64,000 nt of DNA, from positions 173,538,001-173,602,000 of the forward strand of contig JBITNC010000001.1 of NCBI GenBank assembly GCA_050084985.1, written 5' to 3'. The notes beneath the pieces are model-generated. The model had not been told where the DNA came from and did not search any database. It saw only the letters and a program-made list of their open reading frames with translations. The DNA is from Nageia nagi. Lineage: Eukaryota; Plantae; Pinophyta. Positions 1-64,000 of the stretch are shown here, piece by piece (the first letter of the stretch is position 1; every line of letters starts with the position of its first letter). The position numbers were made by a program, and so were the translations under genes.

Positions 1-3000
1 CATTAATCAAAAAATAGTTTCTTTGTACAAGAGTAGTCATTTAACATGATATGATGAGCTTCCATGAGTTTGCATATCCGAAGTAACTTACAATCTCAAG
101 AAGAACTTGCAAGCTACAAGCAACTCATAAATAAGATCAATTAGATACATCGTATACACTCATATATGATAAATGTTATCCATAAATTGATAAAAAATAA
201 CAAATCATCACATATGCACAACATCAAAGATGACATACATCAATTATATATCACATGTGCATACTAAACAAAATGTATCAACTACAATATGATATCAACA
301 ATAACATATGTGCACAACACTATTAGATACACAATCAACCAAGTAATATAAATACACTCTCAACCAAGGATATATAAAATATCAATTTTCATAAAAAAAT
401 AATTTGTGTTTGTTTATTTTAGATCATTATTTTGTATTTGTTGAGGGTATATGAAGATGTCATCACATCATAATATTTCATAATTTAGTTCTCTTGATGA
501 TAACTTCACTAAACAAATACTTATGTAACCATGTTATCTTAACTATTGCATAAATGACTAAATGCTATCTTGACTAAACCACTAAGTCAAGATTTTTAAA
601 GATATAACCATTTGAATAAATCAAGATTTATAAGCTACAAATGCCACGTTGATTAAATACAAAATCAAAATTTACAAAACAAAGCATAAGCCATATACAT
701 AAGTTCTTATCTATTGACAAACATGTTGATTTTGAACTTTAAGTTCTCATTCAACAATATTGTAGCATTGATAAAGAACAAACCACAAAATACCATCTTG
801 ATTACCACGTCAAAATACATAAGTCACAAAATGTCAACTTGATTATGCTATTAGTTAAGATTTATATAATGAAATTTGGTAGTATTAATCCATCAATATG
901 AATTCAAATTTCATCAAACAATTGCAATTTTAGAGAAGTGCAAACTTTTTTAACCACTTTAACAATGTGCCATCATGAAGAAGGTCGAACCTTTTTAACC
1001 ACTCCAACAATGTAGTCATAGAGAAAGATGAACCTTTTTAACTACTCTATCTACTACAAATTGCTAACAAATAACAATATGGCAATCAATCCATTGTCAT
1101 AGATAACATTTTCAAACAAAGAAGTATAGTGACATTAATCCATAAACATGGATAAATTTTTCAACTATGGAAGTATAATGGTATCAATTCATAAACATAG
1201 ATATTCTTCCAAAACATGAAAGTATAGAGGTTTTAATTTGTGAATATTCCCGAACATGGAAGTATTCTTGGATTTTATATTCCTCTTTAAGAGTAATTTT
1301 TATTAAAAAATGTTGCAATTACTAATATCTACAAACGTAGAAAGAAATGTACACTTTCCAAAGGTATTTGTACACTTTCGTTTTAAAGCAAAGATTTTTC
1401 TTATGCAAAAGCAATTAATAGTGAATTATCTTCAATAAATCTTGTGAAGAAAGTTTTAAAACTTTGCACTCCAAGTATATTATCCAATGTGCACAAATTT
1501 TTTGAAGATTAATGCACAACAATTCCAATGTTGAGAAAGTTTACAAACTTTATTCCAATAAGAATTTGTATTCAATCAAAATTTTTTCCATACAACGTAG
1601 GATCAATGTGCACAAATAAGAATGTGCATAACAAAAAAATTTTCATCCAATATAAGATTAAAAAATTAAGGATAGTTTAAAGAAAAGTTGCATAAATTTT
1701 TACTTCAAACAATATGCATACAAGAAATGTCCATATTAACCATTAATTTTATAATCCAATGCACATTAAGCATATTAAAACTTTTGCAATATAAATTAAT
1801 GCAACCAATAAGGATTATGCATTTCAAAGAAATATTTACTTAAATTTTCATTTTATGGATATTTAAGTACTATACTTTTTTTATTTAACTAAGGAGATTA
1901 TGTGCATAAATTAACCATCCAAGCACAATAGCAACATAATGTGCATAACCAAGTATAACAAACACAATAGCATAAATTTTTATAACATAATTAAAATGGT
2001 TTGCAAGGTATTGGACATAAAAAATATTGCTTTAAAAAGAAGTGTGCAATAAAAATAGTTTAAAAAGTATTAGATATAAAAAATATTGCTTTTACAAATT
2101 TATCTTACTTGATAAATTAGTTTAATTTTGCTTTGAAAGTTTTTTATATTTGCAATAATTATGCATTTAAATAAATAAATTTTGCACTAAAATGAAAATT
2201 TAGCAAATAAAAAAATTTTTGTACATAAAAAAAGCATATAAGTTACAATTTAGTCAATGTTTAAAAGTAGATAATTATCAATAATTTAAGTTTTTATTTA
2301 AAAATTGCATTAAAAGAATTGCATAATACTTTAAAAGATTTTAAGATTTAAATTTAACTCAATAAAAATTAGAAAGCCTTTCTTTTTTTAACTCAATAAA
2401 GATTTTTTTTTTTGTTTTTAAAAAAAAAAGATAAAAAAAGCTCATATTAAAGATGTTAAAATTTAAAAAACAACTTAAAAAAAATTTGCTTTGCCTTTCT
2501 AAAAAAGAAAAGATAGAATTTCTAATTTTTTAATGAGTTGCTTTCTTATTTTTAATATCTTTAATATGAGCACATTTTATTATTTAAAAAAAAAATCTTT
2601 AATGAGTTAAAAAAAGAAAGGTGGATTTTTTAATTTTTGAACGAGTTAAATTTAAATCCTAAAGTTTTTTAAAGTATGGTGTAATTTTTTAATGCAATTT
2701 TTAAGTAAAGATTTAAATTATTGATAATTATCTATTTTTAAGCATGGATTAAGTTGTAATTTATATATATTTTTTAATATATGAAATTTTTTTTATTTGT
2801 TAAATTCTTATTTTAGTGCAAATTTTATTTACTTAAATGCATAATTATTGCAAGTATAACAAATTTTTAAGGCAATTGTATTAATTTATGAAGTGATAAA
2901 TTTTTGAAGACTAATTATTTTTTAATGTCCAATATCTTGCAAACCATTTTAATTGCACACTTCTTTTAATGCATTTTTTTTTCTTATATTAATTTATGAC

Positions 3001-5158
3001 GTTTTGTTGTTATAATAACAAAGAAAAATGGAAGTTGCATTATGTTATACCAATTTGTGTTTGTTCAATTTGGTTATGTATATTATATTTCTATTATGTT
3101 TGGATGGTTAATTTATGCACATAATTAATCTCCTCGATTGGATGAAAACATATAATATTTAGATGTGCATAATATCAAAATTTAGGTGAATTTTTTTCTT
3201 CAAATTTTGATATGCATTATCTTTATTGGTTGCATTAATTTATATTGCAAAAATTTTATTATATTTAATGTGCATTGGATTATAAAATTGATGGTTAATA
3301 TGGACATTTCTTGTATGCATTTTATTTGAAGTAAAAATTTGTGTAATTTTTTTTCAAATTATTTTTAGTATTATTTTTTAATTCTATATTGGATGAAAAG
3401 TTTTTGGTTATGCACATATTCTTGTTTGTGTACATTGATCTTACGTTATATGACATTTTTTGCTGAACACAAATTTTTGTTGGAGTAAAGTTTGTAAATT
3501 TTCTTAACATTGAAATTGTTATGTATTAATGTTCAAAATTTTTGTGCATATTGAATAATATACTTGTTGGAGTTCAAAGTTTTAAATTTTTTTTCATAAA
3601 ATTTATTGAAGATAATTTACTATTGATTGGTTTTGTATAAGAAAAATCTTTGCTTTAAAACGAAAGTGTACAAGTACTTTTAGGAAATGTACATTCCTTT
3701 TTACATTTGTACAGATTAATAATTGCAACATATTTTTTTAATGCAAGTTACTCTTAAGAGGGAGTATAAAATTCAAACATACTTCTATGTTTGAGAATGT
3801 TCATAAATTAATGCTTTTATATTTTCATGTTTTGAAAGAATATCCATGTTTATGGATTGATGCCATTATACTTCCATGGTTGAAAAGTTTATCTATGTTT
3901 ATGGATTAATGCCATTATATTTTCTTATTTAAAAATTTTATCCGTGATGATGGATTGATTGCCATTTTGTTATTTGTTAGCAAGTTGTAGTAGATGGAAT
4001 AGTTAAAAAGGTTCGTCTTTTTATATGATTATATTGTTGGAGTGGTTAAAAAAGTTCAACCTTCTCTATGATTGCATATTATTGGAGTGGTTAAAAATGT
4101 TTGCATTTTTGCAAAATTGCAATTATTTGATGAAAGTTGAATTCATATTGATGGATTAATGCTATCAAATTTCATTATATGCATTTTGACTAGTAGCATA
4201 GTCAAGTTGATATTTTGTGGTTTGTGCATGTTGACGTGGTAGTCAAGATGATATTTTGTAGTTTGTTTTTTATCTATGCTACAGTATTGTTGAAGGAGAA
4301 CTTAAACCTCAAAATCAATGTTTGTAAATAGATAAGAATTTATGTATGTGGCTTATGCTTTATTTTGTAAATCTTGGCTTTGTGTTTGGTTAACTTGGTA
4401 TTTGTGATTTATGTTTTGTTTTATAAATCTTGACTTTGTGTTTGATCAACTTGGCATTTGTGGTTTATGTTTTGTTTTGTAGATCTTGGTCTTGTTTTTG
4501 GTCAAGTTGGGATTTGTGGCTTATAAATATTGATTTAGTCAAGTGGTTATGCCTTTGAAAATTTTGACTTAGTGGTTTAGTCAAGATGGCATTTGATCAT
4601 TTGTGACATGGTTAAGATAACATGGTCACATAAGTATTTGTTTGGTGAAATCATCAAAGAGAAGAATTAAATTATGAAACATTATGATGTGATGACACTT
4701 TCATATACCTTCAACAAATACAAAATAATGATCTAAAACAAACACAAAAATAAAAAATCAATTTTTTTTATAAAGATTGATGATATTTTTTATATCCTTG
4801 GTTGAGAATACATTTATATCACTTGGTTGATTGTGCATCTGATAGTATTGTGCACATATGATATTGTTGATAACATGTTATGGTTGATATATTTTGTTTA
4901 GTATGCATATGTGATATATAGTTGATGATGTATGTCATTTTTGATGTGCATATGTGATGACTTGACATTTTTGATCAGTTTATGGATGACATCTATCTTA
5001 TATGAGTATATGATGTATCTAATTGATTTTGTTTATGAGTTGCTTGTAGCTTGCAGGTTCTTGAGATTGTAGGTTATTTCGGGTATGTAGACTCATGGAG
5101 GCTCATTATATCAACATGAATGATTACTCTTGTATAAAGAAATTATTTTTTGGTTATG
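1..5158. repeat. Giant imperfect inverted repeat (arms ~1-2487 and ~2523-5158, ~35-bp spacer); left arm probably continues outside the window
   Basis: The reverse complement of 1-300 aligns to ~4865-5158, 541-600 to ~4554-4613, 1141-1200 to ~3843-3903 and 2221-2340 to ~2661-2782. Confidence 0.97.
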
Positions 5159-5329
5159 ATTGTATTATAAAATCATTTGTTAAAATGCGTAAGTAGTTGA
5201 GCCATTGTAGAACCATCTATATTCTATTAGTTTCTCAAAGATGCAAAAAGTTCTCAACTCCATTTGTATCTTTATGGAGCAGAATTCTCTTTTTTTTTCT
5301 ATCTTTTCGACTCTGCCCACTATTGCATT

Positions 5330-5338
5330 AAGGGAAAG
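5330..5338 (+). promoter_or_regulatory. Polypurine tract preceding LTR
   Basis: gcattAAGGGAAAG immediately followed by TGTTGG, the usual copia-like PPT/3'LTR junction. Confidence 0.65.
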
Positions 5339-5945
5339 TGTTGGAAATTGTAATGTAATATTGTGTAATATTTCTCTTTAATGTAGATTCACATAATGTT
5401 TTAAGTATTTTTTAGATATCTTAAAACATTAAGAGAATAAATATAGAAACACCTTTAACTTTACTCGGGTAAAAAGAAGGTTAAAGGGTGATTTTTTTTT
5501 ATAAATAAAGAGGTACCCCTCTCATTATGTAACTTGATGAAGCATGGTAATGCTTGTCTTGTAGAGATGCTCTTGTAGGAGCTTTGTAGAAGAATTTTTT
5601 GTAAAAGAATTCTTGAAAATTTGAAAAAGAGTTATCTTGTGAGAAGTAATAAAATGATGATTCAAAGTGGATGTACTCCCAATAGATGGAAAAATCACTA
5701 TACATGATGTGCTATTTTTTGTGTGATTGATTATTGTGTTGCTAGAAGGATGAATGCTTGATTTGTTGGAGAAGCTTGAAGGTGATCTTGGTTTATAGAA
5801 TCTTTCAATTCCATCAAGTGGTAAGGTTAAATATGTTTCTATATTTATTCCTTTAATGTTTTAAAGTATTTAAAGATACTTTAAGCATTAAGTGAATTTA
5901 CATTAAAAAGAAACATTACACAATATTACATTACAATTTCCAATA
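5339..5945 (+). mobile_element. 3' LTR (~607 bp) with ~125-bp terminal inverted repeats, belonging to the fold-back element
   Basis: TGTTGGAAATTGTAATGTAATATTGTGTAAT ... ATTACACAATATTACATTACAATTTCCAATA (CA->TA); TATAAATA at ~5500; preceded by a PPT; no flanking TSD as a MITE would have. Confidence 0.7.
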
Positions 5946-6089
5946 CATACATTGCAGAGGATTAAAGATGATTGTCCATAGGTGGACAATATTCGTCTAG
6001 AGGTGAGCGAGTGGTACCAAGAGGAAGCAGAAGATGGGGCTACATTGGATGAGGAAGGAGTTTGATAGAAGAAGAGGAGCATTGGGGAG

Positions 6090-6620
6090 CTCCCATACCT
6101 GACGTTGCATTCCAAAGAGCTTGGAGGGGCTATGTTGGGCTCATAATACCTTCTAGACTACATGTTGGGCCTTGGAGGAGTCAGGCACCCCACGTTGAGC
6201 CTTGAAGAGGCTAGACACCTCACGTTGGGTATTCGGAAGACTTGCCATTAGACATTGAGCCTTGGAGAGGCTAGACACCTCACGCTTGCCATCATACGTT
6301 GAGTTTGAAGGAGCTCCGGTTCCCCACCTCAGATTTAGGAGAGTTGCTATATCTCATGTGGGAGGATGAGGTATACTTGTGTGTGATGAGGAGCATGAAG
6401 GGGCTTGGGTATCCCACGTTCGGTTTGGAGGGGCATGAGCACCTGATGGTTGGGATAAGAAAATGTTGGCTCCCCAAGTTGGGCCTGGAAGGGTCTATGT
6501 ACTTGACATTGGACTAGATAGCAGTTTGACATCCCACATTGGTAGATGGAGGAGTCTTGGACCACATATGGAGTGATGGGAGAGCTTAGGACCCCATGTT
6601 GAGCTTGGGGGAGTTTCAGC
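6090..6620. repeat. Degenerate ~30-bp tandem repeat (CACGTTGGGCCTTGGAGGGG...), retroelement-derived
   Basis: Recurrent cacgttgag/catgttggg + cttggag motif at ~30-nt spacing. Confidence 0.7.
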
Positions 6621-6727
6621 CCTATCTATGGAGCAAGGGCTCCCCTTGTTTACACTCATCCATGATATTCCAAAGGTTTTTGTAGGTACAGCCCTACGTA
6701 GGTACACAAATCCTCAAGTGTATAAGG

Positions 6728-7204
6728 ATGACCATGGAGCAATTGATAAGGAGTGATAATTACATCAAATCAAAGTGTTTGCATGTTACATTGATGTATG
6801 GATATGAGGCTTTAGCAATATGCACCAAATTGCCATCCTGGATGAAGAGTATTGAAGTTGCATTCCACAATCATAAACCATTGCTACCAGGATTGAAGGA
6901 TTCTTGGAAGACAATATTACGTAGTTTTCCACCATTGCTTGAGGGCAAGCAATTCGAGAGTGGAAGCTTTGTGATGTCCCCCTTGCATGATCATAATTAA
7001 TTATAGAATCCAACAGATTCCTCTTGTAATATATTTTATTATTGTATTGTACTTTCATGTTGTAACTTGGGATAGAGGACTTAATGGGTCAATGGACCCC
7101 AACGTGAGCCCCAAGTGGGACATGTCCCTTCTATTGGAGGTTTTTTCTTTCCTACCCTCGAGTAGTGGGAAAAGTGCTAACATCTTAGGTGGAGGGACGT
7201 TACT
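6728..7204 (+). mobile_element. Gypsy pol tail, degenerate PPT and possible short LTR (6970-7204)
   Basis: cttgagggcaagcaattcgagagtggaagctt-TGTGATGTCCCC mirrors element A's cttggggacaagcaattttggaggggtggact-TGTAATGTCCC; ends GGGACGTTACT. Confidence 0.45.
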
Positions 7205-8212
7205 CCCTCCCGCTATAGGGACTAGTTACTTCAAAGGTTCGGCTTCGTGGGTTATGCAAGAACAACCTAGGGGACGGTTGAGATGTTTAAAGCTGCCACC
7301 AACATGAATATCATGTGTGGATTCAAGGGACTCGGATTATTTTGTGTTTGAGCTTCATCAAGGCCGCTTCTTAAGTGCTGAAAGGGAAATTGGGATGCGA
7401 AAGCCGCGAAAAGAAAGTGAAAATAGAAGAAAATAAAGAAATATAAAATGATGGAAAGATTGTGGGAACGGGATGCAAGAGTAGACACGCTAATTCATGG
7501 GCTTGATAAAGACTCTTGGAAGTCGACTCACTTGGGTTCAATGCGGGTTCCAAGCACCCACTATCGAGTCCTCCAGCCAACAACATGAATAGCTGGGTGA
7601 ATGGAGCATGAAGCTAGGGCAGTGAGATAAGACGGGACCAAGGTGGGACTAAAGGGCTCGGGTGAAGTCCCTGCGGCGAATAACATCAATGAGATAGCCC
7701 AAGATCATTAAACCAATATTGCCAATAGTGAAATGCCATCTACGAGATATCAGTCAATTTCTTCTCATATGCAAGCAACTATGAAATGCACCAAGTAAAC
7801 TGAGCTAACATTAAGTAATGACAGAAGAAAAACAGATAACACTATCTAGCATTCATTCACATCCACTATTGCAACATGAATAAGTATATCATCACAATAA
7901 CATCCACATACACCACTTTCAACACTTAAGAGCAATTTGGCATAGCAAAGTTGTATTAAGATGTCGAAAAGTCAAATCCCCCACAAATGAGTTAGAATGG
8001 GGTATAAATAATGTTAGGAGCAACCATCAGTGTTGCCCTAACCCTAATTCACAAAATAACATGTGATCAAATGAAAAATTACCACATGGCATTACAAAAT
8101 CTCCTCCAAACTTGTGGGAGCAAATCCTCATCCTTCATGAGTTTGGGAATAAAATAATATTAGAATGTCTAGCTAAAAGATACAAAAATAAAACAACTAA
8201 AAATAAAAATGG

Positions 8213-11200
8213 CTAAGCTAATGGTGGGCCCAAGCTCGCAACTTGGTCCTCGAACCCAACTGCTAGGAACTCTATCATGTGCTCCACCCCGCTTAGCATC
8301 TCTAAGAACTTTGGTTTGCTGGTAATCATGCTCTCCTCGACTTCATTCACCATCCTTTGCATTTTGTCTTTCCATGTTTTGGCCTGTAGCATATGCCTCA
8401 AGTGACTCCTTGTTTGGTAGTTCACATCCTCGATCATCATTAGACTAAGGAGGTGTTTGACCTTGGCCACTACCTCATCTGCTTCCCAGATGGTGGTGTC
8501 TTCCTCCAAGAATTGTACCTGAAAATCCATCCGTTCCATACATGCATGGACCTTGTCATTAATTGCGGTCACCCCTTGTTTCGTCTCCTAGAAACAGGTA
8601 TGTACCTGGCTGTTTACACCCGAATAGAACCAGTAGTCCTCACAAAACTGTGTCCTCGGGTCTCTGAGTATGCATCGTCGTGTATCTTAGTATCATGGGT
8701 TTCTGGGAGTTTAAGATCCTGAGTAGCCTGGCCCTTTTGGTGACAATATACCTGAGTTGCTTCTCTGAGAACAAGATTTGGTGGAGGATATCGATGAATC
8801 GTCTCAACACTGCTAAGGCCTCTTCCATCACCTCTTGTTTCACAACAATCATTCCTTCTTTGAGAGGTCTTACCTTCTTGAGTTCATCTGTAGGTACTTT
8901 GGCAGACTCCAACTCGTGAGTCAATCTCCTCTGGGTTACCAACTCCTTCAAGCTTTTTATCTCTTTTTCCTTCAACAACCCATCCTTGGCTGTTGCCTCG
9001 GTATTTGAAATAATAACATGCTTTTTGCTAGTCACACCAATTGGGCCCGTGTTGATGATCTGATTTATTTGCCTCAAGTCTTCGGGACCTGGGGTTGTCC
9101 TTGTCTGCCACTATGGTGTTGATGCACACTGTGTTTTCTGTCATATGTACGCAGGTCTGACTCTTCCCCAAGCGAGTGGAACTATCTTCAACCTGATTTC
9201 CTGTCCCTCTGAGCCTGAATTCTTCTCCTACGTCCATGTTGAAGACATCGAGACACTCGTCTATGTCTACTCCCCACTCAGGATTGGGCAGAGGTTGATG
9301 GGTCTCAACAACTGCTTTTGAAACGACGATTGCTTTGTTTTGGATCTTCTTCAAAGGCCTCTCAACTTGCCTTGCATTTTCCCCTGGTGTTACCGACAAC
9401 CTGGACTGGGATCCTTTCTTCAATTGGGTTCTTCTCAGCATTGATTCCAGAGCGAGGTCTTTGTCCTTCCTCTGGGAGATTGATGGCTCTGAGCTGGCGT
9501 GATTATGGGTGTCGTTCAAGATCTCCACTGATGGTTCTTCCTCACCCTATGCGTCCTGTATATCTCTCTCTGGAATGGTACTAGCTTCATGTTCATCTCC
9601 CGACCCCTCCTTTGACTTGTCTTGCGGAATACTTTCATATTCCCCTTTCTCAAGCATGCTTTGTCAGTCACCATTTTCTTGTCTATCTGCTTGTTCTCCA
9701 TGAGGGGTGCCATGGTCTTCATATTGGGGTCCTGAGGACTCTGATCCTGATCGTGGAATGGTCGGGGATGGATGCGCCGCTGCTATCCTTGTTGGCTTTG
9801 GCCAGAGTCGGATCTGGTCTTTGGTTCCTCACACATCTCACCATCTTATCGGTGGCCACATGCTTCAACTCCCTCACGTCATGTTCATCAACCATCTCCC
9901 TAACTTGCTGTGCTACCTGCTCAACGGGGGCCCTCCCATGCATGGAGGCATACTATCCAACAAGCTCTCCAATCGTTGGTGGAAACTGAGTGACCTTGGA
10001 AGTAGACCTGTGTGGTTTCTTTCCCTGAGATTGAGACAACTTATGAATTGACGCCTCTACCTCCTGTTGTTGCCTCTGAGCCTCTTCCTACATCTTGGTG
10101 TAGATCTTCTTCACTTCCACTTCGGCATTGATGTTCCGGAATGGCTCCTCATCTCTGAGTGGTCTATGCTCGTAAGCTCTCTTCGTTTCCTTCATGTAAA
10201 ACTCGTGAATCCGATGTTCAAGGTTATAATGATTGGTGGTCGGCATCTTCGGGAAGTTGTACTTTGCCAACTCCTCCGTCATGGAAATCACATCCGCCCA
10301 AGCTCTACACTGATACTCCCCAATTGTAATTGGCAGATTGGAAGTGGCCAACTTCTTTTGCCAAATGTGTTCATGCAAGTAGACTAATTGCCTCATCATC
10401 TCCATCAGGAGCATCCGATTGCTTATGTACCGAGGCAATTGATAAGGTTCCACGATCGACCCATAGAGACGGATGTAAGAGTAGTGTTGGTGGTGGGTGA
10501 AGAAGTCTCTATGTCTCCTCAACGCATCTTGGGCTACGTTGGAGATCCTAGCAACAGTATTCTCTCCCTTAAGCTCCTTGTAAATTTCATACTCCCATTC
10601 ATCACTCCTCATCGTGAAGTCTTACCATCTCCTCTCGACCTTCCACTTAGGATAGCATTTCGACACTGCGTATGTTTCCTTTGTGATCAAGTCCGCCTCT
10701 CCTAAAGTTGTGGGCCTCGATTTGCCATGCAGCAATAGGTATATCAGGTAAGAGTTGAGGTAGAACTTGTGTGTGGTTCCTATTGATGACAATTGGTCCA
10801 TGATATTGTCGCTTAACACTTTGCTCCACTTGATCTTCTTTCTCGGGGCTATCTCCACAATGAAGCCGAAGAACTCCTTTCAGAACTTGGATGCATCCTT
10901 TTTCCCTAGAACTCTTGACAACATGAGGATCATTAATTGAACAAAGGGGTAGAAGTGGGAGCAAGGGGCATTGATAAGTGCATTACCCTTCAGGCCATGG
11001 TGCTCCTTGAGCATCTAACTTTTGATTGCTTCGGCTGCCCTGTTGGTGTCCTGATAGCATGTTAACGACTCCTCTTTTGTGTATTCAAAGTTGCCTTCCG
11101 CTGCCCATTGGAATGCCTTCGAGGCTGAAGTCCATGATGACGTTGCCTTTGATGTCTCGGAGCACTCTCACCCATCTTCCAATGTTGGCTAACTTCCAAG

Positions 11201-11496
11201 CACAACTCTAGGAATGGAGCCGTGAATGGGACGAATGTACAAGTCAAGAGCCTCGAGAAGAAGGCGATGTCATGTTTCAACTCGTTGATGGGTTTGTTCC
11301 TGATCTTCTCCCTTATCTGCATCGGATCCACCTTCTGCCAGTATGTGTCCCCGATAGTGGCCAACCCATTTTTGGAGAATTTAGCCCCTTGGGGCAAGGG
11401 GTCCTATTTCTCGCATATGGTGATGAGGCATTCTTGCTTGATGTATTGCAGATCTCATGCATAATCCTTGGCTGAATTGCTTTTGGAACTAGTCAT
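8213..11496 (-). pseudogene. Decayed ~1,000-aa retroelement accessory ORF, frameshifted and with stops
   Basis: Contiguous minus-strand ORF pieces 11062-11397, 10622-10858 (WSKVLSDNIMDQL...FYLNSYLIYLL), 10088-10612 (YSYIRLYGSIVEPYQLPRY...LLMEMMRQL), 9719-9943, 9028-9528, 8640-9077, 8213-8572 (coiled-coil-like); likely ATG at 11496. Confidence 0.7.
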
Positions 11497-11705
11497 GGTG
11501 CCTTGACGAATGACGAGTACCCTCCAAGGTGATGTGCTTTTTTGGCAAGCCTATGACCCCCACGGCTTCTTCCTAACCTCCTATATCTCTTGTGCAAGCC
11601 TCCCCAAGCAAATGGACGGATTTGAAATTCAAAAATATGCAATTTCAGCACAAGTGTAGAAGAGGAGTGCGATTTGAATTTGGGAAAATGAGGTCCCCAA
11701 GTTGA

Positions 11706-11713
11706 TATTTATA
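11706..11713 (-). promoter_or_regulatory. TATA box (TATAAATA) for the minus-strand accessory ORF
   Basis: tatttata on +, ~210 bp upstream of the ATG at 11496, followed by a pyrimidine-rich leader on the minus strand. Confidence 0.55.
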
Positions 11714-11870
11714 GCTAATGTGGGCATTTTGAAAACCCTAGTCGGCTAGGTTTTGGAGAAAAACACATCTCAACCATTGAAGTGGTTGACGTCGAGATGT
11801 GTGCCATCTTGAAACCCTATTCCTAGCCATCCGAGACCAATCGTTGGGATTTTGGAGGCTCTTTTGGCCT

Positions 11871-12833
11871 AGCACATGCTTCCAAAAGACAAGGTTTTGT
11901 CTTTTTGAGGCATGCGCCAGCCCCTGGGGTGGTTGCATTCCCAACATTGGCCCTCCTAGTGTTCCTGCTCGTCCAACTTGACCTTAGAGCGCCGTCCTGA
12001 GCTTGATTTTGCTTGGTGCTTAATTCTCTGGGGTTCAACTTGCTCATTTTCTCCTCCTAACTTGACCCAAGGTCCCTCCCAAACTAGGCGCATGGTTTTA
12101 AAAGAGAGGATCTTGTCTTTTTGAAACTCCCTCCAACTTCTTCAGCTTCCCCAGTCTAGGCGCTTGCTCCCAAAAGTCACAATCTTGTCTTCCTGTGGCA
12201 TGCGTTGGGTTGCAAATGGCCAGTTTTGCCTTGTTTTGGCCTCTTGATCCCTGGACTTAGTCATTTTCCCATACTTGCTTCACCTTGATGCTTTGCCAAG
12301 CTTGGCGCATGCTCCAAAAAGTCATGTTTTTGTCTTTTGGAGGCATGCACCAACCCCTCTGGTCATGCTGGAGTGTGCTCCAGGCTTGAAAACTCTGTGC
12401 TTTAGCCAAATTCTCCGTTTCATCATGTCTGGGGGCTTCCTGGGCTAGGCGTATGCTCCCAAAAGACAAGATTATGGCTTTTCGAGGCATGTGCCAGCCC
12501 CTTAGGTGAGTGTATTTCTTCTTTCTGGGCCCCAAGTCTTCCTGGGTAACCTTCGGGCTTGGGCGCATGCTCCCAAAAGACAAGATTTTGTCTTTTTGAG
12601 GCCTATGCCAGCCTTCTCATGCACTAACTTGTCATTTTCCAGGCTTGATTTCGTTTTGGGGTCCTTGACCTGGTGCATGTCCCAGAAAGACAAGATTTTG
12701 CCTTTTCATGGCATGCGTTTGGTCAAGGAGTGGCCCAATTTGCGTTTTGGGACTTAATTTCGAAGCCAAGCTTCCTTGTAGGCTAGGTGCATGTCCCAAA
12801 AAGACACAATCTTTCCTTCTTGGATTATGCACC
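11871..12833. repeat. Array of eight 48-bp palindromic repeats with variable spacers
   Basis: Units start at 11871, 12087, 12159, 12304, 12448, 12562, 12672 and 12786; consensus GGCGCATGCTCCCAAAAGACAAGATYTTGTCTTTTTGAGGCATGCGCC. Confidence 0.92.
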
Positions 12834-13797
12834 AGGCTTGGGAGGAGCTTGGGTCCGTCTGTTTCGGCTTGAACTTGACTTGGACTTCCCTATTTCATCT
12901 AGACTTGATCTTCACTTGGCCAGACTTAGGCGATTTTTGAGGGTTTTACTATATGGTTTGAGATGGCTAGGGCTGGATAGGCGATTGCACTTCAATGTCA
13001 GGGTCATGGGCTTAATTTCAGATTTACTGAAGATGAGGGGGAATGGTTTTGACTTGACATTTAGGGCTCCAGATTGTCGAGGGTCCTTGGAATTGCAAAA
13101 TTTAGGGGCGAGTTGTGTAAGGCACAACACCTCCCAATCTTAGATTAGGTGTTATTATTGTACGTAGAGATCTCGATTTTGATTGTGGGAATCGCAAGGT
13201 CTATTCTACACGTGGATGGATGAGCATTTATATACATGCGCCAGCCTTGGGGAGGCTCCTAGACCTCCATGTTGGCCCATCATGACACCTAGACTCCATG
13301 CATGACTTCTAGACCCACGTGGGCATGCGTGGCACTCCTAGACCTCCACGTTGGCACTTAGGGCACTCTAGGCCCCCATGTTGGCATGCCTAACCCCAAG
13401 GCACCCATGAGCATTTTGGACCCCCAGGAGGCTAACGTTGGGATTAAGGGGCCAGGTGATGACTCCTAGGTGAGATCTGGACAAAGTTGCATGTATAAAG
13501 AGACATTGGAGCCTCATTGTTGGATATACCTGATTATTATTATACTTCATATTGTCATGTGGACAACAAGACTTAGTGGTGCTAAGCAAACCCCTAGGTG
13601 CAACATCTAAGATGGCTATTAGGCGGAGGGATCCTGATCGTCTACGACATTGGTGCAAAACCCTTGCCTATCTGATGGTATTTTGAGGTTGATCTTCTGC
13701 GATTTAGTTGGCCGCCTGGGTTTGAGGAGGCCTTCTTCGGTGGAGAGGATTCAAATTCTGAGGAAGCAAGGTTGTCCCATGGTTCTACTTGATCATC

Positions 13798-14575
13798 AAG
13801 GATTGGGAGACTAGGGGGACAGGGAAACAAGGGGACGAGTCCATAGGGACGGCGACTCGATTTTAGGAAATGCGAGGGGGACGACAAGTATATATATATA
13901 CTAAAAAAATCCTCAAAATTTAAGAAAAGTAGATATTAGATATAGTTTCAATGTTTCATTCATCATTAGCATTCATGATTCATCCATGGACCAATTTACA
14001 TATGTAACACATTTTGAAAATGAAAATCTGTAACTATTAACATACTAACAATTAACATGTAGCATGATTATAAAATGAAAATCAGAAATCTGAATCATAA
14101 ATGATAAATCAGATTAAGCTATAAATATAGTCTAATAATCATAATGCCATTAAGTTTGAATATGTTAAGGCCCAAAAACATAGTCTTTAACATAAATTTG
14201 TCAAATAAGTCAAAAATGACAAATAAGTGTAAATGACAAAATGATTGCAATGTGAATATAAAGACATGTTTTTAGGGTTGGAGACCCTTGTGGGACCCAC
14301 CCCACTAAGATTTATGAAAAAAAATTTAAAAAAAGTTTAGATTTTTTTTTTTAGTGTGCAAGAGGGGGGATGGCTAGCCGTCCCCTAGCCATCCCCTTTT
14401 CAAAATTTCAAAAGGAAACGTCCCCAAGGCTTGAGAAATCGTCCCAAGGATGTCCCCTCCGTATGCCCAAAAAAGGGGATGGCTGGGAAACATCCCCTGA
14501 GGCATCCCCAAGTCTTGAGGATGTGGGGGACGGGAAACAGGAAAAAAAGAGGGGGATGCATCCCCTGATAATGTT
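13798..14575. mobile_element. Non-autonomous DNA transposon (hAT-like) with GGGGACG/CGTCCCC subterminal repeats and an AT-rich core
   Basis: Clusters of ggggac(g) at 13815-13885 and cgtcccc/catcccc at 14370-14566; TIR and TSD not resolved. Confidence 0.5.
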
Positions 14576-15481
14576 ACTAAAAATTGATAGTTTCTGGTAA
14601 CAGAATGAGACATTGACTTGATGCCAGATGAGGAGGTGCAGGTGGGTATTGGTTGAGTTCCCCACTACATGAGCCACGTGAGTCAGCAGTGGCAATAGTG
14701 ATGATTACTATGCCTTAGGGGTTCCTATGGTAGAGCAGTTTGAACATTGATATTCATATAATCATAATCATTGTAATCAATTTTGACAATGTGTTTGACA
14801 GTTAGAGTCTATTATTTCAATATGAAGGTTTAGACTTTAAATTATTAAACCTTGGCATATAGAATAGTCGTAAATTTCAAAGTACCATGAATTATTTTAT
14901 ACTTTGCTTCTTTAAAGGTGTTTCAGATTTTTGATTTTTTATTGATGAATAATCATGCTCAGAGAGTCTCTTTAGCTTTTTTATTTATTTTATAACATAT
15001 ATCTATATAACTAATTTTCAGTTTTTATCATGTCTATGAGACCTCTAGAATTCCAGCCATATCTGTGCCATTTCTGAAACAAGTTCTGCCCTAATCTTGT
15101 CCTTGTTGTGGAAATGCCATGTAACATATCTCTTGATGTTTTCACTGCAAGAAAGGAATGGCTTGGCCCCTTTTGTATTATAGATTTATGCCTCCTTTCT
15201 TAGTTGTTCAGGAGGGAAATTAAAATTTTGTAAACCCAGTTACTTCTAGTGTTATAATAAGTTATCTAAAATAAGTGGGAAGTCTTTCGCTGTCTAAAGA
15301 AGACAATATTATCTTATTGGAAACCTTTTTATTTTAGCAGTCTTCTGTTTCTTTGCAGACTTTTTTTCCTATTGGTCCTATTGCCTTGTACTTTCTGTAG
15401 GGTAATTTTAAAAATGTTTCTTTCCCATGCTTGAAATTTCTAGCATTATATGTTTAAATATTGATTTTTGACTTTGAACAG

Positions 15482-15588
15482 GAAAAAATACTGAACATTG
15501 AATATATACTAGCAGTTGCTCCTCCTAAGCAGGAAGAGCCATATCTACATAATGATTGGGTCAGTGCAGTTGATGGTTCTTATTCCAG
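15482..15588 (+). CDS. WDR12: WDR12 first visible exon (end of UBL/NLE domain, start of WD1)
   Basis: cag|GAAAAAATACTG...TATTCCAG|gt; [35 protein letters not shown], phase 2. Confidence 0.93.
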
Positions 15589-18500
15589 GTTGGTATGGAC
15601 TAGTTATCAGTAGTATAAATTCTTCAGACATCTACAAATATTTATTGGAAAACTTTGTGAAATAGCATGGCAGAGATAGAAATTAACTATTTATTATCTT
15701 TCTGACTTCTGGAAGATCTATTGTACTGTGAGTGTCCTAGTGGTCAAATTACCACATATATGATGTCATATGCATACAATAAGGTGAACACAAAATGTTC
15801 AGCAGATCAAGAACATTAAATCCAGCATTATCTATGATTTACATCATTTTGATCTAAATTGCGAAATATTTTCATGGCACGGTTCTTTTTGTTCATAAGA
15901 ATATATTGGAGTAGTATTCACTAGTTTTTCTTAAGCCAAGTGCTCATAATTAAATAATATATACTGATTTTCCTTGTGTTATGTTTTTTTGAAAAAATAG
16001 TGAAATGTTTTTTTCTTGACATAGAGAACCAAAATTACAACTATATTTAGCATTGCTGCTCATCTGGGCTGCGTGTTCTTCGCATTCATTGCTGTCTTGT
16101 GCTGATTTTACAGTGGTTGAAGAGGGAATGTTTGGCAGAGTCTCTTGACAAGTTGGGTGGTTATGTTGGAGCATTACAATGCTTCATCATTCTATTGTTC
16201 TACTTTCTGCTCTTCATTTTACTTATGTTTTGCTTTCAGCTCTTGCAAGCTTATGGGCTTTACATTGGGCTTTTATAGTTCAAGTACATTCCTTCTATCA
16301 ACCTGCATTGCTTGGCATAGATAGAAGTTGCCATAGTTGATTAATTCAGATTCAGAAAAAATTCGGCTAGGGACTAAGTTTTAAAATTCGGAGAATATTC
16401 AGGAAAAGTACAGCAAATTTGGATTAAAAACACCAAAAATACTATAGAAGGCAAGAACTTTTAAAAGTTTGATAAAATTCGGAGCCCTGTAAATTCGTGA
16501 ATGTTCGGCAAATTTGCGAATATTTGGAGAATTAATCAACTATGGAAGTTGCTCAATCTGTATATTGCCTTTGTTGGTTTCATTTCCTCCAGCAATGGCA
16601 AGTTTGATACCATATTTGGCATTCTGTCCATAACCTTATTTGCATTTATGGGGTGAAACATCTTATGTTCGTCCAGTTTTATCTAGATTTTTCCATTTTG
16701 AAATTTGTTTCTGTTTAGTGCCTTGATGATATGAGATTTACCTACTATTTGTACAGAGTTTTGAGCAAAGTTTTCGCTATTTTGATATCCATTTCTGTGC
16801 ATTGCTTGTAATGCAGTGCATGGGATGAGCACCCCAAAAGGTTTTTCCATTTTATCATTTTGTTATTGTGATGCAATTCCTGTAATTCCTTTAGCTGGAC
16901 CATCAAATTCATTCTATATATGCCAGTATTTGTTGGCTTTATAAGAGGATGCTTTTTTTCATTGAGTTAGTTTCATACACTGCATTATATTTGTTTTCAG
17001 GCCCACAAAATTTTTCACCTCTAACTTTCATTTTTATCAAAGGTCTTTGTATTCTTCCCACACATAGTGTTTTGCATTTGTTTTGGTCCCTTTGGAACTG
17101 CTGAATGTCTAAGGGATGCCCCAAGCAAACTTTGCCCATACACTTAATTGATGCCAGAGATTTGTGTATATTCATATTTTATGAGTAAATACTTTGTATT
17201 TCTTTTACTGATCTCCAAAATTCACTACAATGTTTCTACATATTCCTGATGCTTCAGATTTTTCTGGGTAAGAATTATGGTGTTCATAGCTATCCAGGTG
17301 AATAGTGTTTTGGACCATCCTAGCCATTACTATATCATCCTCTGTGTTTCTGGTACCGGCCGACTATGTTTGAACAGTAGATGATACCTGTTTTTCACCA
17401 TGTGTTATTTTTTCATGGTGTCTTTTGGTGTCCAGTAATTAGATTCTTTGCTTTTGGTAGAATGGTTGCCATTTAAAACGATTTCATGTTTTTCCTGTTG
17501 ATTTTTGAGTCTGAACTTGTTTGCGGTGAAGTTTTTCGTGTGGTTTTGTCTTCCGTCCAATAATTGCAAATTTTCCTGCCCAATGATTTTAAAGTGTGTA
17601 CATTCGGTATAATGTCCCTTAATTTGCCCAGTTTTTAAATATATACATTTTATGTATGTTTAGTATTTTATTTCAGTTTTTATTGTCTTTGAAGGAGATT
17701 ATACATGAAGTTGGCCAGTGTAGAAGTGAAATTGGGTTGGTGGAGGCTTTTGAGCAGGGACGTTGGATTTTGGAGGGCTAGTTTGGAGTCCTAGAAGGTG
17801 ACCTCAGCATTGTGGAGGGCCTCTTGAGGCAATGCTGGGGTTAGGAGGCCTTGGAGGTGTGTTAGGGATATTTTGCTAAGTTGGTGTTTTGTTAAATTAG
17901 AAATAAAATTTATTATTATTCTTATTTTTATATTTGTTTATTGTGTGGGGTCCAAGATGACTAAAGTGATTTTAAGTGATTTCAATATGAGATTATATCG
18001 TAGCCATTGGATCTTATGAGATTGAGATCTAATCTCAGCCCTTCATAGTTGAATCTAAGGTTGAGATTTATTTTCACATTAGGTATTGCGAATAAAAGGG
18101 GTTTTAGGATTTCATTTTGGATTGTTGTGGATTGGAGAATTCTGATGAATTCTTTGGCTTTTGGAGATTGCTAGTAGTGTCTTTCAAAGATTTGGGGTTC
18201 CCATTAGAGCAACTCCACTGGAGGCTAGACCAACTAGCTATCTATCCAATTGAATCTGACAAATCTACATCAAGCTTTGTGATTGAAGCTTGCAAGGTGA
18301 AGAATAACTGGAATTACAGTGCAGACCAGCCAATTGAGGGTTCAAATTACCCTTGGCAGCTAGACATCCCTCTTTGGGACAATTACAAGGCAGATTTGGG
18401 CATCATGAAGGGTGAATCCAGCCATATAGACCAGAAGTCTAGCATAAAAGGAGACTGATTTTGTCATTTGAATGAGTTTTTGAGGTAGATCTATGTTTGA

Positions 18501-21500
18501 TTTTTTGATTTGTTTCTTTCAGCTGTTAATTTCTTGTTGTAATAATAATAAGGGTTTATGTGGAGAAAATACAAAAAAAAAAAAAAAAAAGAATTTTCCA
18601 GATTGTTTGTGTATTATTTTGTGTTTGGCAAAATTCAATGGTATCAAAGCCTGGCTTCGTACCAGCCCAAGGATTAGTGAATGTCCATCCATATAATACC
18701 ACGGGAGGATGTAATGTGCTAAACATAAAAAATACCAAACACATGAAATAATACACAAAACAAGATATGAAAATTTTGACTTTAATTTTATTTTCTTCAT
18801 ACAAAACTCTTAATGCCTAGTACAACAGAAAAACAATAGCGGAAAGAGATAAACCATACATATATCAAGCTCAAAAACTCCTCTAAATGACAATGCACAC
18901 CTCCAAAAGGTTAGATGTCTGAAACCAGGTGATCAGATCCACTCTTTGATGCTCCCAACAGTCCTATAATTGCCCCAAGGAGGGACTTCTGGTTCCAAAA
19001 AGGGTAGAAATTTTGAATTCTGCAAAAATACCCTAAGAAGGGTTGATGTTACACTCTGGTGTCAAGATCAGGTTGAAACTCCCTTCAGAATGTCTTGTAA
19101 TTTGCCTTCAATGGAAGATCTGCAATTTAGCTTCAATAATTCTTTGCAATTCAAGCCCAAATCACAAATCATGATATGAATTTGATAAATCCAATTGGGT
19201 AGATAGCTAGCTGGTCTAGCTTCCACTGGAATTACTTCAATCGGAACCCCAAATCTATGTAGAAACACTTTCAGCAGTCTTTAAGAGCTCAAGAATACTC
19301 AGTATTCTCCAATTCAATATTTCAAATCATCAAAAACTCCAAATGAGACCCAAAAGTAGTTTTATATTCACACCCTAATGTGAGGATAGATCTTAGCCTT
19401 AGATTTGGCCATGGATGGTTGAGATTAGATCTTATTCACTTAAGATCTAAGGGCTGTGATATAATCTTTTGTTGAGATATTAGATCTCGCTTACTTAAGA
19501 TCTAAGGGTTGTGATATAGTGTCTCATTGGGATAACTTAAATCACCTTGACCTAGTTAGAGGGACTTCAAATCTTTGTTGTCAAAATAAGTCGATTTCAC
19601 CCAAAATCATGATTTCCAAGACTAATTCACCAAAATCGAGTTTCCAGGGAGTGGAATTGCACTTTTTCGATTTTTTCTGATCTTTGTTGATTTTTGATTC
19701 CGAGACCAGTCTTCTGAGAACACTTGAAAAACATAAAAAGACCCCCCAAAGGTTATTTTCACTTTATATCTTTTCTTCTCAAGTGTCTTGCAGGTATGAA
19801 AAAGTTTGTCGAGGAGTTAAAAACTGATTGTAGAGCTGTCCAAGTGAATTTTTGACAATTTATTTAAAATGAAAGATAAAAAACTTAACCTTGGAGAATT
19901 TGATTGATAAACAAAAAACTTGTAAGGGTATTCATCCATTCCATTAGATAGACTGTTTCAGAATGGTGTTGGTGAAAAAGTTAAAAACAGATTTCATTTA
20001 CGAGTTCATAAAAACCCCATGCATACATCAAAAGTTCATTTTGTGTGGTATATTGGTGTAAATGCTTAGCATAAAAAAGATAGGATGGAGAAGATTATAT
20101 ACATTATTAGTCATGCCCTTTGCAGGATGAAGAATCTAAAGAGAGAGATGCTCCATTTATTTATAATGAAATAAGAAAAAATGAACTTTTCCGAATTTGA
20201 ATGATAGTTTGATAAGCAAGAAACTTGGCAATTGCACTAGATGGACTTTTTCAGAATATGGTATCTTATGAGGGGAAACAGATTTCGTATATACAAATTC
20301 AAAAAAACCTCATGCATTCATCAAAAGTTTACTGTAAAGCTATCCAAGTGAAAGTTTGTTAATTTTTCATTAAATAGTACGTTAGATCAGCAGCAACAAA
20401 GGTAAAATCCAAGAGGATTTAGCGGATATTATGATGGTTTTTTAGATATTACTTAGTAGTTAGTACTTACTAGATTATGACATTATGTATTTTGATTTTT
20501 GTGATGGCTCATAATTCATGACTATGAGCACATTTTGTACTTACTAGTTGATAGTTGCTACTTAGTAGTTAGTACTTTGAAACTTTCTACTGCCTACTAA
20601 AGACATTTTGATTAATACAATATACGCTGGTGCTCTTTTTTCTTAAAGTTAACTTCTTATTTGTATGTTATTTAATGTTGAGTAAATGTGTTATAACTGT
20701 TAAAAGACAAGTAATCAATATGCATGAGAAAACTTCAAATTCCCATGAGAAATTGTATATTTTTTCATTTTTTTCTATTTTTGGTTTTTGCCGATTTTTG
20801 ACGATGTTTTTTTCCGATTCCCGATTTCAGATTCCAATACGAAAAAACAATTCCGGTCCGATTCCGAGTTTGACAACTATGCTTCAAACTTAGCTAACCC
20901 TTTCAGAATATTTCCAAACACTTCACCAAATCAACAAAACTCAAACAAAACACACAACACAAATCGTATTTACTTATTTATAAAGCTGGGCAAATTTTGA
21001 GACATTACAAATCCTTCCCCCCAAAATTGCTTGTCCCTAAGCAGTTCACCAATGCTGGATGCTCAAGAATTTTTGATGCAATGATCTCTTCATCTATCAA
21101 GAACTAACTTCCCAATTGCAAAATTGCTTTACTCAAATTGCCATCATATGACATCCTATGAATCCTGCATGGGTTCATATCATGGTCACATTACGTAGAG
21201 ATGTTCTTGCTTCTGATCTAGTCAGTTGACTTGCACGTACAACCTTCTCAAACTCGGAAGCCATAATAGCAGCTTGCATACATACATACATCCGGTAACT
21301 GTGCAAAATAATGAGTTGAGAAGCTACTTCTCGCTGATGATGTTCCTGTCTCAAGCTTAATGGCAGTTGATAAGCTCCCAAAGTGTGTTTTGAAAATATC
21401 ATTATTATCGAAGAACTCATCAGTTTCATCTTCACTACTTGAAGCCTCAGTCAAAAACATCTTCTTATGGGGAGATTGCAAGCTGTCCCGGGAGGTGCTT

Positions 21501-24500
21501 CTAGACACTTTGGATGTTTGAATGTAGGCTTGATCACTACACTTCAATTTAGAAATACCATTACAAACATCCTTATCATCAGTGTTGTTGCACGTTATTT
21601 TTAGTGGTGTTATATACTGAAACATTGAACTATCATGGACATTTTCAAGCTTATCTGCCTGCGAGTCAGCATTTACATTAGCACATTCAGCACTGGTTTG
21701 CAATACATGTGAAGTTGATGGATACGGAGCTAACTTCACCAATCAAGAATAGATGTCCACATCAATGTCAGTTCTATGTTCTATGTTATCTATGTTTTCT
21801 GTAGCGTGAGGTGGCCCATTACCTCCATTGTTGTCATTTTGTAAAAACTCATTTTAATAAAAGACTACTGTATGAACAGTCCGCCATTGTGTATCCTCCA
21901 TTTGTCGGCCCTTAGAACATGTAGAACTCTTGCCAATGACAGAATCAAATGAACATTCAGGGGTGCTATTAGAAAGGGTACATTGTTTCTCTTTTGTGAA
22001 AGGCAGATGAGCACTAAAGTGGTGTGAACAGATGATGGTTGGAGAAGTTTTATTTTCCATATTTCCTACAAATAAATGATATCCATCATCTCCCAAATGT
22101 ATAATAGGTGCTGAAAGTTGATTAGGGCACTTAGCTAAAGAAACCTTTCCACCATGCAGGAGTCCACATCAAGCCTACCCACATCAAATCAATGGGTCCT
22201 ACCTCCCTAACGGGGACATACCATGGAACCAGTAATACCTTCTTGTAGCACCAAGTCCAAGACATGGAGTAGTCCACAAAATCCTGACAGTTTTCTCATA
22301 GACCTGACATGTTCCTTCTCTCAACATGTCTCTTGGATACAAAGGTGTAGGATTGGGACATTAGTTATCTCTTTCAAAATTGTTCTTTCTCAAAGGAGAT
22401 TCCTTCCATGCATAGACTCCTGCTCGTACATTCAACATCATTCTTGTGATTGATTATGTCATACTGTACTTTACCAATTGTATCTGATTAACATGTTCAC
22501 CAATGAAATCCTTGAAAGGAAAAGAATTAGGACCATGCTGATATCCACTTTCATTGAAACTTTTTTCAGTACCATTGCCTCTTATGCTTTCTGAGTTATT
22601 GCTTGACTCAGATATGTCCAAACCATCTTGAACAATGAGATAGCCTGATTTTTTCCTGACGGGAAAATCCTTTCCACACTGCCCATTGCGTGGTGCATAT
22701 TTGCAAGCCTGCAGAAATTGTTTCAGTTGTACTGCATTTATTGAAGATATGTTAAGTGGAGGAGAAACCAAAACTTCTGGTAGTGAACTTGTTCCACAAG
22801 TGTCACCAGTCAAGATTGCTTTCATAGGTTACCACAGTTTTGAAGAATCAAAGCACTCCAGGTGATGATGAGCAACTTTGGCTGCTAGTACTAAAAGTTA
22901 CCTTTTCCCACAGGAAGGATTCTCCTCATCAGTGGCACCTCTAAACCTTGAATTCGGAATTCCCATCTGCCAATGGATCTGCAAAATCTCATATCTGACA
23001 CATGGAGGGAAACTGGAAATTTGCATCTCTCTCCACTATTCAGGACAATAAAATCACATAGTTTATATGGGGCTGAAGGATTCAGAATATGAAGCATGAA
23101 GAATCCAAAGCCATGAACAACATACTCTGAACACTTTTCCATACTCAACGGGCAGAAAGATGCAACAAACTGATTCCTACCATTTGAATGTCTAAAACAA
23201 GCCTGTTTCTCTTCCCTTTTCATAAGAAGCTGTTCAACGGTGCAATACTTTTTTTTTAGGACATGCAAATGTGCACTTGGCTGAAAATTCCTGGTCCCCA
23301 AATCTGAAATATTGTTTTAGAGATTACCTCTTTCTTACTTGTGTGGACATCATTCTCTCTACAGCACATGCCACTTTCAGTTGTTAAAATTTGAACCCTT
23401 AAGTGCTTTGCATTCAAGATTTCAACAAGTAGGACATCTCCCTCTTTAGAACTGTGATCAGAAGTAAACGCAGGCCATCCAATGGTAAACACAAGTCTTC
23501 TCCCAGATTGCATGTATGCATTCCACTCTATTGCCCAAAATTACCCGTCACTGTCTTCAAATCCGTCACTGTCTTCAAATTTCACAGTGCCTTGTGATCC
23601 TGAGAGATAATTATCCATGAATTTTACTGAGAATGGCATTTTGCCATTGTGGTTTTGGGTTGCCTTTGCAAATGAAGGGTGTTCAGTGAAAATATCTCTC
23701 ACAGATTCTGTGACCATTTCTCTGTTTGGACTCAACAGGCCCACCAACATATGGTTTGAATTTGTTCATGAAATTGCTTTCACCACGCATCTGAGGTGTT
23801 TCATTATTGACAAAAAACTGGCTCTTTCCTATCCAGTTAACCTGTGCCCTGATCTCCACGCTTGAATAAACTTTGATACTTGATCCATCATAAAGATATA
23901 TCATTTTTTCTTTGATATACGATATCTCAATTACCCTTCCAGGTTTCCAATAACTTTCATAACGTACTTATACCATATCTCCACCTTGCCACATGCCTTT
24001 AAATAAGGATGAACAACTTTTCCACCAATTTCTGAAACATGATAAGACCATGATTGGTGATCTCGGTCGAATGGAAGGGCCATTTTCAACTAATGCTATG
24101 TCCTTGGTGTAGTCTTGTTCAACAACTGAGTTCCTGTTTTTGCCATTTTCATCTATGAAGGAAATACTGAACTGTGATCTTCTATTTTTCCATTCAATAT
24201 TGAGGATCTTTGCTTAAATCCATGAACTAGAAGATTGTCCGTTACACTTGCAAATTTCTGCATATTGGCCCACCTTCAACTGTGATTGAATATCCATTTC
24301 AGGTTCTTTCTCAATGAAGACTTTCAATGTGAGGAATGTGGCTCCCCATTCTATGTCTTTCCTTTTTAAAATCCTCTTCATACTGTTGGTTGCATTGTTA
24401 TTATGAAACTCTGATTTTGAAGATATCCCAGGCTCTGCTGGCAATGTTCCTACCAAATCATTGTTTTTCATTTTTTTTGAATTCCGTCTATCCATAGAAT

Positions 24501-25402
24501 GTTTCCCTGTCTTTTTAGCTGCTGATACTTCATTATATTCTTCAGAAACTGCAGGGAAGATTGCATTTTGTTCCGCAACATTTTTATCCTCATTGGCTTC
24601 ATTGCTTGTCACAACATGTGCTTCTGTTTTCACATCAATGGTGCAACTTGTCTCAATGTCTTCTTCCTTCTCTTCCATTGCAAACACTTTCTCTGCAGCA
24701 CTGTATGATAATTCTCCATGTTGTTTGTCCAAAGCTGGAGAGAGGATAGTATGTTGTTCACCCATACTTGTGATTTGTGACTCAGTTGCAACATTGATTT
24801 TAAATTTATTGTTTGCATCATCTTGTACTTCATTTTCTGTGACATTCTTCCTCTGTTGTTGCATTAGTGACATCATTGGTTATGATACCTTCATGTTGTT
24901 CTTCATTTTTTATGTCCTCTAACTGCTGCTTCAATGCTATTTGTGCAGATCTCAGCTCTCCAAGAGTAGATATAGGCTTCCCTAGCATAGGTCTAGGGGT
25001 TCCAAGCATAGATCTAGGTGTTCCAGGAATGGATGTAGTTGATTCAGATCTAGATCTCGTTGTAGGTGGCCTCCAATCTCCATTCGCCTTGTCACCTCCA
25101 TGGGGTTTTCTTCTCAATACCTTACATTGCAGAATCACAAATGTATCAAACCCTATTTTTTTCTTGAAAATCTTCAGGCATAATTAGAAAATTTTCCCAA
25201 AGGGTTGCATGTATATTATTCCTACGATTTTCTTCCTGATGTAAGCCCCAATTTCTTTCATTCATCTCCTTGATATTATTATTCATTTCCACGATGGATC
25301 TATCCAATCGAGTCAACATATTCAACATGGTGTTTTGAGTTCACTGAAATGTGACCATGGGATCTTCTCTGTGTGCCTCATTGCTTCTTGACTCCATGTC
25401 TC

Positions 25403-25445
<43 letters not shown>

Positions 25446-28400
25446 GGGCCTCAGATCTTTAGGTCACATTAGATCTGATCTTAAACATCCAAATCTATTG
25501 ACAAAACCTACAAATCTAATAGGCCAGTCACAAAATTTTTAGATCCAATAGATCTATTCACAATACTTTTAGATCTACTAGGTCTCTTCAGAATAATTGC
25601 TAGATCTACTCACAAGTTGGCAAGATAATTGCTCCGATATCATTGTAATGTGCCAAACATAGAAATACCAAACATAAGAAATAATACGCAAATCAAGAAC
25701 TGAAAATTTTGATTTTGATTTTATTTTCTTCATACCAAACTTTTAATGCTAGTACAATAGAAAAACAACATCGGAAAACATATATCAAGCTCGAAAACTC
25801 CTCTAAATGACAACACACAAAAGGTTAGACGTCTGAAACCAGGTGATCATATCCACTCATTGATGCTCCCAACAATGCTATAACTGTCCCAAGGAGGGAT
25901 TTTTGGCTCCAAGAGGGGGTAGAAAACCATTAAATTTGCAAATATACCCTCGGAAGGGCTGCTGTCACTCTTTGGTGTTGAGATCCAGCTGACACTCCCT
26001 TCATAATGTCTTCTAATTTGCCCTCAATGGCATATTTGCAATTCAACTTCAATAATATTCCACAATTCAAGCTCAAATTACAAATCCTGATATGGATTTA
26101 TTAAATCCAATTGGGTAGATAGCTAGCTGGTCTAGCCTCCACCAGTATTGTTCCAATGGGAACCCCAAATCTATGTAGAGACACTTCCAACAGTATTCAA
26201 GAGCCCAAAAATACTCAATATTCTTTAATTCAATATTCCAAATCATCAACAACTCCAAATGAGACTAAAACATTTTAATATTCACACTTCAATGTGAAGA
26301 GACATTTTAATATTCACACCTTAATGTGAAGATAGATATTAGCTTTAGATTTAGCCATGAATGGTTGAGATTAGATCTTATTCACTTAAGATCTAAGAGC
26401 TGTGATATAATCTCTCGTTGGGATAACTTAAGTCACCTTGACCAAGTTAGAGGGACTCCATACTTAGCTAACCCTTTCAAATATATCTCCAAACATTTGA
26501 CCAAATAAACAAAACTCAAACAAAACACACAACACAAGCAATATTTAGTTATTTACAAAGCTGGGCAAATTTTGGGACATTACAGAAGAGGTAAAAATTC
26601 TGCAAACATGTCTGGATTTGTGGAAAGAAAAGAGGGACAATGCGGGGTGAAACAAGCACCGAAGAACCTATGGCAGTATTGCTACATACTCAAAATACCT
26701 TGCTACAAACCCAAAACTCCATGGAACAAACCAAAATACAATGCTTAATGTGTTGAAGAAAATTGAGAGGGGGCAGCGTAAAAACCCTATGTGGGAGGCT
26801 ATGCAATTTTCCCCAAGAAATTGTTGCAAATCTTAGGGGTCCACAACAACTGGAAAATCAGAATCTCGGGGATGATAGCACGAGGGGGTGCCAAAAACAC
26901 TCCACATCCAAATGTTTCAGAGAATGTGGCATCTAGGGCATCAAAACTCTTGAAGCCCCCACACCCATGTTTCTACAGCCTCAAGCTGAGAAGATTTACA
27001 TGAAGATACAGATCTAGGGGTGGCAACACTTTGGAATGAATTTTTGGCCGGCCTTTCGGATTTTCAGGAAAGAGTAGGATTTGAGGGTTTCCTGAATTAC
27101 AAAGAAAATTGTTTTGGAAGAAAAGGTTGTTGTGGTGACAAGACAAATGACTTGCACTTTAAATTGGGTAAGTTGACCCTTCCATATTTTGATGGCAGTG
27201 ATGGCATCGATAAACTTTTTGCTAGGGCGTGGTTGCAGAAATTGCAGTCTTATTTTTCATTTAAACCCATTATGACTGAAAAGGAGGCTGTACAATATGC
27301 AGTCTTTCACATTGATGGAGTTGCTGATAATTCTTTCGATGAGTTTGCTGCCAAACTTTTAGACAGATTTGAAAGGCAAGATGAGAATGAATACTTTAGT
27401 AACTTAGCTGTTATAACACAAAAAACTACAGTTGCTAGTTATGTGGAAGAGTTCCAACAAATTTCAGTGATGGTAATGGATGTGGCTGAAGGTAGACTAG
27501 TGCATCTCTTTTTGAAGGGTTTATCTGAGCCTTTAAGAGGTTGGACAAAGGCTTTCAAGCCTACACTCTTGTTGATGCTGTTTCAAGGGCTTTAGACCTT
27601 GAATCTTCTTCAAATAGCAACAAAAATAAGTGGGTGCAGTCTTCTAAATTTGGACAGTCTAATGGACAGCCATCAAAATCTGTACAGCCATCAAAATCTG
27701 TACAACCATTTAAATCTGGACCTTTCAGGCAAACACAGTAGGCTGGATAGCAGTTAAATAGGCCAAACCAGCCCCCAAACAAACGTTTCCAGCCACCCAG
27801 AAACCCACAACAGCAACGTCCTAGGTTGGATGAGGAAAGATGAGGATACAAGAAAAAAACTGCAATGTGAGGGCTTATGTTTTGCATGCAAAAAGCCTTG
27901 GGGACCGGGTCATCAGTGTCGAGGAAGAGGACAAAATTTTTTAGTGGAGTATTATGTGCCTCATGAAGATGAACCTGAACCAGAAATAGAAAAATCAGAT
28001 TCTGATAGTATGAGGATGCAGAATTTGCAGATTTGGAAAAAGAAGAACATCCATCACAGGAAGTGGATGATGATGAGGTAGTTTTAGCATCTATTTCTGG
28101 TGAGTCTAACCACCTAACATATAAAGTAGCAGGAAATATTGTCACACATGCTGTTATAGTTTTAATTGATGGTGGAGCCATGCACAACTTCATTGATGAG
28201 AAGTTTGTGGCTGAAGTAAAACTGAAAACTGAAGCATTTTCTGGTTTTGGGGTCAAAGTTGCTAATGGACAGATTTCTAAGTGCCCACAAATTTGTAGAC
28301 AGTTAGAAATTATATTTGGACAACATAAGGTGAGGGAAGATTTTTATGTTTTGGCTATGGGAAGCATTCCTCACGCTTAGGAATACCATGGCTTCAATCT

Positions 28401-31400
28401 TTGGCTGCTCATTACCTAAACTACATGATATTGGTCATTAAATTTAGAGCCAATGGGCAGATAGTCACTTGAAGGAATGAAGGACCACTTACCACAACGA
28501 GTTTCAACTAATTGCATGGAGAAACTTCTCAAGAAGAGAGATATTGAGTGGGGAGCATCAATCTTCATGGTAAAAGTTATGCCTAGTCCATCTACTAGCG
28601 TTGAAGATAAATTTTATTCTCAAATACAAGTCCTAGATGGACATAAAACTGTTTTTGGGGATTTGCCCAAGGGTTGGCCACCGGATAGGGGTTTTCAATA
28701 CAACCTAGAGTTAGAAGAAGGAACAAAACCTGTAATGATTACTTCATATAGGTATTCTAGGGTGTATAAGGAATAAATTGAAAACACTATTAAGGAGTTG
28801 TTGAGTATGGGTCACATTAGGTCTAGTGCTAGTCCTTTTGCTTCTTCAGTTGTATTACTGAAGAAGAACGATGGTACTTTGCGTATGTGCATAGACTAGA
28901 AGTCCTTAAATAAAAAGACAATAAAAAATAGGTACCTGATACCTAGAGTGGATGAACTCATTGATGAACTACATGGATCTATCTACTTCTTTAAATTAGA
29001 TTTGAGATCTTGTTATCACCAGATAAGAGACAGGGATGTGGATGTTCACAAAACAACCTTTAGATGTCATTTTGGCCACTTTGAGTTTCTTGTTATGCCC
29101 TTTGGGCTCACTAACACACCAACCACTTTTAAATCTGCTATGAAACACATATTCAAGGAGCATTTTAGAAAATATGGTCTTGTTTTCTTTGATGACATAT
29201 TAGCATATTGCTGTTCATGGGAATCACATCTACAACAATTGGAATCCGTTTTGAGCATCTTAGAACAACAACAGTTTTTTGCAAAAATGTTCAAGTGTGA
29301 ATTTGGACTTTCTTAAATTTTGTATTTGGGGCATGTAATCACCCCTAAGGGTGTTCATGTAGATGAGCAGAAAATCTCTGCAATCAAATTTGGCCCTCAC
29401 CCACATTTTTGACTGAATTAAGAGATTTCTTAGGGTTGTGCAGTTATTATAGGAGATTTATTAAAGGTTTTTCAAAATTGGCAGCTCTTCTACCTGATTT
29501 GACCAAGAAGGGTGCGTTCCAATGAGATGAAACAGCTTAAAATATATTTCAGAAAATGAAATCAATTATGATGACTTGTCCTATTTTGGATATTCCAGAT
29601 TTTTCTCAGCCTTCTATGGTTGAGTATGATGCTTTCGGTTTTGGAATTGGTGTAGTTTTGATGCAAAAGGGGAGGCCCATAGCTTTTGAAAGCAGAAAAC
29701 TCAGTTAACCTAAAAGAGCATTGAAAGCAGAAAACTCAGTTAACCTAAAAGAGCATTGAATATTTATGAGCAGGAGATGCTTGCAATCATGCATGCATTA
29801 ACCAAGTTTAGACAATATTTAGTTTGCAGTAAATTTGTGGTTAAGATTGATCATAACAATCTTAAACACTTTCTTGGGCAGCATGAATTGAGTGATAGGC
29901 AGCAGAAATGGGTGACCAAGTTGCAGGCCTATGACTTTGAAATACAATATGTGAAGGGTAAAGACAATACAACAACTGATGTATTCTCTAGGAACTCTTC
30001 ATTTTGCGCTATTACTGCTGTAAACACCAATTGGAAGGCTCATATTATGGCTGAGTATACTAAAAATGTTTTTGCCACTAATTTTTTAGATGGACAGATT
30101 AATGATGACAAGTACAAGGTTAGAGATGGACTGATTTTGTATAAAGGCAGAATTTTCTTAGTGCCTGATTCTAAAATGAAGGAAAATTTTCTGGCTGAAC
30201 TTCATGATGCACATTTAGTAGGACATCTAGGTTTCTACAAATCCTACAAATTGGTGAAAGAGAGGTTTGAACTGAAGGGTTTGAAAGAAGATGTTTTCAG
30301 GCATGTTAGAGAGTGTGTGACATGCCAATAGAATAAACATGGGAATAGTCATCCAGCTTGTTTATTGCAGCCCTTACCCATTCCAAATCAGAAGTGGGAG
30401 AGTATATCTATGGATCATTGGTTTACCCAAAGTACAATGTAAGGACTATATTTATGTAGTAGTTGATGAACTTTCAAAATTTGCTCATTTTTTTGCCATT
30501 TCTGCTACGACTACAACCCCACAACTAGCTGAACTATTTTTTAAGCAGATTTTCAGATTGTATGGTTTTCCTAAAACGTGTGTTAGTGAAAGGGGCAACA
30601 AGTTTTTGAATTCGTTTTGGTAAGAAGTTTTCAGTTTGTGTAGTACGACCTTAACCCCAAGCACTAGCTACTACCCCCAAATTGATGGGCAAACTGAAAT
30701 TGTCAATAAGTGGGTGGAGAATTACTTGAGAAACTATGTCTTGGGGCAGCAACAATCATGGATCAAATGTTTGCACATTGGTGAATATTGTTACAATATT
30801 TCATATCACATATCCATTAAAATGTCTCCTTTCATGGCACTCTATGGATATGAGCCTTCAAATTTTTTTGATCTACTTTTGAAGGATAACAAGGTACCCA
30901 AAGTTGCAAATTTTATACATCGACAACAAAAAATTCGGAAAACATTGAAAGATAATTTACAACAAACCCAAAATCAACAGAAAAGGTATGCTGATCAAAA
31001 CATGATTGAATGTAACTTTGAGGTTGAGGATTTGGTTTATTGCATTTGTAGCCCTATTGACAAACTACACTTAAGAGGAGTGCACAAAAATCGCAACCAC
31101 GTTTGAATGGGTCGTAGAGAGTGGTAAGGAGGATTGGAGAGATAGCATATGAGCTGGAACTTCCTTCTAGCAACAAAATACACAATGTCTTCCATGTATC
31201 ATGCTTGAAGAAGGCTTTGGGGCAATATGTAGTGCCATCTCAGATTTTGCCACCTCTTGATGAAGAGGGTAAGTTGGAATTGATTCTCGAAAGGTTGCTT
31301 GGGGTAAGGGAAAAAAGCTAAGAAACAAAATCCTTAGTGAATACTTGGTCAAGTGGAAGGATGTGCCAGATGATGATGCCACATGGGAAGGATAAAAAAT

Positions 31401-34400
31401 TCTGCATCATTCAACATTGGTGAAGTGCTTGGGGACAAGCAATTTTGGAGGGGTGGACTTGTAATGTCCCTAAATTTGTCAAGTTTGTAAATATGTACAT
31501 ATTATGTGTTTTGAGTATTTTATTTCAATTTTTATTATCTTGAAGGAGATTATACATGAAGTTGGCTACTTTAGAAGTGAAATTGGGTTGGAGGAGGGCT
31601 TTTGAGCAGGGATGTTGGATTTTGGAGGGCTTGTTTGGAGCCCTTGAAGGTGATGGCAGCATTGTGGAGGCCCTCTTGAGGCAACTTTGGGGTTAGGAGG
31701 CCTTGGAGGTGTGTTAGGGATATTTTGCTAAGTTAGTGTTTTGTTAAATTAGAAATAAAAGTTATTGTTATTATTATTATTATATTGCTTTGTTGTGTGG
31801 GGTTAAAGATGAGTTCAGTGATTTTAAATGATCTCAACATGAGATTATATCGTAGCCATTAGATCTTCTGAAATTGAGATCTAATCTCAATCCTCCATAG
31901 TTGAATTTAAGGTTGAGATTTATTTTCACATTAGGGTATGAGAAAAAAAGGTGTTTTAGGGTTTTATTTTGGGTTGTTGTGGATTGTGAATTGTGGATTG
32001 GAGAATTATGAGGAATTCTTGGGCTCTTGGAGATTGCTGGTAGTGTCTCTCACAGACTCTAGATCCAAAGTTACACCTGCAATATACTTATAGGGGTATG
32101 AGTTCTCTTGCATTTAATAACCATTATCCTTTCCATGCTTATGGGCTTATGAGAAAGTTATCTATGTTTCTTTTCATGTAATATCACATGGAGTATTTCG
32201 CTTCACCTTCTTTGTGTTTCGCTATGTATATTCTCCAAACTACTTTTGCCCATAATCTTTGGGTTAAGTTGGATATGCTCCTTTTGTCCACCCCCAAACT
32301 TTTTGGGGAACATACTTTTAGTTTTTTCCATGCTCCGAGGAGGATGGCATTTCTTTCTTCTGCCCGTTGCCACACATCTTGTTTGGATTGTTTGAATTAG
32401 CTTCCGACTTTCTCTACTACATGAGATTTGAGATACGCGGCTACGCTTGCAATGTAGTTTATAGGAGCATGAGTCATTATGCATTTGATAAACCCTTCCT
32501 TTCCTTGCACTTAGCTCGTGGTTAATTTTGCCTAGTCTTGTGTTCAACAAATCCTTATAGCTCATTCGAAAGAATGGTGTTTTGAGGTATATCAAGGGAG
32601 GTAGCACATGTATTCACTGGTAGCTGCTTTGTTCTTAAGTGTGGGTTCATCAATTATGTTTTCTCTCTCACCTTTGCTTGTTAATTGTAATGCTCCAACC
32701 TTATACATAGATAGATAGTGCCTCCTTTGAATTTCTCGCTTCATTTAGGTCAACCTTTCAAATAAAAATTGTGGCATCCACAAATTGGCTATGTGATATG
32801 CAATGCTGTGAGACAACCTGAATGGGTATATGAAGTTGACTTAACCATGTACAATCTATCAACTCCCAAAAGCCATGATACTTGGCTTCTATGTGTTTAT
32901 AATGCATTGTGATGGCCTCCTTGGCCTTTTCCATGGCCTTATATAAGTATCCCATCGGTGACTACTGCCAAAAAAATGATACTTGGCCTCTATGCCCTTG
33001 CAATGGCCTCCTTGGCCTTGTCCATGGCCTTATATAAATACCCCATTGGTGATTCGTATGCATATTCATCACTACGAAGAACTTTCACCAAGTGTTTAGT
33101 TACCTGTATATATGAACGTAACAAATATTAATTAAAAACATGAATTGCAAAAAAAAAAAATTCAAAAAACTTGCAATTATGAAGTTGAATCGCTATTGAC
33201 CTGGATGACTTCAAGTGATGTTTCCAAAAGGCTTTCATTGAAAACAATGCTTATGACAAGAAGGGCTTCATTTGTAGTAAAAATATAAGGCTTTGACCAT
33301 TTTTGGGAAATAAACATCCTCTTTATCATTACCCTTCTAGATTGAAGGCTTTGCAGACTAAGAAAGTTGATGGCAAACCATGTGACTCTACATCAAACGA
33401 TCTCTTACCCATTCGTATGCTGCCTCATTAAGCTAAGAACCCAAGAATGATTGTAGATGAACTTTGTTATTTTTTTGGCATTGAACACTGCTTCGGAAGC
33501 CTTCATTCTTTCAACCCATGTTGTTCCTCTTGTCCTTTACCTTTTTCTCCAGTTTGCTAGATGAAAAGTGAAAAATGAAATCATAAAAGCTGTTTTTAAC
33601 CTTTGTCCTTTTTCCTGTGCAAGTCGAATCATTGTCTCGAATTGTGCATGCAGCTAATTATTTGGCATGGCATGACTCGTTGTTCCCATGTTGAAGACTA
33701 ACCTTCAAATTCTTCCTTTTAAATTGGGTCCATCAATCTATTATTTCTTCCTCATTGATCAAGTTTGGACTGTGTTTCAGGCTAAGATTTTCATGTTGAT
33801 TATTGCGAGACCACCTTCCCTAGGGGCATTATTTTTTCATTGTTTGAGCTCCTCTTTCGAGGACTTTAGTACTTCGTTGTGATTTGCTCACTTGGAATGA
33901 TCATTTTCTTTTTCTAGTCTCATTGCTTTTCACTTCCTTTTCTATTGGTTTCGATATTTCTTTGAGTTGTTTTTTCTTATCCTTTTATATTTTGGCCTTT
34001 CTTTATGTTCTTCAGTTTCTTCATTTTCTGCTGTGTTTTGTCTTGTTCAGGTTTCTCTGTTTTCTCTGGTTCCATTTCTGATTCTTTATACATTGGATTT
34101 CTTGGCTGGTATGCTTTATGTTTCAATTTTTTTGAGATCTCTTTTTCTTTTTTTGTTTCCTCTTCACTACCTGATGCTTCAAGTGTATTGTAGTTGTTGT
34201 TTGAGATGCTTGCTTTTGATTGCATTTCTTATTCATCTTTTTGGGTTATGATAAATTTCTTTTTTTTATAACCATTGATCATTTTGTGTTGAAGAGGGAG
34301 TGAATGTTTTCCTTCGACATTATATTGCTAAGAGATCTTGGTCATTGGATATGTTGATGCTGGTCTATTATGGACCCTTGTGTGCTACACCATTGCTACA

Positions 34401-37400
34401 ATTCATTGCTAATACAAAACATAGTTAAATGCGATCCATTACCAACACCGGCTTTAAGTGTTTTGGTATATGATTTCATTGCAACAATAAAGGTTCTGTC
34501 GAACTCTTGCTCAATGGTTGACCCATTATTAGACTAAAGTCATATCTTCTTAGGCAGAGGTTTATAATCCAAACATAGATCTTAACAAAGGTAATATGGG
34601 AATGTTTTGGGAAACTATTGATATTGAGATGAGTTTACCCATTTCATTTCCAATAACTTGGAATAGTTTAACATCCTAAAGGTGGATTGGGAGATTGGAC
34701 ATCATTATCCAAATTGATGTGCTTTTTGGGTTCTCCACCTAATCAAAGGAATATATTTACGCCATAGCCGTCCTCTTTGAAGAGGGAGGAGCAAAACTTT
34801 CGATCAACGGTGGTTAATGGCTGTAAGAACATAGCAGACGATGAAATGAGGTTGGACCATTGATTCACTGTGCAAGAGCGAGGGTGGTATTGAGGACACG
34901 TGTAACTACGACGCTTTTTAGTTACAGGGAGTCGTAGGAATTAGTTACAGGGAGTGGCAAGCAGGAAAGTCGCTACAAGGTAGTTAGCATATCGATGCGT
35001 ACACAAGGGGCCAATCACGTCCGCATAACTTGGAGGACAAACAGATTGTCAGATGGTGCATGAACCTTATGTTGGGAAGAATACCTTGCTAGTCTTTTTA
35101 AGCTATGCAAGATCATTACTCACATTCAGTATTTCGATTTACGTCCTGGAGCTTGTGAATAGGAAGCTAGCAACTTCACAACTCTACAATTCCCTTCCTG
35201 CTGTCTGTCCTCCAAAATGAACTGTTCAAAGTCATCTTATCCTAAAATTTCACTTTTCTGCATTCCAAGTTTGTGGCAGCATGCATTGTATTTTGCATTC
35301 AATGCACCCAATGGCCTCTGCCATACACATTCTTCCTGGAAACCTTCGCTCATTCATTGTCTCACCGATGGAGGATGTTGTGGAGCTTCCTCTAGCGTCG
35401 AGGTCTATGGTGCAGCCAACAATTCATTTTTCTCACCACTTCATTGCTTCATATGTCAAACTTTGATCCTTAATATAGTTATATCACTATATGTCGGTAC
35501 AATTTTCTTTATGTGTTTGTTGTTCTTCAGGTCTTATTGGAAAAAGAAAAGCAAGGGTCTAAATGATTTCACCTTGAGATTTGGGCCTCCAAGAATTTCA
35601 TATGAAGAAATTGCTTCTTGAGGTTTCAATGAAACCAATATGATAGGAATCGCTAGTTTTGGATCTGTCTACAAAGGGACCTTGAATAATGGCATGGTTA
35701 TTGCAATTAGAGTTCTTAATTTATAGGATGAAGAAGCCCATCAGAGTTTCATAGAGAATGCAACGCATTTGGAAAAGCTCGGTATCGAAATGTGATTAAA
35801 GTCATGACCATCTGATCTAATATTGACTTCAAAGCTTTGGTTCTTCCTTTCATGTCAAATGGAAATTTGCAGAGCGCTTTTAAATTAAATTTAAGTGAAA
35901 TACGGAGAATAGCTATGGAAATAGTGCAAGGAATTGCTTATCTACACCACCATTCTTTTGTGCAGATAGTTCATTGTGATTTAAAACCCAGTAATGTGCT
36001 CTTGAGAGATGACATGACTGCCTACATATCAGACTTTGGAAATGCCAAGCTAATATTTGGAGATTCAGTAAAACTAACTGCCACAAATGCACTTATAGGA
36101 TCCATTGGATATGTGGCACCAGTTATTTATTGTGCATCGTTATAAATTCTATTATTTGCCTTTCTTTTAAATTTGGAATAAATACAAGGACCTGATAATA
36201 TTTACTTAATTTATTGTATCACAAAGTATGGACTAGGTGGAAATGTTTTCACAAAAGGAGATGTATACAATTAAAGCATTGTATTGTTGGAGTTGTTGAC
36301 AAGGAAGAAGCCTACGGATGACATGTTTGAGGGAGAAATGGACTAGCATGGACTTCCCAAAAAAAGTGAGAGAAGTGGTAGACAACTTCTTGCCTCAAGA
36401 TGTAAATGAATCAGATATGACCACTGTGTAGGCATGCATTTCTCATCTCATGCAAGTGGATTTGGATTGTGTGAATGAGACTCCACAGCAACGCCCAAAT
36501 ATGATGGAACTTGTGGACAGAATGGAAAAAATCAAAGGTGTGAGCTTTTGAATTGCCGATAGGTATATACAAGAAATGTTGTAACAATGGTAATAGAGGT
36601 AACAATGTAAGTTGAAGTTGGTCCACAAGCACATTTTAGTCTTGTAAAATCCGCTGCAAATACTTATTGTTGTTGGAGTTATGAATATTTGGAAATTTTA
36701 GAGCTAGAAAATACTTATATTTCTGACTTGGATTGCAAGCCTCTTTTCTTTTAGAAAAAAATACATTGCCTTTTTAGGAGAAGTGACTTTCTCAAGAATA
36801 TTTCTCTTCACACATTGTCCTCTCTTCCTAAGCTTAATTATCTTCATATTCAAGTTGCTGTTGTTACAAATCCAAGTCTCTTCTCATTTATATCACCTCC
36901 ATTGCTGCAAGTATCGGATCTGAGAGAGTGCTGGCTTTTAACCAAAGAGGAAAAATATCCTGAAATTGAATTAAGGGCCAAGGCACAAATGGGTTGCAAC
37001 TATCTCTAAGGAGCAATCTCATCATAGTTGCAGCAACTGGTTTTCAAGGGAGACTTTAGATGCAACAAGATGGAAGCAGGGAATAAAATCTACCAGTAAA
37101 AACTCCTTATCTAAAGAACATAAGAACTAAACACAAACAAGATTTGTAGTTTTGTCTATTTGTTCTTTTCATTGTATATTTCTTTCCAAGAAAGAGGCTA
37201 TATCTTTGCTGCTTTGGCAGCTTAATATTTTGGTCATCAAATATTTCATTTATCTTGCTGATGAACAAGTTAACTACAGCCCATCTGAGCTCTTGCAGTT
37301 TTGAGCATTTCAATAATTTGTTTGATCCTTGTCAGAAAACTGTAATTATCTACCTAACTCTCTAGGAAGAATTGATTAACTAATGACTTTTTCTAACTTC

Positions 37401-40400
37401 CAGTATCAAAAACAGTTATGACAAGTTTTATTACAGAAACACTGATAAATGCAATCACATATGGATGCAAGTCTTTTGGGCCATAAGATGGTTCTTGCAT
37501 CCAGAGTTAAAATTCATAACTTGATTCAATGTGCAGCCTTCATATAATAGCTTTTGTTTCCAATGTTTGTTCTATCTAATGCAAACATGCAGTAATAGAT
37601 TACCGTTTGAACATTTTTTATACAATGCACATTTATCATCATCTGAGCAGAGCTAATCAATTAACTGTGGGAACAATAGGTAATAAGTCATAATGAACAC
37701 ACACGCTCAAGCATGGGCTCACGGACCTAATGAATGCAACCTCCATGGGAGCAAAAATATTAAAAATATGACATATTAGTGAAAGAATTAGACCCAAATT
37801 ACATGTGTCTGTTTATTACATCTATTTTCTTCAGTACATATGACTGTCCCTGTATATTACTTCTCAATTCCCATATATAAGTTTTTATTTAATTAAGCAG
37901 AATTGTATTACTATCCATAAACATGGCAATAAATTTGAGATGTATTCACATGGGTAGTGAAGCAATCATCATGTTGGGCACTAATAGTGTCTTTAAGGAG
38001 CATGTTCTATATAAATACAATTTACAAATAGCACATCAATCTTTGCAAATAAAATTCTTATTGGTTTTGGATATGTGCTTTTCAAACTCATTTGTTCCCT
38101 CCTATTGATTGGCGATGGAAGTCTAGCTTTAATTAATAGACTTCAGCCTCTGTCTTAGTCCTATAGCATCCACTGCAGGTATTTGTTTCAAATGTTTTTA
38201 AGTAAATCCTAACTACGAAGCATGGAACGGTTTGTTTGTTTTCTTAGATGAGAGTTTTTATATTCTGTTTTGTATGATCTCAAGAAAAACAAACACATCA
38301 GGAAAATACTACCCGCAACCACAACTATGATTATTACTATCTTAAGGATCAAAGATTATTGATGTTTGGAACCAGAGCATGCTTGTAACTGTACCCATGA
38401 CTCGTATAGGCCAGGATTCCTTGCAAATGCCAAGGCATCAAGTCCTGCAAAAATTCCACCTCCAATTAACGTTTTTGAAGACAAATTGAGCTATTTGAGC
38501 ACTTTCATGTTTTTTAAAGCCACTGGAATTGTCCCTGAAAAACTATTGCAAGAAAGATCCACATGCAAAAATTCCACTGTTTGGAATCTCTCCAGTTAAC
38601 TTGTTTGAAGACAAATTGAGCTATTTGAGCACTTTCATGTTTTGGAAAGCCACTAGTATTGTACCTGAAAAATTGTTACAAGAAAGATTCATATCCTAAA
38701 GATTCTTCCATTCAACTAGTGAGTTTGGGATTGGACCCTAGATTGCATTTCTGGAAAGATTTAAATTTTCCAAACTTGTGTAGGTTGCTAGTGTGCTTGA
38801 TATGCCACTTGATAAGTAGTTTACAAATACATTTATGCTTGGACCATCACCATTTTGCCAATTTCTATGGGTAGAAAACCTTCTAACAAGTTGTTGGATG
38901 CATTGAAGTAGAACTGTAGATTTGGAAGACTTGCTACTTCTACAGTTATGTAGCCTGATAATTTGTTATAAGCCAAGTCCACCACTTTCAATGTCGGACA
39001 TCTGCCCAGTTTGGCAGGTATCTATCCTGACAACTGGTTATGATGAAGATAAAGTCATCTTAATTGTAAGAGGTGGCATCTGCCCGAAAGCATGTTGTCG
39101 TAAAAGGATAACAACCCAAGCTTCTTCACTTGATTTAATTTTTCCACAAATAATTTCTGTTCAAATATAATCTTTCCAGATTTTGAAGTCTACCAAAGTG
39201 GCTAGAATGGTCCCCATGAAATGGTTGTTACTAAAACCTACTGGAGTTAAGTTCTTGATGTTTCCAATTTCACCTAATATGTTCCCCTCGAGTTGATTTG
39301 AGTCTAGGGATAATAAATAGAGTGAACTAGAAAGCTATCAACTGAAGAGGGTGAAAACGGACTGAAATAATTATCACTCAGCTCTATGAGTTCTAACTGA
39401 GACCAATTAGTCAAAACAATAAGAATAAACAAATTGCTACCTCCACTCACAAGCTGGTTGTGATGTAATATAAGATGTTGAAGGTGGAGCAAGTTACCAA
39501 CCTCTATGGACATTGTGCCACTCAATCTGTTGCATTCCAATGCAAGATTCTGGAGTTCTGTGCAATTGCTGAGTGAACTGGGCATCTTTTGGGCTTCTGC
39601 AAGGCTTTAAGCAAGGGGACAGTGTACAGTAATGGCCCCTGTTCATGTTAATTTATAAATCCCTCTCTTACCTGTTACTCTGTGTGAATAATTTAATTTT
39701 TAAATAAAGACATTCATCCAAATTTCTAAGCTTTTGCTTTGGCAATTCAGTAGCTTCGACTTTTAAGATTGCTTGTGCCAAGGTTTTCTTGTCCCATTCC
39801 CCAAAAATACCCATTACACGTAGAATAGCTATGTATTGTGGGAGGTAAAATAATTTTAAAACTTTCAATTGGAAGGTTTAAATCAATCATATGTAGCTCA
39901 TGTTGAGTTTATAATTAAATATAGGGGTATCTTATGTCAATATCAATCTTTACATCAAGCTTTTTAAAATGAGATCTTTTATATTGTGGAGTATTTGATT
40001 AATTATCAGAATTCTTTCGATTGAATATGGTTTTGAGCTTATTCAAACGAAGTCAAATCAATGAAAATCCACACAATAATCAAATATAATGCAAATAGTT
40101 TTTTGAAGACTTTTTAAATATGTATTCATGGAATATATTGTATTATTCTACGGCGTATGCATTGCACATGGTTGCAATAGCTAGTTACTGTGCTGATCCA
40201 TTTCACCATGGGCCATTATCAAGTTCCTAATCTTCCTCAACAGCAAAATCTACAAGAAAAATAACCATTAACCAGTCTTTTGAAGTGGATTTCAGCTTAA
40301 ACAAGAAAAAAAAGTATGATGTCAACCCTGCATTTCGCAGACTTGAACCCTTGGCAGCCAGACATCGCTCTTTGGGACTATTGCAAGGCAGATTTGGGCA

Positions 40401-43400
40401 TCATTAAGGGTGAATCCAGCCATCTAGATCATACATCCAACATAAAGGAGGCTGATTTTGTTATTTGAATGAGTTTTCCAGTTCTTTCCAATGATTATTG
40501 CCTCTTTCTTTCCAATGATTATTGCTTTTTATGTTTTCCAATTTTGTGCTACTTGTTGATGGATCTCTTTATCTTTTAGGGTTCTCCCTATACACTTCGA
40601 GCTCAATGTGTGCATGGTTAGGTAGTTGACGATGGGTCAACCTTTGTTACAACATAATTGCATAATTAGACTTAATATTATTGCTAATTGGCTATAGGTC
40701 ATAGAGATTAGTACGATATTGATATTTACATATAAATAAGAGAATGGGTTGAATCCATTGTGTTCATTTAACCTAGAGATCCACTTGTTTAAATTCAGTT
40801 CCTACATAACATGAAATCCAAATATCTTCAATTCTAAAAAAATAAAGAGCATCACATAAATATAAATCATGCCTATTTCCAACTATTCAAAATATACATG
40901 CCACATCATCATAATTACTTAATAATTGAAAAGTATAAAAAGGTGCCTCAACGAGGGTCATCATAGAGTTTAATGTGCCATATTGGAGAGCCTCCAAGTG
41001 GGATAAAACATAAAAAACCCATAATTAATGCCAAAATTATCATAATATTTCCAAATTACCTTAAAACTACTAAAATAGTCCTAAAAAGCTGAAAGAGCAC
41101 AATGAGGATGAACGTCCAACTTTCTCCAATAATCATTTGATTGTTTTAAAATTTAAAATTCTCAAACTGTGACAAACTTGGAAATTATTTCGCAACAACT
41201 TAGTTTTTGAAATGGCATCAAGAAGTATAAAAGAATGACCTCTGCCAATTTTTCACATAGATTTTGAATATACAGTTGGAATCATAAAATTCCTTACAGA
41301 CCTCCCAAATATTGCAAATTTTCCCAACCCTAGCTACCTAGCCTACCACTATATGATGACAATATCTCCTTTCTTTTTTTTTTTTTTAATCAAAGAGCTG
41401 AATTTTGGACCGCACATCCAAAATATCCTCTTCTTGAATCCCACCGATTGAAATCTTTTATTGGTATTCCAAACTCAAGAAATTGCAAAAATATTTTAAG
41501 CATCTGTTGAGAACCCTAGTTATTCAATTCTTGCTTGATGGAATTGTCTAATGGCTTTGGTACCATGAGTTATGCTATAATTTCAAAGAATGAAACACCT
41601 TGACCATTCCACACAAAGTGAAAAAGAAGAGAATAATGTAACATAGGAAAATATCGTGCACAAAAATATGGAGGAAGTGGTTTAGCCAAAAATATCACCA
41701 TAATATGCTTCATTAGATGCTATGTTCAGAATGAGCCACCTATTGCTTACAATGTTGGCTAGGAGGGATCTATAAACAGGCTCAAAAACTCCTACCAATC
41801 CACTTGACTTAATTGATACATTGGATTACACAATGTGTTATGATCTCAATTGTCGATTGATCACCAACACAATGATCCTTGTTCATACACATATGTCCAA
41901 TAGGAGTTCAGCATGTTGCTTTAATATTAATAAATACGTAAGTGATAATAAACATAAGGCTGATGTTAAGTTTAGCTTAGCATCCAACAAACAAATGTGC
42001 ATTACCTGCTTTTATTATCTTTTATGGCATAATTGGCTTCAAATGGGAGAGTATCCCCCATGTGCAACCTCTTTGGATTAGTGAATTTGTCCACTTGTCC
42101 AAGTGAACTCTCTTATGGGTATTGCCATGCCTTGCATTTAGTCTTTTTAGGTGATTGATGATAATGTTTTTTTGTACTTCTTAATATTCTAACATGGCTT
42201 AGATCCACCTTTACCTTCATGTTACCTACTCAGGTGTTCTCCCGTGTTGCTCAAAAAATATTTTGAATCTGGTTCATCTAGCTATGTTTATCTTTGTGTT
42301 TAGCTTTATATCTCTTCTTGTTTTAGAGCCCTTTTTAGGCTTATAGAGTATTTTGTATGCCCACTTTATTATTTACTGTTGCATTCACCTACTTTGGTCA
42401 GCATTGCACATTATAAAATTTTCAACTTCCTTGTTATTTTTATCGGGCTGAGGATTTCCATGATTTCTTTTGCTGGCACTAAGCAAAGTGGGTATGGGGC
42501 ACTCTATGTTACTTGGTTATCACCCTCATTGACCTGCATTTCTGTGAAGGACTTGAGTGTGAAGTCATTCCACTGAAGGTCTGAAGTGTGAGTTTCAATT
42601 TCCATCAGATTTTAGTAGTTGATTTGCTCTCTTGGCAGTTGTGACTGATGCTTTTCCTTAGAGATTGTTGAGCCAATTTCTGTCTTGGTTGACTTCTGAG
42701 AACTGTGAATTGTAGCTATACTTTTAGTTCTATACAAATCAAACTAATTTTTAGCTTTCATCCATCGATTGGGTTGTTGGTACTAAAGCAATTTTCTTTC
42801 TGTTATAGATTTGCTACATTTCTATATAAAAACTGAAATTTTGAAGGAAATACAAAATCACTCGACTTATTTCAAATGTTTAAATTGGAGAGTTTGTTCT
42901 TGGAAAAAGATTCGTCAGTATTTTTGAAGTTTATAAGATAAGTTTGATTAAAATCAGACATAACAAGATTAAGAATTCTGAAATGTTTAAATTAGTTATC
43001 AGTTATTGTCTCTAATGTTATTGGAATTCAAGGTGTATGTCTGCATGGTCTTCTCCAGTGTTAGTGTATCTTCCATCTGCTTTGAACCTTCATTAACATG
43101 TCAAAACTTTTTCCTTTGAATTTCTAGAAGCGTTTTCCCAATAAATTTTTTATTTTCAATTGTCTAACGAGTTGTCGTTCAATGCAGCTTTCTATTTTCT
43201 GGATCATTTGACAGCATTGGAAGGTGATATTCACTACCATGGGGATTGCTATTTGATTTTTTAATGCTAATATAATTTCAGTTTGATGTCAAATAATGAC
43301 AATTTTTATTAAATGTCTATCTGGTAAGGCATAATATTTGGAGAACACTGTTTATTTCTATCTTTTTTAACACGTCATGGCAGGATATGGAAAGAAGGAT

Positions 43401-46400
43401 TGTGTACACATATTTTTGAGGGGCATGGGGATGCTATCACTTCTGCTGCTTTTGTGAAAAATTCAGGTTATACACTTTGGTTTGGATTTTCATACTTTTC
43501 TTCTTAGCTAATGATGTTTTGTCATGACACATTTTTTGTTTTTATGCATAGCATTTATTTTGCTACATTGCAATTATCAAAATAAGTAACAATTTGTCTC
43601 CAAGTGATATAAGTGATAGAATGTCCTCTTACTAGATTACAACTATGAAGACCTCGAATAATTTGCCCCTGAATGATAAATGGCATGAATGAGCTTATTC
43701 TGTTCTTAATAGTGTTGGTACAGCTGTTACCTGTATTAGATGATATCTAAAGGAAAACATCAAATTCCAGGTTTTTTGTAGTTTCAAGGTCAAAAGGTAG
43801 AAGTACTGACTATAATAGCGAGTCATTAGGCGCCTATGTTGGTTAAGAAAGGAGGATGGACAATCTGTAACTGCCATGTCATCCTTATTCCCATTGGAGA
43901 GTGATGATAATGGTGATTTTGATATTCATATAAAGTGTGGGAGTGTAGCAAGTATGTATCATAGGGATGTTTTTGAGGGGCAAATCATCTTTGTACCAAT
44001 ATACACACATAGAAACAAGATAATTTTAAACCATATTTTAAGCATGCGCAAAAGGATTACAAGATGATGGAGACTAGTTTTCCAAGTGAAACTTCAGGAC
44101 AAGGAAAATAAAATGTGCCTGATACCATCATGGACTATTCACGAATTATTTTACAATTTCTATGAGCATTTAATGTACGTGGCCTGCCTTAGGGTAAAAG
44201 TCATACCCTAAGCGGGACTTCAGTTTAGTTTCATAATGTTTGTGAGTATATAGTTCTTGGTATTACAAGAAGCAGTCCAAAATCATTTGATCATTCCCAA
44301 TTTAAATACTTTGTCTACTTTAGTGGCTAAGTTTTCCGTGTTTTTGTTTTGATACGGTAAATGAGGGGGACTCCTTATATAAGAACTTAAAACCTGTTTT
44401 TAGAGATTTACATCAGTCTCGGCAATATTTGCCCCCGTTTACTGTATAATACCTTTTGGTAGACCAAAAACTGGTTGCCAGTTACATATTTGATATTTCC
44501 TATGGTATAATACAAATTTCAGGTCTTTGGTAGCCCAACAATTGGCTACCAACGGCAAGTTTCCTTCAAGGGTTGGTTCTCAAGTCCAACTAGTTTGTAG
44601 CCTTAGTGTTCTTTGTCTTTGGAAAATTATTTTTTCGTTTTCTTTGGGCTTGCTAACCCAAAGTTTTCTAGAAGTCTCTGTTCACCATTGACAATATCTT
44701 TGTTCATATTTTTTCTGAGTGTTTTCTGATTTAGTTTGCCCTTTACTTTTTTTCTTTCTTTCCTCCATTTGGGTTTCTGAGTACGCTCTTTGTTAATCGG
44801 ATTGGTGTTGAGTTTAGGACTTAAAAGTAAGCTTCTTGATCAGTTTCAGAGGCTACCAAGTCTGATGCAATAGGATCTGCATCGTTTTCCTTTGTTTCTG
44901 ACGATTTAATCTTGATTGTAGTTGGATTTTTCTTCTTGATTATGATCCATTCGCCATCTCCTTGAGCATTTGTAGTATCTGTTTTCTTTTCTACCTCTGA
45001 AGTTTTTGGTGAATTATTCCATTGATCTGGACTTAGTTCTTTTGTAGTTGAGTTTGCTGCTGGGGTCCCTTGAACTTTGATGTTCGGTTTGGTAGCCTCT
45101 TGTTGGATTTTGCCTTCTTCCAAATTTTCTGCTTCAGTCTTCTGCGTTTTGTGGAGCAGGATTTTGGTCTTGCTTCGGTTGCCATGTTTGCTTTGAAATT
45201 TCCAAAATTTGGTTTGTTATTTCTTTTTGGGCAGTTTTGCGGAATATGTCCTGCATGAGCGCATACTGGCAAATCATAATGATGTTCTCATATTTGATTT
45301 GTTGATTCCAAACTCCTTTTTCATGAGAAGTTTGAAGTTTGATTTATTTCGGTACCATTTGGTCGAAGTTGACTTGCACACAAAAGTGAGCTTTCGATAA
45401 GCAAGGTTTAGCCTTGTTGGTGGCTATCGAACGTGCAATAGAGCGGATGATTCCTTTTATTACTTTCTGATGTCAAAGTTCAAAAGGGAGATTAGGTAAG
45501 CTTACCCAGAGTGGATTTCTTCAATGTCCACTGTGAACAGTTTCCTCCAAGGCTTAGAGCATGAAAGCATCCTGAGGGGTCGAGGCTACCAAGTTAGCAA
45601 GGACATTGCAGTGGTCGAAGGGAACAGGGAGAAGAGCTGGAAAGAAGCGAAAAAGGGCTACAGATGAATACACATTGCATTATTGTTTCTTTCCTCCCGT
45701 AGTTCTCTTTTGTTTTGATGTTCTTCGGGCTAAGTTTTCAGTTATTGATATCCTACATCTTCATTATTTGGAACTGAAGGTTCTTGTTCTCCCTATGCAT
45801 ATGTATGTACTGGTAATGTTATAATGTGATATGCTTTTATACAAAATTCTAGCTGTTTTAATTTTCTTTAATCTCCATATTTCATCTCAATCCCCAGATG
45901 CAGCACTACGGAAAGAACTTGCACCATTTTCAGCATGGAAGTGTTTTTGTCACTTGATGAACCTCCGTGTCCTAATTTCTGATTTGGTTCCTACTTTGAT
46001 TTAAGTTTATATAGAATTTGAAATTCTTATCCATCCAACAGAGTTTCATGTGAGGGTGACTGGAATTTGAAAGAAATATCAATGAATTGTACTTGGCTCT
46101 GGTGGAAGATTTTAATGAATCTGTATGGCTGATGTTTCTGGAACCAGATTTTCAATTTTGCTTATTGATTGTGCTTGTGGCTTAGTTTTTCTTGGCTTGA
46201 TATTGCAGTGGAAGCTCAAAGATCAGTATTAAAGATGTTCAAATAACCAATTAATCTATTGTATATCATACATCATGTCTGGTGCATCCTTGGGCAATTG
46301 TTCAAACAAGTTTGATTCGTGGTTGTGCAATCTGATTTATTTGCTTGAGTTTTGACATTGACAAATCTTGTGAACATGAAGCTTGATCATTTTATGAACA

Positions 46401-49400
46401 CAAAAATTGAATCGAAAGTCCAGATCTGTTACAGACTTCCTTACATTATCAGTACAGTTTGCACAATGCCTTTGAAATAGTTTTTTCAGTATTTTTTACC
46501 GTATGGATGATTTATGTGAATCCCTGAAGTGTATATAGGCTATTTTAGTCAAAACCTATTTGAAATTTGGACAAAAAAAGGTAAACATTAATTTCTGACT
46601 TGAGATTCACAGGGCACCATGAATGGCCAATATGCTCTGTACAGGCTAAACAAGCAGTTTTAAGATGCTAAATCATTTATGTGAGTCAGTAATGTCTTCT
46701 ACACAGTGTAGATCCTACTCACCAATAAAAAATATGCAAGCAAAAGCTTGTACCTCAAGTTGGTTGGGATTCTAATTTGTGTAGGAGAGAGGTGAATGGT
46801 TCCAATCTCAGCCCTATTTCATTTTTGGTTGTAAAAACTCATCGAATATTTTATTTTTATTTCTCTGAAGTGTAATTTTACTCCCTGGTAACAAGGAGCA
46901 ATATGCAATGAAAAGTAAACTGAATAGCATAAAAAAATGATTCCTAGAGTGAAAGTGGCATAATTTAGGCAATTGTCATTGGATCTTGGAAAAGTGTGTA
47001 GTTCTGGAAAATTTGTTTTCAGCTTAATAACTTGAGACAATTTCAATGTTTACTACAAGTCTCCAAATTTACTTCCAAATTGAAGAAAGCCTTGAAAACA
47101 AGTCAAAACTTCAAAAGTCTAGTAGTAAGTCATGGCTTCAAAAACAAAAAAAGTGTATTTCAGTGTAATGAATTTAATTATCAACTTATTCCACTAAATA
47201 TGCTGTTTCCTGAATTTCGTTACTGTATTTTATCTATTTATCAACTTTGTACTTCAAACTCTTGGGGTAGTTCTACTTTGCTATAAGCTTTTCTTTATTT
47301 GAGCTGTCACTTTTATCATTACAAGAATGCATTGAAAAGAAATGTTAATGAATTTTAGGACTTGGTGTTTCCCTTGGCCACAGGTTTATAAAGGAAGTAG
47401 TGCTGTATTCAATAAAAAAATTCTTTAGCTGTTGGTTACTATTCTTTCCAATAATTCTATTGTAGCTATTCGTAAGGTTTTGCATTCTGCATCACAAAAC
47501 CGAAATATTCCATGCAAAGCATTTTGTAGCCAAAATTTGAAGATACTTGATTTTTTTAATTAGTCATTGCTAGAATTGATATAAACTACAAACTATTTTA
47601 TGAGATAATGTTTTCTGGAGCAGATTCCAATGGAAGTTTTCTAAATCTAGCTACTGCCTCAAAGGATCGCACTCTGCAATTGTGGCAGGTAAGCTTGAAA
47701 ATTGCTTCTTTTGCATTGTTATCCCTCTTCTGGGTTATCTTCTTATGGAAGAATGGGAATTGTTTTGACAAAATATCAACCGTCATGGCAGTTCAACCCC
47801 AATGAACAATTGACAAATTTGAAAACAGTCAGACCATACAACATATTGAAAGGTCATTCTTCCTCTGTTCAAAGTGTGTCGGCGAGCCCCACGAGAATTT
47901 TGTAAGATTTGTGTGCAGTGCTTTTATCATTGAACATCATGTCACCTTGACCTGCTTTGGCTGTTTTGCATAAATAAACTTGCTCTCAAAGAACTATGCA
48001 ATGCACTCTTCCATGATGTTCATGTTTTCTTTTGTTGCGCTAGATTTGCTCAGGTTCTTGGGATTGTTCAATCAAAATATGGCAAGTTTCTGGAGACTTA
48101 GATATTGAGCAAAACAGTGTCTCAGTGAAGAAGAGAAAACTGAAGGATGCATCAGTTCCGTCAAAGAAGCTTGATTCTCAGGTTCTAGTGATTAATGGTG
48201 CAGAGATTTTGTTTTTAAATTTAGTGGAAATTTTGTTATTCCTTAGGCTATTCCATTTATTTGTGGAAGCTGTATAAAGTCTAATCTTTACATATGCTTC
48301 AATTGATTATCGTGCATATATGCGTTTCTCAAATTTATCCTTACTGAATATTAAAACACATTATATTCATGAATATGATTTTTTACGATAGAAAGTTTTT
48401 AACAACTGGAAATATGAATCATGATATACCCTATTTCCATAATAAGCAGATATGGCAACTCTTTAACAAAATCACCTAATTCTTGCAATATCCAATGTAT
48501 CTGACAATTGTTTCATTGAAATATGTTTGTGTATGTTGTCTTAGCTTTCTCTGTGTACAGTCTCCATTACAAAATTATCATCTCTGATGTGCCCAACGTT
48601 AAGCTGTAGAATTTCGTAATCTGAGATAATAATTTACAATAAAAAATTCTTAATTCTTTCCAAGTCTGAAAGAGAACATTCAGACTCCCAAATATGATCG
48701 TTTACTATCCTAGTCAGCAAGATGAATCCACTGGTTATCAAATTACTTGAACACAACTCAATAGTTGTATGCTGTGAAATGCTCTAACGTTTAAACTCTG
48801 CAAAATGTGTCCTGTATCATGGAATGCTCCACCAATGGTTACAATTCTTAAAATTTCAGACAAATTTGGAAGATGCTTATGCTGGAAAGTTCATTTGGAA
48901 TGAGATGAGTGACATCAAATAGAAATTGCAAACCATAACCTTTAAGCAGATCTGGGATTGCCAACAAATGAGAAACTAAATAATTAATAGAGAGGAAATA
49001 TCAACAACTGACCAGCACACAGAAGAAATAAAGCATAAAGGAGTATTCCAAAAAGAAATAGAAACAATTCTGCATGAAGTGTACTGGAGGAAGAGATCCT
49101 GGTCATCCTAGCTCAGTGAAGGTGATGATAATACAAACTTGATCGTTTGATGTCCCTCTTAAGTGTCCCAGAGAAGTTGAAGACTTCCTTCAACTACCAT
49201 TTCATAATCATCCATATTCTATCTTCGCACAGAAGCTATTGATATATAGTTTTTACCTCTAGACAGCTTCTGTCCGCAATTTCATTGTTTCATTTCATTT
49301 ATCCCCTATCAGAAGTAGATTCTTGAGGAACACCATTGTCCTCATAGAGCCTTGCAGCATTTGAGCACATGGATTCTACTTTATCAATTGGTGCTTGCAG

Positions 49401-52400
49401 CCTTCTTGGTTCGCTCATCACTTCTGGTTGTGTTTGATGTTCGGTGAAGATCTCACACATCTTTATAAAAAACTGTAACATAGTTGAAAAACTTGCCAAG
49501 TTCTTGCGAGTAATCATGAATTCTCGTACGTTTTGAGAAACACAAGTAACTTGCCTGATAAGTTCCTGACGAGTTTCTGTGAATTTCAGGTGAGTAACTT
49601 ATGAGTACATGCCGATAACTCAGCAACTATTCGAACGGAACACTGATTTACAATTTTTTGCTCAGTCAGGCTTAAGAGGGAAGTTTTTTTTTGCTCATTT
49701 GGTCTCTCTTGCTTTCCATTTCACTCTGAAGGTCTGCATGTTGAAGATTTTTTATGTTGTTTTTTCTATTTTTTTTTTATAAAATGATTTTAAGTTTTTT
49801 TGATTAGTTTTTTCCAAATCACTGAGTAGTCTCCAAAATTTGCCTTCTTGAGGACTCTCCAAAAGTCCTAATTTCTCACCTATGATTTTATAGTAATGAA
49901 CATTCTCCTCCTGTTTGTCTCTCATTTCACTTTGTAGGTCTTTATGTTGAGGATTTAAACATAGTTTTTTCTATGTTTTTTCAAAAATGTTGAGGATTTT
50001 TTTGCTGACTTTTTTCTGAGTTGCCGAGTACTCTCCAAAATTTGTTTTCTTTAGGACTCTCCAAGTCCAAATTTTCCAACTATGATTTATAGTATTGAAT
50101 ATTCTCTTCTTGTTTGTGTGTTGCTACTCTGTGCTTTTGCTTGTAAGTTGTCAGAGCCTGCAGCATTGAAGCACATGGATCTTAGTGCATCCATTGGTGA
50201 CTTGCAGACCTCTTGAATCCTTCATCTCTTCTGGTTCATCCAAGACCTCAAACATCTTCATATTCTTCTCAAAGTACACAGTGTATATATATTTGACAAA
50301 AAATTGCAGCAACCCAATCTTTAAATATGGCAAAACAAAAAATCAGGATTTTCAGACAAAAATCAGGCAACAGTAAAAATCGAGATTTATTCGTAAAATT
50401 GGAATTTATGAAAGATTTTTAAAACACTGATATATATAAATGAACATACTGTTCTTGTTGTTGTGTCTCTGCTTTGTGGTTTTGCTCTCTTTCAGTTCAG
50501 TTCAAAGTGGTAAAACTATGATCCTAAATAATTTTATAAATTAAATCTACAGTTATCATTTGACTTCTATTATTGTTTATTTTTTAACACATCTGCTCAA
50601 TAAATAATATTAGTTCTCAACTTAAATGCTGTACACTGCATTTTTCTTCATATCTGTGGGACTGTAGTTTAGTGGAGTTTTCAACAAAGTGAATTGACAC
50701 TTTCAAAATGAAGGATACACCAACAGATTTTTTACAGAATTCATTGTCTTTGAACCGTTGCCATTTAGTTGTCCTTTTAGAAAACAGAATAATTTACATA
50801 ACGAGTCTTTCTTTGCAATTTCTTGTTATTTAACATAATTAAACAATCTAGTTAACAGCATCTGAAGATGCTTTTGCATCTGAAATATTTCTACATTTGA
50901 TCTCAATCTTTTTTCTATTTTGTGAAAGGTTTAATTTGACTAATTAATTAGATGCTAACCGTTTTACATTTATGGGAGATGGCAATTGCAATATTGCCTA
51001 CAGTCTCGCTGCATAGTCAATTTCTACATTAAATATTAAAATCAAAGAAAAAAGTGAATGAGTTGGGAAGAGTACTGAAGATAAAAGAACGAAGAGGACA
51101 GGTCTTATTAAAATGGAAGGAGAATATTTGAGCTGAGGACTAGTTGGACATTGATGAAATTAGATGAGAGTAAAAGATAACTGATGCAATGGTGGAACAA
51201 GAAAAGAGGATAAACATATGAAAGTGTGAGAGGTACAGAAGAGAAGATAAAAAGACTAATAAGAAGTAAGAGAGAAAAGCTGGGGAAAATATATGTACAG
51301 AGCTTGTTGAACCCATTGCATCAGAATTTTTGTAGTTGCATATGCCTTTCATGTCAAAGATGTTTATTATCTGTATTTAGTTTATATATGGGATTCTGTT
51401 GTATTGAACTGGATGCCATGTGAATTCAATAATTATACATGGATTTCAAAGGCAGCTTGAAACTTGAAGATTAATGACATTTTTTAATGTTTCCGTGCCA
51501 GAGCTGAATTCCTTGCTGTTAATGTAACTTTTAATTTAGTAGAAAAGGTATAGTGCCCTAGTTCTTTTTTTAATGCATTCGACTGTAATTTTAATCTTAA
51601 TAGGTTGAAGCATCAAAAACATTGAAAGGACACACACAATGTGTTTCCTCAGTTGTGTGGTTTGAAAAGGACACAATTTATTCTGCTTCGTGGGACCATT
51701 CAGTTAGGAGCTGGGACGTTGAAACCGGGATTAATGCAATTACTCTGGTATACACGGAAGTTTTTCTAAATTTATTCTGGAAGGGGCCACTCTCCACAGA
51801 GACTTGCATACATTCCTGATTTGGTGACATTTTTTGACCGATCATTTACAGGGTTGTGGCAAAGTGCTTCATTCTTTAAGCATTGGAGGAGAAAGTTCAG
51901 CACTAATTGCTGCAGCAGGGGCTGATTCTGTAATTAGAATCTGGGATCCTCGTGTGCCAGGTGGGTTTTTGAAAATACCCATTGTTATAAATTTAGGAAA
52001 TGGGCCAGAGGAAGATTTTACTTTCATCCTTTCAGTGACTTGCAGCATCTTCTATTATTATATTTTAACAGATTGTTCCACTGTTAGGACAGGGTTGCTA
52101 ATGCCTATTCTTCAATTGTCTTCACACAAGTCTTGGATCACAACATGCAAGTGGTATGTCTTGCTATTATGCGTGATACACTGATGTATGTCCATAATAT
52201 ATAATAATTAGTTTTTAATCCTAAATCATTGTTGCTACTTGTATAGGCATCCAAACTCCAGGCATCATTTAATTTCGACATCTTATGATGGGACACTTAA
52301 GTTGTGGGATGTCAGAAGTAAGGTAAATTGTCAGTATGAGAGGGTATTATGCTAGGTAGTATCTTGAGATCTCCCTGTAGATTGCCTATATAATTCTAGA

Positions 52401-52722
52401 CACTATCACTTTATCTCTTCAACTATGTCTTTTCTTGGATTCTGATGGTTACAACTTACAGGTACCATTGATGACATTGGCTGCACACAAGGATAAGGTA
52501 AATCCCTTTTCTGATGCATAGGCGAAATGCATTCTGCGGCACCTAGTTGACTGGATTGTTCCCTAAATTAATTATTTTGTATGTGTGTTGGATATACATC
52601 ACGAGGTTCTAACTTCATGATCTGTATAGGTGCTGTGTGCTGACTGGTGGAAAGAGAATTCTGTAGTTACCGGTGGAGATGACTCAAAGTTGCAGATATT
52701 TTCAAACTTTAACATAAGATGA
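15482..52722 (+). CDS. WDR12: Ribosome biogenesis protein WDR12/YTM1 homolog (WD40), 5'-incomplete in window; 12 coding exons: 15482-15588, 43188-43223, 43384-43466, 47624-47688, 47792-47901/2, 48044-48181, 51604-51747, 51852-51960, 52093-52153, 52247-52322, 52462-52497, 52630-52722
   Basis: Spliced translation [68 protein letters not shown]...[13 protein letters not shown]...[13 protein letters not shown]...[13 protein letters not shown]...SVSVKKRK...[13 protein letters not shown]...[36 protein letters not shown]...IRIWDPR-...[14 protein letters not shown]...[14 protein letters not shown]-...[12 protein letters not shown]...[10 protein letters not shown] is colinear with plant WDR12 as I recall it. 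All junctions are GT-AG and phase-compatible except exon 5/6. Confidence 0.95.
16332..16544. mobile_element. hAT-family MITE, 213 bp
   Basis: Perfect 16-bp TIR CATAGTTGATTAATTC...GAATTAATCAACTATG; perfect 8-bp TSD GAAGTTGC on both sides. Confidence 0.95.
19573..20881. mobile_element. hAT-family non-autonomous element inserted in B 3' LTR
   Basis: TIR CTTTGTTGTCAAA...TTTGACAACTATG; TSD CTTCAAAT/CTTCAAAC; absent from the other LTR (empty site gggactccatacttagc at ~26452); CCGATT subterminal repeats. Confidence 0.88.
23385..23680 (-). pseudogene. B3 DNA-binding domain (REM-like), one in-frame stop and an 18-bp duplication
   Basis: PSFAKAT...[13 protein letters not shown]...[15 protein letters not shown]...[37 protein letters not shown]. 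Confidence 0.85.
23825..23991 (-). pseudogene. Agenet (plant Tudor-like) domain, one in-frame stop
   Basis: [22 protein letters not shown]...[25 protein letters not shown] fits the Agenet pattern W..GD.VEV....W..G.V...LR....W.G. Confidence 0.65.
25407..25442. repeat. (TA)n microsatellite in element B leader
   Basis: ~18 TA units. Confidence 0.95.
27020..31450 (+). pseudogene. Element A gag-pol, inactivated by stops and frameshifts
   Basis: gag LPYFDG / [14 protein letters not shown]; protease [11 protein letters not shown]; [31 protein letters not shown]; RNase [12 protein letters not shown]; IN GHLG...[13 protein letters not shown]; chromodomain [17 protein letters not shown]. Confidence 0.95.
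32180..33500 (-). pseudogene. hAT transposase remnant (DUF659/dimerisation type)
   Basis: [56 protein letters not shown]...FWELID..W...LHIPI. Confidence 0.85.
33900..34790 (-). pseudogene. LINE ORF1 remnant with K/E-rich tail
   Basis: [26 protein letters not shown] resembles the DUF4283-adjacent motif of plant L1 ORF1. Confidence 0.55.
35461..36551 (+). pseudogene. LRR-XII-type (non-RD) receptor kinase fragment: TM + kinase, conserved intron ~36123-36223 retained
   Basis: [45 protein letters not shown]|[27 protein letters not shown]; stops, frameshifts and decayed splice sites. Confidence 0.92.
38240..39590 (-). pseudogene. LRR-XII-type receptor ectodomain + TM fragment
   Basis: [89 protein letters not shown], then [23 protein letters not shown]. 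Confidence 0.88.
40348..40477 (+). mobile_element. Displaced distal fragment of element A LTR
   Basis: Matches 18350-18480 of A's 5' LTR (cccttggcagc.agacatc.ctctttgggac...gaatgagtttt). Confidence 0.85.
41000..41989 (-). mobile_element. LTR retrotransposon remnant: LTR ~41566-41989 with adjacent PBS 41553-41565 and leader
   Basis: ggctttggtacca is the reverse complement of an iMet-type PBS and lies next to a TG...CA-bounded segment. Confidence 0.45.
43188..43466 (+). CDS. WDR12: WDR12 exons 43188-43223 and 43384-43466
   Basis: [12 protein letters not shown] / [27 protein letters not shown] with canonical AG/GT and matching phases. Confidence 0.92.
44760..45560 (-). pseudogene. LINE ORF1 remnant with zinc knuckle
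   Basis: [11 protein letters not shown]...AHFCVQVNF...WNQQIKYE, then (C)[13 protein letters not shown] (CX2CX4HX4C). Confidence 0.75.
47624..48181 (+). CDS. WDR12: WDR12 exons 47624-47688, 47792-47901/2, 48044-48181
   Basis: [22 protein letters not shown] / FNPNEQ...[17 protein letters not shown](L) / [14 protein letters not shown]...SVKKRK...DSQ; the donor at 47902 is one base short of phase. Confidence 0.9.
48670..49140 (+). pseudogene. LINE ORF2 fragment (endonuclease-RT linker)
   Basis: RTFRLPNM (cf. RPFRFENMW) and [21 protein letters not shown] (cf. EE.YWRQKSR..WL.EGD.NTKFFH). Confidence 0.7.
51604..52722 (+). CDS. WDR12: WDR12 last six exons, stop TGA 52720-52722
   Basis: WD40 repeats GHTQCV...[43 protein letters not shown]; all GT-AG and in phase. 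Confidence 0.95.
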
Positions 52723-55700
52723 AATTGTGAACCTTTCCGCATGTAACATGGATTAACATATACTATCGCTAAATCACAGCTGAAGAAAATATTATAATGC
52801 TAATCTAGTCAGAATGTTGCAATGCAACTTTGGGTACTAAACATTTTTGTCGCATGTCAGAAAGGAAGATATTTGGAAAGAGTTGAGAATTTGCCTTCGA
52901 TTCTAGTCCATTATCTTTGTGGGAGTATTTTCATTTAAAAGCACAGGTGTAACATAATCTATTGGTCTCTAGCCTACTTATCTACCGATCTACGTGGCAT
53001 ACAATGGCGGATTTTACAATGACACTTGATATATTTAAACCAATTTTTAGATGATTTTCATATTCCTTGCTTTTATGAGATGTACAATTCATTTTGTTAC
53101 ACTATATCGTATAAATTATTAAATTATGAAGATATACTGCACAAAGGGTTACAGCCCAAATTGGGGAAGCTGACAACGCAAATAGTTGTCGTCATTTCGG
53201 TGCATACAAGCAGAAATCCAGAACTTCAAGTTCACAAACGAGGCTGGAATTATATTTGTAGTAGTTATGCTAAACAATATACACACTTATACAGTTGCTA
53301 ATTTTTTTATAAACACTAGGTTAGTAGTTATTCTAAACAATTTACACTCTTATGCAGTTGCTAAATTTTTTATGAACACTAGGTTAAGATGTGAAACAGT
53401 TTGGAAAAATAATTTTAAAATGCAATACCTTGAGGCTTACGTCATAGCAGCATCACGAGACTTTTCACCAATTACGATTGAGCAGATCATGGACTTGAAA
53501 GGGAAAAACTACATTTCGTCAAAGCTTTCCAAGGTCGAGTGGTGTCGTATTGAACGTCGAGATAGTATTCACGAAGTTTGTAGTCAGAGCCCTCTATTAA
53601 TGGAACACGTTTGCAGAAAGAAACATGGAACAAAACAATTGGATGGCACATCATTAAAACTGCATTTAAGATACGTCTATGTCCATGGAACATTGAGCAA
53701 CCACCATAAAAGACGCTATTAAAGTTGAGCTTATTGACTAACGTTTTGTATTGAGGGTGATGCAATGCCTAGTATTGCCAAGCTCCATAGTGGAGTACCA
53801 TGGTGAACAACATATATGATGAGGATGCCAGTTTAGTTTAAATCTTCATGGCTAGTGCTTCCAAGAGTAATGCAAGGTTTAGGAAGCTGTCGTTGGCAAG
53901 ATCATGCTTCAGGCCATTGCTGTGCACCGATGCAGTTCGTGCAATTCAGAGAAACATTGCAAATAATGCAAGGTTGAGGAAGCTGTCATGGTCATGCTGC
54001 AGGTCTTGCTTTGAGCAGTTTTCATCTTGAACAACGTTACCTTCTTGTGCATCCCCTTCCTAAAGCGTTGAAATTAAAAATGAAGTGTGGCAGTTGTAGC
54101 CTGTGTTACAACGATCGTGCTTGCGTTTAACAAGTTTGAAGTTCTAAAAACTTTCTAAGGATTTTGAAGATAAAAAAATTGCATTAAATTTGACATAATA
54201 AATATAAGTTAAAATATTATAAAATAATAGATGGTCATGATTAAATCCATAAAAAATAGAATTTTACAAAATAAATATAAATATCTATTAAAATTAAAGA
54301 TTAACAATTATTATTATTTTTATCACAAAATATATTAAATAAAATTTGTATTTATTTGTTACTTTCAAAAAGTAATATTTTTCTTATTAAGGATCATGAG
54401 GGTTTTCAAAGGGTCTAATTTTTTTTACATTTGAATCAGTCATCTATGCATATAAGTATTATTGCAAATAAGGTAATTCAAATTTAAAATCTTTTGGAAA
54501 AGAGATGTATTTAACTTGTGTCATCTCTTTGGGATTAAAAAAACTAATACTTGTATATTTAAATTTATTTAAAAATGCTCCAATTGGGTAGTGTAGTAGT
54601 TGGGTTTTGGGATGATTGCAACGGTTATGAGTTCCAATCTCTTCAATTGAATATGTGTAGTAAAAAAAAAATATAAAAATATAATTAGAATTAGAATTTA
54701 TTTATTATTTAAGAAATTAATACCTGTCTTTTTAAAATTATAAGCTAAATCAACCTGCGGAGTGTGTGACTTCTTAAGTTAGGTTATAAAAAATAAAATA
54801 AAATAATAAGTTCATTTTAAAAAATTAATATAGAAAAAATTAATAAATCAAACAAATTTTAAAAATTAAATAAAAAAATTTAAAAATAACAAATAAATTA
54901 TGCCATTCCAAGAACAACACTCAGTTCCACAAAAATAAAATATTGTGAAGTCATGTTTTGTTTAATAAGGATGTTTCGGCACTGTGTAAGCACAAAAGTC
55001 CATATGATGATAAAGATCTATCCAAACTTAATGCTAGTGCTTGCTTCATTTTTCTTGTTCCTTTTAGAGAGAGAGAAAGTGCTCTTGAAACTTGTTTTTG
55101 ATAATGGAGTATGTGGGGACAACAAGCCATTGTACAATGAGATGGTATTCGATTAAATCTTTGATCAAAAGCTATTTGGTTGAGGAACTAAAGTTGTGTT
55201 CCTAGTGCCATTAGATTTCTTTGATTACTTTTGATCTCCATTTGAAGTCACATCCTTGTGGTTGCATGTATTGTTGTAAATGAAGATACATATACAAAAA
55301 GAAAAAGGGGTGAGTTTATATGTAATTTATGTGTACAATATGATGAATTTTACTTCTTCACTCTACATATTACTACATCCCTTGCAGATCCTATTTACAA
55401 TTAACATAAAATTTCTATTCATTTTATTAGTGTCTGGAGGACTTATCATCCAATTGCTTATATAGTGACAATTATGGTTTTTTATACAGTTGATCCGTTT
55501 GAATTGAGACTTACTGACAAATAATTTGTCATTAATATTCAATCAAGTAGTCATAGGTTTTTTTTTTTTGTTGCATTATGTTCAATCAATTTGATTCTAT
55601 TGTTTAGTGTATGCATGCTTATTTTTAAATGAAAAGGTAGGAGAAGATTTGGATTCAATGACATACCTTGATTTATTTAATTTCTTAATTAAAATGTTTA

Positions 55701-56189
55701 ATTAATTTGGTTTTATTATTTAACATATATAATTGATTTTTTACTGTTGAAAGGTATGAAAATAATGACAATACCATTTTATTGTCTATGGACATTACGA
55801 TATTACATGTATAAAAAAAATATAATCAAAATAATGGCAATACCATCTCCTACAACACTACTACAATCTCCTACAACAACAAGAACAACTTCAAAACTAT
55901 AAAAATTCTAGAATGACTCTTGGTTTTCCTCCAAATCTTATAATCCCAAAACTCTCTAAAGCTCCATTGTAGAATCAAGAAAGTAGCATGTTTTTAAATA
56001 GAATTGAAAATATCTCCAAGGTGTCGGTTGATGATTCTGAACCGCTCAACTACCCGAATCGTTGATTGGATTTTAGTATTTGATCTGTCTCCAAGCACAA
56101 ATACCTTTAGAATGTGTACTGCTCCTGTAGAGATCAACCTGACACAATCCAATTCTAATCAAGAAGGTATTTGGTCCCACATGCATATA

Positions 56190-59100
56190 TGAGGATACAA
56201 CTCCCCAACCATGGACTTCTCCATGTACTTGGCTTTATTAGGCTTCTATCCTTTCAATCTAACCAACTGATCTAACCAATCGTAGCTCTATCAAACCTCT
56301 TCTTGTAGCACGAACCTTCTTTTGTAATATGAAATCCTCCTTGAGTTTATCCATAGTATTAGGAGCTAAGATATCAAGAGATAACAAAATTTGATTTGAA
56401 CCTACTTGATCTTCAATCAACATAGATGGCTCATATAATTTCAAATGCTCTACATTCACAATTGAATAGATGTTCATATATGTCGGTAGATTCAATCTAA
56501 AAGCATTCTTATTTACTTGCTTCATAATCTCAAATGGTCCATACCTTATAGGTTTCAACTTCTTGGCTAGTCCTTGCAATCTTTCCTTACTAAGATGTAA
56601 CCAAACATGGTCTCCCACATTAAACTTATGGTCAATTTTATATTTTTCACGTCTCATCTTGTACTTGGCTTGGCTTGTATTAAGTTGCTCTTAGACTTTC
56701 AAATGAATTTGCCAAATCTTTTCAACAAACTTTTTAGCTTGCTTTTCCTCTCTCTCAAGTGAATCTACTTCATCCTTTTGTTGTCCAAACATAATCAAAA
56801 GGTAAAGGTGGTAAATAACCAAAACAAGTCTCAAAAGGACTCTTATTAATAGAAGAATGAATTACCCTATTGTATGAATGTTGGATATATTCAAGATGTT
56901 CTTCCCAAGACTTAGGATGCTTGCCACAATAACCCCTAAAGAGTTGAACCACTATCCTATTCACTACTTCGATTTTTCCATCTGTTTGAAGATGAAAGGC
57001 AAGACTCTTCTTCAACCATGTATCCATCTTTTCCCATAAATATGTCCAAAACTTACTCAAAAATCTATTATCTCTATCTAAAACAATATAAGTAGATAAT
57101 CCAAAATGAACCCAAATATGAGAAAAGAATAAATTTGCAGCATCTTGTCCTATTATTGTCTTCTTATAAGGAATCAAAACACACATCTTGCTAAATCTAT
57201 CCATAATAATAAATAAAAAATCATGACTCTTTTTGGTCATAGGCAATCATCCCACAAAATCCATTAAGATACACTCCCAAGGACGTGAAGGTACTGTAAG
57301 TGGTTGATACAAACTCAATTTCTTGTTACTTGGCTTGCTAGTGTAACACAAAGAACACCCCCTTATATACTTGACAACTTGATCTTGCATCTTTGGCCAA
57401 TATACATACCTTTACAAATTGTACAATATCTTTCCAACCCCAAAATGTTCTGTAATTTTTGAAGTACGTGCTTCTCTAATCATTCCAATCTTCATCTACA
57501 GGTACACATAATGCATTAAAATGATAAAGAAGTCCATTTTGGAAATGAAAATTATCCAAGCCCTCATACTTAAACCTAGATGAAGTAACTATTCATACAC
57601 CTCTTCGAGTTAGGATCCTGCACATATGCCTCTGAAAATGACTCAGATAGTAAATGAAGAGATTTTAGCACAGAGAGGGAACTCACTAGCCCCTATTTGC
57701 ATGTTATTAACAATCCAAAATCAATGTTGCACACCGTTAGTAGCATGGAATTTGTAGGTACAAGTGGTCTAGAAAGCATGTCAACAACCTTATTCTATAT
57801 TCCTTTCTTATACTTGATCACTAGATGAAATTGTTGTAGAAATTCCATCCATCTATAATGTCTAGTTTGTTGAAATTTTGATTGAGTTTGTAAGTACTTT
57901 AATGGTTTATGATAAATATGAATGATTGTTTCTTTTTCCTTTAAGTAATATTTTCATTTTTTAACAGCTTAAACTAATGCATACATTTCCTTATAATAAG
58001 TAAGATAATTCAAAATAACCCCACTAAATTTTTCAAAATGATAACAATTTGGTTTAACTTCTTGTAACAAAACGACTCCCATGGAATAGTCACTTGCATC
58101 AGTTTCCACTTCAAATGGCTTCTGCAAATCAGGAAGTGCTACCATAAGTGCACTAACAATCTTTTCCTTCAAGGCATCCAAAGATATTTTTTGTTGTTTC
58201 TCCCTTTGGAACACTTGCCTCTTATCGTTTACATCATGTGAAGGTGAAGCAATATGAAAAAAATCAACGATAAATTTTCTCAAATATTGGACAACACCTA
58301 AGAAACTCCTTACATCAATTAAATTAGATGGCCTTGGCCAATCTACTATAGCACTTACTTTATTAAGATTTATCTTAAGTTGCCCATGACCAATAACATG
58401 GCCAAAATACACCAAAGACTCTTTACCAAACTCACATTTTGAATGTCTCACCAACATCTTTTCCCTATGTAAAGCTTGAAATACTTGTTTAAGATGTACA
58501 CCATGTTCTTTCAAAGTATAACTATAAATAAAAATATCATCAAAGTATACAACAACAAAAGAATTAATACATGGACAAAGCACATCATTCATTACCCTCA
58601 TAAATATGGTTGGTGCATTGCACAAACCAAATAGCAAAACAAGCCACTCAAATAGACTTTATCTTGTATTGAAAGTGGTCTTTCAAATGTCCTTTTGATT
58701 TGAACTTGGTGATATCCACTTCTCAAGTTCAGCTTTGTGAAAAATTTTGCCCCTTGCAACTGATCCAAAAGATCATCTATCCAAGGAAAAGGATAACAAT
58801 TTTGATGGTGATTTTGTTAAGTGCTTTATAGTTAATACACATTCTCCAAATTTGATCCTCCTTGGGAAACAAAACAATAGATGATCCACATGGAGATGTA
58901 CTTGGTTTGATCACACCTTGATCAACCAACTCCTGAATCTACCACTTTATCTCCTCTTTCTCTAAAAATGATTATTGATACAAAGCTATATTGGGTAATG
59001 AAGTATCAAGCAACAACTAAATATCATAATGTATATCCTGAATAAGAGGTAATCCCTATCATCATGTAAACAAATCAGTAAACTCTCGGACCAAATTTTG

Positions 59101-60830
59101 CATTTGTTCTTCTTTGCTGCATATTATTAATGACTTAAAATCAGTATTGCATGCCATTAACAACCTAAAATTAGTATTGCACACTATTAACAACATGAGA
59201 TTCATCTCACTAGAAGCTTTGATTTTCACCATGATCAACACAAACTTTATAGAAGCATTTACAAGGCATTTTACCTAACCAACAATGACCAAAGGTAGCT
59301 TTTTTTTGCTTTTATGTGCACTAGCTAGAAATACCTTTCCATCTTTCACCAATCATAATTTGTTCAATATTTTGTAATAAATACCATCTCTATCCCACAT
59401 ATAAAGGTTGCCAATAATAACACCACAAATATCTAAGGGAACAACCTCAACCATAACTTCATCAATGTACTTTACACAAATAGCAAATTTCAATTTACAT
59501 TGTTTAGTGACTTGCAACCTAGCATTGCAGTGCACCCAACCCAAAGGATCTATGGATATGGATGGTTGAAAGTTTCCAATCCCAAATTACTTACCATAGA
59601 TTCTGAAATCAAGTTAACTTGAGATCTCATATCAACAATGCAATCTACTTTGGTTTTCTTAATTTGGATCTTGAGGTGGAATAATTGAATCATTTGTTCT
59701 TTAATGTTTTGAGATTCTTCAACCTTTTGAATAGATAAATAATTTACTTTCTTATCAACATCTAAACTTCCTTCAATATCTTCACATTTAAGAACCATAG
59801 CATTAGTTTTCTCTTTATTCTTATGCTTATATGGACATAATTCCAAATGAAATTTTCAACATTTATCATCAACATGACCATCTTTATCACAATGATTACA
59901 ATGCCTATTATAATCTTCTTTCTTTGAAATATTAGTGGTCTTAGTTTCTTGCTAACCTTTACCGTTATCTTGTCCTCCCTTTGAATTTGAAGCCTTCTTG
60001 AACTCATCATATTATCTCCTTACTTTACAATCCTCCTCTAAGTATTGCATTTGCACACACACTTGATCAAGATTGGTAGGATTAAACAACATGATAGTAT
60101 TTTGCAAATGATTGTAAACCTCCAATGTACTTCATTAAAGTTTGAAGATCTTTAAGTGAAATCCCAAACAAAGTAGCTTGTTTCCTAAATTTTGTAGTAT
60201 ATTCTTGAACTGTTTTATCTCATTGTTGTCTAAAGAATTACAATTTTATCAATTATTTATTATGATGTCCTAATGGATAAAATTGATCTTTTAATAAGTT
60301 CTTAAATTCCAACTAAGGAGAAACTTCCGATACATGTTCATGACTAAGAGTTTCTACATGGCTTTCCCACCAAACTAAAGCATGACCACCCATATTTAAT
60401 TTAGCAAAAGAGATTTTATCAACATCATTTATAACACCATGATTTTGGAAATAAACCTTCAATTGTTTCAACCAATTGTTCAACTTTTTTGCATCAACCT
60501 TTCCTCCAAAAGTAGGAATGTCCACCTTGGCCTCCACCTTAAATGGAATTCGATTTGATGAAGATGATAAATTAGGTCCTCTAACTTCATTTTGTTACCT
60601 CTAATTGATATTTACATTTGCTTTAGTAACCAAGAACTCAACCAAATGAGCCAAATGATTCTCTATTACCGAAAATCTCCTTTCAAAATTGGCATTCGAC
60701 ATGGTACGAATAATAGATTGTTGCTCCTCCAAATCACCCATTTCAATCACTCTACACTTTCGACCAATCTCAAGATCCATTGGAATCAATTTTGGTATTT
60801 GAGATTTCCTTCCAAACATCAAAAGCACAC
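56190..60830 (-). pseudogene. Element C gag-pol remnant
   Basis: ORF pieces 60313-60537, 59550-59846, 59353-59544, 57969-58637, 56770-57246 and 56259-56657 in gypsy order. Confidence 0.92.
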
Positions 60831-60851
60831 CATTAGCAACCTAAAATCCCT

Positions 60852-63800
60852 AAAATTTCCATGTGGGGGTCATTGTTAGGAAATGGTAAATACCATGTGA
60901 GTCTTCCTAGGGGGTATTTTTAATATCAAGGTTAACTATTGGTATATTGGTAAATATTTTATAGGGAGAGGGGGGTTAGGGGTGTTTAAAATTAATTGAA
61001 TATATTCTACTAGTATAAAATAAGGGAGGGGGATGGGGTTTTTGGGGATTCGATGTTATATTTGATTTTGTATTCTAAATTTATTATAACTTTAATTTCT
61101 TAGATTCCATCGACTATATTAATAACCATTTTTATTTTTTATTTAGTAAATTATAAACTCATTTGGCCTATTTTTTATTTGATAAATAGTGAATTATAAA
61201 AAATAAAATAAAATCTTTTATTTTATTGAGCGATTATTTTTAATTCAAATATTTTTTTGAAAGGAAAAAAAAAAGAAATAAAAAATTATATTCTATTGAG
61301 TAGAAAAGAACTACAAACTTATTAAATTTAATTTCAACCTTACTTATGTTTCAACATATTCAATGACTTTTTAGCCTTCCTTGATATGATACAGTAATTT
61401 AGTGCACCCTTTAATTTGCTTTCTTTGGAACTTGGAGGAGTAAGAGGGCAAGCATATGTTCATGTTGAAAAATAGATAGTTTATTTATTTATTTTTAATT
61501 AAAGAATGTATTAAGTATGAGCAAATTATTTTGTAGGCACAAATAACTTATTTTTTCAAGGTTCTAGGTGTTATTTAAATTTGAAGGATCTAAATCTACG
61601 TTTATATATTTTTGCTTTCTATTTTTAAATTTCTTTTTTAAGATAAAAAAGAAAAAATAACATAACAAAAACAAGTTTGATGATTTTATTATGCAACTTA
61701 ATTATATTAGAAACAACCATTCAAATAATTAATTGAAATGAACCACTATTAAAATGATAAATAAAATTATGAATATAATATTACAATGATATAAATAATT
61801 ATTTAAAAAAATTAAGAAAAAAATTATTTTAGATGCTAGGTAAACCCATGATAAACCTTTTAGTAAAAAATAAGCTTCAACATTCTAATGGAATTGATCC
61901 ACGAAAATCCAATGATTGATAATTGATGTCCATGCATGACACAGATCATGGCTTCAACATTATCCAACGGTGGGAGAGGAGTATGGACTCATTTAGCACT
62001 AGCATGTTGTGTTATATAAAGAGGGATATTTTATTTTAGAAAAGCACATCATTTGAAAAGTAGTAAGAGAAATATGAAGGGAAGGGACGATGTCTTGGTG
62101 GGAAATTACATAAAGGGGATGGGGAAGGGAGGAGTAAAGTGACACATGAAGTGGTTTGGGATAATATTCATGGCATCATCAAACCTTACGTGATGAAGAG
62201 GAGGGCATATGAGAGGTTTCTTGATCTTCCCATGTGGGATTAGATGGACATTGATGTTGTGATCCCATCCTCTTCCTTCTCAAGGGATGTCATGGATGTG
62301 GCCAACACTCACTTTGATTAGAAAGAGATCCTTGAATCCTATGTCTTCACTGCGAACTTGTCTTGTAACATAGAACTTCCCATTTCTACAACCATTTTTA
62401 CCATGCTTTAAAATCTTGAGTTTTGTCTTAATATTTATAGTGTTTTATCAAGTTTGAGAAAGGAGGATATGAAGATTGCATTGGTTAATAACAAGGCATT
62501 GAGGATAAGCGAGGAGCCTAAGTAGGTAGAGAAGATGGATCAGTGGCATCACTTAGAGCAGTTAATTAGGATATTCATGAGGCAATTTTGTCTGCCTAAT
62601 AAGGTGAATATGAAGGGAATATATACCAAACTAGAGAACTTTATGTTGTTATTGAAGGCCCCTAAAACCCAACCTGATATTACAGCTGATGATGATGTTA
62701 AGAAAATTGAAATTAACAATGCATAGGAAGGATGGAGTGATTTTTAGGGCATAGATAATGCATCTTTGTGTATGGTTATAGAAAATAGAGAAATGAATGT
62801 GTTTGATGTGATTGGGTGGGCTGCCTAAAGATGAAAATAAATATATGAAAATCTTATGAATGTGAGAATCTTAAATGTTTTAAAGTAGTTGCTAAAAATG
62901 TTATGGTTGAGTTTTAGAAAATATCATAATAATAATTTTAAGATTTGGGTTTGTTAATTTTTTTTTAAATTATTTAAAATGCAAAGAGATTTAAATTTGG
63001 ATTTTACATATGTTAAAGATCTCAACAATTTTTATTACAAAAAATAATAATATAATTTTTAGGAAAATAATAAAAACTATCATAATAAGTTATGGGTTAC
63101 CTCATAATTCATATGCTCTATGACCTTATCCTTATGGGAGGTTGTTTCTCTACTTTTTTGCTTGTCATGTTGCCCTGTTGCAAGTGTTTCACTTCTAGAG
63201 GTGGTTTCACTGCATGTTGTTGTAGGTGAAGAAGAGACCCCTGACAATATGGTGTGCCATCCATAAAGCTCTAAAAATAATATGTTACAACCTATTAAGC
63301 TCTAAAAATAATATGTTAAATCATCTTTATGGTAGTTTAAACATGAATTTCCTTATAATCATATGCACATGTTATTTAGATTGTTATAACGATATCTAAA
63401 AAGAAATTAACTTTTAAAAGTATTGATGGAGCATACAACTCATTAATAATCTAGACATGAATATTCATTAAATTCATTTGCTAAAAAAATATAAAATTAG
63501 ACATATTATATTATTAATATTTAAATTAAAAAATTAATTATTTTTTTATATTAAATTAATTTAAAATAATTGAATATGAAAATATATTATATTTATACAT
63601 ATAATTAAAGTATAAAAAATAAATCATTAATTATATTAATAATTGAGAAATTGATACTATTACAATGGTTTGAAAGATGGTAATAGGGTAAGTTTTGAAA
63701 AGGGGTTATTATTTATTGCATAATGGCTTTACCATGAGTGGTTTAATAAATTAAAAGAGAAGGTGGTAAATTTTAAAAATAGGGGATTTTTTAAGAAGCT

Positions 63801-63856
63801 TGCAGACACATGTGTTTTAAAGATTTTCTACTAAGTGACCCCCCCATGAAAATTTC
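60852..63856. mobile_element. ~3-kb AT-rich TIR-bounded insertion (Mutator-like?) between PBS and gag of element C
   Basis: AAAATTTCCATGTGGGGGTCA at 60852 versus TGACCCCCCCATGAAAATTTC ending 63856; imperfect similarity extends ~45 bp; TSD degenerate. Confidence 0.6.
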
Positions 63857-64000
63857 AACCCCAAATTTTATGCAGATAAGCTTTGATACCACGTGATACG
63901 TAATCATCAGATGCTTATAGCATACTCAGATCCTCACTTACAAATTCAAATGAAAAGACATTCACTGTTACAAGACCCATCAAATAGCATATAAATTCAA

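Follow-up and report, generated by a model that had tools for sequence, protein, structure and literature searches.

An old fold-back LTR-derived copy in Nageia nagi whose G.U-biased hairpin may record strand-asymmetric mutation

The first 5,945 nucleotides of a 64,000-nucleotide stretch of Nageia nagi DNA (contig JBITNC010000001.1; the whole stretch is the window below) contain a 5-kb hairpin in which mismatches are biased towards pairs that would be G.U in plus-strand RNA. The bias has a C>T polarity on the plus strand, and the same skew occurs in unrelated LTR pairs of the window. At about even odds (a probability near 0.5), we interpret the stretch as an old fold-back LTR-derived copy and the G.T excess as a by-product of regional strand-asymmetric mutation or repair.

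The hairpin is an inverted repeat with arms at 4-2487 and 2524-5156, 36 nt apart. Stem pairing reaches base 1 of the window, whose edge thus truncates the left arm and with it the hairpin. In the full local alignment of arm against arm, 2093 of the 2449 paired columns are Watson-Crick (85.5%), and the mismatches comprise 178 G.T, 83 A.C, and 95 of other types. There are 34 gap events, with 34 nt of the left arm and 184 nt of the right arm unaligned. The divergence of 14.5% (K2P 0.165) rules out an assembly fold-back artefact; given neutrality, it would correspond to roughly 6-12 million years. Folded in silico, both strands form a rod, at -2765 kcal/mol for the plus strand and -2384 kcal/mol for the minus strand. 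The features are as follows.

1-2487, plus strand: left arm, with the internal region copied in inverted orientation; plus strand A+C-rich (keto skew -0.11), cut by the window start
923-1055, plus strand: 45-nt tandem sub-repeats of the left arm, with a counterpart at about 3995-4103 in the right arm
2488-2523, plus strand: apex or loop, 36 nt, A/T-rich
2524-5159, plus strand: right arm in the original sense orientation; G+T-rich, colinear with the one-armed relative L004
3783-4514, plus strand: tandem sub-repeats of the right arm (49-nt unit at 3783-3977, 56-nt unit at 4347-4514)
5160-5329, plus strand: tail from the visible end of the stem to the purine tract; any partner would be upstream of the window
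5330-5338, plus strand: polypurine tract AAGGGAAAG, within a block conserved in relatives
5339-5945, plus strand: putative 3' LTR, starting TGTTGG and ending CCAATA, with a TATA-like motif at 5500-5509
5338-5464, plus strand: LTR-internal left terminal inverted repeat, 127 nt, pairing with 5821-5946
5821-5946, plus strand: LTR-internal right terminal inverted repeat, pairing with 5338-5464
5946-5950, plus strand: CATAC directly 3' of the LTR, candidate half of a target-site duplication whose other half would be outside the window

The purine tract and the TG that follows it at 5339 belong to a block that is kept in two relatives, L001 and L004 (67-77% identical). The putative LTR is 607 bp long and ends in TA, one transition from CA; its terminal inverted repeats are 87-89% complementary, with 8 G.T versus 5 A.C mismatches. 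One such LTR-like unit was found (5339-5945), with no second copy within the window; a 5' LTR and its primer-binding site would lie upstream of the window. The longest open reading frame in 1-5945 is 70 aa and a Pfam search of this interval gave no match, indicating that it has no coding capacity. Protein homologue searches with a 62-aa ORF from the arm and a 68-aa ORF from the LTR were also without a match, and no RNA family was detected at Rfam gathering thresholds across the window. An assignment of the stretch as non-coding and LTR-retrotransposon-derived, with the plus strand as its sense strand, is supported. Much of this architecture had been recognised in the initial annotation, which described two arms of about 2.5 kb around a spacer of about 35 bp, no coding capacity, a polypurine tract and LTR after the arms, and a plus strand that is the sense strand of both the element and the gene WDR12. 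All of these descriptions held up (the WDR12 exons are all on the plus strand), and we agree with its view that an assembly fold-back was unlikely.

Public data point to a very abundant repeat family: each of four runs carrying different organism labels contributed 4,864-10,043 aligned short contigs, with the greatest contig depth over the LTR. A metagenome scan for further copies returned only relatives at 67-77% identity, and scans of viral and genome contig collections found none. Relatives resemble the right arm and the LTR in having a G+T-rich sense strand. One relative, L004 (67-72% identical), is G+T-rich over most of its ~3.9 kb and carries the 45-nt sub-repeat of the left arm at 2150-2511; its visible part has no inverted second arm.

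Transition mismatches in the stem favor G.T over A.C by 2.1:1 (178 versus 83; 95% CI 1.6-2.8; binomial p=4e-9 versus 1:1), a total excess of 95, and the ratio is uniform along the stem (heterogeneity p=0.47). The initial annotation had put the counts at 45-50 versus fewer than 10 and had suggested an arm-versus-arm alignment with a binomial test; that test confirms the inequality and its direction, but the bias is weaker than the 5:1 or more implied there. Outgroup polarisation of about 620 stem columns identified 29 C>T, 9 G>A, 11 A>G, and 4 T>C changes on the plus strand, with both arms affected. The G.U bias is mainly plus-strand C>T outside CG sites, and the context would have been CHH for 90% of the T's in G.T pairs. 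We rejected CpG decay as the source of the bias, as CG context contributes only 10 G.T versus 3 A.C. UV dipyrimidine damage would leave a characteristic pattern of 5' neighbours, and no enrichment of it was seen.

Diverged repeats elsewhere in the window provide local controls, namely the LTRs at 17610-18190/31462-32056, the LTRs at 18710-19479/25644-26425, and one tandem pair. Together these have 72 C/T versus 46 A/G differences, where strand symmetry predicts about 57-60 C/T (p 0.004-0.02). When polarised, 31 changes are towards G or T and 18 away, no different from 178:83 (Fisher p=0.51), and C>T in the LTR controls is 23:12; the samples are small, with p=0.085 for the polarised LTR test alone and outgroups only 67-75% identical. 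The bias is not confined to the paired region, as LTR pairs that form no hairpin are skewed on the same strand. The element flanked by 18710-19479/25644-26425 has its ORFs on the minus strand and is skewed on the plus strand, so the skew goes with the strand of the window rather than with the sense of the element. More broadly, 26 of 32 2-kb bins have a positive plus-strand G+T excess, which fades past ~54 kb, after the last WDR12 exon. A 48-bp palindrome array at 11.9-12.8 kb has no skew (18:16) and is uninformative as a control. The initial annotation took 1:1 as the neutral expectation. This fails in the window, where in-place LTR pairs have the same plus-strand transition skew, which leaves selection for a dsRNA rod without support. 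A G.U excess in a transcribed region is thus not readable as RNA-level selection without local controls. Conversely, an inverted repeat is a built-in detector of strand-asymmetric mutation, in which G.T versus A.C counts read the asymmetry without an outgroup.

Family contigs distinguish some mismatches of this copy from those of its relatives. There are 34 paired sites where nearly all contigs differ from the window copy, and at 26 of them the family base restores a Watson-Crick pair, so the mismatches there are private to the window copy. Private mismatches include 9 G.U versus 4 A.C. The inferred family-level mismatches number only eight (3 G.U, 3 A.C, and 2 other). Per run, positions with T or G in the window and C or A in the contigs outnumber the opposite case by 88-119, although contigs that cross-map between the arms could inflate this keto-gaining excess.

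The plus strand is also that of WDR12, whose exons, searched individually, lie at 15.46, 43.4, 47.6-48.2, and 51.6-52.5 kb; the first of these (15458-15570) encodes residues ~75-112. No exon for the NLE domain was identified among 123 plus-strand open segments in 5946-15460, and an upstream exon candidate at 14891-14992 was rejected as it had no PDB or Pfam match. An orthologue search from one exon was dominated by multi-repeat WD40 proteins and yielded no orthologue. The WDR12 introns are giant and probably contain the element, with the 5' exons of the gene not found in the segments searched.

Potentially accounting for these observations, the stretch would be the 3' part of an old non-coding LTR-retrotransposon-derived copy of the abundant family. 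Its internal region may have been duplicated in inverted orientation via a fold-back, consistent with the symmetric breakpoint and 36-nt loop, and this presumably arose during reverse transcription. The arms would then have diverged by 14.5% in place, with plus-strand cytosines, and to a lesser extent adenines, changing more often than their complements. For WDR12, as for the element itself, the plus strand is the sense strand and hence the non-transcribed one of the gene, and transcription-coupled repair could be the cause if the element lies within the transcription unit. In Arabidopsis genes, C>T is 1.9-fold commoner on the non-transcribed strand, which has been attributed to transcription-coupled nucleotide excision repair (TC-NER) (preprint, bioRxiv 10.64898/2026.08.04.742834). 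The roughly two-fold excess of C>T on the non-transcribed strand resembles the hairpin (2.1:1) and the LTR controls (23:12), and no difference between 178:83 and 1.9:1 was detected (p=0.40). However, the published figure is somatic and from annotated Arabidopsis genes, whereas here the changes are fixed divergence in transposons of a presumed giant intron in another plant. Against this cause, were C>T alone asymmetric at 1.9-fold, a G.U share of ~0.61 would be expected versus the 0.68 seen (p=0.02), and A>G leans the same way as C>T (11:4). The missing UV-type neighbour pattern and the unskewed palindrome array also weigh against it. Strand-biased methylation guided by hairpin siRNAs was set aside, as such siRNAs could act on both strands of both arms and the LTR pairs outside the hairpin are skewed alike.

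The initial annotation proposed instead a mobile hairpin retroelement whose sense RNA has been selected as a multi-kb dsRNA rod, with G.U tolerated and A.C purged, a reading that we consider distinctly unlikely. It would explain 178 G.U versus 83 A.C spread evenly along the stem, the rise of both G.U-generating classes (C>T 29:9, A>G 11:4), and a plus-strand fold that is ~380 kcal/mol stabler than the minus-strand fold. Given the abundance of the family, selection could have acted on master copies, and G:U hairpin transgenes avoid self-silencing (PMC9263138). Yet the claimed selection is not borne out, since LTR pairs unable to form such a rod have the same skew and the mismatches private to the window copy are already 9:4, whereas the few visible mismatches common to the family are 3 G.U versus 3 A.C. 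Also against tight constraint are the 95 transversion mismatches, the 34 gap events, and the 184 extra nucleotides in one arm, and the distant relative L004 lacks a second arm in its visible part. A fuller version is very unlikely in our view: a high-copy non-coding LTR family whose internal domain is a hairpin of 5 kb or more, with a rod extended by the 127-nt inverted LTR ends, and in which G.U-tolerant selection keeps the sense RNA folded so that it can be packaged, act as a silencing decoy, or serve as a mobile source of siRNAs. The bias could alternatively have been gained over retrotransposition cycles, via G.T mispairs made by reverse transcriptase in plus-strand synthesis or via damage to the RNA genome, either of which would burden the master lineage with C>T and A>G changes on the sense strand. 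The roughly three-fold rise of each class fits this, as does the G+T-rich sense strand of the right arm, LTR, and relatives. We nevertheless regard it as unlikely, given that the element with minus-strand ORFs is skewed on the window plus strand in changes that postdate insertion and that the copy-versus-family excess about equals the entire G.U excess.

A related question is whether the fold-back is particular to this copy. Quite possibly it was a one-off event in a single copy, by a reverse-transcription accident or by DNA fold-back repair, and not a mobile element with a hairpin domain; the structure may then extend further upstream, with an inverted tail and LTR. The hairpin does extend off the window start, L004 is G+T-rich over most of its length with no inverted arm, and long contigs on the arms share ~81-91% identity with the window, which does not exceed the identity between the arms themselves. 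In the other direction, the family-majority base at 8 of the 34 well-supported sites is not complementary to the unchanged partner, suggesting that family contigs distinguish left from right arm, and contig depth has no dip at the apex-containing bin in three of four runs. If the whole abundant family does carry the fold-back, its architecture would be unusual for a retroelement and would merit description.

Large retrotransposon derivatives (LARDs) are non-autonomous LTR retrotransposons. The stretch resembles them in its high copy number, in its non-coding interior of at least 5.3 kb, and in a polypurine tract beside an LTR with a TG start and a promoter-like TATA motif. Unlike LARDs, its interior is an inverted duplication, its LTR has 127-nt terminal inverted repeats, and a single LTR is present in the window. 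Foldback (FB-like) transposons have long inverted arms made partly of tandem sub-repeats. Similar to these are the very long, A/T-rich, gene-free arms with tandem sub-repeats and a tiny middle, but here, instead of a terminus, the right arm is followed by a conserved polypurine tract and by an LTR-like end that has a TATA motif.

Among plant hairpin loci, the PAI1-PAI4 inverted repeat (cited in PMC9263138) is a natural example, and loci of this kind attract methylation. The stretch shares with them kilobase arms and a short loop, and could fold as dsRNA if transcribed; in contrast, its arms are transposon-derived rather than gene-derived. A 2.5-kb sense dsRNA rod in the intron of a housekeeping gene could affect small-RNA production and the regulation of that gene. 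In G:U hairpin transgenes all cytosines of the sense arm are changed, giving ~18-22% G.U (PMC9263138). There, as here, C-to-T changes leave G.U pairs in the RNA yet break the DNA inverted repeat. Unlike the transgenes, this hairpin has 7% G.U and 3.4% A.C, both of its arms are hit, and the neighbouring non-hairpin repeats are skewed too.

A long hairpin does open the window, as the initial annotation had described. A repeat search of the window chained inverted matches into one hairpin with arms at 4-2487 and 2524-5156 and 36 nt in between. Aligning the left half in full with the reverse-complemented right half (local alignment) gave 2449 paired columns, of which 2093 (85.5%) are Watson-Crick pairs and the others are 178 G.T, 83 A.C and 95 other mismatches; 34 gap events leave 34 left-hand and 184 right-hand bases unaligned. 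The arms contain tandem sub-repeats of 45, 49 and 56 nt. Because pairing reaches window base 1, the structure is truncated by the window edge. In silico, a rod forms on both strands (plus, -2765 kcal/mol with 2215 arm-to-arm pairs; minus, -2384 kcal/mol with 2111). The proposed absence of coding capacity also held: positions 1-5945 contain no ORF longer than 70 aa and gave no match to a Pfam domain or an Rfam family. The remaining parts of the element are as follows:

170 nt, plus strand: tail between the right arm and the purine tract
5330-5338, plus strand: purine tract (polypurine tract), 3' of the tail
607 bp, plus strand: putative 3' LTR unit, starting TGTTGG and ending CCAATA
5500-5509, plus strand: TATA-like motif within the 607-bp unit
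5338-5464 and 5821-5946: inverted repeats of 127 nt each at the ends of the 607-bp unit
Immediately 3' of the 607-bp unit, plus strand: CATAC

In genomic RNA, pairing between the U5 end and the beginning of U3 could lengthen the rod. The 127-nt terminal inverted repeats are not present in L001 and L004, two related loci in metagenome contigs.

The reading of a purine tract followed by an LTR is supported by relatives. One scan of metagenome contigs recovered four plant-like loci, 67-77% identical to the element, in which conservation is strong across a block of pyrimidine run, purine tract and TGTT start. A TATA motif also occurs in L004, about 200 nt inside; together these features argue for a real polypurine tract/LTR boundary. 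L004 matches the right arm colinearly at 3995-4346, 5026-5368 and 5637-5740, shares the 45-nt repeat and is G+T-rich over most of its length on the strand matching the right arm. No inverted arm was seen in the visible part of L004. From these features, the ancestral layout probably had a single arm, the present right arm keeping the original orientation. A one-off origin of the fold-back is credible. Tandem repeats of 45-46 nt occur in these plant retrotransposon relatives at L001 8272-8471, L001 9600-9843 and L004 2150-2511. The contigs carrying relatives are Ga0115851_100421, Ga0068628_1001525 (identical over the compared part), Ga0068628_1021916 and Ga0068623_1000397, so plant DNA is present in those metagenomes.

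The element belongs to a very abundant dispersed family. For each of four runs that carry different organism labels, 4,864-10,043 short Logan contigs were placed on 1-5945, with depth highest over the LTR and declining towards the apex; no second copy of the arms or LTR lies in the 64-kb window. Family contigs may tell left from right arm, and the apex bin shows no depth dip in three runs, which weakly hints that other copies may also carry the fold-back. Identity to the window is only 81-91% for long contigs on the arms, with none shown spanning the apex.

From a G.U bias put at 5:1 or more in nine blocks, against a neutral expectation of 1:1, the initial annotation had proposed selection for a dsRNA rod. 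The excess of G.T over A.C is real (p=4e-9 against 1:1) and amounts to 2.1:1 (CI 1.6-2.8), or about 2.2:1 in BLAST-based arm alignments. It is spread evenly over the stem (9 of 10 bins; heterogeneity p=0.47). The T of a G.T pair seldom precedes G, 90% of such T's stand in would-be CHH context, and CG and CHG sites had nearly been lost before the arms diverged. Polarising about 620 stem columns with the related loci L001, L003 and L004 as outgroups gave plus-strand changes, affecting both arms, of C>T 29, G>A 9, A>G 11 and T>C 4 (C>T versus G>A, p=0.0017). The excess is thus mainly plus-strand C>T.

Local repeats show that the 1:1 expectation fails here. The two LTRs of an element start out identical when it inserts and then diverge where they sit, and therefore report the local mutation regime free of RNA-level selection. 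Three direct repeat pairs served as controls (17610-18190/31462-32056, 18710-19479/25644-26425 and a tandem pair at 49.7 kb); on the plus strand they differ by C/T at 72 sites and by A/G at 46, against 57-60 C/T expected under strand symmetry corrected for base composition (p 0.004-0.02). With each LTR pair polarised by the other, which is related and inverted, the changes were C>T 23, G>A 12, A>G 8 and T>C 6, or 31 towards G or T and 18 away, no different from the 178:83 of the hairpin (Fisher p=0.51). The ORFs of the second LTR element lie on the minus strand, so the skew tracks the plus strand of the window and not the sense strand of an element. Across the window, plus-strand composition is T/A = 22038/19600 and G/C = 11475/10887; a G+T excess marks 26 of the 32 bins of 2 kb and tails off from about 54 kb, past the last WDR12 exon. 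Exons of this WDR12/Ytm1-like gene, which spans at least 37 kb of the window, were searched singly, and the positions are individual matches, not a joined gene model:

15458-15570, plus strand: exon matching human WDR12 residues 75-119
About 43400-43470, plus strand: exon
47560-48200, plus strand: exons
51604-52518, plus strand: exons matching residues 252-303

No exon for residues 1-74 turned up in the window, and a search of the 123 plus-strand open segments (24 aa or longer) in 5946-15460 found no NLE-domain exon. If WDR12 is intact, it is plausible but unproven that one or more initial exons precede the window and that the hairpin is intronic. In Arabidopsis genes, according to a preprint, C>T is 1.9-fold more frequent on the non-transcribed strand, which its authors credit to transcription-coupled repair (bioRxiv 10.64898/2026.08.04.742834). 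The hairpin ratio does not differ from that 1.9:1 (p=0.40); its G.T share is slightly higher than the 0.61 expected from a mixture with C>T alone asymmetric (p=0.02). The excess matches both the same-strand skew of ordinary nearby repeats and this published plant value for non-transcribed strands.

The mismatches may be private to this copy or shared by the family. Nearly all contigs in all runs disagree with the window at 38 arm positions, 34 of them paired. At 26 of these 34 the family base restores a Watson-Crick pair, so those mismatches (9 G.U, 4 A.C, 13 transversions) are private to this copy; at the other 8 (3 G.U, 3 A.C, 2 other) it is not complementary to the unchanged partner, a hint that family contigs tell the two arms apart. 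Sites with T or G in the window and C or A in the others outnumbered the opposite case by 119, 88, 106 and 99 across the four runs, close to the whole hairpin G.U excess of 95, although cross-arm mapping could inflate these figures. The G.U excess is largely attributable to private changes. The appeal to engineered G:U hairpin transgenes was correct as literature (PMC9263138); in those constructs sense-arm cytosines alone were altered, at about three times the change density of this hairpin. With the excess mainly C>T, in line with ordinary same-strand repeats and with the plant value, and largely copy-private, selection for a dsRNA rod is unneeded and unsupported, though it may still have acted on family-level mismatches.

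Directly 3' of the LTR, a G+C-rich stretch (6072-6508) has units of about 30 nt repeated at multiples of 30 nt, and probably belongs to an adjacent Ogre-like element; the hairpin element would have inserted into it or next to it. One WDR12 intron, about 28 kb long (15.6-43.3 kb), is packed with nested LTR elements. The LTR families of the nested inner (18710-19479/25644-26425) and outer (17610-18190/31462-32056) elements are related and in opposite orientation; the inner LTRs are 81% identical and those of the enclosing element 86%, the reverse of the expected age order. Within this presumed giant intron, the plus strand also carries a protein-kinase domain fragment (Pkinase, E=1e-17) at 35816-36548, which could represent either a captured piece or a gene of its own.
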